From contig OZ231126.1 of assembly GCA_965153355.1 (NCBI GenBank), positions 14,322,001-14,386,000 of the forward strand: 64,000 nt of DNA, in the 5' to 3' direction. Under the pieces are notes generated by a model, which saw nothing but the letters and a program-made list of their open reading frames with translations, did no database searches and was not told the DNA's origin. Every line of letters starts with the position of its first letter. Positions within the stretch are counted from its first letter, which is position 1. A program made the translations under genes and the position numbers. Source of the DNA: Flaccisagitta enflata (lineage: Eukaryota). Shown here piece after piece: positions 1 through 64,000 of the stretch.

Positions 1-3000
1 TTGGATCAATCGAGAGTTTCGTGGAATGGCACGATTCTTCTGAAGGCATTCATATTCTTCAGAAAGAAGGTTTTTTGCTCTTGGCTAATGAGCTTTGCTA
101 ATGCCCTTTTCCGCTGTTGAGCAATCGAGTCATTCACCTCGCCCAAAGGGCTACAAAAGCGAATCACGTACATCATGATCCGCACCAGTTTTTCCAAAGA
201 GCTGTAACGTTCCAAACTGATGACAGGTTCACGAACCTGTGTGATATTGACTGCCACTTTCCTTTGTTCAATATCTGGCTTTTCCATCACAGGCTGATTC
301 GGCCAATCACCTGTTTTGATGAATTCAGGGCCCTCAATCCAGAGCTTGGATTGTTTTTCATCCAAAGGCCAAATGCCTCTGGATGGGATATCTGCTGGGT
401 TATCGTCTCCAGGCACCCACATGCATTTAACGCCATGACTGCCGCATGTTCGTTGGATTTCCGCAATCCTGTTCCCAACGAAGGGTTTGTAGCGTGCTGA
501 TGAAGATTCGATCCATCCAAGCGCGATAGTAGAATCTGTCCACAAGAAAGTCTCAATCCCAGATTTGAAAACTTCCTCGTGGAGAAAGGCAAGTAAGCGT
601 GAGCCTAACACTGCTCCCAGCAACTCCATGCGGGGGAGTGAGACAACTTTGATAGGCTTTACTCTTGTCTTGGACATGAGAAAGCAAGAGCCTCTCTCAG
701 AAAATGCATATGCAACAGCGGCATATGCTGATTCACTGGCATCTACAAAGATGTGAAGAACAGTAGGGTTGCCAAAGAACCGAGGAATTTCAAAGTCAAC
801 AACAGTTGCTTTTCTGAATTCTTCCACTTCATGCTTCAACTCATCAGATAGAAGCTGGTCCCAATCAGAACCTAGTTGCCATATCTTCTGCATTATCATC
901 TTCCCTTTGCAGATAAGAGGGCTCCTGCCACCAATAGGGTCCCAGAAGGAGGCAATTTTTTGCAAAAATTCCCTCTTGGTGGTTGGAGTTTTGTCCCACT
1001 CTTTGTTGGGGACACGGAGAGAGTCATGATTCGTGTGCCACTGCAAGCCAAGAACTGCAGCTTCTTCACTATCATCAGTTCCCTCAATCATGCTCAATAA
1101 CTCCTTGTTGTTGCTATTGATTTTGTGCACTTTCATGTGCATAGACCCAAAAAAGCCTTTGATTTGAGTGAGAATATCAACACCGTCATCAACTGAATCG
1201 CACCCTCCAGGCACATCGTCCATGTAGAGCTCGTTTTCGACAAATTCACAAGCTTTTGGGAATTTTTGTTGGATGTCATCGCGCAGAGCGTGGTATTCAC
1301 AAGTTGCCATGGACAGGAATGGAGATGAAGACTCACCGAACATCACACTAGTTTGGCGAGCTATCCCCTTGGTTGTGATGATTCAATGAAGGTCTTGTTG
1401 TTCAACTGGTATCTTTATCTGCCAAAACATCTTTTTGACATCAGACACGAATGCAATTTTTCGTGAACGAAAGCGTAGAATTGATCCAACAATATCTGGC
1501 AATAGATTTGGCCCAACATGTTGAGCGCTGTTCAGGGAAATGCCAAATTTACCCTTGAATGAGGCATTTTTTACAATCCTCACGGGTGTTGTTGGATGGC
1601 CTGGCCTAAGCACCAAGTGCCAAGGTAGGTAGTAGACACCTCCAGCTGGAGTGTCAGCATCAGAGACCAGTTCTAGAACACCAAGATCAAACTGCTCATC
1701 AAAAATCTTTTGAACAGTAGCTCTTTTTTCTGGGTCATTCTTCAGGATGGCTTGCTGTTTCCAATACAGAGCTTTCGTTGGCACAAAGTTGTCCGACAAC
1801 TTTTTCACCTCTTCCTTGTAAGGAATTTTGACCATGTACTGCTGGTTGACATCATCATAAGTGATGGTCTTCTTGAACTCTTCATGCACCTTTTCATCAA
1901 CAAGATTTTTGATTCTTGAGTTTGGATTTGGGCATTCTTCCAATTTCCAAAATTTTTCCAAGACATTTTCCAATGCCACAACCTGTGTCAGGTTTGTTGA
2001 TGTAAAGTGTGACGCATTCTGTCTTATACTACCTGATAAGACCCAACCAAACAAAGTTTGGATTGCACATGGCTCTCCTGGGTTACCAACTCTCTTGTTT
2101 CCAGTCTGTATGTGATCAGCATATTCATTGCCAATTAGCAACTCAACTTCAGTTGCATCACGTGGATAATCATCTGCAAACTGAATATCCGCCAAATGAG
2201 GATATTCTGTGCAAGGATCAAGTCTGATTGCATCCATATCAACTGTGAGTTTCTCTGCTGGAGAGACCACCGCTTCCATCTCACAGTAACGGTTATCTTT
2301 GGTGCAAAGACTGATCTTGACCACATCATAAAGTTCAGGTGCACGGTGTTCACCTGAAAATGCTGTTGCAACAGCAAGCAGCACTCGCCTTATCACGGGC
2401 AATTTCAACATTTTTGCAGTTTTTTGCAAAATCCATGTGGTCTGAGAACCATCATCAATGACTGACCGAATTGTCAAATTTGGTCTTTCTCTCGGAACAG
2501 CTTTGAAGTTCTTCAAAACTGTCAGTCCCTCTTTCTTTTGAGGCGCATGATGAAGTGAATTACAGCAAGTTTTCACGTTTGGCAATGACTCAGGCACTTG
2601 GGATTGTTTGGAGACTGTTGTTGATGAAACAGTAAATGTTGATGTTGGAGATGCAGTCTTTGCATCATCACTCATGGGTGGTTTTCCCCAGTGCAGGAGT
2701 GTGTGGTGAGGTTTTTGGCACACTCTGCACTTGATTGGTGACTTACAAGTCTTTGGGAAATGATCTTTGGTGATTGGCATCAAACATTTTTGACAATGCT
2801 TCTTTTTGAAGATGAAATCAGACCTTTCCTTTGGTGAAAGTTTTTTGAATTTTTCGCAATTGAAAATTCTGTGATCTCTGTCACAACAGAAGCATGTCAC
2901 CTCTCTACTCGCAGTAGTGAGCATCAATGTAGTCTTTGCTCGTGTGTCTTTGTTTTTTGCATCAGTTTTTTGTTCAGATGCTGTGCCATAACATTGCAAC

Positions 3001-4418
3001 TTTTCATGCAAAAAGTCCAGCAGCTTTTTTGTTGAAAATGAATTATCATCATTGATCTCCTCGCGCCATTTTTGCAAAATTTCCTTTGACATGAGTTCCT
3101 CAACAAAGGGTACTATTATCCAAGACCCATTGTCCATGTCTATGCCATACTCGGCCAGACATCTCATTGAGGTTTCCAATGTTGTAAGGAATGGCTTGAT
3201 GCAGTCGGTATCAAAGGGTTTGAGGTTCAAAATGTTTTTGACATGTGACTGTTGAACCAATCTGGGTTTTCCAAACATTTCTTTGAGAAATTTTTTGAAA
3301 TGGTCATAGTTGACATCGGTTATGTTGTACCCATCTGCCAGTTTCTTGGCTTCACCAACACAAGCATCCTTTAAGTAAAGGAGTTTTTCCACATTTGCCA
3401 AATCAGTGCGCTTGTCAATGAGAGATTCAAATGAGTTCCAAAATGCTTGGTATTCAGCTGGAGACTTCCCATAAAACTTTGGGATCTCTATTTTGGGTGT
3501 TTTTGCATGATAAGATGTAGATGCAGCAGGAGTTGTAGAGGAAGGAGGGATAGTGTTGGTATGTGCTGAAGGATTGAGAAATTTGTCTGCATTTGTGATG
3601 GCAGTTGAACCTCTTTCAGTCCATGTTTCTCCCAGTTCCAAATCTGCTGCCATAGCATCCTCATCATAAAATGCCCAAATTTCATCATCTTTTTTGTCCA
3701 ACTCTTTCAGAGCCTCTGAGAGGTTGGTTCTGGAATTTGCAACTGCAAATTTTTCGCCAGAATCTATGTCTTTCGTCAATTTGTTGATAGCTTTTGTAAG
3801 TCAGCCACGAACTGACCTTCTTTCCAATTTTTTCGTTTCCAACAGGTCTTTCTGTGCCTGAGGAAGTTTGGATTCACAATTTGTGATAGCGTCCATGGCG
3901 TGAAGATTTGTAGGGGTTGAAAGGGGGTTATCATTTATTTCTTCCTCTTCAGATTTGAATTCAGATTCAGAATCTGAATCTTCAGTTGAAGATAACCGGA
4001 TCTCTTCCCTCTCTTCCTCACTAGGAGGGTGAGGTTCACTTTCGTTCTCTAATTGTCTATACCGTTCCACAAATTCTTCACCTGTTGCAAGTGCACGTAT
4101 AGCAGCAGTTGAGTAATCACCAATTACTTTCGAATGAGCTTCTCGGAGTGATTCAGGGAAGAATTCTACTTCTTCATCAACACAAGAACTCAGTGTGTGA
4201 AATTCTCCTGACAACAATGTTGTTACAGGACTTAGAATGGCTCGCGCAAATTTTCCAGGATATTTTCGTGAATATTTTTCTACTTCTTTTATAAAGTGAT
4301 CAACTTTTTTCTGAGCTTCTTTCCTTTTATTAACCAAATGGTTCAATTTCTGTCTTTCTATCGTAGAAAGAGTTTTTTCCCATTCGGCAATCTTTGTTTT
4401 AGCTTGTATGAGGTCCAT
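1..4418 (-). pseudogene. Disrupted BEL/Pao gag-pol polyprotein
   Basis: ORFs 3801-4418, 1383-3779 and 6-1346 share one frame, separated by single TGA codons (3803-3801, 1385-1383). Motifs: gag (PKIEIPKFYG..YQAFWNSF), three Cys/His knuckles (CFCCDRDHRIFNC, CQKCLMPITKDHFPKTC, CRVCQKPHHTLLH), protease (VIDDGSQTTWI), RT (LYMDD), RNase H (LHIFVDASESAYAAVAY). A 1-nt frameshift near 62 restores FFSEEYECLQKNRAIPRNSRLIQ. Confidence 0.9.
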
Positions 4419-4506
4419 GTAACCGCTAGTTACTGTTAACCATGGCTAAAACAATTTTGAGATCAACTTCCACTATCAAAAATCCAACTTTGGATTATTT
4501 TGATAA

Positions 4507-5134
4507 ATCTCAACCTCTGTGAGATATAAATTGGTCTTTAGACCCTTCTTCCAATTAAGCCCGCCTGGCTTGTTTTTTATCTCAACCCCTGTGAGATATA
4601 AATAGGTCAATTCTTTAAGACCTTCTTTCCAATTAAGCCCGCCTGGCTTATTACTTTATCTCAACCCCTGTGAGATAAAACTGGTCAATATAATTGACTC
4701 AATATACAGTCCAGATTCCCTCAGGAATTTTCAAATTGGTCAATCTCAACACCTGTGAGATAATAATTTTGACCAATATATAGACCAGATTCCCCCAGGA
4801 ATTTTCGTACTGGTCAATCTCAACTCTTGTGAGATTTCAAATTGGTCAAATTCACCACTTCCTATATCACCACTTCCAAAATCACCACTTCTAAATTCAC
4901 CACTTCCTAATTCACCACTTCCAAATTCACCACTTCCAATTTGTGGCTCGTGAAGCAAACTTTTTGTCTCCTTGGGTACTCGCAAAGTACCTTTTCTTCT
5001 TCCAAGTGGCTCGTAAAGCACACCAATGGTTCTGTTCTCCTGCAAGTGACTCGTAAAGTGCACTTGTTCCAATGTGACCACTATAGTCCGCCTGACTATG
5101 TTCCTATGTGATCACAATAGTCCGCCTGACTATT
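4507..5134. repeat. Repeat/hairpin array in the leader of element A
   Basis: ATCTCA-N7-TGAGAT at 4507, 4579, 4658, 4743, 4817; 15-bp AATTCACCACTTCCT-like units ~4849-4938; CGCCT-loop hairpins at 4557, 4634, 5083, 5116. Confidence 0.85.
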
Positions 5135-5191
5135 TTTCACATCCAATTCTGGCCTGCTTGAAATTGAATGAAAAGTTGGAAGATCTAATAA

Positions 5192-5201
5192 AGGGACGCC
5201 A
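5192..5201 (-). promoter_or_regulatory. Primer-binding site of element A, probably tRNA-Asn
   Basis: Minus strand TGGCGTCCCT is complementary to ...AGGGACG-CCA, the 3' end of animal tRNA-Asn(GTT) as recalled; sits upstream of the gag leader. Confidence 0.55.
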
Positions 5202-5210
5202 TAAAATAAG

Positions 5211-5385
5211 TGGAGGGGTTGGTTATAATGAACCTGCTGTTGATAGGATGACAAAATAATAGAAGATAAAGCTGATTGAAGATATTTGAGTTTCGAAGAT
5301 TTAAATCAGTTTCACTCCTTTTATTTTGCTGAGGTTATCAATTTCAAACGGGAGCAATCGGGAATTGTGATTGTAGTCGAGTTGC

Positions 5386-5425
<40 letters not shown>

Positions 5426-5870
5426 TCTTATCTCTTTTAAGTATCTATCTGTAGTTATAACCAAACTGCAGAATTAAGCGTCTTTGTTTCTACAATTTGT
5501 CGACGGAGAATTGCAGAGATTCAATTTCCCTTTTTTCCACGAAAGGGAGAAATAAAAGTTCAGAGGTCTTTTCTTTACGTAGGATTTAATGTAAGTGAAT
5601 CATTCCAAATTTCAATTAAACAAGAAAACATAAAATAGAAAGAAAAAGTTATTACAAAAAGAAAGATTACATTTTTGTCGGCAACAATTGTTATTCTTAG
5701 GCGGCATTGGAATAAAGACTGAAAAAAAGACGAAGGCCGCCAAACTGAGAAGGCAACGTGATTCTTACGAAAGGGAGAAATTGAGAATTGACCAGTCAGA
5801 AAGGAATTTGACTTTTAAACGGGAGAAAGAATACGTTGAGAAAACTTACGAAGGACAAATTCTTAATACA
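5211..5870 (-). repeat. Putative 5' LTR of element A, boundaries inferred
   Basis: Minus strand reads TGTATT...CCTCCA, ends 9 nt before the PBS and contains AATAAA. The partner LTR is outside the window, so this cannot be confirmed. Confidence 0.35.
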
Positions 5871-6737
5871 GTATGAATTATCCAAAGTGCTTTTACAGAG
5901 ATACAGTTTCTTTTCTCTAAATTGCTAATCGCGTTTTTTATACTAGTCAAGTGGCCCGATAATTCTCATCCTCCAAAACCCAAAACCCAGCCTCCAGGCC
6001 CATAACCCTGCTTTGAAGCCCCTAATCCAAATAAAGAAACCCAAACCCTAACCTGAAGTTACACTATGGCATCGAGCCATCGACCCCTTACCACTACATC
6101 CCCATAAATACTCACTGAAGGACTTCACGTACTGCAGACCATATCACGTTTTTGCGACTGCTCGTTATTTCTATTCTGTATGACAGTGGTATTCCGAAGG
6201 CAATATTTGCGTTTCATCGGGGGCCAAAATTAAGAAATAAAAATGATAGATATTTTTTGCATGCTTTGCACTTATCAACAAAAAAGAACCTAATTAAGAT
6301 AAAATTGATGAAGAAAATTTACTGCAAATTATTAAGAATTTCATTTTTGGTCAGTGACCAAGGAACGGTTGAAATTTTAAATTTGCATAGAAAATGAAAA
6401 AATGAAAAAATGAAGAACATAGTTCTCCTTAAAAATCATTTACAGAGGGAACTATGTTTTTGGAAATGCAAAATTTCTTTTCATTAGAGAGTAATATAAT
6501 TTCAACCTCAGGCAAGAATAAAAAGATGTAATCAAGATGTTACAAAAATCCTTGATTTTCTTGACTATTTTCAGGTGGATTGCATAGTTAAAATTACTTT
6601 TGAGGTCCAAATATGATAAAAATGTATACATCAAGTGTCTTTAGAGACAATTTGAAGCAAAAAGTATGGTGAAACGCTTGATTTTCCTTCAAAAAATTGC
6701 CGTCGTATTCACATTTGTTCTCTCTCGTTACATGTAG

Positions 6738-6932
6738 AGTCCTGAATCCTATCGATATGCGTGACCGCGATCTTATTCTCATTATTTCGTTTGTTATGCA
6801 TTTTACCGGTATCGAAGGTCATTCCTTTCTTTGGCTTGAGAAATTCCCTGTCGCTTTTCATTCTTGACTGACGATTAAAATCGTGCGCGCAAATCTCTCT
6901 CTTTTTCTTTCTGGCGAGTTCAATTCGCTACT
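6738..6932 (+). repeat. 5' LTR of TRIM-like element (AGT...ACT)
   Basis: Direct repeat of 8174-8368. Confidence 0.9.
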
Positions 6933-6951
6933 TGGTGGCAGCGGTGGGATT
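6933..6951 (+). promoter_or_regulatory. tRNA-Leu primer-binding site
   Basis: TGGTGGCAGCGGTGGGATT is complementary to the 3' end AATCCCACCGCTGCCA-CCA of tRNA-Leu(AAG/TAG); abuts the LTR. Confidence 0.88.
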
Positions 6952-8173
6952 GTTCCCATGCTGCTGGTTTCCACTCGACACCTACCACTGACTTTACCAT
7001 CAAAAATCGTCATTACCATCGTCATGAATCCTTGGACGGTCATCATGTCCTCGTATGCTTCTGCGGTTCCATCATTCATCATTTTTGTCTTCTCTGCGTC
7101 TTCATCTCTCACCGTTCTCATGCATATCTGTTTTGATAACTTTCTGACATAAAGACCGAAGAAGCATCATTTTCGCCTCTCGTCATTTCTTTTGGATTGG
7201 AAAGACTTGATCTCTTGATTGCTTTGTCACTCGGGACGCGGTTTAGTAATTGTACTGGTTGGAGCGCTCTGGGCATCTGGATCGTCGGGACAGCCAATTG
7301 AGCGCCGGAATTCCGGGACAGCCGTCAGAGCGCCGAGAACGCCGGAACAGCGCCGGAAATGCCGGAATCGCCAATAGAGCGCCGGGATCGCCGGATCAAC
7401 CCTTGGAGCGCCAAAAACTTTCGTCTACCACTCCGGAAGAAAGGTGTGTCGGAATACCAGTAGCCCCGCATCAACTTTTGTGGGGAGTGTTTATCTACAA
7501 TAACAAAACGACGGATCTTTGAGTACTGCATTAAATAGGATCATCCTTTTCTCTCTCAAAGAACGACTAAGAGCTGCGATTTACCTATTGCCATCTGCGG
7601 CATGAATACCACCTGCGGTGATTTCATCCGCATGTGTGCCATTTTCCTTCTACACTCTCCAACTAATCACCGTTTCTTTTGGGTGCATCATCTCCTGACT
7701 TTCTCCCTTTTTGCGATCTATGGACCGACGGAAGCGTTGTTAAATTCTCTATCTCATCTCAAGTGTCAAGGTGGAGGGGCTTGACCACCCTGAGTGGGTG
7801 TTGCCTTTGAGCTGCGATGGAAGAGTTTTTACGTCACCTCCGTTTCCAGGCCAAAAAGCTGGCCAGGAAGTGGGAGGGGTGCCGTAGCATTGGAAATGGA
7901 ATTTGGAGGAGTGACTGAAGGAAAATTACCGATGGATCTCCGCAACAAGAAGCAAATATCATAGTGCCATTTTACTCATGTGAATAAGTTTCTTTTTGAT
8001 TGCCTAACTACATTTAACACCATGTGACTCTTTAGTCGCAATATTGTGGTTTTTGTACACAACATCCTGTTTTCCACTGGTTCTATTTTTTTCTTATCTC
8101 ATGTGAACTTGGTCACTTTATCTATCGTTTTCTTTTCGTTATTTCTCAAAAAACTTTTTTTTGGCAGAGGGGG

Positions 8174-8368
8174 AGTCCTGAATCCTATCGATATGCGTGA
8201 CCGCGATCTTATTCTCATTATTTCGTTTGTTATGCATTTTACCGGTATCGAAGGTCATTCCTTTCTTTGGCTTGAGAAATTCCCTGTCGCTTTTCATTCT
8301 TGACTGACGATTAAAATCGTGCGCGCAAATCTCTCTCTTTTTCTTTCTGGCGAGTTCAATTCGCTACT
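8174..8368 (+). repeat. 3' LTR of TRIM-like element
   Basis: Direct repeat of 6738-6932, preceded by a polypurine tract. Confidence 0.9.
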
Positions 8369-8795
8369 GTAGAGTCAAAGGGTATGACATCAATATACTA
8401 GTATTGGTCCCATTATTCTTGTTATTTTTCCAGGTTTTGTGTCTTTATTTGTTTGTTTTATTTCCGCGCGCCGGTGTTTATTTTCGATAACACAGGAGCG
8501 AGGAATTCCTTCCACGGTAAATATACAAGTGGCGCAATCTGGTGCTGGTTGGACAGCATTGGTCGTAAGTTTCGATTCCACTTAGACTCCCGCCTGGCCA
8601 ATATCATCGCTCTTGTTTAGTCAAACGTGGGAGAAGATAAACACGCAAACGCGTTGTTATTGGCACAGACCCAAGTGAGCGCGACAATCTGGCAAAACAA
8701 CAAACAGAAAAAAAGATGTTGTTCAGGGAAAACACACACACACATACATGGGTACTGATTCTGAAGTAGTGCACAGTGCCGCTGCTCGTAAGAGA

Positions 8796-8990
8796 AACAA
8801 GGCCGCATAAACGGCTACCGAAGTCATGTGCTGGTGGGCAGGGGCAATATTTGAGGTCACCAGACCATTTTGGTAGGAGCAGTGAGGTCAAAGAAATAAA
8901 ATCATAAAAAAGTAAAGTGTGACCGACCGACCAACCGACCGACCGACCGACGGACAAAGCGGGTTGTAGAGTCGCGTGCACGCGACTAAA
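8796..8990 (-). mobile_element. Helentron-type non-autonomous element (HINE/DINE-1-like), family A
   Basis: T-run, palindromic AGTCGCGTGCACGCGACT end, (GTCY)n microsatellite, subterminal inverted repeat, 3' GCCG..CGGC hairpin then CTTGTTT; no TSD. Confidence 0.7.
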
Positions 8991-9054
8991 AATTCATACA
9001 GTTATTAGTAGATGGAAACAGTTATGTATTAAGGTAATTTATAGTTATACTTGA

Positions 9055-9240
9055 AACAAGGCCGGATACATGGCCACCAGTTGCGGACGGGTGGGCAGGG
9101 GCGGATATGCGCGTTTTCTAACTTTTTGACTCGTGCTGACGGACGGACCGACAGACCAACAGACCGAAGGACTGACGGACCAAAGGACCGACGGACCGAC
9201 GGACAAAGCCTTTTATAGAGTTGCGTGTCCGCAACTAAAA
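9055..9240 (-). mobile_element. HINE family A variant (AGTTGCGGAC subterminal repeat)
   Basis: Same architecture as 8796-8990; related copies at ~47875-48330 (interrupted) and 61967-62136. Confidence 0.65.
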
Positions 9241-9300
9241 TTCGTAAAGAAGAAAATAAACTTGCGAGAAGGGTGATTTTTTTAGCATCAATATCATAAT

Positions 9301-11383
9301 TAAGGGAGTACGAGTGTAGGTCGAGTCAAAATCTCGCCTCAGATACTCGATTTTCATGTCAGTGGGCCCAAAATATGAGGTTTTCCACCAATTTTGGGGC
9401 TGTCACTCAAAAAATACCCCGCGGATGGCCTCAAAAACCAATTTTCGCATTATTTTTAGCGTTTTTTAAGCATATTTTTCTTAAATAGCTAAAATTTTCC
9501 AAAAATTTTTTTCTTGTACAAACTATTGTTGTTCATGCCATGCCTCAGTAGCATTCTTCATCCTATGAAAAAAAAATAACATGAAATTTTAACTATCAAC
9601 ATGTAAAAAATGATGAAAATTGCAGAAAAACAGGCAAAAACCGGAAACTGTTACTGAAATCAATACATCTAAATATTTAATTAGCTCTTACATATGATAT
9701 TGATAAAACCTGGCAAACTCTAAAGTTAAGTTAGTGATCTGTAATGAAAAAATGGTCAAATAATTCAATCCTAATCAAACAAAGTTCTATGAATTAGCAG
9801 TTCAATCATCAAATTCATAAAATTTGCATAAGAGGGAGAGTTGAATCATAGGTCAGATCATGAATGGTCATGAATTTGTCTTAATCTCTTTTGTGCTACT
9901 GCTCTGGGGTATTAGAGGTGATGAGTTATCCCCAAAGAGCCTCAATGACTTCTCTGTTGAAAAGTGCAAAGACCAAATCTTTTTGCCTTATATTTTTAGC
10001 ATATATAACAGAGGGCCTGATTTCAAGCACGTGTTTCTTTTCAAAGTGATCTACTACTTCTTCAATTGATTAAATCCAATATGTTTTCCCTACATGATCT
10101 TTTGCACAAACTCTCAAAGTGGTGAGGGCTTGAACACAAGTGGTATTTGCTCCTGGTTGTATGATTGGACTAACATAAGGTTCCAACCATCTACTTCCAA
10201 AGTAATAAGAAATTCTTCCTCCTGAAGTGGCCATTGAAAGTCCAGTTCAGGATCAGCTGAAGTGGGTGCCGTATATCTTTTTCACTTTGTTTGAGACTGT
10301 GCTGTGGGTGAATCAAGCATATTAGTTGCTTCATAGACATTATCAACTATGATGAATTATTGATTGCATTGGTCAGCAGAATGTAATGCCAGTAGATTTT
10401 CATACATTTATTAGGAAATAATATTGTATTGCTTGAAGTAAACAAAGTCACTTGGCAACTCAGAAAAAATGATTTATTTGAACTTGATTTCTCTGCACAA
10501 AATGGACTGTTTATTTTACTCCTTCAACATCTTGATTCAATTGTAGCATTTGTGGAATTCATTTTGAGATTTCAATTGAGCATCATATTTATGTTTCTTG
10601 CCATTATTTTGGCACAAGGCCATCGCCTTGTTTTTTGACTGCCCTCTGGCTAGCTTATCTGCTTCTGGATCAGTGACAACAGGTTAGGACTTCATCCGAT
10701 CCTTTTCGGCCCTGGACCAATCTGTCTTAATTTCTGCAACTTCTTTTTGCTTGGCTGGCTGGCTGGCTTTTGCTTGGCTTGCTTAGCTTGTTTGGCTTGC
10801 CATCTTTGAGCATGCATTTAGCTCCCTTTGCAAATGCTTTTTCTGTTAATTCGAGTACCAATCTGTCACTTATGGCCTGAAATGCTACACCTCCTTTTGC
10901 TTTGAGCTGTTATGAGAAGTATCCAAAGTAGTTCTCTCCTGCTTTGTTGTGCACTGGAATTTGTTTAAAGTACATCCTCTGTGGGCATATCTGAAAATGG
11001 CTTCAACTGTGTCTTTCAACGAGTACCTGCTGCTTTTTTTCACAGTATTCCTTACACTCAAGATATGCTAAAACGCTATCTAGCTTGTCAATTGCCTTGC
11101 CTTGCCAATTCTTCCCTCCTTCATCAGCATAGCATCATTTCAACATCCTCTTTGCTCTTCAAATGCACTGAATTCTTAAGCCTTGTTCTATTATTTTGAA
11201 GAATTCTCCATTGCAACAAATTTCAACGCCAGGTCCTTTGAGCACCTAAGTTGTTTGTTACCTTGCTTTTGTCAGAAATGGTTTGTAATGCTGCTTCCAG
11301 TTTGTCCTGGCTAGATTGGCCTTTCAAATTTTCAAAGAAAGAAGATAGATAAAGAGAAAGACAGAGAGAGAGTGAGAGAAAGA

Positions 11384-11459
<76 letters not shown>

Positions 11460-12112
11460 GAGAGTGAGAGTGAGAGGGAAAGAGTGAGAGGGAGAGAAGG
11501 AGAGAGAGAGAAAGAGGAGAGAGAGAAAAGAAAGGAAAGAAAAGAAGGAGAAGGGTGAGAGCGGGTAATTGAAAAAAACTACTGAGCTAGTTTAAATTAA
11601 CAAAATTGAGCTAATATAAAGAGAAATGATTAGAATACTGTTGAGCTTCACTACAGCGCATGCCAAGGGACTGAGCAAAAGTATGCCTCATAGTGAAGCT
11701 GCCTTATTACCACTGTAAAAACAACTACTCTTTCATGAAACCACAGGTTATATGCCCTACAGGAGGGCATACCTTATTAGCGGGTGCACTTTAGCGTTGC
11801 TCTACTGTATATTGAAAACAAATGCTGAATTCCTGTTTTTGAGAAATATTGATCCTGCCTGGTCAAGTCTTTACTTTTTTATGAAGTTGAATTTTAAATG
11901 AATGAATAAACTTTTAAAATCTGAGTAAGTATGAAAAATCGCTTAAAGAATAGTCGAGATTTAGTTTTTGAGCCCATCCACGGGTTTTTTTTTCAACGAC
12001 TGAGTTTTGATTGGTGATTTGCCACTAAGTAGGGTCCCACTCATAGGTTTATTGAGTATCTGAGGCCATTTTTTGAAGTTTGCTCATTTTTGAGAAATCT
12101 CGTACTCCCTTA
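9301..12112. mobile_element. Degenerate cut-and-paste DNA transposon, possibly MULE-like
   Basis: Perfect 14-bp termini TAAGGGAGTACGAG / CTCGTACTCCCTTA continuing as ~170-bp imperfect inverted repeats; flanking direct repeat TCATAAT (9294-9300, 12113-12119). Confidence 0.75.
9900..11330 (-). pseudogene. Probable decayed transposase fragments
   Basis: Broken minus-strand frames, e.g. KQIPVHNKAGENYFGYFS*QLKAKGG (~10965-10890), resembling an N-x3-E-x2-FG catalytic-Glu segment; lies inside the TIR element. Confidence 0.4.
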
Positions 12113-12251
12113 TCATAATCGCAGTCGTAGAGGTACTAATTTTTAAGATGGTAAAAACTAGTAATACAGTCAATTGGAATAAAAATCTATTTTGAACATA
12201 CTGTTTTCACCAAGCACAGAAGAGAAAAGATACAATTTCTGTGTGAACCAG

Positions 12252-12448
12252 ACATCAGTATCGTTCTGAATCACGTTAACCCTGCAAAAGGGAAGATTAC
12301 CAACTGTCAAATAATAACAACGAAAGATGCGCTGTAGTCGAAATGGTCCAAACATCAGTATCGATTCGGAATCACGGTAACCCTGCGAACGGGAAGATTA
12401 CCAACTGTCAAATGGTAACAGCAAAAGATCTTATGTTGTCGAAATGGC
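12252..12448. repeat. Diverged ~100-bp tandem duplication
   Basis: ACATCAGTATCG...GGGAAGATTACCAACTGTCAAAT...GTCGAAATGG at ~12252 and ~12352. Confidence 0.75.
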
Positions 12449-12857
12449 CGTCCAGTACCCTTACGACTGCCCCTTGAGCATGTGAGTAGGGCCCTGAGCC
12501 CCGGATACGCAGCCTTTAGGGCTTCGTATGGTGGTCTATTCGGCTAGCGCCCGACTCCTGACGGCATAAAGTCGCAAATGGCCACAATTGTGGGTGGGTA
12601 CCGGCAGTTTTCCTCGAGTAATCATGTCAGCTGACGTATAGTTGTTTAAGGTGTACGCATTAACGAAGTATTGATGGTAGACACAAAAACAAACAAACAC
12701 ACACACACACCTATCCTCAACTTTTTTTTCGTAGATTTGCTCTTTGCAACGTGGAAAGGAAGACGCAACAAGTCGTTTGTCTGAACGGAATGGTGATGAT
12801 CTTTGTTTTTATTTGCGTAGAGGCAACGACGTCGTTAAAATGTAAAATGTAGAAGGC

Positions 12858-12990
12858 GAAGAAGAAGAAGAAGAAGAAGAAGAAGAAGAAGAAGAAGAAG
12901 AAGAAGAAGAAGAAGAAGAAGAAGAAGAAGAAGAAGAAGAAGAAGACGAAGAAGAAGACGAAGAAAAAAGAAAAAAGAAAAAAGAAAAAG
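12858..12990. repeat. (GAA)n microsatellite
   Basis: Direct reading. Confidence 0.95.
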
Positions 12991-13369
12991 GACATGTAAA
13001 AACTATTCTGAAGTGATGTTTTTTATCAAAATAATGGTCAAACATAAAGGTTGGTTAGTTGTGAATATTTGTTATTCAATAGGCAGCAAAAATCCATATT
13101 AAAGATCAGTGCGAGGAAGCAGAGGTTTATTTGAAGTGGTCTGGAAGAAATTGGCTATGATGGACAAAAGAAAATTGATGGTTTATTTTAATTTTTTTAG
13201 CAGACTTTTTTCAATGACTTGTGCCAATTTTGAGTGAGATGAACTGTCCTGTTTCAATAATGTAAACCCACCTATTTATTGTCCAAATTTGAATTCTAGA
13301 TTTGATGTCAAAGATAGCTAGAGGGTTGTCATCCGGCCAGGATTCCCACTTGTAAAATTCTTTAAAAAA

Positions 13370-14900
<1,531 letters not shown>

Positions 14901-15259
14901 AACCCTTAGAATTGAGATTTTCTCCATCGGGACTCCAAACCGCCTTCTTTGCGATGTTTTATCGGGAGAAATCCCACAAAATCAGAAAGTTTGTCCCAAG
15001 CGAAATTTCTTGCCTTTTTAACCAGGGAAGCTCATATGAAAAACTGTGCAGTCTGACATCTAATAAAACTAAATGGGAGGATACATACCAAATTTCAACT
15101 TACTGGGTCGCCTAGAAGTACGGTTTTTATGCAATTCTGTTTTTGCCAAATTTATTGGACACCCTGTTATCTGATTTCAAGCATAGGTCATCGACAACTT
15201 CGGGGCCGCTCCCCAAAAAGGAAAAAGAAGAATAAAAAAAAGAACCAGATTTTTTAGTC

Positions 15260-15591
15260 CAGGGGTGTATATAATTGAGCGGCTTTTGATTTTATTCCCC
15301 CCCCCCCCCGGCCTTTGATTTTCTTCCCCGCGACGCGTCGCGTCGCATTATAAAATCAATGATTTTCTTCCCCAAAAAGCAATAAAACAGTAAATCATAG
15401 GTTTAAATGGTGTTAAAATGTGTTGTAGTAATCAGAGACTACTAATTAGAACTACCAAAAGCGGAAAATCTTCAAAAAATTTCTTTTTTCTTTTTTTTTT
15501 AGCTTTTGATTTTTTTCCCCATCTCCAAACCCTTTGATTTTATTCCCCCCCCCCCGCCGGGGGGGGGAATGCTCAACTTTATACACGCCTG
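15260..15591. mobile_element. hAT-type MITE
   Basis: CAGGGGTGTATA / TATACACGCCTG termini, 8-bp TSD TTTTAGTC, repeated TTTGATTT motifs. Confidence 0.85.
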
Positions 15592-15864
15592 TTTTAGTCG
15601 CGTGCTACGTGACTCTACACCCCGCTTTGACGGTCTGTCGGTCGGTCCATCAGTCGGTCCGTAGGTCGGTCTGTCGGTCGGTCCGTAGGTCCGTAACACT
15701 TTACTTTTTTGGGATAGCCGTGTATCCGGCCTTGTTTTTGTTTTTCTCAACAACGGGATATCTTTTGTCAGTGCAGTAAGACAAATGATCATTCTCCGGT
15801 CTCCGGTTGTTTAGGCCCGTATGCGAAAATTAGCGCGTGCGTGCGTCCGGAAGTGTATGCATCT

Positions 15865-15917
<53 letters not shown>

Positions 15918-16225
15918 TCACATGAGACAGTTGAGACAGTCCGGTGGTCTTTTTCACGTTCACTGTTTTTGTACTTACTTATCGTGGCTCAGTTTGCCTC
16001 AGTTTGCCTCAGCCTGGCTCACAAGCGCAGTAATTTGCTTCTAAATAGCGGAGTAGGAGACGATAGACGAACACCCAGACTTTGCTCGATGTTGTTGTGG
16101 GCAAAACGCGGTAATGGAAGGTAAGATCATTTGGTTAATGTCTAATGTCGTCGGACGCTTTCACGTTTCTTTTTTTCTGTTTTCATCCTCTTTTTGTGCG
16201 CCTTCAAACTTCCCGTGTGTTTTTG

Positions 16226-16483
<258 letters not shown>

Positions 16484-16827
16484 TTTTATTTTCTCCTTGG
16501 TAATCTTCTCTCTACTCAGTTGGAATTCGTTGTATGTTGATGGTGTTGTTAGAAGATAATTCCGTCAGTGCTTCCGCCGACAGCCATGGCCATAATGTTA
16601 CATGGAAATCTAATGGGAAGATGACCTATCAGTTATGACCCTTTCTCGTTGGAACGTTGCTTTAGTATCCGAGTGATGATATTCCCCCGGAGCGTGATGA
16701 CCCAGTTTTTCACCCGTATTCTCTTTCTGCCCGGGCGAATGCAAACCTGGAGACCCGGTTTTGATGCCAGACCATCGATCGATATGCATATGTGCCATAC
16801 TATCTAGGAAATATTCATGAAATAAAC

Positions 16828-17362
16828 TAGTCATCCAAGGATCGCACATGGTCAGCGGTACCCGATGCCCTGCTGGGAGTGATCCAGTGAAAAAGTGGAG
16901 TGAGAGCAGGGCAGCGGCCCCAAAGGGCCGATGTCCTGTAGAACACAGGGGAGAATTTCCATACGTCCTGAGGGGGCATATTTCAGGCCTTAGATGACTG
17001 ATTTAGACCGCTGAAGGCATATTTGAAGGCAGAATCAAGGCTTGGAGAGCCGATTTGAGGTTTGGAGGGCAAATTTAAGCCATGGAGGGCTGATTTTATG
17101 CTTGGAGGGCTAATTGAAGGTCTGGTAGGCAGATTTGAGGTCGGGAGGACCAATTTGAGGTGGGGGGGGCTGATTTGAAGCCTGGAAAGCTGATTTGAGG
17201 CCTGGAGGGCTGAATTGAGGGCTGGGAGGGCAAATTTGAGGGCTGGGAGAGCGAATTTGAGGCCAACGGGGGGGGACGGATGGAAGGACGGACGGACGGA
17301 CGTATGGAAATTCCCCCCTGTGTTCTACAGGACATCGGCCCTTTGGGGCCGCTGCCCAAAAA
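16828..17362 (-). mobile_element. HINE-like family B (long GGGCAGCGGCCCC subterminal inverted repeats, internal ~21-nt minisatellite)
   Basis: Inverted repeats at ~16909-16961 and ~17305-17357, TTTGAGG repeats, (GGAC)n, T-run at one end, GGTACCGCTGACCAT tail at the other. Confidence 0.65.
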
Positions 17363-18053
17363 GGGTGCGATTCGATTTATCAACTAAATTCCGTTAAAAC
17401 CATGATACTAATAGCATTTGCACTTCATGTGATATTTTTGTTAACCAATATATTCAGTTTTTGGGTGGTTTGTAAAAAAATTCATACAGTTTAGTAGGTC
17501 TTGTTCTGCCATCTGTGAGCACTTATTACCAATTTATCATTCGATAAAAAGTTTTCATAGTTTTGCTTGTCATTTCTAAACGGTTAAAGTCACAGAAACC
17601 AGATAGCGCTCATCGTGAAGATTTTTGGATGTTGATTAATTTGCTTTTTTAAAGAGATTTTTTTTTCACCTTTCTAGAAGCGGAGATATCTCAATCAGAA
17701 GATTACCTTAATTTTTTTGTTTCATCATTCATTTTGTATATCCATTTTGGAATTGAAAGTTTTCATTCTTTTGCTTTTCATTTCTAAACGGTTTGAGCTA
17801 CAGAGACCAGATTGAACTCATCTTGAAGATTTTTTGTTGAAGATTAATTTGTTTGTTTGTTTTTTTAAGTTATTTTGATTTTTTAGAAGCCAAGATATCT
17901 ATAGAAAAGGTTGATTCCATAATTATTTCCCAGGTAGTATACGATATGTAAATGACATCGCATGCGTAATTCAAGGAGAGGAATCGACACTCAACGGTCA
18001 ACCCGCTCCTAACCTACATTTTAAAGGATAAGACCATTGCGACCATTGCGACC

Positions 18054-18173
<120 letters not shown>

Positions 18174-19594
18174 AGTGTGTGCGTAGGGCGCTAGCTGTAC
18201 AATAAAATGATATTTTAAGGGGAATGGTTCGGTGAAACAGAGATTAACTTCAGTCTAGAAAAAAAGACAGAGATTAACTTCGGCTTAACCCGTCTTCGTG
18301 GGGAAACATGGCAGTTTCTTTTTTTTTTTCTTCTTCTTCTTTTTTTTTTTTTTTTTTTGTTAAGTCAGTAAAAAAGCCGCAAAGTCATGTCAAGGAGAAT
18401 GATTAAACGAGGACAAGTAGACAACCACAACAGCTTCCTCACTCTCTGCTGATTTCTTCACCCTCTTGTACACCCCCCTCCTCACCGCCGCATGTGTCCA
18501 GTTTTGATTTGTTTTTGTTTTTTTGTTTTTTTTTTTTTTTTTATTTTTTTTTTTTTTTTTTTGCGCTTCTTTCCTCCCGTTTGACACCATAATCAATTCA
18601 TCATCTCTGTTCACTTCTTTAGGGTATTCTGTCTTCTTCCATGGTCCAATAGTCGCCGACAAACAGATACAGGAAGAGAGGGACAAATTTCGCTTCCCTG
18701 AGTAACTTTTATATCCCCATTCATTGACTTTTTTTTTCACCCAGTCGGACAGAGATGAAGCCATACAACCACCGTTGCCCAATTCCTTCGAAAATGTGAT
18801 AGAAGGAGACGGTTGGATATTATTCACTGCTTTAGTATCCCCTCTTCTACGTGGGGAAAGCGCCTGTAACCATTTCTCATCAGGGATCTACAGCCAGACG
18901 CAGTGTGGTGGACCGCCTGACAATTTTTTTTTACTTGCTTTTGTAGGTCATCTGCCAGACTTGGTAGGGGAGAGATTTCTACTTACCATCGTTGGCCCGC
19001 GTCCGAAGACAGACAGACGTCTACATCAAAGACTGGAAGGGTTTAAACCAAGTCGACCACCGGCTGAGCACAATCTCACTCTCACAAAGAATGCCTAAAA
19101 TGACTCATATGATATTGGGACAACTTCATATTTCTCAGTCTCATCGTGGTAAAAGATGGACTGCCATACAGAACATATCATAACCAAGTTGAACACATTT
19201 TTCGTCCGACAATTTCAATGATCTCAAGCGTAAAAATGAAAATAAAGAAATAACGATGCTTTAGTTGTCCGCATAGAGAAAAACCCCGCTGTAACAATGA
19301 ACAGACGAAAATCAACCAGTAAGTTATAGGTATAATTGACAGGAAATCATAGTCCCTTCATGATACAAATGTATATCTTAGTCCCTTCATGATACAAATG
19401 TATTTCATCCTATTTCTCATAAATTAATAATGTATCATTCCAAGATGGTTTTCGGATCAGGCAACGGACCAGTAGCCTGAACCTGTTTGTAAGGTAAACC
19501 GGACAACAATCAATCCTCTTTCATAGATCCACGCAAAATCCCTCGGAAATTGGAATTGGAGTCAAAGGGCCTTCCACGGAATCCGGCGCCATTC

Positions 19595-19990
19595 ATTCAG
19601 ACGTAGCGGTCGTTAGGCATAAAAGTCATTCACTCAGACGTGGAACTAATTCATTGACATAAAAGTCATTCACTCAGCCATGAAAGTTAATCACTCAGAC
19701 ATGGAACATATTCACTCAGACATGGAAGTTATCCATTCAGACATCATCGATGTCACTCAATTGATGTCACTCACTCAGACCAGTAGGTCATTTATTCAGA
19801 CATGAAAGACAATCACAATTTTACATAGACATAAAAGTCATTCATTAAGACGAGAAAGTCACGTTATTCATTCATTCAGACATGAAAGTCATTGATTCAG
19901 ACGAGCAAGTCATGGTATTCATTCATTCAGTCATGAAAGTCATTCACCTAGTCATGAAAGTCATCAATCCCAGACATGAAAGTCATGCGT
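19595..19990. repeat. Degenerate ~21-bp tandem repeat (CATGAAAGTCATTCACTCAGA-like)
   Basis: Recurrent AAAGTCAT / CACTCAGAC units. Confidence 0.8.
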
Positions 19991-20339
19991 CGGTCGTTTT
20001 TGGAATCAAATTGGAACTTGGGAGCAGGAAGGCCGACAAGCACGAAGGTCGTTTCTACCCCGGCTCCGGGACAAAGCTTCAAGGTTCCTCGTTGGCGTGT
20101 TTCACAAATGATCTTTTTCTACTTCGGGATGAAACCGATTGGTTCATGCAATTTTCTAAGTCATGTAAACAAACTATTTCTGATCAATTTGTTTATCTGT
20201 TGGTAGTTGTCAATGGTTGTAAGTGGTTGCCAGTGTTGTTTTTACCTTATTTTGCTGTTTTACAATGTATTTACGTTTCAACATGAAGGAGGGGGTGCAA
20301 CTGCCTTGTTATTTGCCAATTCAAATATGTCATGGTGTA

Positions 20340-20887
20340 CAGTAGATCTCGTCTAGACTTGAGATAACAGGGGCAAGCACTATGGAAGAACAAATGCAAC
20401 TAGAAATATAAACTAATAAAGGAATGATTTATTCCCCATGATACTTGGTTGCCATGGAAACGCATTTCCATGTATTTATGCTAAAATATCAATATTTTGA
20501 GAAATTTTTTCAGGGAACATTGCGTAAAAATAAATTTGCTACAACTTTCACACAGTAAGTTCTGTAAGAATATCGCTCGTTTTGCCATTGCTAGGGAGCG
20601 TATCCATTTGTGACAAACCCTAGCAACCGCTAAACAAGCGACATTCTTACAGAACATACTGTGGGAAAGTTGTAGCAGATTTGATTTTAAGCAATGTTCC
20701 CTCAAAAAATTTCTCAAAATATTGATACTTTAGCGTAAATATATGGAAATGCGTTTCCATGGCAACCAACTATCATGGGTAATAAAGCATCATTTATTAG
20801 TGTATATTTTAAATATCAATCCCCTGGCTTTATTTGTTAATCTACAATGCTTGCCCCCGTTATCTCAAGTCTAGACGACATCTACTG
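20340..20887. mobile_element. Tc1/mariner-type palindromic MITE
   Basis: CAGTAGAT...ATCTACTG termini, TA on both sides (20338-9, 20888-9), arms complementary almost to the centre (~20605). Confidence 0.88.
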
Positions 20888-20892
20888 TACAC

Positions 20893-21682
20893 TGAGAGCG
20901 TTTAGCGTCTAGTTTCTTAGCAAGCTCCTGATGCGTAATCGCGAGAACTGACTCCACTGCGTAGCTGCGCTAATGATTTGGAACGCACACCCGCTTAGAA
21001 CGAATTGTTGAGATGAGCGGTCAAGTTGTCCGCGAAATCAGTCTATTCGTGGAATCCTGACGGACAGAGAAAAGGAAAAAGGTTAGGACAAACTCTGTAC
21101 ATCAATGAAAGATACTTCTGTAAGGCGCCAAAAATGATAAAAAGGTCAAGGACTTACACGGATGTTGTCGAACGGTTTCCAATCTAGGCGCAGGGCAGGG
21201 AAGTCGGGGAAAAAGCATCAAAATCGAGTCTTTAACTGAGATCGTGAAATCGAATGTCAGTAAGAAAGTCAGGGAAGCTACTTTTACTTAACCTGGAAAT
21301 AACAACAAAAATGAATCAAAGCATCACGAGATTTGAAATTATTTGGCAGCAATGGAACAATGATAAATGGAATCGTCACGTCGTGGGAATTCGATAGAGG
21401 GGTCGAAGTCTTTTCTCCTCTAAGCGGTTGAGGAGATATAGTTCATCAATCCTCAACCGGAAGTCAGCGCTTCCGGCGCGCGCGCGCGTTCCTCCCCTTC
21501 CTCCGTCGATCGAAGATCTCTCTCCTTCTCCTCGATTTCCTCCACTCTGCAGTCGAGCAGACGCCATCTTGGATTTTCGGCAGCGAGAGAGCCTCTCCTC
21601 TTCTTCGGGATCCGCGGAGTCGACTGCATCCGATCGAGCGCTTCTTGACCTGGATATGGTGGGGAATGTGCAGAATGTCACA
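20893..21682 (-). repeat. 3' LTR of element B
   Basis: Direct repeat of 32571-33360; one substitution seen by eye (21392 C vs 33070 T). Confidence 0.97.
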
Positions 21683-21694
21683 GTCCCCCCATTT
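21683..21694 (-). promoter_or_regulatory. Polypurine tract of element B
   Basis: Minus strand AAATGGGGGGAC immediately before the TG of the 3' LTR. Confidence 0.8.
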
Positions 21695-22522
21695 GAAATA
21701 TTTGCCAAAAAATTTCAAATCTCGTATCTAACTAGTTTCTTGTCAGGGAATACCGTTCATTTTAAAATTTACAAGCTATGACAACATCCGGGGCTCATCT
21801 CAAAACAAAAATTTTTAAATATTACAAAGACACTATTATAAATATCGTGGATCTCGCGCGGATAAGACGATTCAGAAAATGGGTTCTAGGAGCAGAAACA
21901 CCTACCACCGTCGATCGTCCGGGCTATCGCTACGGTCTGGTTATGAATTGCTCCTCTTGCTCCATTCTGCATCCAGTCTTCATGCTAAACAAAAGAAAAA
22001 GGTAACGATACTAGATCCACGGGAATGATGGACTGAAATAAATAATTAGACTATACGCTAAGTGGCCTATACTAGTGTATATACTATACTAAACTACGTA
22101 CCAACGCCCCGTTAGGATTGTCCATCACTCCAGCACGTACGTCTCTGAAATGTAAGCGGGAGGGGGGGTTCCCCCACACCCGGGATGGGTATGGAGAAAC
22201 GGATTTGGAGAGTTAGAACTGATTCTCATTCCTCAAATCATACGCTTAATATTCTAATTTGGTACAATTGATTCATGAGCAATTCAAAACCCCCCTACCC
22301 CTCGACACTTACGCGGGAGAGTCGCAGGGGGGTCCCCGGTGGGACCCCCTCCCCCGACCGCCCTCTAGAGAAGCGAGGACGGCCGGCCTGTCCGTCACCG
22401 GAAGCATCTCGAGTCGCCATTGGATGATCAACCGCTAGTCTTCCGCGACGACGTGAAACGTCGGTATGATACGCGCGATTGAAGTGGGAAGACGATGGCC
22501 GGGATCATGGCGACGAGACCCT

Positions 22523-24852
22523 CTACTTCCGGCCTTTACCCCTGCCGCCCTTTCCTCCACGATAGGATGGCGCGTCGTCTTTCCTACTGTGGCGTGGAGG
22601 GGGGTTTCTGCCGGAAGGTGGCGCGTGGGTGCTCGACGACGCGGAGTGGCGTTGAGTGCCGGAAGTCGATGGCATCTGTCCGTCGGGCTGAGAGAACTCA
22701 GCGCGGACGCGGTCGGCTTCCTTCTTCGCGTCGGACAGCAGCTGGGCCATCTGAGCAACCTTTGCGTCGTGCTCACCGACAACCTTCATCCTAAAGTTGT
22801 ATTGTTCGATGAGCTTCCTCGCCGATCTGGCTCTATCCACGGCGTGATCGGCAGCGTAGATCGCGCGATCCATCGGAGATGAGTTGGGATAGAAGGCCGC
22901 CGGAAGAATGTCTACAACCTTTTGAATATCCTTCGACCGAGGATGACTTGGCAACTTGATGGCGACAGCCAACATCGTCTCGGTCAGAAGGTCTTCCGGC
23001 GATCGGGGAGGGCGGTGTGAAGGAGAGGAAGCGGATACAGTCGACGTTGACGACCTGTTGGACGTCGACGCATCCCCAGACTTCCTTTTTGGACGACGAT
23101 TTCTCTTCTTTTTGTTGGCGTTTTGCTCCTCTCGTCGCTGTTGGTCGTCGTTGACGGGAGGAGGAGGAGGTGGGGGCAGATTTGCGGCTGCCCCTGCGAG
23201 CGCACCCCCTTGATTGTTCGTTGTCGTCGTCGTTTGAGTTGGGACCCGGATTGGTGAAATGTCACGTGACCGCTGGCGTTGAGGAGGAGGAGGCCGGGGA
23301 GCAGGACCATGTGGTAATCTCGCGGGACCATCCATCACCGTCGATGATAACGATGCGGATGCATCCGGCGGTCCACCCCTGCTCACCCGACGTCTCTTCT
23401 CACTCACTTCGATTTGTAGATTGTTGGCGCCAGCTTTGGCTCGTCGATCGTCTCTCGGATGGTGTTGTGGAGGATCCTGCGTCGCGGGCGTCTGACGCTG
23501 ATCACTGCCACTTCCGGTCGAACGAATAGCCTCCGCGATCCGACGAGCGGCTCCTTCACGTCGTCTTTTTCTCTGATTTGAGGCTTTTCCGCGGGAAATG
23601 TCTCTCAAAGTCCCATTTCCCATGTCCGCCGTTGCTCCAATAGATCTGATGTTGATGATCTTGCACAATTGGAGCGTCTCGCGTGTTTCAACCGTCGCAA
23701 TCTCTCCGTCCTCTTCGACTAATTCGTCTCTGATTATTTGCGTTGGAACATATGCTCTTCGCTCGGCTTGTGGATGAAGAGCATCTCTCTCCGCACGTAA
23801 GCTACGCTGCTTGTCGTGGTACATCGCAGTGTGCTTCCGCTCGATGAGGGCGTCGACTTGGGCGTTGTAGATCTTCACCAATTCGACTGCTTGTTCCTGC
23901 GAGATGGAGGACAGGTCACTGATGTACGGCGGGATCACCAGCGTCGCGTCAGGTGATGCTTGAAACGGCGCCGGCGCGGTCGAGTCTGCGGCCGGCGTTA
24001 CTTGTAACGTCGGCAACTCCACGACCGCCTGCGACGTCTGCGGCGGCGGCGGCAGAATTGGGGGAGCAAGAGAAGGAGCAGTAAGTACCTGTAGGGGCGG
24101 GTCGAGCAACCTCCCCGGGGGGAAGTCCCTCTCCCCTTCCGTCATGTTCGTGAGTGTCCATGTCATCGCCCTCACTGTCATCCTGAGTCTCGTAGTCGTC
24201 ATCGTCGTCGTCGTCGTCAATCGTCAAAGTCTAAGTTGTCAGGGTCATTCAAATCCTGTCGCTCCACTTCTCCTGCTCCGCGTGGCGGCGGGGGGGCGTC
24301 CGTGGTGGAGTCCGACGTCGACTCCCCCATGAGCGCCTCCACTCCCGAGACTGCCGTATCGAAGCTTTCGTTGGCAGCTTGTTCTCTTTTCGCCTTTCTT
24401 GCCGCCCGGAGCGCATCGTCGGCTTGACGACGCGCTTCACCAGCGGCGCGCTTGTCGGCAAAGGCGTTGGCATCGAACGCGTTGAGGGCCCGAGCAGGAA
24501 TAGGGTCCGTAACGGTCCACGCGCCGGAAGACGAGTCGTTGAAGAGATGGCTGACCCCGTCGATGACGTCATCAGCTCCTCCAACGACGGACTGTTGCAA
24601 CCCGCGAAGCCTGCGTTGTTCTCTGAGGGACGCTGCCCTGGCCTCCTGCTCCTGTCTCCTCCTCTTCTTCTCCGGGTCTTTCTTCTCTTCCTCCACTTTC
24701 CTCTTCTCCTCTTCCACCCTCGCCCGCTCCTCTTCCATCCTCCTCGTCTCCTCCTCATGACTCCTCACCAACTCGTCCTGGGCTTGCGCCATTCGCTGCC
24801 TCCTCGCTTCGCGGATCTTGTCCGGCGTGCCATGGTTGTTCTGCTGCGACAT
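22523..24852 (-). pseudogene. Extra ORF3 of element B (~775 codons, two frame breaks), unknown non-env protein
   Basis: ORFs 24217-24852, 23949-24227 and 22523-24220 join; one extra T at ~24220 restores DNLDFDDDDDDDDDYETQ. Coiled-coil N-terminus, acidic tract, Pro-rich and basic clusters, RGG tail; CAG acceptor 11 nt before the ATG. Confidence 0.7.
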
Positions 24853-25396
24853 GATGGATCTCTCTGCAACAGTTATGCGACGATACCGACAAGGGGAAGC
24901 TTTTAGCGTAAGATAGTGTAAACGCCTGTTTTTGGAGAAAATTCAGATTTCGAGGTGTAATCAAACGGAAAGAGGAAGACATATTCATCAACATTGAGGA
25001 AGATTAAATGGTATACGCAGACAAAGAAATAAAGACTCTTCGATCAGCGCCTCAAATGACCTCCACTCTCAACAGTCAATGATATGGATAAAACGGAAAA
25101 GAAAATGACGAACGAATGCCTCTATATGGTCAATACAAGATTGAAATGGCATGGCAAAATTTGGATTGTCAGTCAATCATGCGGACATTCTCAACTGACT
25201 GGGGCACCATGTACCTCTCTCTCTCCTGTAATTACACACAAAGACATATCAGACAGACCGACTGAGAAAAAGTAAACAAGACCAAAATATTCATGAGAGA
25301 AAGAACCCTCATTTTCATGTATAGTCCTTACAAATAGAAGCACTTATGCTTCTTTCTGGTCTACTTCCTCTCTCTCTCTTCACACTTATCCGTTTT

Positions 25397-28300
25397 TTAA
25401 TCTGAATCCAGCTCCAATCGGACGATCTTCGACCGATCCTTGAGAACAATCTTGCCGTCGGGGCGTAGGATCTGTGCTTTCCGGACATGACCACCAGATC
25501 CTTCCACTTCGACGACGCGTCCCAAAGACCACTGATGCCGATGAAGCGTCTCGTCAACGATGATGACCAATGCATCTTTTTTAATGTTCACTTCCGACTT
25601 TGTCCATTTACTCCTTGCGTGCAGCAACTGAAGGTATTCGGCGCGCCATACCTTCCAGAAGGCGTCGACGCGGGCCTGTGCGTTTCTCCATCGGCATCTC
25701 GTTCCCACGGCGTCGTTTCCGGTCTCTGGAGGGAGAATAGCTGCCGACGAGTGCGAGAACGTAGACGGATGCAAGATGTTCACCGGCCTCAGCGCCGATG
25801 TATCGCTAGGATCGTCGCTCAAAGGCGTGAGAGGTCGACGGTTGAGAATTCCTTCCACCTCAATCACTGCCGTTTGGAAGACGTCGTAATGGAGCACGTG
25901 ACCGGAAGTAATGGACGCCAAGTGTTTTTTGAAAAGGGATACGACCCTTTCCCATACGCCGCCGTAATGAGGAGTCCCAGGAGGAATGAAGTCCCATTGG
26001 AGTCCATGCTGCTGCAGAGCCACCGTCGACGACGCGTTCCACGACTGCATCTCCTCCTTCATGACGCGATTTGCCCCAACCAGGTTGGTGCCACAGTCTG
26101 ATATGAATCGACGCACCGTTTGCCGTCTCGCCGCGAATCGAATGATGGCATTGATCATTGCCTCTGTGTCCATTTTAAACAAAACCTCCACATGCACCGC
26201 CCTCGAAACCATGCAGGTAAACACCACTGCCCAGACTTTATGGTCCGCCCTGCCGTTCAGTTTCACCAGGAAGTGGCCCATACAGTCAAGTCCCACCTCC
26301 TCGAAGGGCGCTGTTGGAATTAGCCGTCGTTGAGGGAGAGGCGCCATCTGTTGCTTCATAGGATCTTTGAAGTTTCTTTGGCACGTGACGCAATGGTGGA
26401 TGACTGTTTTTACCGCCTGGAGACCTCGAAGAATCCACACAAAGCGTCGCAGTTGGCATAAGACGTGTTTTGGGCCTGCATGAAGATCCTGATGATGAAC
26501 GTGGCGAATCAGAGAAGTGACGTTTGGATCCTTCGATGGGAGAATCATCGGGTATTTCTCATCATGGCCAATATCCGCATTCACCAGTCTGCTCCCGACA
26601 CGCATCGTCCCTTTCTCGTCAACAACCGGATTGTGATGACGTAGAGATTTGCAGATCACTTTGGCGCCGGCGTCATTAATCAGCGGCGTCGTTTTTCCCA
26701 CCGCCTTCAACTTGGTTATCTCTCCATGGAAATGTTTGAACTGGATTGCGTTCAAGCGGCGTTGTGCGTCGTACAACTCAGCCATAGATACAGATGGATT
26801 TGGCAGCGTCGTCGCCGCTGCTCTGGTTTTTGCCTTCACCTTCTGTCTCCATCGCTGCGCGCACTTCACAATCACGGCGATCAAACGCAATTTCGCCACC
26901 CATTCCTGGCGACGGGCTGCCACTGCGTAGGCGAACATTTCCTTCTCCTTCTCCCCCTCCTCTTCTTCCACCGCTTCTGTCGCGACGGCGTTGATTGATG
27001 CCTCCGGCGCCGTCGCAATATTCATTACCGGCCACTCAGATTTGGGAAGGTAGAGAAACTTTGGACCGAAATGGAAGATGTCCCATTTTTCTTTGTCGCC
27101 GGCGTCAATACCCCGCGAACAATAGTCCGCGGGGTTATTCTCCGAATCAACCCACCTCCATTGAGAATCACTTGAGCCGCTGTGGATTTTTGAAAGTCGG
27201 TTTGCGAAGAAGCTCGGACGTTTAGATTTATGGTCGAAAATCATCTTCAGCACCGCCTCTGAATCTGACCAGAGCGTCACCATGTCCTCGGTTACCTTTG
27301 GAATGGTCCTCTTGATGAACAGTTTGAGTTTCACCGCTTTCTCTGCCGCTGTCATTTCTAACCTCGGCACTGAATTGTGGTGCGACGCTTTTGACGCATC
27401 AAGAGGGACGACGTGGGCCTTGGCGCACAAAATGGTAACGCGGATTGTTCCATCCTCATCTTCCACCAACCAATAGCCCACTACTCCAAACCCAGGGATG
27501 GCGGCGTTGCAGAAAATGTGAACTTCTCGTCGAACGGCCTTCACTATGCCCCACTCAATATGGCGCGGAATTTCAATCTGGATCAGCAATGGAGTCGCAG
27601 AGTACCATTTGGCGAAGCGTTTGATCAACGCCTCCTCCATCGTCGAATCCCATCCTTTCTCGGAAGCTCTCGTCAACTGAAGACACCTCCTCCCTTCAAG
27701 GGCGCGGGGCGCTGTGAATCCTAATGGATCATAGTTGTCGGCTTGCATGGAGACCAATTCGCGAGGAGTCGTTGCCACCCTCTTGCATGCTTCTGGATCG
27801 CATCTGAAGATGAAGCAGTCCGTCGACGGCAACCATTGGACCCCCAAGACCTTCGTTGGCTCCTCGAGTTTGGCGCTCAAGTCGACTGCGACGTTCGGAT
27901 CCTCATCCATCACCTCCACCGCGTTCGACTTCCACTTAGTCAGTAAACCGCCGCTCTTCATGGCGATGAGATCTTGCTTCAACTGCAGTGCCTCGTCAAC
28001 TGAATCCGCACCACCAGAGCCGTCATCAACGTAGAAGGCATGTCTTAACATTTCGTAGACATTTTCCGGGAAGTCGGGCTTGATCTTCTCTGCGTGATGG
28101 CGTAAAACATAGCTGGTGACGAGACTCGATGAGACAGATCCAAAGATGTGCGCAAGAAGAGCATCACGACGTTTCTCTCATGCTCTTGTCAGTGAACCAC
28201 ATATATGAACGTGTCCGCGCCTCAGGATGGACGCGGATATTATGAAAGAACGCCTTTATATCGGTCATCAGACCGATTTTATAAAGGCGAAATTTCATAA

Positions 28301-29396
28301 GGACTTCAGTCAAGACGTTCATGATATTCGGGCCTCCAATCAGTAGCTCATTGAGGCAAACGCCGCCAGTTTCCGCGCGTCCATCGTGACAAATCCGCGT
28401 TTTATTTCTTTCCTCCACCACATGGATGGGTAAGTACCAGCGGGGCGATGAGATGCTTGCGTCGTCGTTCTTCGGATCAATCTCAATCGCCACGCCCGTA
28501 TCCACAAATTTGTCCATTTCTTTGAAGACGCGATCGCGGAGGTCATGGTTGTTTGAGAGTTTATACCGGATGCTTTTTGTCCTTTTAATCGTCATCGCCC
28601 GTGCGTTGACAGACTTGATAATCTCGATGATCTTCTCTTTCTCATACCGCCATGGAAGCCCCACGACGTATTTTTGGAGATTCTCGTCGAAGTATATCGT
28701 CTCCATCACCCGCTTCACCGCGCGACGATTCTCTTCAGACTGACCCATTTCTTCCTCTGATACAATGGCGAAGTCATGATAGAACATGCGGTCGAGAGAT
28801 TTGCTCAATGCAACATTATCCACGTGGATTGCGTTAATGACAGCGGTATCGTCCGATCTTCGTCCACTCTTTCCTGCTACAGTCCATCCAAAACCGCATC
28901 TGAAGGCTGTCAAAGATCCTGATGGACCTCTTCTTGCCTCCACAGGCATCGTCGCGTCGTAATGGGCGGCGCCGATGATTAATTGGACAGGACCATTTAC
29001 TTTTGGAAATGGAATGTTGCGAAGATGAGATTGACTTGTGAAGTCGCGTTGGCATGGAGCAATATCCGCCTCACCCGTCAATAACTCTCCCGTTAGTGCG
29101 TTGCTGATGTGGACGTTGTATTCCTCGTCAATCGATGAAAGGATAAAGGACGCCAAAACTTTCTCCTCCACCACTTCACAATTGACCGTATGCACGCGCA
29201 TCAGCATCTTTTTGGTTGGTAAGTCTAATTTTTTAACGATTTGAAGCGATAAAACGTCACGATCCGCACCGCTGTCAATCATCCCCAACACTACGGTGGA
29301 ACGGCCCGTCGAGGCGTTGGTGATTTTTACAGGAACAATCGGTCGCGTGACATCATCCTCCGCGACCACCGTCCTCATCGCGGAGGTGGCAGCGAG
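25397..29396 (-). pseudogene. pol: pol of element B (protease, RT, RNase H, integrase), frameshifted near 28170
   Basis: GMIDSGADRD (protease), FYVDDG (RT), VHIFCNAA (RNase H with catalytic D->N), HHCC zinc motif, GLDCMG / ISDCGTN / GVWERVV (DDE integrase), FWKVWRAEYL C-terminal BEL domain. Confidence 0.93.
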
Positions 29397-32300
29397 TCAC
29401 GCCTCCATCACTCTTCCTTCATCAGATGCAGAGTCATCCGTCGACGAGCTGCTTGGGGGCGCTGGAGGAACGGTTTTGGAGGCGGCAGCGGCTGCGGCTA
29501 ATGCGGCGGCATTCGGCGTCTTGAACGTGATTCCTTCTCCATTCCCTCTCGGCTTGAATTGGCGGTCGTGTAGCAAAGTTGCGTGTCTCTTATTGCAGGA
29601 TGAGCATGTTGGCTTGTCTTTGCAGTCCTGCGCCGAATGGTTTGGGCAGAAACAATGAAAGCATAGACGTTTCTCAGCCAACTTCTTCACACGATCCTCT
29701 GCTGACGGGATGGCTTCTAAAACGTTGCACGAATGGGAATTATGACGACCTCCACAAATATTGCAGATGTCGTTGGGTTGTTGCTTCGGAGGTGAGTTGA
29801 CGAGCTGTTCCTTAAACGTCGCCGGACCAACTGCCGTCGCTGCAACCTTTGTCGGTTTCGGCGCCATGCGTGTTGGTTCTTTGAGGTTGTTGTACGACAC
29901 CCAATGCTTCACCTCCTCGATGAGTTCTTGGAAGCCGTAAGCCGTGCCATGGCGAGCTTGTTCACGCGCGCTCGCTTTCCAATAGTCCGTCGAGATGTGT
30001 GGCACCCTCGCGTTGATGATGCGGCGGATGTGGACGTCACGATCACACTCTCCAGGTACATTCAGCAATTCTGCGACGCTTTCCAGTTTGTACATCGTGC
30101 CAATCAATGCTTGATGGGCTCTCATGTCGTTTTCTGGAACCTTTCCTTTCCTGCAGATGCTGTCGACGGCCGATTGGAATGGGTTGGCGCTCGTGTTGAA
30201 CATCTCGTCCAGGCGTCTCCACAAGGTGCTGTAGACACGGCGCATATTGTGCTCCTTGATGATGAGATGTTGACCGTCGATGATTTCCTTCGCTGGATTC
30301 GCGAAGACGTTGGCCAATTCAGTCACTTTGTCGATTTCGTCTAGCTCGATGTTGGAGGCGGCATTTTCAAATTTGGATTTGGCAATGATATAGTCGATCG
30401 GCTCGAGGTATCCATACGCTTCTCTTGGACGTGCTGCGCGCATTTCCCTCAATCCCACGTCCTTTGCTCTGACGCGGGCGTCGTAGGCGATCGGATTGTC
30501 GATGAAAGAGACCGCGTTCATCCTCTCGGCGAAGGACTGCGAATGCGCGAGGCCGTTTTGCGCGGAGTCACTTCCGGTTTGACGTCTTTGATACGTAGGA
30601 GGCGACGGCGTTGGGGGTGGCGTCTTCCTCGACTTCCGTCGTCGCGAACCCTTCGTCATCGAAGACGTTGTCGACCAGGGGGCGCTGACTCCCGCGTACA
30701 TTTCGGGATGCTTGCGGAGCTGGAAGATCACCCGCGATTTGGCGGACGATGACGGGTGAGCTTGGTGATGGCGGCGTCGATTTGCGCGGTGGAACACGTG
30801 TCTGCAAAACGACGCTGTCCTCCAGGTTGAGATCGCTGATTAATTGTTGGACCCTTGCCATCGCGTCCGCGTGATCCATCGCGTTCTTTTCTTGCTCCGC
30901 TGCATCCTGTCTCGTGCGCAGTTGCTCGTGGAGAGGATGTTCACGTGCGGCTGGGGGTGGCGTCTTGGATGACAGTTGTTTCTGCTGACTTTTCTTTGCG
31001 CCTCTCTCCTCTTCCTCTCCTCTTCCTCTTTCCTTTTCTTCTCTTCCTCCTTTTTCTTTTCTTCGCGTCTTTTCTTCTCCTCCATCCTCTTCCTTTCTTC
31101 CGCGTCTCTTTTGGCCACCGCCTTCCTTCTCTCCTCCTCTGCTTTCCTCTCCGCTTCTTTCTCTTCTTTCTTCCTCTCTCCTTTCTCTCTTTTCCTGTGC
31201 GATCTTGTTCTTCAAGTTCGTCCTCCTTTTTTCCTCCTGCTCCTTTCTCGTCTCCTCTGCCTTCCTTCTCACTTCTTCAGCGTGGATGCGTTGTCTTTCC
31301 TCCTCCTCCTCCTTCTCCTTCTTCCTCCTCTCCTCCTCCTCCCTTCTTTTCCTCTCGTCGATCCCGGCCGTGACCGCGTCTGTCCGGGCAGTAACGGCTG
31401 CGTCTAATGCGATGTTTGCCGTCAGCTGCCGGGCGTTCTCTTCCCGTTGTTGGGATACAGATTGCGAACTGAGACGGAATCTTGTGTTTGCGCGTGCTTC
31501 TCTCGCCACCGAGCGTCGAACTTGGTTGACGTCGTTGACGAGACGTTTGACGACATGCACCATCGCGTCGCCTTGAGCGTCTCTGTCGCCATCAATAATT
31601 GACTGCTGTAGCATGTCGAGAAGATCTTGTGTGGGAGGGGCGCCGCCAACGGCGCCTGGAGGGAGGTCGGCGTCGGCGTTCGGCCATGACGTTTCCATCG
31701 CGTCGTCGGCGTCGTCGCCTTCATCGTCTCTGGCTGACATAAAACGCGACCTCGCTGGCGTCACCGGCGTTGGAGGTTCAAAGTTTATACGTATTTCCTT
31801 GGCGTCTTCTATCGCGCCTGGCGTATGGGGCGGCGCGTTGTGACGTTGCTCCGCTGCATTGAGATTCGCTGCTTCCGTACCGACGGGCAAGTCGTCCTCT
31901 CCCGCGTCTTCATCGTCGCCGGTCACGTTCGGCGTTGATTTGCGTCGTCGTGAGAGGGATTGGACAAAATGCGTCGACGACCCCATCGTCATCTCGAGAG
32001 CGCGTTTTGCTCCAGTCTCTGGTGACTCGTCGTGGATATCGTGGTAAGTCGGCAGGAACAAGTGTGAGGCAAAAGTGTTTTTATCGTGGAAGCATGATTG
32101 GTCCCACAGTTTCCGTACTTCCGTCAATGAGCTTTCGGCCGTCGATAATAGTGACGCCGCTTTGTCGGGATTGTTCGTCGACTCTGCATGTGCGTAAGTC
32201 TTTGTCGTGTTTACAAGTCGCCACGCCGCTAACCACACCTCCTTTCGAAGGCAGTCCATATCTTGGTAAAAGTCCAATATATCGTCATCGTTAAGAGTAT

Positions 32301-32526
32301 CGGCGGTTTTCAACGCCGACATGTAGGCGTTGCGCGTGTTGCGTAGCGCCTTTCGTAATCCGCGAAGCGTCGTGGCCACGGGGTCCATTGCGCCCGCGTA
32401 GACGGACGAGTCGGAAACGACGGACACGCAGTCGGTTGGTCGAAAGGCCTTTCTGCGTTGATTGGGCAGCGAAGGTGGCGGCATTGACATCGCGTCGGCG
32501 TTGGCGTTGTTGTTGGCGGTCGACAT
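29397..32526 (-). pseudogene. gag: gag of element B (~1040 codons, frameshifted)
   Basis: ORFs 30568-32526 and 29397-30797; three BEL-type knuckles CNICGGRHNSHSC, CFHCFCPNHSAQDC, CSSCNKRHATLLH; E/K/R-rich helical segment. Confidence 0.88.
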
Positions 32527-32558
32527 CGTTGACGTTGCGTGGATCGTTGATGGTTTTT

Positions 32559-32570
32559 GATTCCACGAAT
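32559..32570 (-). promoter_or_regulatory. Non-tRNA primer-binding position ATTCGTGGAATC (candidate self-priming site)
   Basis: Abuts the LTR-terminal CA; exact reverse complement of the sense 12-mer GATTCCACGAAT at 32734-32723. Confidence 0.7.
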
Positions 32571-33360
32571 TGAGAGCGTTTAGCGTCTAGTTTCTTAGCA
32601 AGCTCCTGATGCGTAATCGCGAGAACTGACTCCACTGCGTAGCTGCGCTAATGATTTGGAACGCACACCCGCTTAGAACGAATTGTTGAGATGAGCGGTC
32701 AAGTTGTCCGCGAAATCAGTCTATTCGTGGAATCCTGACGGACAGAGAAAAGGAAAAAGGTTAGGACAAACTCTGTACATCAATGAAAGATACTTCTGTA
32801 AGGCGCCAAAAATGATAAAAAGGTCAAGGACTTACACGGATGTTGTCGAACGGTTTCCAATCTAGGCGCAGGGCAGGGAAGTCGGGGAAAAAGCATCAAA
32901 ATCGAGTCTTTAACTGAGATCGTGAAATCGAATGTCAGTAAGAAAGTCAGGGAAGCTACTTTTACTTAACCTGGAAATAACAACAAAAATGAATCAAAGC
33001 ATCACGAGATTTGAAATTATTTGGCAGCAATGGAACAATGATAAATGGAATCGTCACGTCGTGGGAATTTGATAGAGGGGTCGAAGTCTTTTCTCCTCTA
33101 AGCGGTTGAGGAGATATAGTTCATCAATCCTCAACCGGAAGTCAGCGCTTCCGGCGCGCGCGCGCGTTCCTCCCCTTCCTCCGTCGATCGAAGATCTCTC
33201 TCCTTCTCCTCGATTTCCTCCACTCTGCAGTCGAGCAGACGCCATCTTGGATTTTCGGCAGCGAGAGAGCCTCTCCTCTTCTTCGGGATCCGCGGAGTCG
33301 ACTGCATCCGATCGAGCGCTTCTTGACCTGGATATGGTGGGGAATGTGCAGAATGTCACA
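32571..33360 (-). repeat. 5' LTR of element B
   Basis: Direct repeat of 20893-21682; GC-rich U3 with CCGGAAG and AAGATGGCG motifs, Inr-like TCAGTT at 32917-32912, candidate intron 32835-32735. Confidence 0.97.
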
Positions 33361-34401
33361 TACACAAACAGGAAATTTTGGTTTCACTTTACTTTTTGCT
33401 TGTGATATAGATTTAAAATAAAAAGATATTATTGAGATTTTAGTTAATTATTTTTGATATAATTTATAAGGAGTCTGAACAATGTTTTTAAACCCAGAAT
33501 ACTAATAATGGTTTCATAACAATCAGAAATAGAAATTGAATGTTTGAATTCCTCAGAAAAATAGTGAACAAAATTAAAAAATATTGTTAGGTGAAATTAT
33601 ATCATGTCCTCAGTAAAGAAAATTTTGCATTTCTAAGATCATGGCCCTTTTCTTATATGTTTTTAAAAAGAGGCCATGTTCTTGGAAATACAAATTTTTT
33701 TTATTTCTATGCACCTAACAGGAATGAGATGACAAAGTATAATTTTCTATAAAAAATCTTCCTTTCTGTACCTTTTTTCAATATATTATGTACATTAAAT
33801 TTGTATGTCAGAGATTAACTATGCAAAAGTTTATTGTTCAACACTTAAAAAATGTTTTTTCAACAAAAAAAATTATAAAAAAATGATATAAAAAATATCT
33901 AAAAAAATTGAAATGAACCATGAAATTTCTTTTTCCCTTACACTGCGTCATATGTTCTTCTTTACATGTCAGGCTGATCGTATCGATATTCTCCTTACAG
34001 CATAACAAATTGTAACATATAAAAAAATATATAGAAAGACAAATTGATGAACCCACCATTTAAAAGAAAGTCTCCGATATTTGCTGTCATCATTCTTAAA
34101 GATGGGTGGCTAAACTTATGTCCCGCCCCTGATATTTCTTGCATCAATCTCCACAGGCTCATCACTCAGTGCTATGTATAATAGTGACGAGCCATCCAGT
34201 CCACGGCTTGTCTTACACATCGTTCACGTTCTTTCCTCAACCTCAAAATGTGGTTTATCGTTCCCAGGGTATTCGCAAAACCTTGATTAACCCTTTTTCT
34301 CCTCCGAAGGCGATCAGGCGATAGTCCTAATGAGGTACGCAGGACTGAGAGTGATGCCATGGTATCGGCGACGTGCCTTCACTATGCCTGGGCCCTGACT
34401 G

Positions 34402-34692
<291 letters not shown>

Positions 34693-35789
34693 TATGCACG
34701 CGTGTTCCATGTTACTCCTGATTGACGTTTCCATTGAAAACCGATTTGCCAATTTAGACTCGAGTAATTTCGACTCTTTGACGTCATGACACCAATTAAC
34801 AAGTGAGAAGTTGGGGCAGAAGGCAGAGGGCGTCATTTGGAAATCATGAACGAGATCTAAATTGAAATCTCAGAAATAATCTTAATCAAGATCCAACTTG
34901 CCATGAATTAAACCAATGACTGAAATATTGAATATTGGCGCAATTTCTGTGAGATGAGTTATCAAACGAAGAGCTTTCTGAGCTCTCTGAGCTTTCTGAG
35001 CTTTCTGAGCTTTCTGAGCCCTCTCATCAAACAAACAAATCGCTCCTCTCCAATTTCTCCCACCTTTTTTTGCCTTGAAATCTTGGAGGGGAAATAAGTT
35101 ATCGCGTTGGAACGAACGGAATTTAAAGACCACCTCAGTTTCCCTCAGGCAGCTGAGATTCATATAATGGATTACTTGAATATACTTTTCCCCAGCGCTC
35201 TCTTAGTCTTGCCTTTTTGTCTACACTATAGATCTTTCTTAACTATGAAACTCGTCATTCCCTCATATCTCTATTACTCGTCCGTCGGTCCGTCCATTAC
35301 GTGCGTGTCTCTACAACAAGTCCACCCCCATCCACACCCTTGCCCACCCCACACACAATCACGCACATAAATATGTGCCTTTTCGCTTCTTCAACTCGAT
35401 CACCTCGGACGAACCAACGCGACGGACCAACGGACCGATGGATGGAGAGACGGGCAAAGCCTCTTAAATGGAGTTGCGTGTCCGCAACAAAAAACCACAA
35501 CGCGTACGCACTGAGTTGCACATACGGTCTTGTTTGTCCTTTTTTTCCCCCGTCCTGTTTTAATTTCCGTTTACGCCCACACACCGATTTTCTGCGAGGG
35601 TGCCGTGATTTTGGGAGAATTAAAAGAAGAAGAGGCACGAAACAGAAAAAGAGTGTTTGGGCGGTGCTTAATGTTGATTCATCCCAATTCAGTGAATCAC
35701 TTCACTCTTCAGCTTCGTTAGAGATGAGGAGAAAAAGGAGAAGAGTGACTGAGAGCAAATTGTTTCAGACGAAACGATGGCAGACGAAG

Positions 35790-35809
35790 TTGAAGAAGAA
35801 GAAGAAGGA

Positions 35810-35841
<32 letters not shown>

Positions 35842-36120
35842 AGAAGAAGAAAAAGAAAAAGAAAAAGAAAAAGAAAAAGAAAAAGAAGAAGAAGAAGAAA
35901 AAGAAGAAGCAGAAAAAGAAAAAGAAAAAGAAAAAGAAAAAGAAAAAGAAAAAGGAGAAGGAGAAGAAGAATGAGAGGAAGAAGAAGACGAAGAAGAAGG
36001 AGAGAAAAAAAGAAAATGAGAAAGAAGAAAAAAGAAAAGAATAAGAACAGGAAGAAGAAAAAGAAACAGAAAAGAGAAGAAAAAAAAACGAAGAAAAAAA
36101 AACAGAAGAAAGAAAAGGAA
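35790..36120. repeat. (GAA)n/(GAAAAA)n purine tract; similar tract at ~47515-47870
   Basis: Direct reading. Confidence 0.9.
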
Positions 36121-36188
36121 TGCTGACGTCACAAGAGTTTCACTACACAGGCAACCCGCCCAGGAACCAAAGAAGGATGGGTGAGGGG

Positions 36189-36388
<200 letters not shown>

Positions 36389-36631
36389 TAGACAGACAGA
36401 CAGTCACATAGGTCACTACAACTCTTTCGTAATAAATTACAAAACTAAGTTATTTCAAACGATTTGTTTTCGTTGTCGAAACAAGCCCAGGCGGGCAACT
36501 GGATGCGTCATCTGCGTGATATTAGAAGAGGCGTAACGGACGGACGGACGGACGGACGGACGGACGGACGGACGGACGGATGGACTGACGGACCGACGGA
36601 CGGACGGACGGACGGACAGACCCTCTTATAG

Positions 36632-36939
36632 CAGGCCTGTATATAGTTGAGGGGGGGGGAATAAAATCAAAACGTTTGGAGATGGGGAAAAAATCAAAAG
36701 CTAGAAAAGAAGAAAAAGGAAATTTTTTGAAGATTTAACACTTTTGGTAGTTCCAAATGGTAGTATCTGATTACTACAACACATTTTGACACTATTTAAA
36801 TCTATAACATACTGTTTTATTGCTTTGTGGGGAAGAAAATCATTGATTTTGTAACGCAACGCGACGTGTCGTGGGGAAGAAAATCAAAGGCAGGGGGGGG
36901 GGAATGAAATCAAAAGCCGCTCAACTTTATACACCCCTG
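36632..36939. mobile_element. hAT-type MITE, same family as 15260-15591, opposite orientation
   Basis: CAGGCCTGTATA / TATACACCCCTG termini, 8-bp TSD TCTTATAG. Confidence 0.85.
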
Positions 36940-37513
36940 TCTTATAGAGATGCGATGACCCATCTAAAATAAAAACTGAAGAAACAAACCGATCAATTGT
37001 GTCAAAATTGGGTGGGTCTACCTTCCCAAATAACTCTTTGTATCTTTGGCTTAGATATCTAAAAAGTGCCTTTATCTATATATAGATAAAATTATGATTG
37101 ATGATCGGTACTTGATTGGCAATTGAAATACTACCTCGGCTTTTGAAAACCTTTGGTTTCCAAGAAACAGGGAGTGAAGGTCGAAACTCGAAAGGGCTCT
37201 GGCATTCGTACCGTATAAGTCATGTGCCTCTTTAACTTAACTTCCGTCGTCGTATAATAATCCACGATTCATTTTATACATTTCTGGCTTACCTTACCTT
37301 CTATTCTTATGAATAAAATATCTTTCTTGATAGAAATAGAAGTGCGGATGTCGATTTAATCATAGCCAAATAAGTGTAAACAAGAACGGCGAGATTAAGT
37401 CGTTTAACGTTAACAAGGTGGTGAAAAGACTGGAACACCTCTTCACGACTTATGGTAGGTCAGTAAGTCTAGCAGCAAGGTAGTGCCATGCCACATTTCG
37501 TGAGTTGTAGATA

Positions 37514-37690
37514 CAGTTGAACCCCGCAATAACGGAAGTGAAGGGACTAATAAATTTTGTCTGTTATTGGTGGATTTCTGTTATTGCCAATATAAGAAAT
37601 GAAAAGAATTTATATGAAGGGACTGAAATTTCCTGTGTGTTATTAGTGAATTTCTCTCATTCTTGGATCCAGTTTAGCGGGGTCTAGCTG
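37514..37690. mobile_element. Tc1/mariner (pogo/Tigger-like) MITE, degenerate
   Basis: TA-CAGTTGAACCCCGC ... GCGGGGTCTAGCTG; related to 39544-39711. Confidence 0.7.
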
Positions 37691-37820
37691 TTTTTTGTTA
37701 TTTTTGTTTGTCCCATGAAATGAGAGTAATACCTTGTCATTATAAAATCATTTATGATGTTAAGAGTGAGAACTGAAACAAGTAAGGCTGTGTTACCCCC
37801 CCTCCTCCCCTTTACACACG

Positions 37821-37914
<94 letters not shown>

Positions 37915-38434
37915 GCTCTAGACATACGTAAGTGATAGATGCACTTAAGTTAATTTGACGGAGTAATGTCACAATGAATCAACCTAGTGTTCCGCCACCA
38001 CCTACGCACAGCGCGAATTTGCGCTCTCTTGGCACAGAAAAATGGCGTAAAAATCGAGAGGAAATAACTAAGAGTCCATCAATCAACGTCAATCCGATTC
38101 TGAGCCGTTGTGGCGTGAATTGGAGGGGGGAATGACAAAGTCTTTGTCAAAGAACGCCGACAGGATCATTGACTCTTCCTTTCTTTTTTCTTCCTCCATT
38201 GTTATTGAGAATGGAGAGAAATCCAAACTGTGATCTCATCGATGAGAGTGGGAAAGGGAGGAATGAGATGAAGATTAGGAGTGTTTTGTGTCTGTCTTTA
38301 TACCATTAGTCCATTACCTTTAATAAAGGTCCTTTAATAAAGGTCCTTTAATAAAGGTCCTTTATGTATCCGGAGCGAGAGACAAAGACAGAGACAGTGG
38401 CAGACGAAAACTAGAGGGAGAAAAAGAGAGAAAG

Positions 38435-38686
<252 letters not shown>

Positions 38687-38769
38687 AGGAGTGTGAGGTA
38701 AGGTCACTCAAGTTATACGATTACAGAGAGAAATAGTTATGAATATAACATTAGGAAAAGTGTCATCAC

Positions 38770-38831
<62 letters not shown>

Positions 38832-39543
38832 TTCCTCTGCATCTCTTTCCAATCTCGTAGTTGGAAATCGAAAATGGAATATTCAGATTTGATTCGTAAG
38901 ATGGAAGAGATAACCGTGAGATATATCCCCATGAGTATAAGTAGACCATTCCCAAGGGTTCAACATAGGCTTTCTTGCGCGTAACGACCTGTCTGGTAGA
39001 TGTGTGTGTCTGTTTACGTGACAGAAAGAAAGAAAGAAAGACAAATATGCGGACATGAAGACTATTAGACATGCAGACAGAAAGACAGACAAAAAAACTG
39101 ATAGACAGTGTGTTCATGAAGAGCAATTGAAATAGTGAACTATAGATTGTATTTCCGACGAACCAACCGACCAACAGATGTTTTAGATGTGCTTTGCCAT
39201 TGGCGAAAAAAACTCTGAAAGCTGGCGAGCCTAGAGTGAACGAGGTCTTCTAGTTCTGGAAGGATTGGGACCAGTTGAAGCCAAGTGAGGGTCTATCTAA
39301 GAATGATTCAACCATCGACCATTTCTAGAATTCCTTCTTCTTTTCTTTCTTTTTTACGTAAATTGAGTTAAGAGAAGCGTAGGAAATCCAATTGAACTCT
39401 GGGGATTCATCATCACTTTTGCTTTCCCTTTCATTTGCACGTACGCAATTCTACAACCCAGTCGGAAGTTCGGTCCGTCCGTGTACTTAGTCACAGATGA
39501 TACTTTTCGGCGATTACCGACATTTGCATCGCCGTGCAATGTA

Positions 39544-39711
39544 CAGTTGAACCCCGCTCTAACGGATTTCAAGGGACCAACAATTTTTTTTTCTGTTATA
39601 GGCAAACTTCTGATATTGAATAAAAGCAATCAACTTTAAGGGACTATGAATTTGAATCTGTTACAGGCGGAATTCCGTTGGTGGCGGGTCCGTTAGAGCG
39701 GGGTTCAACTG
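39544..39711. mobile_element. Tc1/mariner (pogo/Tigger-like) MITE
   Basis: Perfect inverted termini CAGTTGAACCCCGCTCTAACGG; TA on the left flank. Confidence 0.82.
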
Positions 39712-40814
39712 AGGATAAATCCTGCCCGATGCTAACCATCTCTGATCTCTCACGTCACTATTCCTGCCCACCTGAACACCCCAAATCTCCCGCTATATCC
39801 GGCCTTGTATGAAGTAGTTTGTGTTCGCGTGATAGACGATGTTTTCCTTGCAAATTTATCTCGGTCAAGGCCGTTTTGCTTCGTACAAAAACGACGAAAC
39901 GAATTGCAGGAAACGAGGAATATTACTTGTTTGACATTGACATTATTGACAAGAAGGATGTGCATACATGAGGTAACTCATTTTGTCACGAACACGCGAT
40001 TCTACAAGTCGGTACATGTTCGTCGGTCTGTCGGAGATTCGGAGTTCGGTATCGCGTCGCGTCAATTCAATTCTCAGACGCGAAGTGGAATCGGACAGAG
40101 AGACGGAGTGGAATAAAGAAAAACAGAGAGAATGATTGACAGACAGACAGTGAGGAAGAGAGTAAGAAAGAAAAACGGAGGGATGGTGAAAGACAGATAC
40201 ACAGGGAGATTTACTATTAGACAGAGGGACGGGATAAGACAGACACACAAGAAGATTGACAGACAGGCATAAATAAGGACAGACCATGAGAAATCTCGCA
40301 AGATGGAAGAAGGCGTTTTAAAAGGTTCACTTAGCGAAAGAAAATATCCTTTACCCTCTTTCGAATGAGAGAGCCGCGTAAGACGTCGTGTTGTTGAATA
40401 TCCGCTTAGATCTTTTTTTTTATCCCCTTAATTCCTTTTTTTTCAAGTGTCTTGAAGGAAACTTTGAAAATCTCTACGCGGGGATTATTGGTTCGTTGAT
40501 CAGTGAAAACTGTAGGGAAGCGGTTGTAACAGGAACACGACCCAAATGCGCATCTTAGCATTTGAATCTAGAAAGATAAATGGATAGCATGAATGTAAAA
40601 ATACCATAAGTATTACTCTTTACAGTTAACAAATAGATATTATCCTATTAAACATGAGCGTCTGCCTTTCACTGTGAGTCTCAATATGGTACTGGTAGGT
40701 CGAATAAAAGGACAAAGGGTACAGCTCCGTCCCACCATCTTCACGCATTTTGTTTGTCCACGTCTGCGAGTAAGTTTTTCATCATTGCCGTCATTTTACT
40801 GCAAATATGTTCGG

Positions 40815-41942
40815 TTTTTAGTCGCGTGCTACGCGACTCTACACCCCGCTTTGTCGGTCGGTCGGTTGGTCGGTTGGTTGGTCCCCTCTCTACTTTTTCG
40901 GCGTTTTTTCAAAATGCCATTATAAGTCATTATAAGTCATTTTAAGTCATTCTAAGTCATTCTAAGTCATTTTAGGTCATATTAAGTTATATTAAGTCAC
41001 TTAAGTCAATAAGGTCAATATGGTCGTTAAAGTCATTTTAAGTCATTTTAAGTCATTTCAAGTCACCTTGAGTCATTGAAACTCAATTAAAGTCATCTTA
41101 AGCTATATATGTCCTGCATGCGACTTATAGGTGTTGGCCTTGTTTAGTCGCGTGCTACGCGACTCTATACCCTGCTATGTCGGTCCGTTGTTCGGTTGAT
41201 CAGTTGGTCGGTCCCCTTTTTGGGCAGCGGCCCCGAAGCGGTTGATGACCTATGCTTTCACACATATGGGCAATTTTCTCCTTCTCCTTCTGTACCCCCC
41301 CCCCCCCCGTCTCAAGGCCCAAATCCCAATACCAAGGCCCAAATCCCAGTACCAAGACCCAAACCCCCGTCTTGTGGCTTAAATCCTAGCTTCTCTACTC
41401 TACTCTAAATCCCAGCCTTGAACCCAAATCTCATCCTTGAGGCCCAAATCTCAGCCTCGAGGTCCAAATCTCAGCCAAGAGGCCCAAACCTCAGCCTCAA
41501 GGTCCAAATCCCAGCCCCAAGGATGAGATTTGGACTTCAAGGCTGGAATTTGGGCCTCCAGGCTAGGGTTTGGGCTTTGAGGCTAGAATTTTGGCCTTGA
41601 GGCTAGGATTTGGGCTACGAGACGGGGGCTTGGGTCTCGGGAATGGGATCTGGGCCTTAGCCGGACGGGCGGAGGAGGAGAAAATTCCCCATATGTGTGA
41701 AAGCATAGGTCATCGACCCCTTTGGGGCCGCTGCCCTGCTCCCCCTTCAACTTCAAGCAGAACCTACTCGGCAGGGCACGGGTACCGCTGACCATCTAAC
41801 GCTTTTGCGACTATTACTTTTTCGGCGTTTTTGAGCTTTTTGAGCATACTGCTCTTGCCCAGATGCCCTAGTGAGCTTCTGCAGCGCTGCTCCTGCCCAC
41901 CTGCACGCGACTTGGGTAGCCATGTATCCGGCCTTGTTTTTT
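40815..41942 (+). mobile_element. Two tandem HINE-A copies; the second carries a nested HINE-B (41217-41812)
   Basis: TTTAGTCGCGTGCTACGCGACT heads at ~40817 and ~41142, AAGTCATTTT repeats, GGCCTTGTTT tails; HINE-B inserted in a T-run. Confidence 0.65.
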
Positions 41943-42042
41943 TCACCGTTGTTTCACATATAAAATCGTTTCATTTCGTTTCTCATTTTTCTCCTTTCCT
42001 AATTTTCTGCTTCTTTGATTTCCTTCTTACCTTTCTCTTCAT

Positions 42043-42160
<118 letters not shown>

Positions 42161-44495
42161 TTGCCGTTTTTGATGTCACTGTTTCAAATTTTTATATCGT
42201 TGTTGTTGTTGTCGATGTCATTGTCGTTGGCGTCGCTGGAGCTTTTGATTGTCTTGTTCTTTATATTGTGTCTCAAAAGGAAAGTAAGTTGTTTTCTTTG
42301 AACTTTCTTTGCTTGCTTCAAAGAAGCAATGATTTTTTTTATCTTTTCTTTTTACTTTTAACTTTTCCTTGGAACAAAAATAAACGAGGAGAGAAAAAAA
42401 AACGAGAGAAAAAAAAACGAGAGAGAAAAAAACGGTAAAATGGAAGAAAAACTGAGGCTACGTGACGTCATCATGGATGGAAACTGAAGCGGAAGGAGTT
42501 AATGTGAGAGTAAAAAGAGAGGAGGGGAAAAGAGGAGGAAGAGGAGGGAGGAGGAAGAGGAAGAAGAAGAAGAAGAGCGACGCGAAGAGATGAAGAGGTG
42601 AAAGAGAAAGAGGCTAGAAAGAGAGAAGATAGAAACAAAGAGAGAAGGAGAGAAAGAAGAGAGGAGGTAAGTCCAAAAACGGATGAGGGCGGAAAGAAAG
42701 GAGGCTTAGAGGAAGTGATGAATGATAAGGATGACGCGGGCAACGCGACACCCGGCAGCGACGATGGCGGTGGCGGTGAGGAAGTGTTGGTGGTAGTGAC
42801 AGAGAGTGTTGGTGGTGGTGAAGGAGGTGACAAAATGGGGACGGCGGTAACGAAGTGGGAGCGGAGGTGGTGCGGGCGATACTGGAGATGGGGGATAAGG
42901 AGGAGACAGCGGAGACGAAAAAACAGGCGACGGTCTACAAATGCCCTTGGTATTCCCAGGATGTAATCTGGGACGGTAACTCCGTATCCCCGGTGAATGA
43001 ATATTTAATTACTAGAGACGACGCAAACAGAATGAAGTAACGACAGCAGATGGCGATGAACTCATTAACGACCGACGGGTAAAAGTAATGAACAACGCCG
43101 GTCGGCAACGCTACGACAAAGCGAGGAAGCGGCGCGCGCCGGCGGAACGGAAAGTTCATCTGTGCGAGGTCGTTGATTCCTCATTTAGTCGCTCGTTGGC
43201 GCGACGTGAATGGCGTGTTTCGCTTTAATATATAGCCACTTACATTCCCTTTTAGTGTACGCCATAGAGGACGCACAACATTAAGTACATGAACAACAAA
43301 TTAAGGCAAGACAGCGATTGGCGAAACCTGGTGGCGGCCCTGGATTTCAGCTGCTTTTGGTAACGCGCAGGCTTATCTCTATTTGAGGCCGTGTCCGTTT
43401 ATATACTGCTGCGGTTGCGTGCTTCGCATAGCAAAAAATTTGATTTTCTTCTTGTCCCGCTAACCCAATATGGAGTGAAAAAAATCATGAAGATGACCGT
43501 TTTCCTTTTCTCAAAATTCCTTCATCTTCCGTTTTTGTTTTAGCCTTAAAGTTTACTCAGATTTCCCAGAATTCAGCAAAATCCTGTGTAGTCTTGTTAC
43601 AAAAAGAACAATTGTTAGTTTTTGAAAACCATGATTTTTGTGAAAATAAATCAAAATATCAGAGCATAAGTTAAGTAAGAGCTTGTGAAAAAGCAGGTTA
43701 ACACTTCTCTAAAGAGCAGAAGTTTACAAAAGTTAATTCAGAGAAGATCAGCATACTTTTTTATCCCACTGCAATATACAAATTAGGCTCTCAAAAACAA
43801 TTTTCTAAAAAACGGAAGATGAACAATTTTTGATAAAACAAAAATGGTAAGGGTCCTAAAATTGCCCACTCCGCATTAGGTAAAGAGGATGAAAAGAAAT
43901 AAGCAACTTTTGCTATGTGAAGCACCCAACTGCTGCGGTCTGCGGCGGTGTGTCTGCACCTGTCTGAAAGTTTTACGATTATCCAAGAGTAAGGTCTCGA
44001 TAATGCTTGAGCATTACTATCATCTACCCAACCCCGAGGAGCTGACAACGACCGTGAATGCACCATGTTTTTTCACTTTGACTTTTCGCGTTATGCAAAG
44101 AAAGAGGGAACAAGGCCGGATACACGGCAACCTAAGTCGCGTGCCAGTGGGCAGGGATAACAGAGGTAAAACAAGTAGAAAAATCCTTATGACCTACGGA
44201 CGGGCAGATAGATCAAAAAGTGGTTTGGAGACGCGTAGAACACGACCAAAAAAAGTCGATTGCAAGAAAGGTCTAAGATTACGCCATTCATTGTAAGCAA
44301 ATCTTATGACACACACATATAGACTGGAGCAAACATTTCCAAACTTGTTTAAATATACCAAATGGAACTTTTTTCCTGTGCACAATTAAAGACCACGAAA
44401 AGTTATATCGAGAATAAACAAGCTGGTGTCAAGTTTCTATCAAGCCGTCCTCAATATTCTTCAGGTTTTCTGAATGAACCTCGAAGTCTTAAAAC

Positions 44496-44619
44496 TAGGG
44501 ATGTGGAAGCGGTCAATTTTCATGCCGCTTCCACCGCTTCCGCTTCCATTTTGCAGTTCAAATACTAATAGCTATCTCATCCTCCTAATTGGAAGCGGTC
44601 AAACGCTTCCACATCCCTA
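44496..44619. mobile_element. 124-bp hAT-type MITE
   Basis: TIR TAGGGATGTGGAAGCG, 8-bp TSD CTTAAAAC, internal GCTTCC repeats. Confidence 0.88.
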
Positions 44620-45358
44620 CTTAAAACCTTCGAAGACGGTTCAATCCACATTAAGCAAGGGAAGGCCGAAGGTGTAGACTGTAGACACAGGAATCATGGA
44701 ACGCTGATCCAGGTAACATTTAACTCGAGCGACCTTGGCATGCTCATTGGGCATGACGTTAAGTCTGAAGAGCCTAAGCTAAACCGTTTGCCTTTTTCAA
44801 ATTCGGAGGAAATTGTTTCTACAAAAAACTTTAGACTGTTGTGAAAAAACAAAACTGCATTTTGCATGAAATCAACCCAAATCACGAAAACAAACTCTTA
44901 TATGAATCAACGCGGGCGAAATAAAAACCGAGTCACAATGTTTTGAATCTCTTGACAACAGAAATGTGACAAAAAAACAATGCCATTGTCAATGGCACGA
45001 TGCGTATCTTCTGGAAATGTTAAAGAATACAAGGTTAATCAATGAGCCATGAAATAAAGGTAAACAAAAGACAACAAGGCGATAGGCACTATTAAAATCT
45101 AATGTAGAAAAAACTACTTACATTATGAGAAAAATAACAGTCAGTTGTCTGAATGACAGCCGATGATCATATGACGGGTCATGCACAATTTGCATATGAG
45201 CGCAAATCCAAAACAAAACAAAAATGGCGCGTTTAAATGGTAAAGTTTAGACACAAACACAAAATTGTCGCAAAATCGTGGAGACTGACCATAATGAAGA
45301 TAACTTAACGAGAATGGATGTACAAAATCTAATTAAGGTTCTATGGGATCGGAACGAG

Positions 45359-45750
45359 CTACACGTAATGAACAAACAATGTAGTTCCCATCAACTCTTT
45401 ACGATGCAAGTTTTGAGCGTTGACGCAGCACTCCGTTTTTTCGTAAGACGCCAAACAAGCGGACGCGGGATTGGAAAACTCAAGCGGCCGGCGAAGCTTC
45501 CCGGATTCATCGATTTCCAATTTGAGCTCTTCAAGTGAGTGATCTTCTTTGATGGATTCAGTTCCCCAAATGCAGATTTGGTTGCTGGACGAGGGCGTCT
45601 CAGGTGCGACGTTGGCAGACATGTTGGGGATGCTTAACACAATTCGTTGATCCTGTAACGCGTCCAGGAAATCCCGAGCGAACTTCTTTGATTTTAGTCT
45701 CAGGATCCCCATTTTTGCATTAAGGAAGATCACGTGATCCCGCATTCCTT
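45359..45750 (-). CDS. Host gene coding exon 5 (last): RRM-like region, ends in TAG
   Basis: Acceptor ccatttccccaacag; phase 1 gives EGMRDHVIFL...KELMGTTLFVHYV*. Confidence 0.72.
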
Positions 45751-45835
45751 CTGTTGGGGAAATGGAATAATGACTTTATTGTACACAAATTCCACATTGC
45801 CGTTGTCTTTATCGTCCTCATCCTCAGCGAACTTT

Positions 45836-45925
<90 letters not shown>

Positions 45926-46060
45926 GGTGGTTAAAGTTTTCGTTTTTGAATAACTCTTTGTCTGTCTGTCTGTCTCTGTCTGTGTCTGTGTCTGTCTGTG
46001 TCTGTCTGTGTCTGTCTGTTTCTGTCTGTCTCTGTCTATCTCTGTCTATCTGTCTGTCTA

Positions 46061-46152
<92 letters not shown>

Positions 46153-46478
46153 ATGAATAAAATCATATAAAAGGAAACAGGAACGATTAAAACTGACCAA
46201 GGCTTCTTTGATGACATTTTTAAAGAATGAACGTAGTTCAGTAATGAATGAATGATTGATTGATTGAATCATTAAATGAAAGAATGAGTGAGAAAATTAG
46301 TTGGTGCAGGTTTTTAGATGAAACAGCCTCGGATTTTGCAATTCAAACGTTTACATGACGGTCCAACCGACCGACCAACCAACGGACAGGCATGACCACT
46401 TACAGAGATGCGAGGAATGCGAGGACGCATCTATACAAATGTATTTTGTCTGCAAAACAAAAATAATATCTGAATCAC

Positions 46479-46811
46479 CTTCGAGGATCTCTTTAAGCCG
46501 TTTGTTGTCCATCAATTTTTGAAGATCTCTCGTAGTGATTGACTTCAAGACGACGATTTTCTCGCAGCCAAAATTCTTCGCATCCACGTCATTGTCATCG
46601 CCGTCATCCAGTTTGACGAGATGTTTGACTTCGGGTTTAACATCAGTCGAGCGTCCCGTCGCCTCGGGTCGCCCGCTCCTTCGTCGCGGCAACGTGACCG
46701 ATTCGTGGTGTTTTCGATGATTTGAAGATTTCTTCGGATACCCGTTGGCTTCGACTTTGACGCAAGCCGTTGACGAGGCTGGCGTGAATTCCTGGCGCGA
46801 TGCTGCAGATG
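46479..46811 (-). CDS. Host gene coding exon 4
   Basis: Pyrimidine tract plus ctgcag acceptor (in-frame alternative 9 nt downstream), donor AG/GTGAT; open in phase 1 (ASAASRQEF...KRLKEILE). Confidence 0.72.
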
Positions 46812-46955
46812 CTGCAGATGCGAGGATGGCCGAAAGAAAGAGAATTATTACTGAAGCATTGCAAGTATTTGCAACAGAAGTGGAAAAAGAAGAATGAAGG
46901 GCAAATAAAGAGAAACCTAGGAGGAGGTAAACAAGATAAAAAAAGAAAGATGAAT

Positions 46956-47512
46956 AGTCGCAAAAGCGTTAGATGGTCAGCGATACCCGTTGCCCCTGTG
47001 TGACTATATGCGGGTGTGTGATAGTGAGAGGGGCAGCGGCCCCGAAGGGGCCGATGACCTATGCTTAGTAATTTAGACGCTCTAGGCTTGAATTTGAGCA
47101 TCAACACTGTGATTTGAGCCTTGAGGCTGTGATTTTGGTCCAGACTGGGATCTGAGCCTTGAAGGCTGGGATTAGAGGCTTAAGGCTGGGATTTGAGTCT
47201 TGAGGCTGGGATTTGAGTCTTGAGGCTGGGATTTGAACCTCACGGCTGGGATTTGAGCCTCGAGGCTGAGATTTGAGCCTTGAGGTTGGGATTTGAGCCT
47301 CAAGGCTAAGATTTAGGCCTAGAGGCTAAGATTTGGGCCTCGAGATGAGGATTTGGGCCTCAAAGCTGGGATTTGAGCCTCAGGGCCAGGATATGAGATT
47401 CGAAGGGGGTGGACGGAGAAGGAGGAGGAGGAGAAGAAGAAGGAAAAGGAGCAGAATTTTCTCCTGTGTGAAAGCACAGGTCATCGGCCCCTTCGGGGCC
47501 GCTGCCCAAAAA
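46956..47512 (-). mobile_element. HINE-like family B copy in the host-gene intron
   Basis: GGGCAGCGGCCCCGAAGGGGCCGATGACCT inverted repeats; 20-nt GATTTGAGCCTCGAGGCTGG minisatellite. Confidence 0.68.
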
Positions 47513-48567
47513 GGAGAAGATGAAGAAGAAGAAGAGGAAGAAGAAGAAAAAGAAAAAAAAAAGAAAAAGAAAAAGACATGAAGAAAAAGAAAAAGAAGAG
47601 CAAGAAAAAGAAGAAGAAGAGCAAGAAAAAGAAGAGCAAGAAAAAGAAGGAGAAGAGCAAGAAAAAGAAAAAGAAAAAGGTAAGGAAAAAGAAGAGGAAG
47701 AAGAAGAAAAAGAAAAAGAAACCTAGGAAGAGGTAAATAAGATAAAAAGAAAGTTGAAGAAGAGGAAGAAGAAGAAGAAGAAAAAGAAAAAGAAAAAGAA
47801 AAAGAAAAAGAAAAAGAAAAAGAAAAAGAAAAAAAAGAGCGAGAAGATGAAGAAGAGCAACAAGAAGTAAAAGAACAAGGCCGGATACACGGCCACCAGT
47901 TGCGGACGGGTGGGCAGGGGCGGAAATACGCGTTTCCACACTTTTCGACTCGTGCACACCAACGGACCGACGGACCGACGGACGGACGGACGGACGGACG
48001 GACGGACAAAGAAAGAAAGCATCAAATTGTTGACCATCAAGTTTATGAAACCATTTCTCGAATCATTAATCTTACTAACATTATTTCAATATTCGTACAC
48101 TTTTGCATGAAAACATACTTTCAACTATGGTTACATTGATCGCCAACTCCTTTTTTAAAGAAGAGGAAAAGCTGTCGCTTTAATATCGGTCTCGCTTCGA
48201 TATCGGTCTCGCTTTATTATCCATCGCGTCATACTCCGTCGCGTCATACTCCGTCGGCCAAGTTGCATCGCTTTAATTTCGGTAACCCGACGGACAAAGG
48301 CTCTTATAGAGTTGCGTGTCCGCAACTAAAAAGAAGAATTTAAATAAAGGAAAAGAAAACGAAGAAAAGGAAGAGGAATAAAAAAATAGAAATTAAAAAA
48401 ACAACAGCAACAAAGAAGAAGAAAAGAGAGGGAAGAACATGAAATAAGAACAACATCAACAAATGAAAAACAAAACTCAAACTTCGACAACATCACAAAA
48501 GAAACCGGAAATTCGGTTACAGAAAATTAAGAGAAGAAACGTTAAAAACACCATCAACAACAACACC

Positions 48568-48635
<68 letters not shown>

Positions 48636-48658
48636 CCTTTTATAGCAATTTAGCATAC

Positions 48659-50583
48659 CCGCAACTTCCGACTGAGCCGGTTCCGCCTTTGTAGAAGATT
48701 CTCCGATCTTAAATCTTGCTCCTTCAACCGGTGAACATCTTTGATTTGACGGCGGCGCGTTATTCTCGACCACGGTGGGCTTCATATCAATTACGGACTC
48801 GGATTTCTTTGGAATTCTGTAGTTCTTAAGTTGGGTCATGGAGGGCGGATAAAGAAACGGTGTGGTTTTATGATTGAGGAGAGGTACTTTAAGAGTGGAA
48901 GTTGCGGTGAGATTCTGTGAGGTCGATGAAGAAGACACGCCGACAGAGTGGCAAGTTGCGGCGGAAGTTGATCTCTTTACGGAGGAAGCTGATGAAGAGG
49001 ATTTAACTGCGGATCGCAATGCAGATGCGCTGATATTTCCGCTTGATTCCGGCTGAGTGGACGGCGACGCGTCATTCTCGACCGCGACCGGTTTGTCATC
49101 GATGATTACCGATTCAGATTTTTTCGGAATCCTGAAATTCTCCAATTTGCTCGTAGGGGGCGGATGATCAACGAGGGGATACGAAGAGGATCCGGAAACT
49201 TGATAAGCGGATGCCGCAGTGAGATTCTGCGCAGACAAAGAAGAAGATGCGCTGACAGCTCGGCAAGCGGACGTCGAAGATCGTGACGAAGATGCGCTGT
49301 TGCTCCCGCGTGACGCCGCCGAAGTCGATGATCGAATGGAGGAAACTGATGCTGACTGCTTAACTGATGATCGATGAGTATCGCCAGGATGGCGAAATTT
49401 GGATTCTAAGGCTTGGGTCGCCGAATACGTGGGATTCAAACCAGTTCTTGGATGACCGGAAGCGGCGTGAGATGCCGTCGCAGTCGGACGATTCTGCTTA
49501 GACGTTGAGGCGCCAACAGTCCCGTTGATTCTTCCTCTAACCACCGACGCATATGATTGAACAGAGGTACTCGATGTAAAAGGCTGGATGGAAGAAGACG
49601 CCCCGGTTTGACCGATATTCCGACCATCTCCTTGGCGAGCGGATGCAGTCTGTGATGAGGAATTGGAGGTCGCAGTCGCTGTCGGCTGAGTTTGAAGCGC
49701 TTCTGGCGATGCGTCGGAACTTCCCTCCGCATCTCTTGATCGGCCGTTTGGCACTGAAGACTTTGTTCCTTGTTCGCCTCTCGTTGATTTGTTGGCATTA
49801 GATCGACTTCCTTTGCCGTGTCCGCGTCCTCTTGAATGACTTGCATGATCGCCACGCGCTTGACTGGAACTGTCAGGCTCTCTCGAGTAAGGATGGTGTC
49901 TGTCATTCGGTCTGTCGCATCGACCACCAAATCCACCACCAACGCCGCTACCCCGTCCCCTGCGAGAGCAATGTCCGCTAGTTCCACCTCTTCCTTCCCC
50001 TCCTCTTCCTCCACCTCTTTCTGATCCTCTTCCCCCTCCTCTTCCTCCATTGCTTGGGCCCTCTCCTCCATCGTGGGGTCGTGAGGGGGAAGATGAATCA
50101 TTGGATGAACGCCCGTGTTTCTCTACGAAATGCCTCACACCTTCGGCCCGTGTTTCGTAGAGATTTTCTTCGCAATTCGGAGACTGACAAAGGTACACAC
50201 GCTTGATGTGAAGTTTTTCGACATGATGATGGTACTCGCTGACTATTACCTTTTCATCGCAGAGGCCACAGATGAAGTTATTCGCGGTTTTTTGGCGGAG
50301 ATAGTGGGCGTGCACATATCTGCGAAAGTTTCCCCGATCCGCTGGATCTGGTACAAAGTCAGGTACCGTGGCGTTGTGAGCCAATGACGGTGATGAGCCG
50401 GAAAATGTGGGCGATTGCGGGGATGATAAAGAAAGCGATGCCAAGGGTGAAGTGGGAGAAGTGGCCCCGGCTGGAGATGATGGCGCCGGGCGAGGGCAAG
50501 GCGAACATTTTTCGATGTCCAGAAATTGAATAAAATGATTCAAATTGGCACCGATTCTTTTTGCACAGTCACCAGGACTTTTT
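48659..50583 (-). CDS. Host gene coding exon 3: two C2H2-like fingers, RGG region, Ser-rich region with duplicated [FY]RIPKKSESVI motif
   Basis: 1.9-kb open frame; acceptor ttctttttcccag, donor GG/GTATGC; CGLC-x11-H-x4-H and CQSPNC-x14-H-x4-H patterns. Confidence 0.82.
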
Positions 50584-50918
50584 CTGGGAAAAAGAATTAA
50601 GAAATTACATAAGTACTATGCTTCAGTAAAATTGTTGTCGAAAAAAGCCGAACAATCCTCTTGCAACATTCTTTTATGAACCTCACATTCATTCTTTCAT
50701 TGACATCCGGACGTTCATCCATTAAGAAAGCTTCGTTGGGGCCTTTCCTCTTGGCTATGTTCTAATTTCTAACTTTTACATGGAAAACTAGGAGTGGTGC
50801 GCGTATTAACTAGTCAGTGAGGGTTCACAAGGCCTTCTTCCATTTATTTCAGTTTGGGTATAGTGAGGGATATTGTTCCACTTTGAATGCACTGAAGGCT
50901 TTATGAGCAAGAATGGCT

Positions 50919-51314
50919 CAGTACCTTAATAGGCACTTTAAAGACCAAAGTGAAGAAACCAAAAACGCCAAACCTAATCTTTGGACAGACTACGTATCAC
51001 CACTACTTCATGGTCACCGACAAAAACTGTTTGTCGGGGATAAAAATCCTCCAAAATTATGATGTGTACTTTCCATACAAACCATTTTCCTTCAATTCCA
51101 ACCTTTTTTTTTCAGATTTTCACTATATTGGCCATCTCAGCTTCCAGAGCTAGAGTCCGGGCGATTTCAAAGTGGGCACCTACTTCCGGTCAAGGTATAT
51201 CTTATGGCTGGTTAATATCAAACATATGTTGTCCAACTTTCATACAGTCTAAAGATTAGGTTTGGCGTTTTTGGTTTTTCCATTTTCGGCATAAAAGTGC
51301 CCTCTGAGGTACGG
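50919..51314. mobile_element. MITE in host-gene intron 2
   Basis: ~70-bp imperfect inverted repeats including AAACCAAAAACGCCAAACCTAATCTTT and its reverse complement. Confidence 0.7.
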
Positions 51315-51380
51315 AGAAGGGTCGGACCACAGTGTTATGTCAATTACAAGACCCACAAGAATGAAACGACTGACATGTAC

Positions 51381-51483
51381 CTGCAAGATTTACACGCGTA
51401 CAATCGCTTTGATCTTTGGCTTGACTTGGGTATCGGTTCCCGAAACCACTGCTGGCAAAACTTGCATGGTATGTTGGAGATTT
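51381..51483 (-). CDS. Host gene coding exon 2: CxxC...CxxC zinc-binding motif
   Basis: Acceptor ttctttctttatcttag, donor CAG/GTAC; EISNIPCKFCQQW...YACKSCR; phases match both neighbours. Confidence 0.68.
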
Positions 51484-51664
51484 CTAAGATAAAGAAAGAA
51501 TGAATTGAAATCAAACCCTTAAAAAACAAAAATTTAAAATGGCACTTTGAAATAACATTCTAATCGACTTGTAAATTGATTTACTCGAACCGAATCCGAG
51601 TTAAGAATTTGAAGCTCCCCTCCCCAGCTCCCCCCCCCCCTACAAAAACGTAACAAGCGATTAC

Positions 51665-51827
51665 CTGGGTTTGGCAGTAAGCTTTCAAAGCATTCATGCT
51701 TTTCCAAAGTTCTGACTCTAGAAATAGAACTTGTGGCTTCAGATAATTTGCCGCATTTCATGCAACACGCGAAGCCCATGCGCAATGTGTCTTCGGCGTC
51801 CCATATCGGAGGCGGCATCCTCGCCAT
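51665..51827 (-). CDS. Host gene coding exon 1 (ATG at 51827)
   Basis: AAAATGG start context; MARMPPPIWD...CMKC...HEC; donor CAG/GTAAT. The five exons total 2916 nt = 971 aa plus stop. Confidence 0.62.
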
Positions 51828-52364
51828 TTTTCGATTGATTGCCGACTTTACAGTTAAGCGCCGTCAAAAGAGTCAAAGCACGAGTCGACAATCAAGCGAT
51901 AATGAGGTGGCCATCAACATCGATACGAGTTGTCAGAGAAAGAGGAAAGGATCGCCAAACCGCTTGGATAAATCCGTTGCCGCACGGTAGAGGGCCGTTC
52001 AACCTAAGGACAACAGGTCAAGTAAATGGAAGAAGTTATTTCAAGCATGGATTGATCAAAGAAATAGGGAAACAGTTGATTGAGAACGCCTGATTCAGTA
52101 GTTGTGATGGTAAACAAGGCCGGATACACGGCGATCCAGTCGCGGACGGTTGGGCAGGAGCAGTTATGCAAAAACCGCTCGCGATTCAGAAATGTTACAG
52201 TACGTTTAGTTCAAAGACGGCTTTTTTGGAGGCTCTCCTCTTAGTCACATCTTTGCACAAACTGTCATAGTCTATACATTTTCTCAAAGCTAACGCTTGT
52301 CTTTGTTGCCTGAAAAAATTTCAGCTCAATCGGAGCATGTTAACGTTGAGAAAAAGAAATTCGA

Positions 52365-52466
52365 GAGTTTCCCCCCGGTTCGAACCCGCGGTGTGACAAA
52401 CAGAATTTTCTTCGCTTTGAAAATTGCAAGTCTAGTGCGTTAACCAATAGACCAAACCGCGAACTC
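52365..52466 (-). pseudogene. tRNA-derived relic (pseudo-tRNA or SINE head)
   Basis: A-box-like TGGTCTATTGG, B-box GGTTCGAACC, GAGTT/AACTC ends pair, but the anticodon and T stems do not. Confidence 0.45.
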
Positions 52467-52804
52467 ACACGTTCAGTTGATTTTCCTATATTTAAATCCA
52501 AACTGATGGAATGGAACAAGCGCCGCCGAGTTTCGCGAAACGAACATTTCGAAAACAATGATTCGTGACAGAGCGGTGCGGAAACCTTTACTCTTTAACA
52601 GCTTGCCAAATCTGCTACAATAACGATAGAAACATGTGGATTTCACCATAAGAAAGACCTTGAAAAGCTCTTTACGGTGATCATGAATATTAACCTTATT
52701 CTTTATCTCAAAACAACGCAATAAGCTATACTTCGAGCAAAATTGGTTATAAAAAAGGAAAACAATTTCCACGGAAGCGTCTATGAATGAATTAGGCGAC
52801 AGAA

Positions 52805-52898
<94 letters not shown>

Positions 52899-53036
52899 TG
52901 TGCGCGTGTGTGTGTGGCTGTGTGATTGTGTGTGTGTCGACGGTAGGCTTCTATGAAGATGGGGAAAATCTATCATCCACCAGCCGCTTGCTAGAGGAAA
53001 ATGAGTGATTGTACAATTTTTATTTGACATGGAAAA

Positions 53037-53095
<59 letters not shown>

Positions 53096-54721
53096 ATGAA
53101 TTTCTGGCTTCAAATCAAGATTTTTTTTCATTTTGCAATTCTACTACTAATAAGCAGTCCCATACAAAAATAATGATTAATGATTTTTTCATCATTTTTA
53201 ATGAAATTCATTAGTTTTACCAATTTTCTAAAAATCTTACTGTGATATTTAAATAATCTTTTCTGAGTATAAAGTTACAATTGGTAAGATTCCCACACCT
53301 GAAATATGTGAAAAAAAACCTTTCAGATTTTTTCTTCCACTTTTCATAAAAACATTTAGAAATAAAGATATGATATCTATTTTGCTTAATTGGTAGTCAA
53401 TGAAATGAGGAACAGTTTTTTTTTTTCTTAAAACTATCGTTTTTACTCTATAAAAACAATATGAATTTAAATGTATTTATTATTTTTTTTAGTCACGTGC
53501 ATGCAACTATACCTTACTTTGTCCATCTGTTCATCCATTTTCTATATCTGTCTGTTGGTCCATCTTACTTTCACTTTTTTTTTATTCATTTTATTTCCTT
53601 AAGTCATTTTAGAGTATACTAGGTCGTTTCAAGTTATTCTAAATTATTATGAAAATCTCACATAAGATTCAAAAGTGTTGACCTTGTTTAAAAAAAAAGG
53701 AAGGGTTTAAAAAAACTAAAAATATATTCTATTCTATGATATTTTTTATAAAGAAATATTTGAAATTATGTACAAATTTCATTAATTCATTTAAACATTC
53801 AAGTTATAAACAAAAATATAAAACAGCAACATATAAGTAAGATAAAAGTGAAAATTTTCAAAAATGATCGAAATTTGACAAAATACTAGAAATTAAACAA
53901 ACACAATATCTTTTGTCTAAAAGCATCAATTTTTATCAGTATTTATCATATATAATAAGAGACAAAATTAAAGATACAAAATTTAAAAAAAATATTGGTC
54001 AATATCAAATTAAAATAACTGACTAACTGACTGACTTCAATCTTCAAACCTTTAGGCAAAAAAAAAAATGATTTTTTTTTATTGAGATATTTTATGCCTG
54101 GGATTCTGACCGCAAAAAGGATAATATTAATTGAAAATCGTCACTGTTTATTTGTCTCAAAGAGGAACGTAGTTAGTCACCTGATGATTACGGCATACAT
54201 GACCATAAGGGGATAACAAACAGAACACACCTGATGTTTGTCCCTTTTTAGTCGCGTGCTAAGCGTCTCTACACCCCGCTAAGTCGACCCCTTTTAACTT
54301 CTTTGGCCCTTTTGAGCTTTTCGAGCATACTGCTCCTACCCAGATGCGCTAGTGACCTTCTCCGGCACTGCTCCAGCCCACCCGCACGCGACTAGGGTAG
54401 CCGTGTATCCGGACAGAATAAAGGTCTTTTTGGGTTTTTAACGTTTCGCAATTAATGTCAATGAGCGCGGCGCGCGCGATCGCTTTCGAAAGACGTAGAC
54501 GCAAATAACGATGTTCGTAATTTCGTAGGACTTTAAACTACTGTAAGGGGCCTAAAATTTACAGAGCACATGTCTGATGAGCCGACCAAAGCAAGTTACG
54601 CGTTTGAGGCCTATATTCTTTCAAAACAAACTGAACTGGGTTGAAAATCAGGGGCGAATAAAGATCTCCGAAATTTTCTAGTTTTTCTTTACTGTAATTT
54701 TGATGTGCTGTTTTGATAAAA

Positions 54722-54915
54722 AACAAGGCCGGATACACGGCTACCGAAGTCGCGTGCGGGTGGGCAGGGGCCATATTTGAGGTTACCAGACCATTTGGGC
54801 AAGAGCAGTGAGGTCAAAGAAATAAAATCATTAAAAAAAGTAAAGTGTGACCAACCGACTGACCAACCGACCGACGGACAAAGCGGGTTGTAGAGTCGCG
54901 TGCACGCGACTAAAA
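54722..54915 (-). mobile_element. HINE family A copy; others at ~15592-15737, 54246-54412, 57412-57630, 57870-58052, 59259-59400
   Basis: Close homologue of 8796-8990. Confidence 0.7.
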
Positions 54916-55027
54916 AAAACAAAAAAAAACAGACAAATGAATTCAGGATTATTAAAAATTATCTCAAACCATGAATTTCATAAAAAAAGAAATGTGATAG
55001 AAGACAATTTCTTTTTAGAGTGATGTA

Positions 55028-55392
55028 CACGCTTTTCTTTTTATAAGAACTCTGTTTATACGAACTTCAGCCTCAAATTTAACAAAAATTAGATTTAAAG
55101 ATAAGAGTATAATTTCAATAAAAGTATAATTTTTCAAAAAACTAGTAATATTAGATCAAAAACCCCAAATGATTGATATTTTGATAATGATTTTTAAAAT
55201 AATGAATCATTTAAATGTTTTTTACAATTGCATAAAAAAACCATTATTATAATATAGATGTACAATTATAAAGACATTATATAATTGAAAAATAAGAACA
55301 TAATAAGTACGCTTGAGCCTAAAAACAGGGCTAAAAATAGGAATGCTGAGGCTCACTTAAAAAATCAATGTTCTTTTAAAATGAAAAGCGTG
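55028..55392. mobile_element. Tc1/mariner-type MITE
   Basis: TA-CACGCTTTTC...GAAAAGCGTG-TA with ~23-bp imperfect TIRs. Confidence 0.78.
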
Positions 55393-55599
55393 TAAAGCAA
55401 ATAGAGTGCAAAAATGACAAATGACTTAAAATGACGCAAAACGACAAAAAAAAGCTAAGCGTTACGGACAGACCGACGGACAGACCGACCGACAGACGGA
55501 CAGAGCGGGTCATAGAGTTGCATGGACGCGACTAAAAGGGAAAACAAGCCCAACAGGCCAACAGTCGCGTGCTAAGTTACACAAAACTACACAACGTCA

Positions 55600-56819
55600 T
55601 ACTACACACAACTACATAACTTCATACTACATACTTAACATACTACATACTTACTACATACTTACATACTACATACTTACATACTTACATACTTACATAC
55701 TTACATACTTACATACTTACATACTTACCTAATTACATACTTACATATTTACATACTTGCATACATACATACTTACATATTCACTACATACTTACATACA
55801 TACTACATACTTACATACTTACATACTTCCATACATACATACATACATACATACATACATACATACATACATACATACATACATACATACATACATACAT
55901 ACTTACTTACATACTTACATACTTACATATTTACATACATACTTACATACTTACATACTTACATACCTACATACTTACTTACATACTTACATACTTACAT
56001 ACTTACCTACATACTCGCATACTTACATACTTACTTACATACTTACATACATACTTACTTACATACTTACATACTTACCTACATACTCACATACTTACAT
56101 ACTTACATACTTACATACTTACATATTTACATACTTACATACTTACCTACATACTCACATACTTACATACTTACATACATACTTACATACATACTTACAT
56201 ACTTACTTACATACTTACATACTTACATACTTACTTACATACTTACATACTTACCTACATACTCACATACTTACATACTTACGTACTTACATACTTACTT
56301 ACATACTTACATACTTACATACTTACATACTTACATACTTACATACTTACCTACATACTCACATACTTACATACTTAAGTACTTACATACATACTTACAT
56401 ACTTACTTACTTACATACTTACATACTTACATACTCACATACCTACATACTTACATATATACTTACATACTTACATACTTACATACTTACATACTTACAT
56501 ACTTACTTACATACTTACTTACTTACTTACATACTTACATACTTACATACTTACATACTTACATACTTACATACTTACCTACATACTCACATACTTACAT
56601 ACTTACATACATACTTACTTACATACTTACATACTTACATACTTGCTTACATACTTACATACTTACCTACATACTCACATACTTACATACTTACATACTT
56701 ACATACGTACTTACATACTTACTGACATACTTACATACTTACATACTTACATACTTACATACTTACCTACATACTCACATACTTACATACTTACGTACTT
56801 ACATACTAGCATACATACT
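55600..56819. repeat. (ATACTTAC)n/(ACAT)n satellite, ~1.2 kb; short related tract at ~59848-59960
   Basis: Direct reading. Confidence 0.95.
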
Positions 56820-57134
56820 AGGCATGTTCCAAGGGACAAAATGTCCTTCGGAAGGAGGGGAGGCGAAAGATTTTGTCCCTCCCCCGAATGGAGCCGAAAG
56901 ATCCGAATGTTTTGCTTTATCAATAATACTACTTAATTTCAGGTTGGAGATAGCGGGCGCACGCCAGAGGAGAGAGCCAAAACAATTATAGATCACTCCC
57001 AGAAAGTTTAGTTATTTATGAAAGGAAACAGAACAAATAACTAAGGTCTTACAACTGATACTCATTTTTTTTTTAAATTTTTTTCTGAGGCTGGGATGTC
57101 CTTAGATTTTTGCAAATTTTGACTGAAATGAGAT

Positions 57135-57207
<73 letters not shown>

Positions 57208-58420
57208 ATGATGTCACAACAAACGTTGCCAGACTTGTAATTAACCCGGGCAGACGTGATTATGATCCTTTTTGATCGAATCAGAGTCCCTCTGATCGTT
57301 CGACTGACCAATGCAGCGAGGAGGCCTACGATCCTAAGACTCCTAGGTTTTGGACCTAGGAGTCTTAGGATCCTAGGTTTACTAGGCGCACTTAACAAGT
57401 GAAAACTGTCTTTTTAGTCGCGTGCACGTGACTCTACAACCCCCTCTGTCCGTCTGTCTGTTGGTCGGTCTGTCGGTAACCCTTAGCTTTTTTTCGACAT
57501 TTTAAGTCATTTTGAGTTATTTAAAGTTAATTTAAGTCAATTTACATTTGGTCTCTTAGTCTTTTAGTCTTTTAGTCTTATGGTGTAATGGTCTTAACAA
57601 CCGCACGCGACTGTAAGGTGTTGGCCTTGTTCATTACCACCCAAAAGGCGCTGCTCCGATTTTGACCTTTTTTTTCTTGTGGCTCGGTCTTTTGGGTTGT
57701 TTTAATGATACATTGAATAATCTCCCCCGCCACTCGCATATTAGTGCCTTTATAACATTATTTCTTACGAACGTAGGTTTCCTAGGAAAATGAGTGTCAA
57801 GAGAATAACACTGGATATCTTTGACACTAGTTTTCCTAGAGGAAACCCAGGATCGTAAGTCATTTAAGAAAAAGGCCAGATACACGGCTACCCTAGTCAC
57901 GTGTGGGTGGGCAGGGGCCATATTAAAGGTCAGTAGACCATTTGGGCAGGAGCAGTGAGGTCAAAAAATAAAAATCATGAAAAAAGGTGTGATGAACAGA
58001 CAGAGAGACGGGCGGAAAAAGCTGGGTGTAGTCGCATAGCACGGGACTAAAAACTAGGCCGAAGACACAGCACCCTTGTCACGGACAGGCGGCACGGGCA
58101 AAAAATTCAAAACTACTCAGAGTAAAGAGTTAATAACGATTGACAGACTGACACATTAGTGTGTGGAGTCGACTAAAGAGGCATGGCAGTGATGCAAAAA
58201 CCATCAGTGAGTGACCAAAAAAGCGAAGTGTGACAAATACGGGCGGACGATTAGCTGACTGTCATACTGAAAAACAGATAGAGCAGGTTGTAGAGATGCG
58301 TGCATATCACCAAGGCCCTTCGTAAGGGCGTGTTTTTTGTGACAACAGCAAACGTGATCCTCCCCGTTGATCGCGATTACAGCATGAACACATATTCATG
58401 AATTTCAACTGTCCCGGGAG

Positions 58421-58665
58421 TAAGCAGCTTCGAAAAGGGTTATAGAAGAGACGGTCGAATTCGACCGATACAATTTTTTTTTGTCCATCCGGTGGAGGAA
58501 ACGGCGATGCCTTTTTATTGACTGTTTGAAACAAAAAGCCGATCGGATATGCGACAATGAGCGGCAATAATTGTGCACAATGGTGACGATCGATTCCACG
58601 ATCTTTTTTCTCTTCCTTTTCCTCTTCCGCATCAACTGCCGCTCTCTCCCTTACCATTTCGTCCT

Positions 58666-58750
<85 letters not shown>

Positions 58751-58838
58751 ATTCCTCTCCTTGAAAGACTGACCATTTCGCCCCGACCCGAAAATCCTGC
58801 CCAAAAGCCCAAAAGTCGAAACATATAGAAGCTGCTTA
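58421..58838. mobile_element. hAT-type MITE nested in an older repeat (~58323-58997)
   Basis: TIR TAAGCAGCTTC, 8-bp TSD CCCGGGAG (58413-20, 58839-46). Confidence 0.88.
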
Positions 58839-60269
58839 CCCGGGAGTGAGCAAAGTGAGTGAGCAAGCCCACGAACAAAGCAAGCGAGCGAAGCGAGTGT
58901 AGCGAAGCGGAACGTTGTGGAGCGAGTGTACAAACATAGTCAGCGACTGAATGGCCCTTTCGAAACACGATTGTGTGTGACTAGAAACGCGACCTAAATA
59001 TCGTTGTACAAAATCTAGTGTCAACAACAACAACAACAACAACGTTTAAATAACGTGCCGGAAATTGAAGAAATTTCATGTTAAGAAAATCAAATCAACA
59101 ATGATCAACAAATTTAATGAATACATGTGCCTATTTGTACAACTTTTTTCTATCACTGATTCACAAACAATTTCTGCGTTACTGCCTGTGTTAAAAAGTA
59201 TTAAACTGTTATTTCATCCTATTTCTTTTTGAAGTATAAAAATGTTGGATTTGTTAGAAACAAGGCTGTATACATAGCAGCACAAGTCGCGGACGGGTTG
59301 GCAGGGGCGGAAAACCTGAAAACCGACTTTGTGTCAGATGGACATACGAACGGACGTACATAAAAAACAACAGACCTAAAAGCGGCTTATAGAATCACGT
59401 GTCTGTGAATAAAAACCTGACTGAACAACTCCATGTGTTATCCACGTTACTTATATATTTGCCGTCTAAAATGCAAAATTCGTTTTTAGATGACAGACAG
59501 ACCCAGACAGACAGACAGACAGAGACAGGCAGACTTATGGACAGACATACATCCTCTTGTAGCGATGCAAATTCATACAGGAATGACCAAAGAAAATTCT
59601 GCAATGAATTTTTGTCGCGAATTTTGTGAAATTATTAATAAAATGTTCAATTTCACATTTGTAAAAGCCTAATTTTGATACATTTAAAGTAGAAGTCAGC
59701 ACGGCTCTTATTATTTAGCCAGTTGCCAAAACATTCGGGATAATTCGGAGGAATAATGAAATTATTTGTGGGAATCCGAAACAACAGACAAAATGTATTA
59801 TTTGTCCGAAATATTTCGGACTCCCAAATATTCCCTCCATGCCTAATACATACTTACTTACATACTTACATACATACTTACCTACATACTCACATACTTA
59901 CATACTATCTCTGAAAGTTACATACTACAACCTCATACTATGTAACTTCATACTACAACTTCATACTTCATAACGTCTGTCCCCAAAAAAGTTACATTCT
60001 GAACCAATAACGAGTGTCCAATAAAAAGTTGACAAAATACCCAAAATTCTCAAAAATACCCAATGATACCCCACATCAGATTTTTAGAACCGCTTGGTTT
60101 AAACTAGGAGAACTGCCACTTTTTCTGCGGTTTCTAGTGGTTCAGTCCATGCATAATCCATGGCAAAAAACAGCAAAATCATTCCAGTAGCTCATTTTTG
60201 TAAATTTCCATTTTTTTCTGGGTGGTTGGTACAGGTCATCAAATTTTCCCTTTTTTTGACCTCCTCCAT

Positions 60270-60625
60270 TGTTTTGCTTGTAACTTTTGAACAAATTGAG
60301 CTAGAAATGCCAGATTGGGCCCATTTTAAAGATCTCTTCAAGATCTTTCCAACCGGCACCAATTTTTTGCAAATCCGTTGAAAAACAACCAAGTTAAAAG
60401 CTGTCAAACATGAGCAAGATTATGGAGATTTTGGACGATTTTCCAGATCATTATCTATTTCCTTCTACTTTCACAGTTTCACTTGTTTTGCTCATAACTT
60501 TTGAACGGATAAAGCTAGAAATGCCAGATTGGTCCCATTTTAAAGATCTTTTCAATATCTTTAAAACCGTCACCAATTTCATGTCAATCGCTTGAAAAAC
60601 AACCAATTTATGGGCTGTCAAACAC
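60270..60625. repeat. Diverged ~140-bp direct repeats, probably inside a DNA-transposon fragment
   Basis: GTTTTGCT..TAACTTTTGAAC..GCTAGAAATGCCAGATTGG at ~60271 and ~60485. Confidence 0.7.
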
Positions 60626-60859
60626 AGACACTTTCATGGGAATTTTGGAGGATTTTCCTATCTTCTTTTTTGTTTGTCCATCCAATCATCCCACTAATGA
60701 GGACTAATCTGAGGCTTGCGATGTTTAACTGGAAGACTGGTAGCACTGATTCAATGCCGGTGACAATTAATTTGAGGTTAAAGAGGGCAGGTTAAGATGA
60801 GGAAAAGCCTGGAAAGACTATGTAGGGATGGATTTGAAAATTGAAAGGCCAGTTCGCTG

Positions 60860-63480
60860 TCTGAGAGAGCCAGTTTGAGGCCTGAAGAGAATTAGGGGGC
60901 AATTATACAGCCTGAGTGGGCTGCTTTGAGACCTGTGAGGGCTGGTAAGGCTGGCAAGGGCTGATTTGAGTCCTGCAAGGGCAGATTTGAGGTTTGGAAA
61001 GGCCCTAAAGGTGACAAAGTCTTGTAGAATACAGGGGTTTGAAGGCTTCTTACGGCTATATGTACGTCTGATGAGGAAGATTTGAGGCCAGAGTGAGCCT
61101 AATATAGGACCTGAATAGGCTAAATTGTGGGCTAGGAGGCTAATCTAAGGCCAAAAAGTTTCAAAAGCTTCAGATGGTTGGCAGTCCCTATTGCCCCAAA
61201 GCTGATGATTGAGTCATGAGATGGTGGAAAGGGAAGGGACTTCAAATGGACTGCAGATCTATATTTGGGTTCATAGAAGATGATAGGGTTGAGATGAAGG
61301 CTTTTGGGTAAGAATCCGAGCCAACAAAATTCATAATTGTGCAAAGCAAAGCAGGGCAATGGAATTACATATTGTCCATGGCCAACTGATAAAACCCCCA
61401 ATTTGTTCCAGTGAGTATAAATTCTGGCTTTTGGGCAGTAGCCAAAAGGATTTAAAATCATGTAGAATATTTGAGGCTTTTGTTTGTTGTTCCCTAAAAT
61501 TTTTTTTTTTTGGGGGGGGGGCAGCGGCAAAAAAGAAATCAGGCACTTTTGTTCAGTTGTTTGTTTGTTTGTTCGTTCATTTGTACATTTGTGCATGCAT
61601 TTGTTTGTATATGCGTCCCACCTTTCCCCCGCTATTTCTTTTCTGTCAATTTGCCATACTATTCGATAGGAATTCCATATTTTTTCATTTTTTTTTCAAT
61701 ATCCCTGTAAGGTGGTTGGTGGGTGGTCGGTTGGTTTTGATACACAATGATGGTGTTTTAGGTGGGTAAGGTGGTAGGGTGGGTGCTTGGATGGTTTTAG
61801 GTGGGTTAGGTGGTTGGTAGGGGGTTGGTTGATTTTGATCTTGGTTGTTGGTTCTTCAATGGGTATAGGGTAAAAAATGCCTGATTTGGGGTCTAAGAAG
61901 CCTGTTTTAGTGTCAGAGAGACTTTTTTGGGGTCAAGAAAGCCTTTTTTGGGGTCAAGAAAGCCTTTTTTAGTCACGGACTAGCGACTCTATAACAGGCT
62001 TTGTCCGTCCGACGGTTGGTTGGTCGGTTGGTTGGTCGGTTGGTCCGTGGTGATCGAGTCGAAAAGTGGGGAAACACTCATTTCCGCCCCTGCCCACCCG
62101 TCCGCGACTGGTATTGGCCGTGTATCCGGCCTTGTTGGAGTCTTTGAGCACTAATTAGTAATTTAAATCTATTCAACAATTCTATTCATAACTTACCAAT
62201 TGTACCATAATTGGCAAGAGAATAGTTTTAGCTTTCTTTTGATATATCACATAATAAGATTTAAGTAATAGATGCGTTACAATAAACTACTATTGATGAG
62301 GATATCTCTTGATCTCTCTGTCACATTTTTGGCCAACCACCTTCACTTTTCCCCCTGAAAATATAAGTTGTCTGAGATCTTCTTTTATTTTCTATACAAA
62401 TAACATGCAGTTTCTTTTGCTCATCGCGTCAAGGCGCGTGGTCGTAGAGATAAAATGAAAACAGATTCAAACTCGTCATGTTTTGGAGATTTTAAGTGTA
62501 GCTCGCCTTAACTCAATGCGGCCTGGTTAGACCACAACAACCTTTTATTTAAAGCTTCAACAACTAAGGAATTTATTGGACAATTTTTTTCAAAAAAGAA
62601 ATATCTTGTGATGATAATAGGTATAAATAACAAAAAAACCTTGGTCTAGAACATTTTCATGCCTTTGTCATGGCCTGGGCGTGCAAGGAGTCAAGGAACA
62701 TTTCCAACACAGTATTTTTCTTGCGAGCTCCATGAATCTTAACTAATGTTACGTTTCTACACTAATTGAAACGCACGCTCTCGGATTTGGGCAGAGAGGC
62801 ATGATGTGAGGCTTGGGGTAGGGAGATGGATGGATACTTTAGAAAAAACAATGTGGAATTATAGGTTAAAGAACCCCCCAGGATCACTGCCCAAAAGGGC
62901 CTAAAGGGTACAAATTATCAGAAAGAAACAAATTATCATATGGAAGAACACACAAAAGCCTCATTTATTCCATAAGACTTTATCCTCTTTAGATTCTAAT
63001 CAGTCGCCCAAGGGTGATCAGCAATAACCATTGCCTTGTTCTGCAAGATTGTGAATTTCAGTGGCTTTATATCTTATCCAAAAGCCCATTTGGAACCCTA
63101 CCCCTTCCACCATCTCATAACTCAATTGCTAATTTTGGGGCATTTTGTACTGCTGATTATCTGAAACTTTTGAAACTTCTTGACCTCAAATTAGCCTCTC
63201 AGGCTTGAACTTAGCCCACTCAAGCCCTAAATCAGGCCCAAACAGGCCTCAAATCCACCCCATTAGACCTCCCACCAGCTACCAGCCCTATAAAGCCTAA
63301 GGACACCTGTATTCTACAAGACTTTGTCACCTTTAAGGCCCTTCCAAACCTCAAATCTGCCCCTGCTGCGCTCAAATCTGCCCTTACCAGCCTTGTCAGT
63401 CTTCCCAGGTCTCATATCAGTTGACTCAGGCTGTAAATCTGCCCCCTCAGTCCTTCTAGGCCTCAAATTGGCCCTCTCCA
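60860..63480. repeat. Two diverged, oppositely oriented copies of a ~600-bp repeat (~60860-61460 and ~62885-63480), related to HINE-B interiors
   Basis: AAAGGTGACAAAGTCTTGTAGAATACAGG at ~61007 and its reverse complement at ~63306. Confidence 0.7.
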
Positions 63481-64000
63481 ACCACAAACTGGCCTATTAA
63501 TGTCCATCCATCCCCATCCATCCATCCCCACAGTCCTCAGAAGCCGCAGAACTCCTATACTATTCACACTGTTGTCTTTTTCAAGAGCCGATCTCCTGTA
63601 CAACACAGGAAGGAATTTCCAGACGTCTTTCCTCCATCCATATTTCCATCCATATTTCCATCCATCTGTCTCTCTGTCTGTCCATCTGTCAGTCCATCCG
63701 TCTTTATTTCCATCTGTGTCCATCCACCCTTCCCCCACCCCGGGTTGACCATCAAAGGCCGCATATTAGCCCTCCATGCTTCAAGTAAGCCCTCCAGGTT
63801 TTAAATAAGCCCTCGAGGCATCAAATCAGCCCCCCCATGCCTCAAATTTGCCCTCCAGACCTCATATCTGCTCTCAAACCCTAAATTCTGTGCCTTCAGT
63901 GGCCTAAATCAGTCATCTATGGCTAAAAATGTGTCCCCTCAGGATGTTTGGAAATTCATCCCTGTGTTCTACAGGACATCGACCTTTTTAAGCCGCTGCC

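Follow-up and report, generated by a model that had tools for sequence, protein, structure and literature searches.

Layout of the Element

The window, by which we mean the whole 64,000-nt stretch of DNA analyzed here, carries on its minus strand a BEL/Pao LTR retrotransposon of 12,468 bp. The parts of the element other than its third gene, ORF3, are listed below. The LTRs were delimited by a blastn comparison of the window with itself, the target-site duplication was read from the sequence, and pol was placed with Pfam and an intact relative.

33361..33365, minus strand: target-site duplication GTGTA on the 5' side, with its twin copy at 20888-20892
32571..33360, minus strand: 5' LTR, 790 nt, with TG..CA ends
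29397..32526, minus strand: gag, with stop TGA (29399-29397) in frame with pol
25397..29396, minus strand: pol (protease, RT, RNase H, integrase)
24853..25396, minus strand: pol-ORF3 spacer, 39.5% GC
21695..22522, minus strand: 3' untranslated region, with GC-rich hairpins at 22400-22280
21683..21694, minus strand: polypurine tract (PPT) AAATGGGGGGAC, adjoining the 3' LTR
20893..21682, minus strand: 3' LTR, 789/790 identical to the 5' LTR

The element shows the features of Belpaoviridae, namely, two LTRs, a target duplication, a Pao-type peptidase, the order PR-RT-RH-IN, and a DUF5641 tail. Pfam places Peptidase_A17 (5.2e-27), DUF5641 (7e-20), and Integrase_H2C2 (7.7e-07) on pol, together with an rve match (6.7e-06) whose 26.7 bits lie below the curated cut-off of 32.6; pol relatives carry PF00078. 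An intact relative, P0059 (1332 aa), is 99% identical to pol of the window copy, in which there is one frame break within RT, near 28170. Gag likewise has one frame break, near 30640-30680, where intact relatives have a single 1049-aa ORF that runs from a long N-terminal extension, which is disordered and includes an ER/K region, through a capsid-like part to CCHC knuckles. Relative to P0170, the N-terminal piece of gag matches at 85% over 96% and the C-terminal piece at 389/416, and both proteins share the end ...GRVMEA. The cited part of PMC3118150 gives 4.2-10 kb as the usual size of BEL/Pao elements. The present element lies outside this range because its gag has a long extension and because it carries ORF3 and the 3' UTR; size is descriptive, not defining, for BEL/Pao membership.

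As the preliminary description of this locus had it, ORF3 sits on the sense strand between integrase, which ends at 25397, and the purine tract at 21694-21683 before the 3' LTR. About 830 nt of noncoding sequence separate its stop from the PPT. The hairpins in this region reach a modest z of -2.4 against shuffles, and an Rfam search of the element returned no family. No AATAAA was found on the sense strand 3' of ORF3, which is not informative.

ORF3 Is Broken in the Window Copy and Intact in Its Relatives

ORF3 starts at ATG 24852-24850 on the minus strand and stops at TAG 22525-22523. The preliminary description presented it as a single ORF of ∼775 codons, which does not hold: the span 24852..22526 is 2327 nt, not a multiple of 3, and the coding sequence falls into three pieces in different frames. 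These frameshifts are absent from that description.

24217..24852, minus strand: ORF3 piece 1, frame A, 211 aa and stop TGA (24219-24217), with the start Met, the ER/K charged helix, and a conserved helical block
24087..24218, minus strand: ORF3 piece 2, second frame, ∼44 codons, with the poly-Asp/acidic tract and the MDTHEHDGRGEG motif
22523..24085, minus strand: ORF3 piece 3, third frame, ∼520 codons and stop

Piece 3 holds a Pro-rich region, helices, three NLS-type clusters, a C-terminal helical domain, and an RGG/RG tail. When mapped onto the intact relative P0031, the three pieces are identical at 184/191, 40/44, and 503/532 residues, respectively. The copy of ORF3 in the window is thus inactivated by two frame breaks. 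The RSCU correlation is 0.54 in the true frame versus 0.48 and 0.52 elsewhere, values that do not separate the frames, with two of the segments cut out of frame. The peptides quoted earlier (QEQAVELVKIYNAQVDALIERKH, PMDRAIYAADHAVDRARSARKLIEQYN, QRKRRRE, KKKRNRRPKRK, and the RGGKGGRGKGRK tail) were all recovered in the translations. The poly-Asp tract reported with them is real, but it is present in the second frame only and not in the frames of the flanking pieces.

Seven relatives of ORF3 were found among ∼5.8 billion proteins (8,000 candidates scored). A family profile run against 1.84 billion representative proteins gave 16 matches, and the 8 of these that were inspected comprised seven family members or fragments and one spurious match (P0022), with no relative from beyond the family. 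Five lineages (P0031, P0002/P0041, P0004/P0046, P0049, and P0056) have full-length proteins of 761-836 aa. Pairwise identities between lineages are 52-61%, and 256 of 768 positions do not vary, among them short motifs that lie in disordered parts. By calculation, 3.7% of single-base changes create a stop; at 0.1 substitutions/site, the chance that a neutral frame of 2.3 kb remains open is P ∼1e-4. Comparison of these proteins shows, at the level of sequence, that ORF3 is a selected gene and not a chance frame, because intact 761-836-aa relatives persist in five lineages with one-third of their positions (256/768) unchanged. ATG 24852 can be taken as the start because the N-terminal pattern M-x(4-8)-GTP-xx-[LI]R-x-x-R-x-QR is common to six lineages. 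Broken copies are also common: besides the window copy, P0030 is broken, and P0006, P0015, P0020, P0021, and P0056 have frame-shifted tails.

The pairing of ORF3 lineages with pol lineages comes from a single equal-size contig match, in which ORF3 P0029 and P0191, a 465-aa gag fragment of the window's family, were both recorded from a 9,256-nt contig. No equal contig size was seen among the 15 members listed for each of the pol and ORF3 clusters. Nucleotide searches for relatives found none in JGI metagenome contigs (ORF3 and integrase-end queries), IMG/VR, or prokaryote genome contigs, and ORF3 has no similarity to the element's own gag. We conclude that a subclade of BEL/Pao elements in a marine animal carries ORF3 as a genuine, lineage-restricted accessory gene.

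Predicted Structure and Motifs of the Intact Protein

The intact protein, a highly charged chain of about 770-830 aa, begins with the ER/K charged helix and the conserved helical block, passes through the acidic poly-Asp tract and a Pro-rich linker to long helices and three NLS-type basic clusters, and closes with a conserved C-terminal helical domain and the RGG/RG tail. The C-terminal domain ends in a 60-residue helix and carries an NES-like motif. A model of the whole protein is poor (pLDDT 55, pTM 0.25), contains no strands, and has pLDDT <50 in 416 of 768 residues; no RNA-binding fold is predicted. The intact protein is predicted to be soluble and mostly (more than half) disordered.

ER/K single α-helices are long, rich in E, R, and K, and held by i/i+4 salt bridges without a hydrophobic seam. 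In a heuristic test, helix 10-69 (pLDDT >90) has this character, with 57% charged residues, 0.30 i/i+4 opposite-charge pairs per residue, and 35% hydrophobic residues at a/d positions. The helix described earlier as an E/R/K coiled coil is therefore present, but with 57% charge and 35% a/d hydrophobicity it is better named an ER/K-type charged helix.

Searches for a known family or fold were negative. Pfam gave no family match; at E ≤ 1 it listed only three subthreshold rows, all of which fell on the P0002 ER/K helix. In sequence searches of PDB, the best E-values were 0.53 and 0.026, the second of them from a charged helix, and a PDB profile search gave 0 matches. The preliminary description had proposed an AlphaFold-Foldseek search; Foldseek against PDB and BFVD, with low-confidence models as queries, returned nothing at E ≤ 0.001, fusogens included. 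VIA-align reached a best Z of 6.0 with generic long helices and coiled coils only (again from low-confidence models, with the 60-residue helix of the C-terminal domain), and the ESM Atlas gave no usable match. The claim that the protein lacks a signal peptide, a transmembrane segment, and a Cys-rich region stands for the intact relatives, in which the Kyte-Doolittle mean over 19 residues peaks at 0.81-0.93 and Cys residues number one to three. Hydropathy, Cys count, and the lack of a significant Foldseek, PDB, or BFVD match all agree with the earlier view of a soluble third gene product that is not env-like.

The nuclear and RNA-binding matches are short motifs. K[KR]x[KR] clusters at P0002 residues 420, 477, and 575 are kept, at the motif level, in all five lineages. 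The same holds for an L-x3-M-x2-[IV]-x-I motif at residue 615. NES-type matches (class-1a type) number one per protein, about the shuffle expectation (mean 0.62); because the count equals this expectation, only the positional conservation of the match counts, and the region around it is conserved as a whole. In RGG/RG RNA-binding proteins, closely spaced RGG/RG repeats lie in a disordered region. The C-terminal tract YRGGKGGRGKGRK is short but of this kind, with one RGG and RG/KG repeats, and an RG motif starts at tail column 757 in five of five sequences. The full-length protein of lineage 5, P0056, has a frame-shifted tail, whereas its lineage-mate P0007 keeps the RGG tail. Together, the motifs are consistent with a nuclear or RNA-binding role for ORF3.

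Transcription and Candidate Splice Sites

Parts of 22400-25400 (ORF3 and its flanks) were found in marine runs from 10 studies, RNA libraries included, so that a common animal of the plankton is the probable host. Six RNA-library rows contain 8-35% of this interval's words, in contigs that may represent genomic RNA or DNA carry-over. One candidate donor lies in the 5' LTR.

32830..32838, minus strand: donor-like site cgt|GTAAGT inside the 5' LTR, intron start 32835, by consensus match

It is the only site between 33360 and 32300 that matches MAGGTRAGT at ≥7/9. Consensus matches in the pol-ORF3 spacer give acceptor-like sites whose exons would start at 25261, 25225, and 25121. The CATAAC (24877-24872) and TTGCAG (24869-24864) previously pointed out ahead of the ATG are present, with 11 nt from CAG to ATG. 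The TTGCAG acceptor has a weak pyrimidine tract, however, and simple consensus scoring finds better acceptor-like sites upstream.

A Proposed Role on the Element's Own RNA

We tentatively favor, at somewhat less than even confidence, the explanation that this soluble, selected, non-envelope ORF3 product is a nuclear RNA-binding adaptor that acts on the element's own RNA and is made from a subgenomic mRNA. The message for the protein would terminate in the 3' LTR and would arise by splicing or by internal initiation. The protein would enter the nucleus, bind element RNA via its basic and RGG regions, and serve as a scaffold or adaptor. Rev and CERV suggest, by analogy, that its likely roles would be export, stabilization, or packaging of unspliced genomic RNA. 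The export-factor reading is suggested because a stop separates gag and pol in the element and ORF3 needs a separate message, a situation in which retroelements use export factors, according to the part of PMC10309623 cited here. A narrower version of this explanation, which we regard as possible but unlikely, makes the element a "complex" retroelement in which ORF3 is a Rev/CERV-like shuttling adaptor that multimerizes on unspliced RNA, perhaps at the 3' UTR's GC-rich hairpins, and exports it from the nucleus. If true, this would be the first regulatory accessory gene described in Belpaoviridae, arisen independently of those of retroviruses and Cer1.

The basic clusters, the RGG/RG tail, and long helices suited to oligomers could also belong to a structural protein, a second nucleic-acid chaperone or scaffold that is packaged in the virus-like particle and resembles L1 ORF1p or a protein of nucleocapsid type, and the generic coiled coils that alone match the 60-residue helix of the C-terminal domain (best Z 6.0) would fit such a role. 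We consider it improbable: gag already supplies CCHC knuckles, no capsid-like fold is seen, and a nuclear location is indicated by the three conserved clusters of NLS type. Similarly low is the probability that the disordered protein is a counter-defense factor, which would bind and block host silencing or restriction factors (small-RNA or chromatin) and not act on element RNA. Its orphan, lineage-restricted status, the many invariant short motifs within disordered regions, which are typical of docking motifs, and the large acidic tract beside basic tracts all speak for it. However, the 52-61% identity between ORF3 lineages is close to the 56-57% of the nearest pol relatives, the lineage pairing being presumed, which is not arms-race-fast, and the factor has no known partner. 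The anti-silencing factor and the RNA chaperone offered as examples in the preliminary description are conjectural.

It is highly improbable that ORF3 is a passenger, a captured fragment of a host gene with no role in the element life cycle. Capture of genes as ORF3 in other LTR elements is documented in the cited portion of PMC5408684, and the protein libraries searched could lack intron-bearing host genes; against this, 1.84 billion representatives hold no relative beyond the family (8/16 matches inspected), and the start, the stop region, and 256 positions are retained by five lineages whose divergence accompanied that of the element. A degenerate or unconventional envelope or cell-to-cell spread protein, suggested by the env position and by the env-like extra ORFs of BEL/Pao elements in the cited parts of PMC13524379 and PMC3118150, has almost no probability left, given a polar N-terminus that lacks a signal peptide, the absence of any hydrophobic segment (19-residue hydropathy of at most 0.93 in three intact relatives), one to three Cys residues, more than half of the chain disordered with no Cys-rich folded ectodomain, and no significant PDB or BFVD match, fusogens included; ORF3 is not an envelope protein.

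The ORF3 protein is also a clean case of a long chain that is mostly disordered and in which many short motifs are invariant, and it could be used to study how retroelements dock onto host machinery.

Comparison with Known Systems

RNA export adaptors such as Rev, Rex, and CERV are grouped by function, not by homology. Rev and Rex of complex retroviruses combine an arginine-rich nuclear/RNA-binding signal, a leucine-type export motif, and multimerization helices. ORF3 resembles them, as discussed in PMC10309623, in having candidates for this combination and in being a gene 3' of pol that needs its own message. Rev and Rex differ from ORF3 in size (∼100-300 aa) and in their overlapping spliced exons, and no homology was found; the sole candidate in the element for a responsive RNA of this type is the set of 3' UTR GC hairpins, with their modest z.

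The extra ORFs of Cer7 and Tas are env-like. Among BEL/Pao ORF3s, that of Roo is F-like and those of mosquito chuvirus type are gB-like, as described in the cited part of PMC13524379. These genes share superfamily and position with the present ORF3 but encode membrane fusogens with a signal peptide and an anchor, neither of which it has. In the passages cited from PMC13524379 and PMC3118150, the extra genes of BEL/Pao are all envelope-like, and a nonmembrane ORF3 departs from that pattern.

Outside BEL/Pao, the sections cited from PMC5408684 describe LTR elements of bdelloid rotifers in which the env position can likewise hold unrelated, family-specific genes; these are a GDSL esterase and a DEDDy exonuclease, in Ty3/gypsy-like elements, whereas the present ORF3 has no enzyme fold or known relatives. 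Plant Retand elements, in the part of PMC11963269 cited, also have a long region from pol to the 3' LTR with a conserved additional ORF that is possibly nucleic-acid-binding and regulatory, but those ORFs are antisense, carry a TRP28 domain, and belong to plant Ty3/gypsy elements.

CERV, from the C. elegans Ty3/gypsy element Cer1, is nuclear and required to export unspliced genomic RNA, according to the cited part of PMC10309623. Like ORF3, it is a large accessory protein of a retroelement, confined to its lineage and lacking homologues elsewhere, and the same text credits it with candidate NLS and NES motifs and a helical zipper. CERV is described there as the product of a 5-exon spliced mRNA sharing exons with gag; it contains a Cys loop and two globular domains, M and G. 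ORF3, in contrast, is one self-contained frame after pol in a BEL/Pao element, mostly disordered by prediction and without Cys motifs, and the two have no sequence relation. The conserved, orphan, nonmembrane third gene shows that proteins with an accessory or regulatory character have arisen in the BEL/Pao superfamily too, just as they did in complex retroviruses and in Cer1.

The BEL/Pao Element and Its gag and pol Genes

A GC-rich block (53-56% GC against about 40% in the surroundings) corresponds to a complete minus-strand LTR retrotransposon of 12,468 bp, whose LTRs begin with TG and terminate in CA and which carries a 5-bp duplication, GTGTA, on both flanks.

Features of the element
33360..32571, minus strand: LTR, 790 nt
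21682..20893, minus strand: LTR, 790 nt, differing from the other at 1 position
30571-32526 with 29400-30839, minus strand: gag, split by a frame break in the window copy

Pfam matches in 25400-28177 comprise Peptidase_A17, the Pao peptidase (5.2e-27), Integrase_H2C2, and DUF5641, with rve slightly below its cut-off; these domains recur, together with PF00078, in the closest pol relatives. On the basis of the LTRs, the target duplication, and the pol domains of the window copy and of these relatives, the element is a member of BEL/Pao. Elements of this group are reported to be usually 4.2-10 kb (PMC3118150), so the present one is unusually long. Another BEL/Pao element, only distantly related, lies at 9-4445 on the minus strand and is truncated by the edge of the window; its pol is 27% identical to that of the main element, its gag has DUF1759, Peptidase_A17 is present, and its post-pol region falls outside the window. 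At 48480-50615, also on the minus strand, a 712-codon open frame without a Pfam match is Ser-rich and contains a GGRGG-type glycine/arginine stretch and C2H2-like Cys/His pairs.

Intact gag relatives are single 1049-aa ORFs, and one of them, P0170, aligns with both window gag pieces and has the same C-terminal residues. The protein is unusually long: its first ∼630 residues form a disordered extension with an ER/K-rich stretch of its own, followed by a capsid-like part and three CCHC knuckles. Pfam gave no match on gag, DUF1759 included. Intact pol is 1332 aa (relative P0059), and among the closest relatives pol forms an ORF of its own, 784-1,346 aa long. The gag stop (29397-29399, minus strand) is a TGA followed by C and is in frame with pol, an arrangement suggestive of Gag-Pol synthesis by readthrough of the stop codon. 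Among pol relatives with a name, those closest to the element (sea anemone, oyster, moth, sea spider) share only 28-33% identity with it. The same kind of source yielded more than 30 further pol lineages at 34-57% identity, compared with about five lineages for ORF3; ORF3 therefore seems confined to a subclade.

ORF3 Is a Conserved Gene, Broken in the Window Copy

The preliminary description read ORF3 as one continuous frame of ∼775 codons. The window does contain the start codon (ATG at 24852) and the stop (22525-22523), the CATAAC/TTGCAG pair ahead of the former, and all of the peptides quoted there; the continuous frame is absent, 24852..22526 being 2327 nt and no multiple of three. The first frame terminates at 24219-24217, after ...DNLDFDD, only the second encodes the poly-Asp tract, and the final ∼520 codons are in the third. 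When each piece is aligned on its own to P0031, an intact relative, the three map to residues 1-191 (184/191 identical), 194-237 (40/44), and 226-761 (503/532), so that the frame is broken twice, near 24219 and again near 24087. With one break in gag and another inside RT near 28170, the copy has four, despite LTRs that differ at 1/790 positions and an intact target duplication. Either indels introduced during assembly or mobilisation of a defective copy in trans could account for this.

Among about 5.8 billion proteins searched, 7 ORF3 relatives emerged; the family profile, run against 1.84 billion representatives, returned 16 matches. Seven of the 8 matches examined are family members or fragments, and none of the 8 has a name or Pfam domain; the weak match P0022 (E 2.5e-4), a chaperonin-like repeat, was discarded as spurious. 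Cluster look-ups supplied additional full-length forms. The cluster nearest the window has 82 members, and 11 of the 15 that were listed are 761 aa long; other lineages have lengths of 768/772, 815/817, 811, and 836 aa. Five lineages are 52-61% identical pairwise (81% for relatives P0002 and P0031), with 256/768 positions invariant, and invariant motifs occur within predicted disorder (RDISPIR, SLSSTVM, DGQxPSTSGTQR, VTPAAD). Single-base changes create a stop in 3.7% of cases in the window frame; at 0.1 substitutions per site, a neutral 2.3-kb frame would stay open with P of about 1e-4 to 2e-4, and with far smaller probability at the divergence actually seen among the lineages. Because the N-terminal motif M-x(4-8)-GTP-xx-[LI]R..R.QR is common to six lineages, the start of ORF3 is the ATG at 24852, and the protein requires no upstream exon. 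Broken copies also occur among the relatives (P0030; frame-shifted tails in P0006, P0015, P0020, P0021, and P0056), as expected in a transposon family. One independent link of ORF3 to the element is that the ORF3 relative P0029 and P0191, a fragment of gag from the window's family, are each recorded from a contig of 9,256 nt.

Expression of ORF3

The spacer between pol and ORF3 is 544 nt and AT-rich (39.5% GC). Within the leader region, the one good match to a donor consensus is at 32835. Acceptor-like sites at 25261, 25225, and 25121 have better pyrimidine tracts than the TTGCAG site proposed initially, which alone keeps 24852 as the first ATG. Between 8 and 35% of the words of 22400-25400 occur in six RNA-library rows, a measure of presence in RNA libraries that does not show a subgenomic message. 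Five full-length relatives (P0034, P0056, P0004, P0046, P0032) are from contigs of 2574-3192 nt that extend only 100-900 nt beyond the ORF; these may represent a discrete ORF3-sized transcript or a chance of assembly. In the 3′ UTR (22280-22400, minus strand), two GC-rich hairpins (MFE -66.2 kcal/mol, z -2.4 vs shuffles) may serve the element as an RNA signal.

Composition and Predicted Structure

Hydrophobic segments are absent from intact ORF3 relatives (the highest Kyte-Doolittle mean over 19 residues is 0.81-0.93), the N-terminus is polar, and there are 1-3 cysteines. Net charge is near zero, but the charges are strongly segregated, the middle being acidic and the C-terminal half basic. 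AlphaFold2, run with a 22-sequence alignment, gave a mean pLDDT of 55 (416/768 residues below 50) and a model without strands, in which isolated long helices span 10-69, 116-158, 310-350, 369-396, 408-432, and 652-711. The first helix, described earlier as an E/R/K coiled coil, is a charged helix of the ER/K type and not a heptad coiled coil. Modelled alone, the C-terminal domain reached a pLDDT of 70, with three short helices and one of 60 residues; structure comparison of this domain returned generic long helices only (best Z 6.0, none at Z ≥8). Foldseek against PDB and BFVD, sequence and profile searches against PDB, and Pfam gave nothing significant for ORF3. In 5/5 lineages, three K[KR]x[KR] clusters occupy the same positions, an RG motif begins at the tail column, and one L-x3-M-x2-[IV]-x-I motif is positionally conserved, the count of NES-type matches being no higher than in shuffles.

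Interpretation

The element is an LTR retroelement carrying a lineage-specific accessory gene, and LTR elements with accessory genes are already known from the literature searched. The conserved signature (nuclear-import-type clusters, an arginine/glycine tail, an export-type motif, long helices, and many linear motifs), together with a gene layout in which UGA separates gag from pol and the third gene needs its own message, leads us to favor, tentatively and at somewhat under even chances, a nuclear adaptor that would bind the element's RNA as the best fit. Its main rivals are a particle-associated chaperone and a counter-defence factor. A captured host gene is an unlikely origin, as ORF3 resembled nothing outside its own family in the searches above. 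In the literature searched, the extra ORFs of BEL/Pao are envelope-like, F-like in Roo and gB-like in mosquito elements (PMC13524379), although "few contain an env gene" at all (PMC3118150). For ORF3, each defining feature that could be tested (hydrophobic segment, N-terminus, cysteines) excludes an envelope protein, in agreement with the initial reading.

The portions of the literature searched describe neither this family of ORF3 proteins nor any BEL/Pao element whose ORF3 is not envelope-like. Non-envelope ORF3s are reported in bdelloid Ty3/gypsy-like elements (PMC5408684), antisense extra ORFs in plant Retand elements (PMC11963269), and a regulatory accessory protein in Cer1 (PMC10309623). 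As a nuclear RNA-binding adaptor for its own element's RNA, ORF3 would be comparable to Rev of HIV-1 and to CERV, the accessory protein of the C. elegans Ty3/gypsy element Cer1, in the same role (PMC10309623).

Follow-up and report, generated by a model that had tools for sequence, protein, structure and literature searches.

The only well-studied way in which LTR retroelements do without tRNA priming is self-priming. The Tf1 element makes use of an 11-nt primer segment and of RNase H cleavage. As set out in the parts of the article drawn on here, Tf1 and Tf2 of Schizosaccharomyces pombe and Tj1 of S. japonicus, which belong to the Tf1/sushi group of Ty3/gypsy elements, involve no tRNA, and a site right after their 5' LTR is complementary to a 5' LTR segment that forms, as proposed or as shown, the 5' end of the mRNA (PMC4600332). 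The same parts treat self-priming in Tf1 as demonstrated, and extend it as a proposal to Tj1 and to elements "from fungi to vertebrates" (PMC4600332).

Neumann et al. 2019, in the sections used here, predict self-priming in the plant lineages Tcn1 (Ty3/gypsy) and TAR (Ty1/copia; Houba and Osr-1), a self-primer being recognised by 10 bp or more of the 5' LTR that are the complement of bases beginning 0-5 bp after the LTR; no BEL/Pao case appears in these sections (PMC6317226). Going by these sections, the Tcn1 and TAR predictions imply that self-priming arose in more than one superfamily, and the account given in a first-pass annotation of the DNA studied here, which names Ty3/gypsy chromoviruses, has to be corrected to include the Ty1/copia lineage TAR (PMC6317226). 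A BEL/Pao case would therefore be the third superfamily, not the second.

The Belpaoviridae (Semotivirus) are described as tRNA-primed in the ICTV profile, which bears out what the annotation had said of BEL/Pao elements in general. A survey of BEL/Pao makes no mention of PBS, tRNA or priming (PMC3118150), and our literature search returned no report that joins self-priming with BEL/Pao, Belpaoviridae or Semotivirus, although supplementary tables could hold cases.

Here we describe an element that resembles Tf1, Tf2 and Tj1 in that its post-LTR site is complementary to a segment of the 5' LTR, with arms of similar length that lie within ~150 nt of each other. It differs from them in being a BEL/Pao element (Peptidase_A17, DUF5641) of an animal and not a fungal host, and its transcript start and RNase H cut are predictions. 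With the plant Tcn1 and TAR lineages, which are gypsy and copia elements, it shares the kind of in silico evidence and the criterion applied, as these are presented in the sections cited above.

Results

A recently inserted BEL/Pao element

The window, by which we mean the whole stretch of 64,000 nt of Flaccisagitta enflata DNA analysed here, contains a 12.4-kb LTR retrotransposon on the minus strand, with the following boundaries and genes:

33361-33365, minus strand: target-site duplication GTGTA, upstream copy, 5 bp
32571-33360, minus strand: 5' LTR, TG..CA, 790 nt, with a single mismatch against the 3' LTR, at 33070
30568-32526, minus strand: gag ORF, first part, with a frame change near 30641-30646 relative to the continuous 1049-aa relative P0001
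25397-29378, minus strand: pol, with protease/RT at 28164-29378 and Peptidase_A17, integrase and DUF5641 at 25397-28051
21683-21694, minus strand: polypurine tract AAATGGGGGGAC, directly 5' of the 3' LTR
20893-21682, minus strand: 3' LTR, 790 nt, from the LTR comparison
20888-20892, minus strand: target-site duplication GTGTA, downstream copy, 5 bp

On the minus strand the LTRs start with TGTGACATTC and end with CGCTCTCA. The GTGTA duplication on both sides and the polypurine tract make the LTR boundaries firm. Given that the LTRs are 99.9% identical (the one mismatch is that at 33070) and that the duplication is intact, the insertion appears to be recent and the priming of this family recently working.

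The element is BEL/Pao by its proteins, an assignment already made in the first-pass annotation and now borne out by Pfam, which places Peptidase_A17, Integrase_H2C2, rve and DUF5641 in the ORF at 25397-28051. The Pol homologs have the identical domain set plus RVT_1. Pao-type Pol domains, LTRs, a target duplication and a polypurine tract, the marks of BEL/Pao (Belpaoviridae), are all present, and the Pfam domains of Pol are not those of the Ty3/gypsy-type Pol, usually with a chromodomain integrase, that characterises the Tf1/sushi clade. In its gene content, TG..CA LTRs, 5-bp duplication and polypurine tract the element is like the canonical Belpaoviridae (Semotivirus).

Outside the two frame changes, gag and pol share one frame, with a stop at 29397-29399 between them. 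The change in pol lies near 28140-28159, as judged against the continuous 1332-aa relative P0004, which is 95-99% identical to the window copy in Pol; P0001 is 85-94% identical to it in Gag. The window copy may no longer be autonomous, or the assembly may contain indel errors.

Two further ORFs (211 and 565 aa; 22523-24852, minus strand) separate pol from the 3' LTR, and the related element L001, introduced below, has an open third ORF after pol (9034-10560). Pfam gave no family for the ORFs at 22523-24220 and 24217-24852 or for the third ORF of L001, and the post-pol ORFs of the two elements have no mutual match. These ORFs may be envelope-like or accessory genes. They add to the length of the window element, which at 12.4 kb exceeds the 4.2-10 kb quoted for Belpaoviridae.

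The window also holds part of a second, distant BEL/Pao element (element A; 1-4418, minus strand), which is cut by the window start and whose proteins are 24-30% identical. The region upstream of it (4420-5100) consists of repeated units around "tatctcacaggggttgagat" hairpins, and no clear LTR end was found there. Long microsatellites with units of two, three or four nucleotides (AG, AC, GTT, ACAG, ACAT/ACTT) are unusually frequent in the window, for instance at 11326-11614, 13913-14321, 16176-16535, 36244-36450, 42037-42170 and 55646-56250.

Pairing of the 5' LTR with the first leader bases

Two short segments on the minus strand are central to what follows:

32559-32570, minus strand: post-LTR arm ATTCGTGGAATC, candidate primer-binding site, from the first base after the LTR
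32723-32734, minus strand: LTR arm GATTCCACGAAT, candidate self-primer, at LTR positions 627-638 and with its 3' LTR copy at 21045-21056

With no gap after the 5' LTR, ATTCGTGGAATC (32570-32559) is the exact complement of GATTCCACGAAT (32734-32723). This confirms the observation from which the analysis started, namely a post-LTR 12-mer with an exact complement in the LTR and a copy of that complement in the 3' LTR. The duplex is exactly 12 bp long, with 12/12 Watson-Crick pairs and zero G-U pairs, and it ends sharply, since the outer G32735/A32558 and the inner A32722/A32571 are both mismatches. Base 32570, which comes first after the terminal CA, is the partner of the 3' base in the LTR 12-mer, and extension would therefore begin at the last base of U5. 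The geometry that had been claimed is thus the one found, and it fits priming at the LTR edge. Set against the published threshold for a self-primer (at least 10 nt, starting 0-5 nt after the LTR), the element has 12 nt at offset 0.

The first-pass annotation had put the chance of such a match at 5e-5. When the LTR was shuffled 20000 times with dinucleotides preserved, a complement of at least 12 nt anchored at the first post-LTR base appeared in 6/20000 shuffles (3e-4), so that the match is rare, as proposed, and somewhat commoner by chance than claimed. It is also the longest of only four exact inverted repeats of at least 9 nt in 32400-33400. Three RNA runs and one DNA run gave contigs, 90-99% alike, in which the LTR/post-LTR junction is unbroken, and the junction is for that reason a feature of the family and not of one aberrant copy.

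When the RNA from A32736 to the binding site is folded, the 12-bp duplex closes both the minimum free energy (MFE) structure and the centroid (z = -1.97, with 5/200 shuffles as stable), and an equivalent closing duplex is present in the fold of L001. RNA folds of wider stretches were not significant (z = -0.5, -0.24 and -0.6), and it is the closing duplex alone that is notable. The complementarity is real and very probably not due to chance.

A parallel layout in a relative

The window element itself was found in marine metagenomes and metatranscriptomes from nine studies. Three Gag homologs were recovered, at 98%, at 85%, and at 53% identity, the last from a sister family, and none of the Gag relatives came from viral_contigs, metagenome_contigs or genome_contigs. 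The Pol homologs number 64, of which ~35 are 34-57% identical; nearly all come from marine assemblies, and none from viral_contigs. A scan of metagenome contigs with a Pol profile gave 23 loci. Only one of these, L001, reaches upstream of gag; the other 22 lack the 5' end or are themselves distant.

L001 is 10560 nt long and its Pol is 43% identical to that of the window element. It begins with the end of an ORF (1-265), followed by a purine run GGGGAGGGGGAG (389-400) and then by TGATGGGATTCTACACC..CCCCCACC, which resembles the start of the window element's LTR. The contig thus looks like a wrap-around assembly, and its LTR end is inferred from the CA and from a start like a polypurine tract, not from a second LTR.

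The LTRs of the two elements align only in one block around the LTR arm, comprising the pyrimidine run, TCAGGATT and ~60 nt beyond (local alignment), as expected of a core promoter or R region. A global alignment of the leaders (MAFFT) was uninformative and was set aside; the local alignment around the arm alone holds. Directly after the A of the conserved TCAGGATT motif, L001 has a 9-nt arm, GGATTAAAT (1751-1759), whose exact complement ATTTAATCC (1889-1897) is preceded directly by ..TTTTACA, an LTR-like CA end. The arms are spaced 138 nt from start to start, compared with 164 nt in the window element. When the 514 nt from the arm to the gag ATG were shuffled 20000 times, complements of 9 nt or more turned up anywhere before the ATG in 256/20000 shuffles, and with a preceding CA as well in 11/20000.

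The bases that pair are not the same in the two elements. The arms read GATT-CCACG-AAT and ATT-CGTGG-AATC in the window element and GGATT-AAAT and ATTT-AATCC in L001; compared with L001, the window element has five additional bases in one arm, matched in the other by their complement. The first-pass annotation had proposed that the two segments should be compared among related families for co-variation that keeps them complementary, and this comparison came out positive: pairing is kept with changed bases in the one relative (1/1) that has its 5' region, L001, which makes two elements in total. Across the window and the 23 loci there are 21 CAGGATT sites, and only the two 5' LTR sites are followed within 500 nt by a complement of 8 nt or more; the 3' LTR copy and the 18 other sites are not.

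Primer-binding sites of the tRNA type

As claimed in the annotation, the post-LTR sequence does not begin with TGG: the sole TGG within the first 30 post-LTR bases is at offset 5 (32565). Nuclear tRNAs have G-C-rich acceptor stems, mostly with a G1-C72 pair. Read as a tRNA site, the TGG at 32565 would imply an acceptor stem that is 6/7 A-U, with an A1-U72 pair and a U discriminator, which is atypical of nuclear tRNAs and makes a canonical tRNA site unlikely. No tRNA genes were found in the window or in 25 loci.

Two distant BEL elements served as controls. In L024 the LTRs are of the TG..CA form, the duplication is CTCCC and TGGTCCTTCGAGCCGG follows the LTR at a distance of 3 bases, and the LTR complement to its leader is at most 6 nt at offsets 0-11 and 4 nt at offset 0. 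In L014, a TGG-type TGGTGTTGGGCGGAC stands four bases after the ..CCA end. L014, like L013, is distant (26-27%), and its terminal repeat includes coding sequence, a sign of assembly wrap-around, so that it was used as a tRNA-site control only. Because L024 and L014 show GC-balanced TGG sites, the sites of ordinary BEL/Pao elements are easily recognised; nothing resembling them is present in the window element. The description of Belpaoviridae as tRNA-primed fits L024 and L014 and does not seem to fit the window element or L001.

L024 (with L025) is a complete BEL/Pao element with 599-nt LTRs and a 741-nt insertion in the 5' LTR. It lies on an 18.8-kb contig filed as a Rubritalea MAG, beside a 44-nt tandem array, and the contig is evidently animal DNA binned into a bacterial genome.

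Candidate start and poly(A) motifs around the LTR arm

Two motifs overlap the edges of the LTR arm:

32731-32738, minus strand: TCAGGATT after a pyrimidine run, conserved with L001 1748-1755 (alignment)
32720-32725, minus strand: AATAGA, a weak hexamer resembling a poly(A) signal that overlaps the end of the LTR arm (read from the sequence)

The first, TCAGGATT, could be an initiator-like start, with the A at 32736, or a motif resembling a 3' splice site. TCAGGA agrees with the initiator TCA(G/T)T(T/C), the consensus of Drosophila, at only 4/6 positions, and the position of the conserved motif at the 5' edge of the arm is compatible with a transcript start. GGACA at +28..+32 of A32736 fits the consensus of a downstream promoter element; this candidate was dropped, as L001 has AAAAC there. 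Contig ends at 32733 (RNA, X16) and 32738 (DNA, X3) were likewise rejected as evidence on the start site. They are uninformative because the DNA contig also stops there, next to an indel at 32747, and all of the run data are assembled contigs, which cannot show RNA ends.

AATAGA may be a usable variant of the poly(A) signal. L001 has ATTAAA at the equivalent place, and hexamers that overlap the 3' end of the arm in this way would give a short R of 20-35 nt. There is no AATAAA or ATTAAA in the window LTR, in which the only similar hexamer is AGTAAA at LTR position 395. L001 carries a textbook TATATA (1171) and AATAAA (1221) 580 nt upstream of the arm, and these would put the arm deep in U5. A contig from oligo-dT RNA (X17, record 19) covers 32970 to 32521, the LTR arm included, without a break, which could reflect a start further upstream, or assembly that merged a 3' U3-R with a 5' R-U5.

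Complements near the polypurine tract

Other long-range complements were observed in both elements. In the window element they lie in the ~120 nt upstream of the polypurine tract:

21703-21803, minus strand: pre-PPT segment, complementary to the LTR at three nested sites (LTR 335-357, 514-524 and 665-675)

The complements are 11 nt to LTR 665-675, 11 nt to 514-524 and 22/23 nt to 335-357, and their partners in the 3' LTR are at 21008-21018, 21159-21169 and 21326-21348 (minus strand), respectively. In a fold of 826 nt of RNA all three helices are in both the MFE structure and the centroid (z = -2.3, with 1/20 shuffles as stable). The counterpart in L001 is a complement of 10 nt (240-251 against 1358-1367 and 1376-1385). 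Comparable arrangements between the 3' end and the 5' leader are CYC5/CYC3 in Ty1 and the bipartite site in Ty3. By analogy, the helices between the pre-PPT segment and the LTR could hold the 3' end of the RNA near the 5' leader for the first strand transfer. Should the LTR sites with which the segment pairs lie in the 5' leader, this would speak for a start upstream of the 12-mer.

The presumed LTR of L001 also contains nested exact inverted repeats, at 1149-1164/1636-1651 (16 nt) and 1231-1242/1537-1548 (12 nt). The downstream arm of the 16-nt repeat ends at GTGAGT, and the upstream arm of the 12-nt repeat ends 16 nt after AATAAA.

Discussion

A self-priming reading of the pairing

In our view the best reading of this layout is that a BEL/Pao lineage starts its minus-strand DNA by self-priming of the Tf1 type, a reading that we regard as about evenly balanced between right and wrong. 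In this scenario, the LTR would contain the transcription start, at or beside the conserved TCAGGATT (A32736 or G32734), and the first 12-14 nt of the RNA would fold back across ~150 nt of R-U5 to form a duplex with the 12 nt after the LTR. Cleavage after U32723 by the RNase H of the element would then place a 3' OH across from the first post-LTR base, and from it reverse transcriptase could copy U5 and R, beginning at the LTR edge.

Plus-strand strong-stop synthesis would later copy the attached primer, and the binding site would thus be rewritten in every cycle. Pairing that is perfect and sharply ending, and extra bases that match in both arms, would follow from such rewriting of the site from its primer. 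Since this plus-strand strong-stop synthesis would run to the end of the primer, the 5' end of the RNA should be found where the complementarity has its sharp 5' edge, an expectation that derives from the Tf1 model.

Alternative explanations

Alternatively, the two arms may be the halves of a conserved long-range RNA stem that joins U5 to the first bases of the leader and has a role in packaging, in dimerisation, in the control of translation or in masking the binding site. The real primer would then be a host RNA, such as a tRNA that has a U discriminator and anneals from the TGG (32565 in the window element, 1899 in L001). We consider this rather unlikely. Retroviral U5-leader or U5-IR stems are long-range pairings of this kind around the binding site. 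The window element is like them in pairing U5 with the leader around the place of that site, but the retroviral stems flank the tRNA site, whereas here the downstream arm occupies its place.

The possibility of a tRNA with a U discriminator and a masking stem arises because CGTGGA is kept just after the LTR in both elements. However, the bases after the TGG are entirely different in the two, the TGG of L001 is 10 nt from the LTR end, and the acceptor stem implied in the window element is the A-U-rich one described above. A structure under selection would co-vary too, and an arm inside U5 would fit both the upstream TATATA and AATAAA of L001 and the X17 contig that runs through the arm; the other long-range complements in the element make long stems seem a habit of the family. 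Against this, there is no reason for a structural stem to start exactly at the first post-LTR base in both elements, and the absence of G-U pairs over 21 bp (both elements together) is not expected of one. Ordinary BEL elements, moreover, have clear GC-balanced TGG sites.

A second alternative is that the pyrimidine run and CAG/G (the slash marks the splice junction) are a real 3' splice or trans-splice acceptor, the pairing serving to regulate leader splicing and not priming. The sequence directly before the arm is a good 3' splice-site consensus in both elements, and donor-like GT sites lie upstream, CAG/GTTAAGT at 32971/32970 in the window element and ACG/GTGAGT at 1650/1651 in L001. Yet no joint across 32970-32735 was found in the assembled contigs of three RNA runs, in which rare forms can be missed, and both LTRs retain the supposed intron, so that the RNA that was copied must have been unspliced. 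Splicing would also leave the element without any primer site, and we regard this explanation as improbable.

That the match arose by chance, the true priming site being degenerate or unrecognised, is very improbable: scanning very many LTR elements will yield matches at the 3e-4 level and the window copy, set beside its relatives, has shifted frame in gag as well as in pol, but the match recurs at the homologous place in L001 (the 11/20000 shuffles above), the near-identical LTRs and intact target duplication indicate a recent, working replication cycle, and the junction is identical in diverged copies from four runs.

Implications for BEL/Pao elements

Self-priming is a plausible reading of these sequences, and one that would be new for the BEL/Pao superfamily. 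A broader and more tentative version, which we would sooner doubt than accept, is that the whole radiation of marine-animal BEL/Pao elements represented by the ~35 Pol homologs at 34-57% identity has abandoned tRNA priming and primes from its own cap-proximal 10-14 nt, with a PBS that is rewritten in each cycle. Self-priming in this radiation would be a third independent origin among the superfamilies of LTR retroelements. In that case the nested complements between the pre-PPT segment and the LTR may belong to the same arrangement, keeping the RNA's 3' end close to the start site for the first strand transfer.

There is a wider reason for interest in such a switch. Self-priming frees an element from the host tRNA supply and from host defence based on tRNA fragments. 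It has been demonstrated only in gypsy elements of fission yeast, and predicted in gypsy and copia lineages. If the reading proposed here is true, the window element and L001 would be a natural pair in which the rule that the site is copied from the primer can be read from sequence, and the description of the family Belpaoviridae would need to change. A self-primed BEL/Pao clade would mean that the switch away from tRNA priming has occurred in all three superfamilies of LTR retrotransposons.

Follow-up and report, generated by a model that had tools for sequence, protein, structure and literature searches.

The window analysed here (the whole 64,000-nucleotide stretch of Flaccisagitta enflata contig OZ231126.1) carries on its minus strand a complete BEL/Pao LTR retrotransposon, whose features are collected in Table 1. 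The two LTRs agree at 789 of 790 positions and the element is young; a purine tract (AAATGGGGGGAC) lies directly before the 3' LTR, and the whole is flanked by GTGTA, a 5-bp target duplication (minus strand, 33365-33361 and 20892-20888). Pfam matches on Pol comprise Peptidase_A17 (5.2e-27), Integrase_H2C2, rve and DUF5641, and a Pao-type protease and RT-RNase H region is followed by the integrase, which is the Pol order of BEL/Pao elements (Belpaoviridae, Semotivirus); 33 relatives were found with E <= 1e-10, and PF05380 is present in most of the matches listed. The Gag-like ORF contains two zinc knuckles (CX2CX4HX4C) and has a tblastn match (4.8e-39) to positions 3810-4781 of a relative, L003, that is described below. 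Pol domains, LTR ends, target duplication, purine tract and Gag zinc knuckles all identify the element as BEL/Pao, and it lies outside the Tf1/sushi clade of Ty3/gypsy, its Pol domains being Pao-type and not those of a chromovirus. In this copy the pol frame is broken near 28170-28200, as judged against a 99%-identical intact protein (P0002). The ORF3 region has no family match in Pfam and no conservation in L003.

Table 1. Features of the BEL/Pao element, listed in the direction of its transcription, with the basis of each assignment.
Feature	Positions	Strand	Basis
Whole BEL/Pao LTR retrotransposon, 12,468 bp	20893..33360	(-)	LTR pair, end reading, Pfam domains
5' LTR, 790 bp, TG...CA ends	32571..33360	(-)	LTR pair comparison
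Upstream LTR segment, best predicted duplex with exon 1 end and donor	33289..33318	(-)	duplex prediction
Candidate exon 1 (its start a candidate only)	32836..32917	(-)	sequence, predicted folds
Intron-like segment, 101 nt: GTAAGT, CTAAC, pyrimidine tract, CAG	32735..32835	(-)	sequence, site scans
Putative self-primer segment GATTCCACGAAT	32723..32734	(-)	exact reverse complement of 32559-32570
Rest of R-U5, template of inferred minus-strand strong-stop DNA	32571..32722	(-)	role inferred from Tf1 mechanism (PMC5341516, PMC4600332)
Primer binding site (PBS) ATTCGTGGAATC, right after LTR terminal CA	32559..32570	(-)	
First ATG of ORF1, 32 nt past PBS	32524..32526	(-)	sequence
Gag-like ORF, then in-frame stop 29397-29399, then pol	29400..30839	(-)	translation, tblastn, ORF layout
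pol (protease, RT-RNase H, integrase)	25400..29396	(-)	ORF layout, Pfam, protein relatives
ORF3 region, two frames	22526..24942	(-)	low-complexity, charged, proline-rich
3' LTR with second copy of intron-like segment and primer copy 21045-21056	20893..21682	(-)	

A second BEL/Pao element occupies positions 6 to about 5400 of the window; it has only a 13/15 inverted pair, and no flush acceptor. No ORF outside the two BEL/Pao elements scored above the Pfam cut-off in the window, which therefore offers no host splice-site statistics for comparison.

The PBS is the exact reverse complement of a 12-mer inside the same LTR, GATTCCACGAAT. At up to one mismatch the window contains this 12-mer three times and no more: in each of the LTRs (minus strand, 32723-32734 and 21045-21056) and, as its reverse complement, at 32559-32570; by arithmetic, ~5e-5 matches would be expected anywhere in the 790-nt LTR for a 12-mer taken at the LTR edge. 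The 12-bp helix between primer and PBS occurs in both the MFE and the centroid folds, with a predicted probability of 0.99 for RNA starting at 32734 or 32736 and of 0.67-0.99 for unspliced RNA with upstream starts. The self-primer read here in the initial annotation is sound in these respects, the PBS being flush with the LTR end and the helix being formed in both folds; to judge from its sequence, this BEL/Pao element appears to prime its own copying from a piece of its LTR in the manner of Tf1. Between primer and LTR end there is no canonical AATAAA, and an AAGAAA lies near the LTR end. The exact pattern of primer followed by PBS gave 0 matches in genome contigs and 0 in viral contigs.

Directly upstream of the primer the LTR has the composition of a GT-AG intron, and all of the motifs listed in the initial annotation are present. 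On the minus strand these are an Inr-like TCAGTT (32917-32912), the donor GTAAGT (32835-32830), a branch-like CTAAC (32764-32760; 26 nt before the AG) and a tract, CTTTTTCCTTTTCTCTGTCCGT, with 18/20 pyrimidines that precedes CAG (32737-32735) and then GATTCCACGAAT; the acceptor is flush with the self-primer and the donor lies 101 nt upstream, so that 5' splice site, branch motif, tract, AG and spacing are all found in the sequence. Sites with at least 18/20 pyrimidines and a YAG number 12 in 128,000 positions (the window, both strands), two of which are the two LTR copies themselves. The hexamer GTAAGT is frequent (146 in the 128,000 positions, with about 0.23 expected per 200-nt upstream stretch), and the donor by itself is therefore not significant; nor is TCAGTT by itself, of which about 0.2 are expected in 790 nt by arithmetic. 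As the sequence reads, no strong donor would precede gag in an RNA that began at 32734. Two points speak against use of the intron: all three LTR copies (two here and one in L003) retain it, and in the 3' LTR copy of the RNA donor and acceptor are identical to those of the 5' copy. The ORF3 acceptor at 24863, suggested as another partner of this donor, exists (CAG 24866-24864, ATG 24852), but its tract is weak, with 11/20 pyrimidines, and fails the 16/20 filter. Another acceptor-like site, at 25261 (16/20 pyrimidines), lies between pol and ORF3, in the same interval as 24863.

Pairing of primer and PBS ends at the AG, where G32735 stands opposite A32558; T32836, with which the proposed exon 1 ends, is complementary to A32558 and would provide a 13th pair, so that both parts of this earlier observation are borne out. 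With the exon 1 T the calculated duplex energy goes from -16.6 kcal/mol at 12 bp to -18.2 kcal/mol. Since unspliced RNA already folds the helix, splicing is not needed thermodynamically, and predicted folds of the spliced form limit the start to about 32877 or lower: if transcription begins at 32885 or any position upstream of it, TCAGTT included, the spliced RNA loses the predicted helix (0.00). The TCAGTT motif, near which transcription had been suggested to begin (32917), is thus present but fits poorly as a start, the predicted helix being 0.00 in the spliced form versus 0.86 in the unspliced form. A second Inr-like motif, CTAGATT, with its A at 32863, would give an exon 1 of 28 nt. Splicing would not "define" the primer in the manner of the Tf1 transcript start, because it does not place the primer at the 5' end of the RNA; the contrast with Tf1, between a primer linked to splicing and one that is simply a 5' end, is put forward as a hypothesis.

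Sixteen related loci were fetched, and one of them, L003, includes a 5' region. The Pol of L003 is 43% identical to that of the element described here, and comparison of the two LTRs finds nothing that aligns above background in the intron, in R-U5 or in exon 1 (z below 0.4); shared k-mers are not enriched along the donor-anchored diagonal once the pyrimidine tract and TCAGGATT are set aside. With no homology signal between the two LTRs, TTTTRATGCTT, tentatively taken as a common motif, was dropped. Judged by these comparisons L003 is an independent element. Its layout consists of a GTGAGT donor, exactly 101 nt, a pyrimidine tract, CAG/GATT and a flush complement right after 'CA'. Loss of GT and AG among related LTRs had been set in advance as a test that would speak against the intron, and one comparison leans towards the intron: splice sites and the 101-nt length are kept in L003, the single relative with a 5' region and one whose LTR limit is putative (its contig is without a 3' LTR).

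How unusual this combination is was estimated by scanning both strands of the window and of the 16 fetched loci together (257,558 bases) for its parts jointly. Of 140 acceptor-like sites, four are followed 60-400 nt downstream by a complement that is flush with the site and 8 nt or longer; a GTRAG[TA] donor upstream, together with 'CA' immediately ahead of the complement, accompanies only two of the four: the LTR described here and L003 position 1752. In both the donor lies exactly 101 nt upstream and the junction reads TCAG/GATT. L003 has 13 acceptor-like sites, and only that at 1752 has a flush complement; as background, 8-mers whose reverse complement follows a CA 60-400 nt downstream occur at 4e-4 to 1e-3 per position. 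In each element the end of exon 1 lengthens the duplex, by T here (12 to 13 bp) and by ACG in L003 (9 to 11 bp, with a calculated energy of -7.3 kcal/mol unspliced and -11.4 kcal/mol spliced). A start at the primer in L003 yields only 8 bp (-4.0 kcal/mol), and with a start at 1624 the predicted helix is 0.87 spliced versus 0.03 unspliced; the L003 helix is predicted only with the intron removed and a short exon 1.

L003 also contains a perfect 16-nt inverted pair (1149-1164 / 1636-1651) that ends at the donor, together with a CA at 1630-1631 and an AATAAA at 1216. This pair could be an alternative primer and PBS, in which case the L003 intron would lie after the PBS and not ahead of the primer; that the pair represents the inverted repeats of a small inserted DNA element is unlikely, there being neither a flanking duplication nor a long hairpin. 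Searches with the Gag N-terminus gave no relatives in viral contigs or metagenome contigs, and searches by Pol alignment gave none in genome contigs or viral contigs. L015 and L016 (27% Pol identity) have no notable primer-like pairs; the repeated ends of L016, within which an ORF lies, resemble a permutation from assembly, and neither locus was used.

The observed motifs, their complementarity and rarity, and the presence of the same architecture in one distant relative point to a complete 101-nt spliceosomal-type intron (32835-32735) directly upstream of a Tf1-like self-primer (32734-32723) that folds onto the PBS (32570-32559), a reading to which we assign slightly less than an even chance. 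Transcription would start upstream of the donor, probably no more than about 40 nt away, and removal of the intron from the 5' LTR copy would let the primer begin at the exon-exon junction, with the last bases of exon 1 lengthening the primer-PBS duplex as described above for both elements. The element's RNase H would then cut after the duplex, and the freed 3' end would prime minus-strand DNA that copies 32722-32571 and jumps to the 3' LTR copy; on this scheme it is the spliced RNA that would be reverse transcribed, and priming may depend on splicing. Given such a jump, new-LTR sequence upstream of 32722 would be copied from the 3' copy of the RNA, which must therefore stay unspliced if the intron is to be inherited. 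Because exon 1 would still be attached 5' of the primer, plus-strand strong-stop DNA would be without an obvious stop past the PBS copy, a difficulty that rests on established knowledge of Tf1 and retroviral replication.

One way in which the 3' copy might escape splicing involves the upstream LTR segment at 33289-33318. Paired with the donor and the adjoining end of exon 1, it gives a predicted duplex of -22.2 kcal/mol, which 16/500 shuffles equalled or beat, and its L003 counterpart is the perfect 16-bp pairing that ends at the donor, for which 0/500 shuffles were as good; in folds of L003 1140-1660 and of window positions 33325-32826 the upstream segment is paired to the donor region. From these models the segment is a possible, though weakly indicated, mask of the 5' splice site. 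A long-range stem in the sense of a structured domain was rejected, since the overall z-scores (-0.24 for L003, +0.23 for the window) give it no energy support. A position-dependent splicing switch that controls self-priming in this BEL/Pao clade, with the upstream segment lying outside the 5' copy and masking the donor in the 3' copy, is a speculative extension that we consider unlikely. In the 5' copy, a start downstream of 33318-33289 (1149-1164 in L003) would leave the donor free, so that the 101-nt intron would be removed and a junction-spanning primer formed; in the 3' copy the upstream segment would be transcribed within U3 and pair with the exon 1 end and donor, the intron would be kept, and progeny LTRs would thereby inherit it.

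Several other explanations bear on the intron with its flush primer. Priming might follow Tf1 exactly, from a start at or within 2 nt of 32734, with CA/G at 32737-32735 as initiator core and the primer as the RNA 5' end; U3 would then run from 33360 to 32735 and R-U5 from 32734 to 32571, and donor, branch motif and tract would be unused look-alikes or promoter elements. Such a start would solve the end point of plus-strand strong-stop DNA and fits the predicted helix of 0.99 noted above, as well as the usual pyrimidine-purine start (the C-A step 32737-32736) and the ordinary proportions of U3 (626 nt) and R-U5 (164 nt); in addition, GGACA at +28 to +32 from A32736 is a candidate downstream promoter element, agreeing with the consensus. 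It also has precedent in the self-primed fission yeast elements Tf1, Tf2 and Tj1, whose primer is the 5' end of the mRNA (PMC4600332 and PMC5341516, citing Levin 1995-1998). However, it leaves to chance the rare flush acceptor, the 101-nt spacing and TCAG/GATT junction in L003 and the extension of pairing in both elements; moreover, the 8-bp duplex obtained from a primer start in L003 is weak, and no TATA-like box lies about 30 nt upstream of 32734. We regard a plain start at the primer as somewhat improbable, though deserving of serious weight. Less probable, and in our judgement unlikely, is an intron that is real but serves expression, with the donor at 32835 as the major 5' splice site for subgenomic or translated RNAs (e.g. 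ORF3), the acceptor at 32735 as one of its partners, no role for the adjacency to the primer, and reverse transcription from unspliced RNA. Retention of the predicted helix in unspliced RNA is consistent with this, as are the fact that genomic RNAs of retroelements are normally unspliced (Cer1 being an example), the need for the 3' copy of the intron to escape splicing in any case, and the acceptor-like sites at 25261 and 24863 between pol and ORF3. The occurrence of a flush acceptor and primer in two unrelated LTR sequences would, however, go unexplained, as would the pairing contributed by the exon 1 ends, and ORF3 is low-complexity and not conserved in L003, its acceptor at 24863 being weak.

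A branch motif, tract and AG are also sufficient for a trans-splice or capture acceptor at 32735, where a spliced leader or an upstream host exon would be joined to G32734, the cis donor would be incidental, and the LTR could be expressed without a precise start of its own. Cer1 of C. elegans produces spliced mRNA with and without SL1 (PMC3315495), and in Echinococcus an LTR transcript competes with the spliced leader for one acceptor (PMC4558846). This alternative is nonetheless quite improbable: an Rfam scan of the window found no family and no spliced-leader RNA, the donor spacing is kept at 101 nt, an added leader would still lie 5' of the primer, and each element's own exon 1 end extends the pairing (T versus ACG), which a single shared leader would not do. 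That the element is not self-primed at all, the 12-bp complementarity being a leader stem for packaging or dimerisation and a host RNA the primer, is the least probable account, and we give it hardly any weight. BEL/Pao elements are generally described as tRNA-primed, and none of the papers listed in literature searches, judged by titles, abstract openings and term counts, is about self-priming in BEL/Pao. Yet the complement starts at the first base past the LTR, which is the place of a PBS; it has no TGG at its start, and thus does not pair with the 3' CCA end of a tRNA; a tRNA scan of the window found no tRNA gene; and the flush arrangement after CA recurs in L003.

As in Tf1, Tf2 and Tj1, the PBS just past the 5' LTR can pair with a stretch of the element's own LTR, and a fold-back is predicted; at 12-13 bp, the duplex is comparable in length to that of Tf1, which is 11 bp. 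Unlike those elements and the Tf1/sushi group as a whole, which are Ty3/gypsy chromoviruses, the present element is BEL/Pao; their transcripts begin with the primer, whereas here an intron-like segment lies ahead of it and, in the event of splicing, an exon. The HTLV-1/BLV group and foamy viruses have their major splice donor inside R and so share a 5' splice site within the LTR part of the leader; in contrast, their acceptors lie outside the LTR and their primer is a tRNA, and no whole intron is known inside their LTRs. The idea that RNA processing or initiation licenses self-priming has a parallel in Tf2, where competence depends on which of its alternative start sites is used (Persson et al. 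2016, PMC5341516); there nucleosome position decides whether transcription begins inside the LTR or downstream of it, whereas here the switch would be removal of an intron beside the primer. Cer1 is likewise an LTR retrotransposon with consensus splice sites, including an SL1 acceptor, that its full-length 8-kb genomic Gag/Pol RNA must skip, but it is Ty3/gypsy, and the available portions of its description report no such sites inside the LTR or beside the primer (PMC3315495). Introns within maize LTRs give spliced, LTR-contained transcripts with canonical junctions, for which first evidence is claimed by the authors; these introns come from plant elements and are long (1303 bp on average), the RNAs are non-coding and confined to the LTR, and no link to priming is drawn in the available text (bioRxiv 10.64898/2026.05.08.723830).

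Read from the DNA, the arrangement described here may be a new form of self-priming, promising but as yet unproven. Self-primed elements are known in the Tf1/sushi branch of Ty3/gypsy, and a BEL/Pao case would mean that a second major lineage of LTR elements had either evolved the mechanism or retained it. Were the intron in use, splicing would be tied to the choice of transcripts that can be reverse transcribed, a new control point for mobile elements, and inheritance of an LTR intron would become a puzzle, both LTR copies in the RNA having identical splice sites. If the proposed switch were true as well, this would be the first exon-exon junction found to build a reverse-transcription primer and the first self-priming reported for BEL/Pao.

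The element is a minus-strand LTR retrotransposon. Its two LTRs match at 789 of their 790 positions and have the ends TG...CA; a 5-bp duplication, GTGTA, flanks them, and AAATGGGGGGAC stands directly before the 3' LTR. Because its Pol ORF has Pfam matches to Peptidase_A17 (Pao), Integrase_H2C2, rve and DUF5641, it is classed by sequence as BEL/Pao rather than Ty3/gypsy. Compared with P0002, an intact Pol of 1332 aa in public data that is 99% identical, the pol frame of the window copy is broken near 28170-28200 despite the near-identical LTRs. ORF1 overlaps the gag-like ORF2, which is in another frame, at 30568-30839 (minus), a place occupied by one 913-aa ORF in L003, a metagenome locus (own coordinates) with a related BEL/Pao element. 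A single stop codon parts same-frame gag and pol in both (29397-29399 in the window, 4965-4967 in L003), and for both it is suggested that Pol, like that of Tj1 and type C retroviruses, would be made by stop-codon read-through.

The second, different BEL/Pao element of the window encodes a Gag with DUF1759 and then a Pao RT region; in-frame stops occur at 1383 and 3801, and the 5' region holds a 13/15 inverted pair (5352-5338 / 5167-5153), for which no flush acceptor was found. The 76-nt repeat, possibly a small mobile element, contains the short palindrome GTCGCGTGCTACGCGAC, and two of its copies flank a 10-bp satellite (TAAGTCATTT-like). The ORFs outside the two elements that were tested against Pfam matched no family above the cut-off.

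Features of the window and predicted primer-PBS helix probabilities of the RNAs
Feature or RNA	Position or RNA start	Strand	Detail or probability
LTR retrotransposon, 12,468 bp	20893-33360	minus	LTR pair, ends, Pol domains
LTRs	20893-21682; 32571-33360	minus
gag-like ORF, two zinc knuckles	29400-30839	minus	then in-frame stop, then pol
Initiator-like TCAGTT	32917-32912	minus
Donor GTAAGT	32835-32830	minus
Branch-like CTAAC	32764-32760	minus	26 nt before AG
CAG (after pyrimidine tract)	32737-32735	minus
12-mer GATTCCACGAAT	32734-32723	minus	putative primer
Reverse complement of 12-mer	32570-32559	minus	putative PBS
Donor/acceptor-like pair, 168 nt	22144-22312	minus	17/20 pyrimidines; between ORF3 and 3' LTR
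Second BEL/Pao element	6-5400	minus	cut by window start
76-nt repeat, three copies	15587-15662; 40811-40886; 41137-41212		80-82% alike
10-bp satellite	40889-41123
Many long microsatellites	16150-16500; 34267-34900; 36244-36440; 37790-37920; 38547-38850; 42038-42160		AG/AC/TC dinucleotide arrays, TTG array
L003 unspliced	1624		0.03
L003 spliced	1624		0.87
L003 spliced	1616 or any start upstream of it		at most 0.14
Window unspliced	every start tried		0.67-0.99
Window spliced	32869 or any start downstream of it		0.99
Window spliced	32885 or any start upstream of it, TCAGTT included		0.00

The complement of the 12-mer begins at the first base after the LTR, the expected position of a PBS. For the RNA from 32734 to 32540, the predicted minimum-energy structure contains the 12-bp helix, and so does the centroid structure. 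Pairing with a tRNA 3' CCA end is ruled out since the PBS does not begin with TGG, and a tRNA scan found no tRNA gene in the window. The self-primer proposed in the initial annotation thus appears sound and well supported by sequence, and all the motifs listed there are present in the LTR at the positions given. The donor alone is not beyond chance, because GTAAGT occurs 146 times in 128,000 positions (window, both strands); the acceptor is, because only 12 of these positions have YAG after at least 18 pyrimidines in 20, two of them being the element's LTR copies. Moreover, the acceptor ends exactly one base before the position set independently by PBS complementarity. As to the further suggestion that this donor could also serve an ORF3 acceptor, the site exists at 24863, but its tract is poor (11/20 pyrimidines), it is absent from the strong-acceptor and donor scan list, the acceptor-like site at 25261 is better, and ORF3 itself is low-complexity, with no Pfam family match and without conservation in L003.

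Gag-based searches of viral and metagenome contigs gave no matches, and an alignment of 18 Pol proteins gave none in prokaryote and viral collections and 16 metagenome loci. L003 (43% Pol identity; gag-like ORF match at 4.8e-39) is the only one of the 16 extending upstream of gag far enough to show the 5' LTR region. In L016, a more distant locus, the contig ends (1-1122 and 9639-10765) repeat each other and contain an ORF; they resemble the product of tandem assembly or circular permutation of a distant BEL/Pao element more than a clean pair of LTRs. When the element and all loci were scanned for strong acceptors that a GTRAG[TA] donor precedes by 45-300 nt, L003 gave one such pair (donor 1651, exon 2 start 1752), with an interval of 101 nt equal to that of the window element and the same TCAG/GATT junction. 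There GATTAAAT (1752-1759) is complementary to ATTTAATC at 1889-1896, directly after CA. The 12 remaining acceptor-like sites of L003 all lack a flush complement, and 8-mers with a complement that follows a CA 60-400 nt downstream occur at a rate of 4e-4 to 1e-3 per position. A composite scan of the window and all 16 loci (both strands, 257,558 bases) found 140 acceptor-like sites, four with a flush complement 8 nt or longer, and only two of these, the window LTR and L003, also have CA before the complement and a donor upstream, 101 nt away in each. Since no other similarity was detected between the two LTR regions, the common layout is more than shared sequence descent. The GT/AG conservation to which the initial annotation looked is accordingly seen, together with interval, junction and complement, in one relative with a putative LTR end (a contig without 3' LTR), and a putative intron flush with the primer is supported by this independent relative and by rarity.

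The thirteenth pair anticipated from cis-splicing is also predicted: T32836, the last base of candidate exon 1, pairs with A32558, giving 13 bp at -18.2 kcal/mol versus 12 bp at -16.6. In L003 the last three bases of exon 1, ACG, pair with CGT 1897-1899, giving a predicted 11 bp at -11.4 kcal/mol, versus 9 bp at -7.3 without splicing and, were the RNA to begin at the primer, 8 bp at -4.0. Because unspliced window RNA keeps the helix, splicing would not be thermodynamically required for it in the window element. The proposed TCAGTT start fared poorly, as spliced RNA beginning there loses the helix (by folding prediction only). The A of the initiator-like motifs CTAGATT (window 32863) and CCAGTGT (L003 1623) would give a 28-nt exon 1 in each, a lead only.

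A real intron coupled to the primer is the reading tentatively preferred here, possible though somewhat short of probable. A plain start at the primer would resemble Tf1, where the 5' end of the RNA serves as primer (PMC4600332, PMC5341516), unlike the proposed spliced window RNA with an exon attached 5' of the primer. This is rather unlikely; an RNA from 32734 would lack a strong donor ahead of gag, which argues mildly that transcription would begin upstream of 32835. That the intron is real and plays no part in priming agrees with the predicted persistence of the helix in unspliced window RNA, yet we consider it improbable. Still less credence is given to a trans-splice or capture acceptor, as the bases extending the duplex (T in the window element, ACG in L003) agree better with the exon 1 of the respective element than with a single spliced leader common to both. 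Absence of self-priming, against which the PBS position, its start other than TGG and the lack of a tRNA gene in the window all argue, is very improbable.

L003 carries a perfect 16-nt inverted pair (1149-1164 / 1636-1651), the downstream arm of which ends at the donor G; a nested second perfect pair of 12 nt (1231-1242 / 1537-1548) lies upstream of the donor. These pairs could be a splice-site mask or an alternative primer and PBS. Were the 16-nt pair the real primer and PBS, for which CA at 1630-1631 and AATAAA at 1216 (between the nested pairs) speak, the intron would follow the PBS, as in retroviruses; but this is less likely because chance would then have to account for three things, namely the flush complement behind a CA, the 101-nt spacing common to both elements and TCAGGATT.

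Tf1, Tf2 and Tj1 are established cases of self-priming, which has also been proposed for the Tf1/sushi group (PMC4600332, PMC5341516), and the choice of start site decides the competence of Tf2 RNA for reverse transcription (PMC5341516); the C. elegans element Cer1 combines an SL1 acceptor with internal splice sites skipped by its genomic RNA (PMC3315495); and a 2026 maize preprint (bioRxiv 10.64898/2026.05.08.723830) describes spliced transcripts within LTRs, termed first evidence of LTR introns. No title or abstract start found in literature outside subscription journals has self-priming in BEL/Pao as its subject.

An intron coupled to the primer brings the difficulty that the exon attached upstream of the primer would leave the synthesis of plus-strand strong-stop DNA without an obvious end point. 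Furthermore, because strong-stop DNA primed at 32723 would copy only 32722-32571, the upstream rest of the new LTRs, intron included, would have the RNA's 3' LTR copy as its template, which has identical splice sites and would have to stay unspliced; the intron-like segment is retained in all three LTR copies seen (two in the window, one in L003). The 16-nt pair of L003 would hide the 5' splice site whenever its upstream arm is transcribed, as it would be in the 3' LTR copy and not in a 5' copy starting downstream of the arm. In the window, the segment predicted to pair best with the exon 1 end and donor lies a similar distance upstream, at 33318-33289 (-22.2 kcal/mol, with 16 of 500 shuffles as good or better; -28.6 kcal/mol and 0 of 500 for the L003 counterpart). 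Folds bounded by these segments close with the masking helix in both elements and are not more stable than shuffles. Donor masking may, speculatively, answer the problem of how such an intron is inherited.
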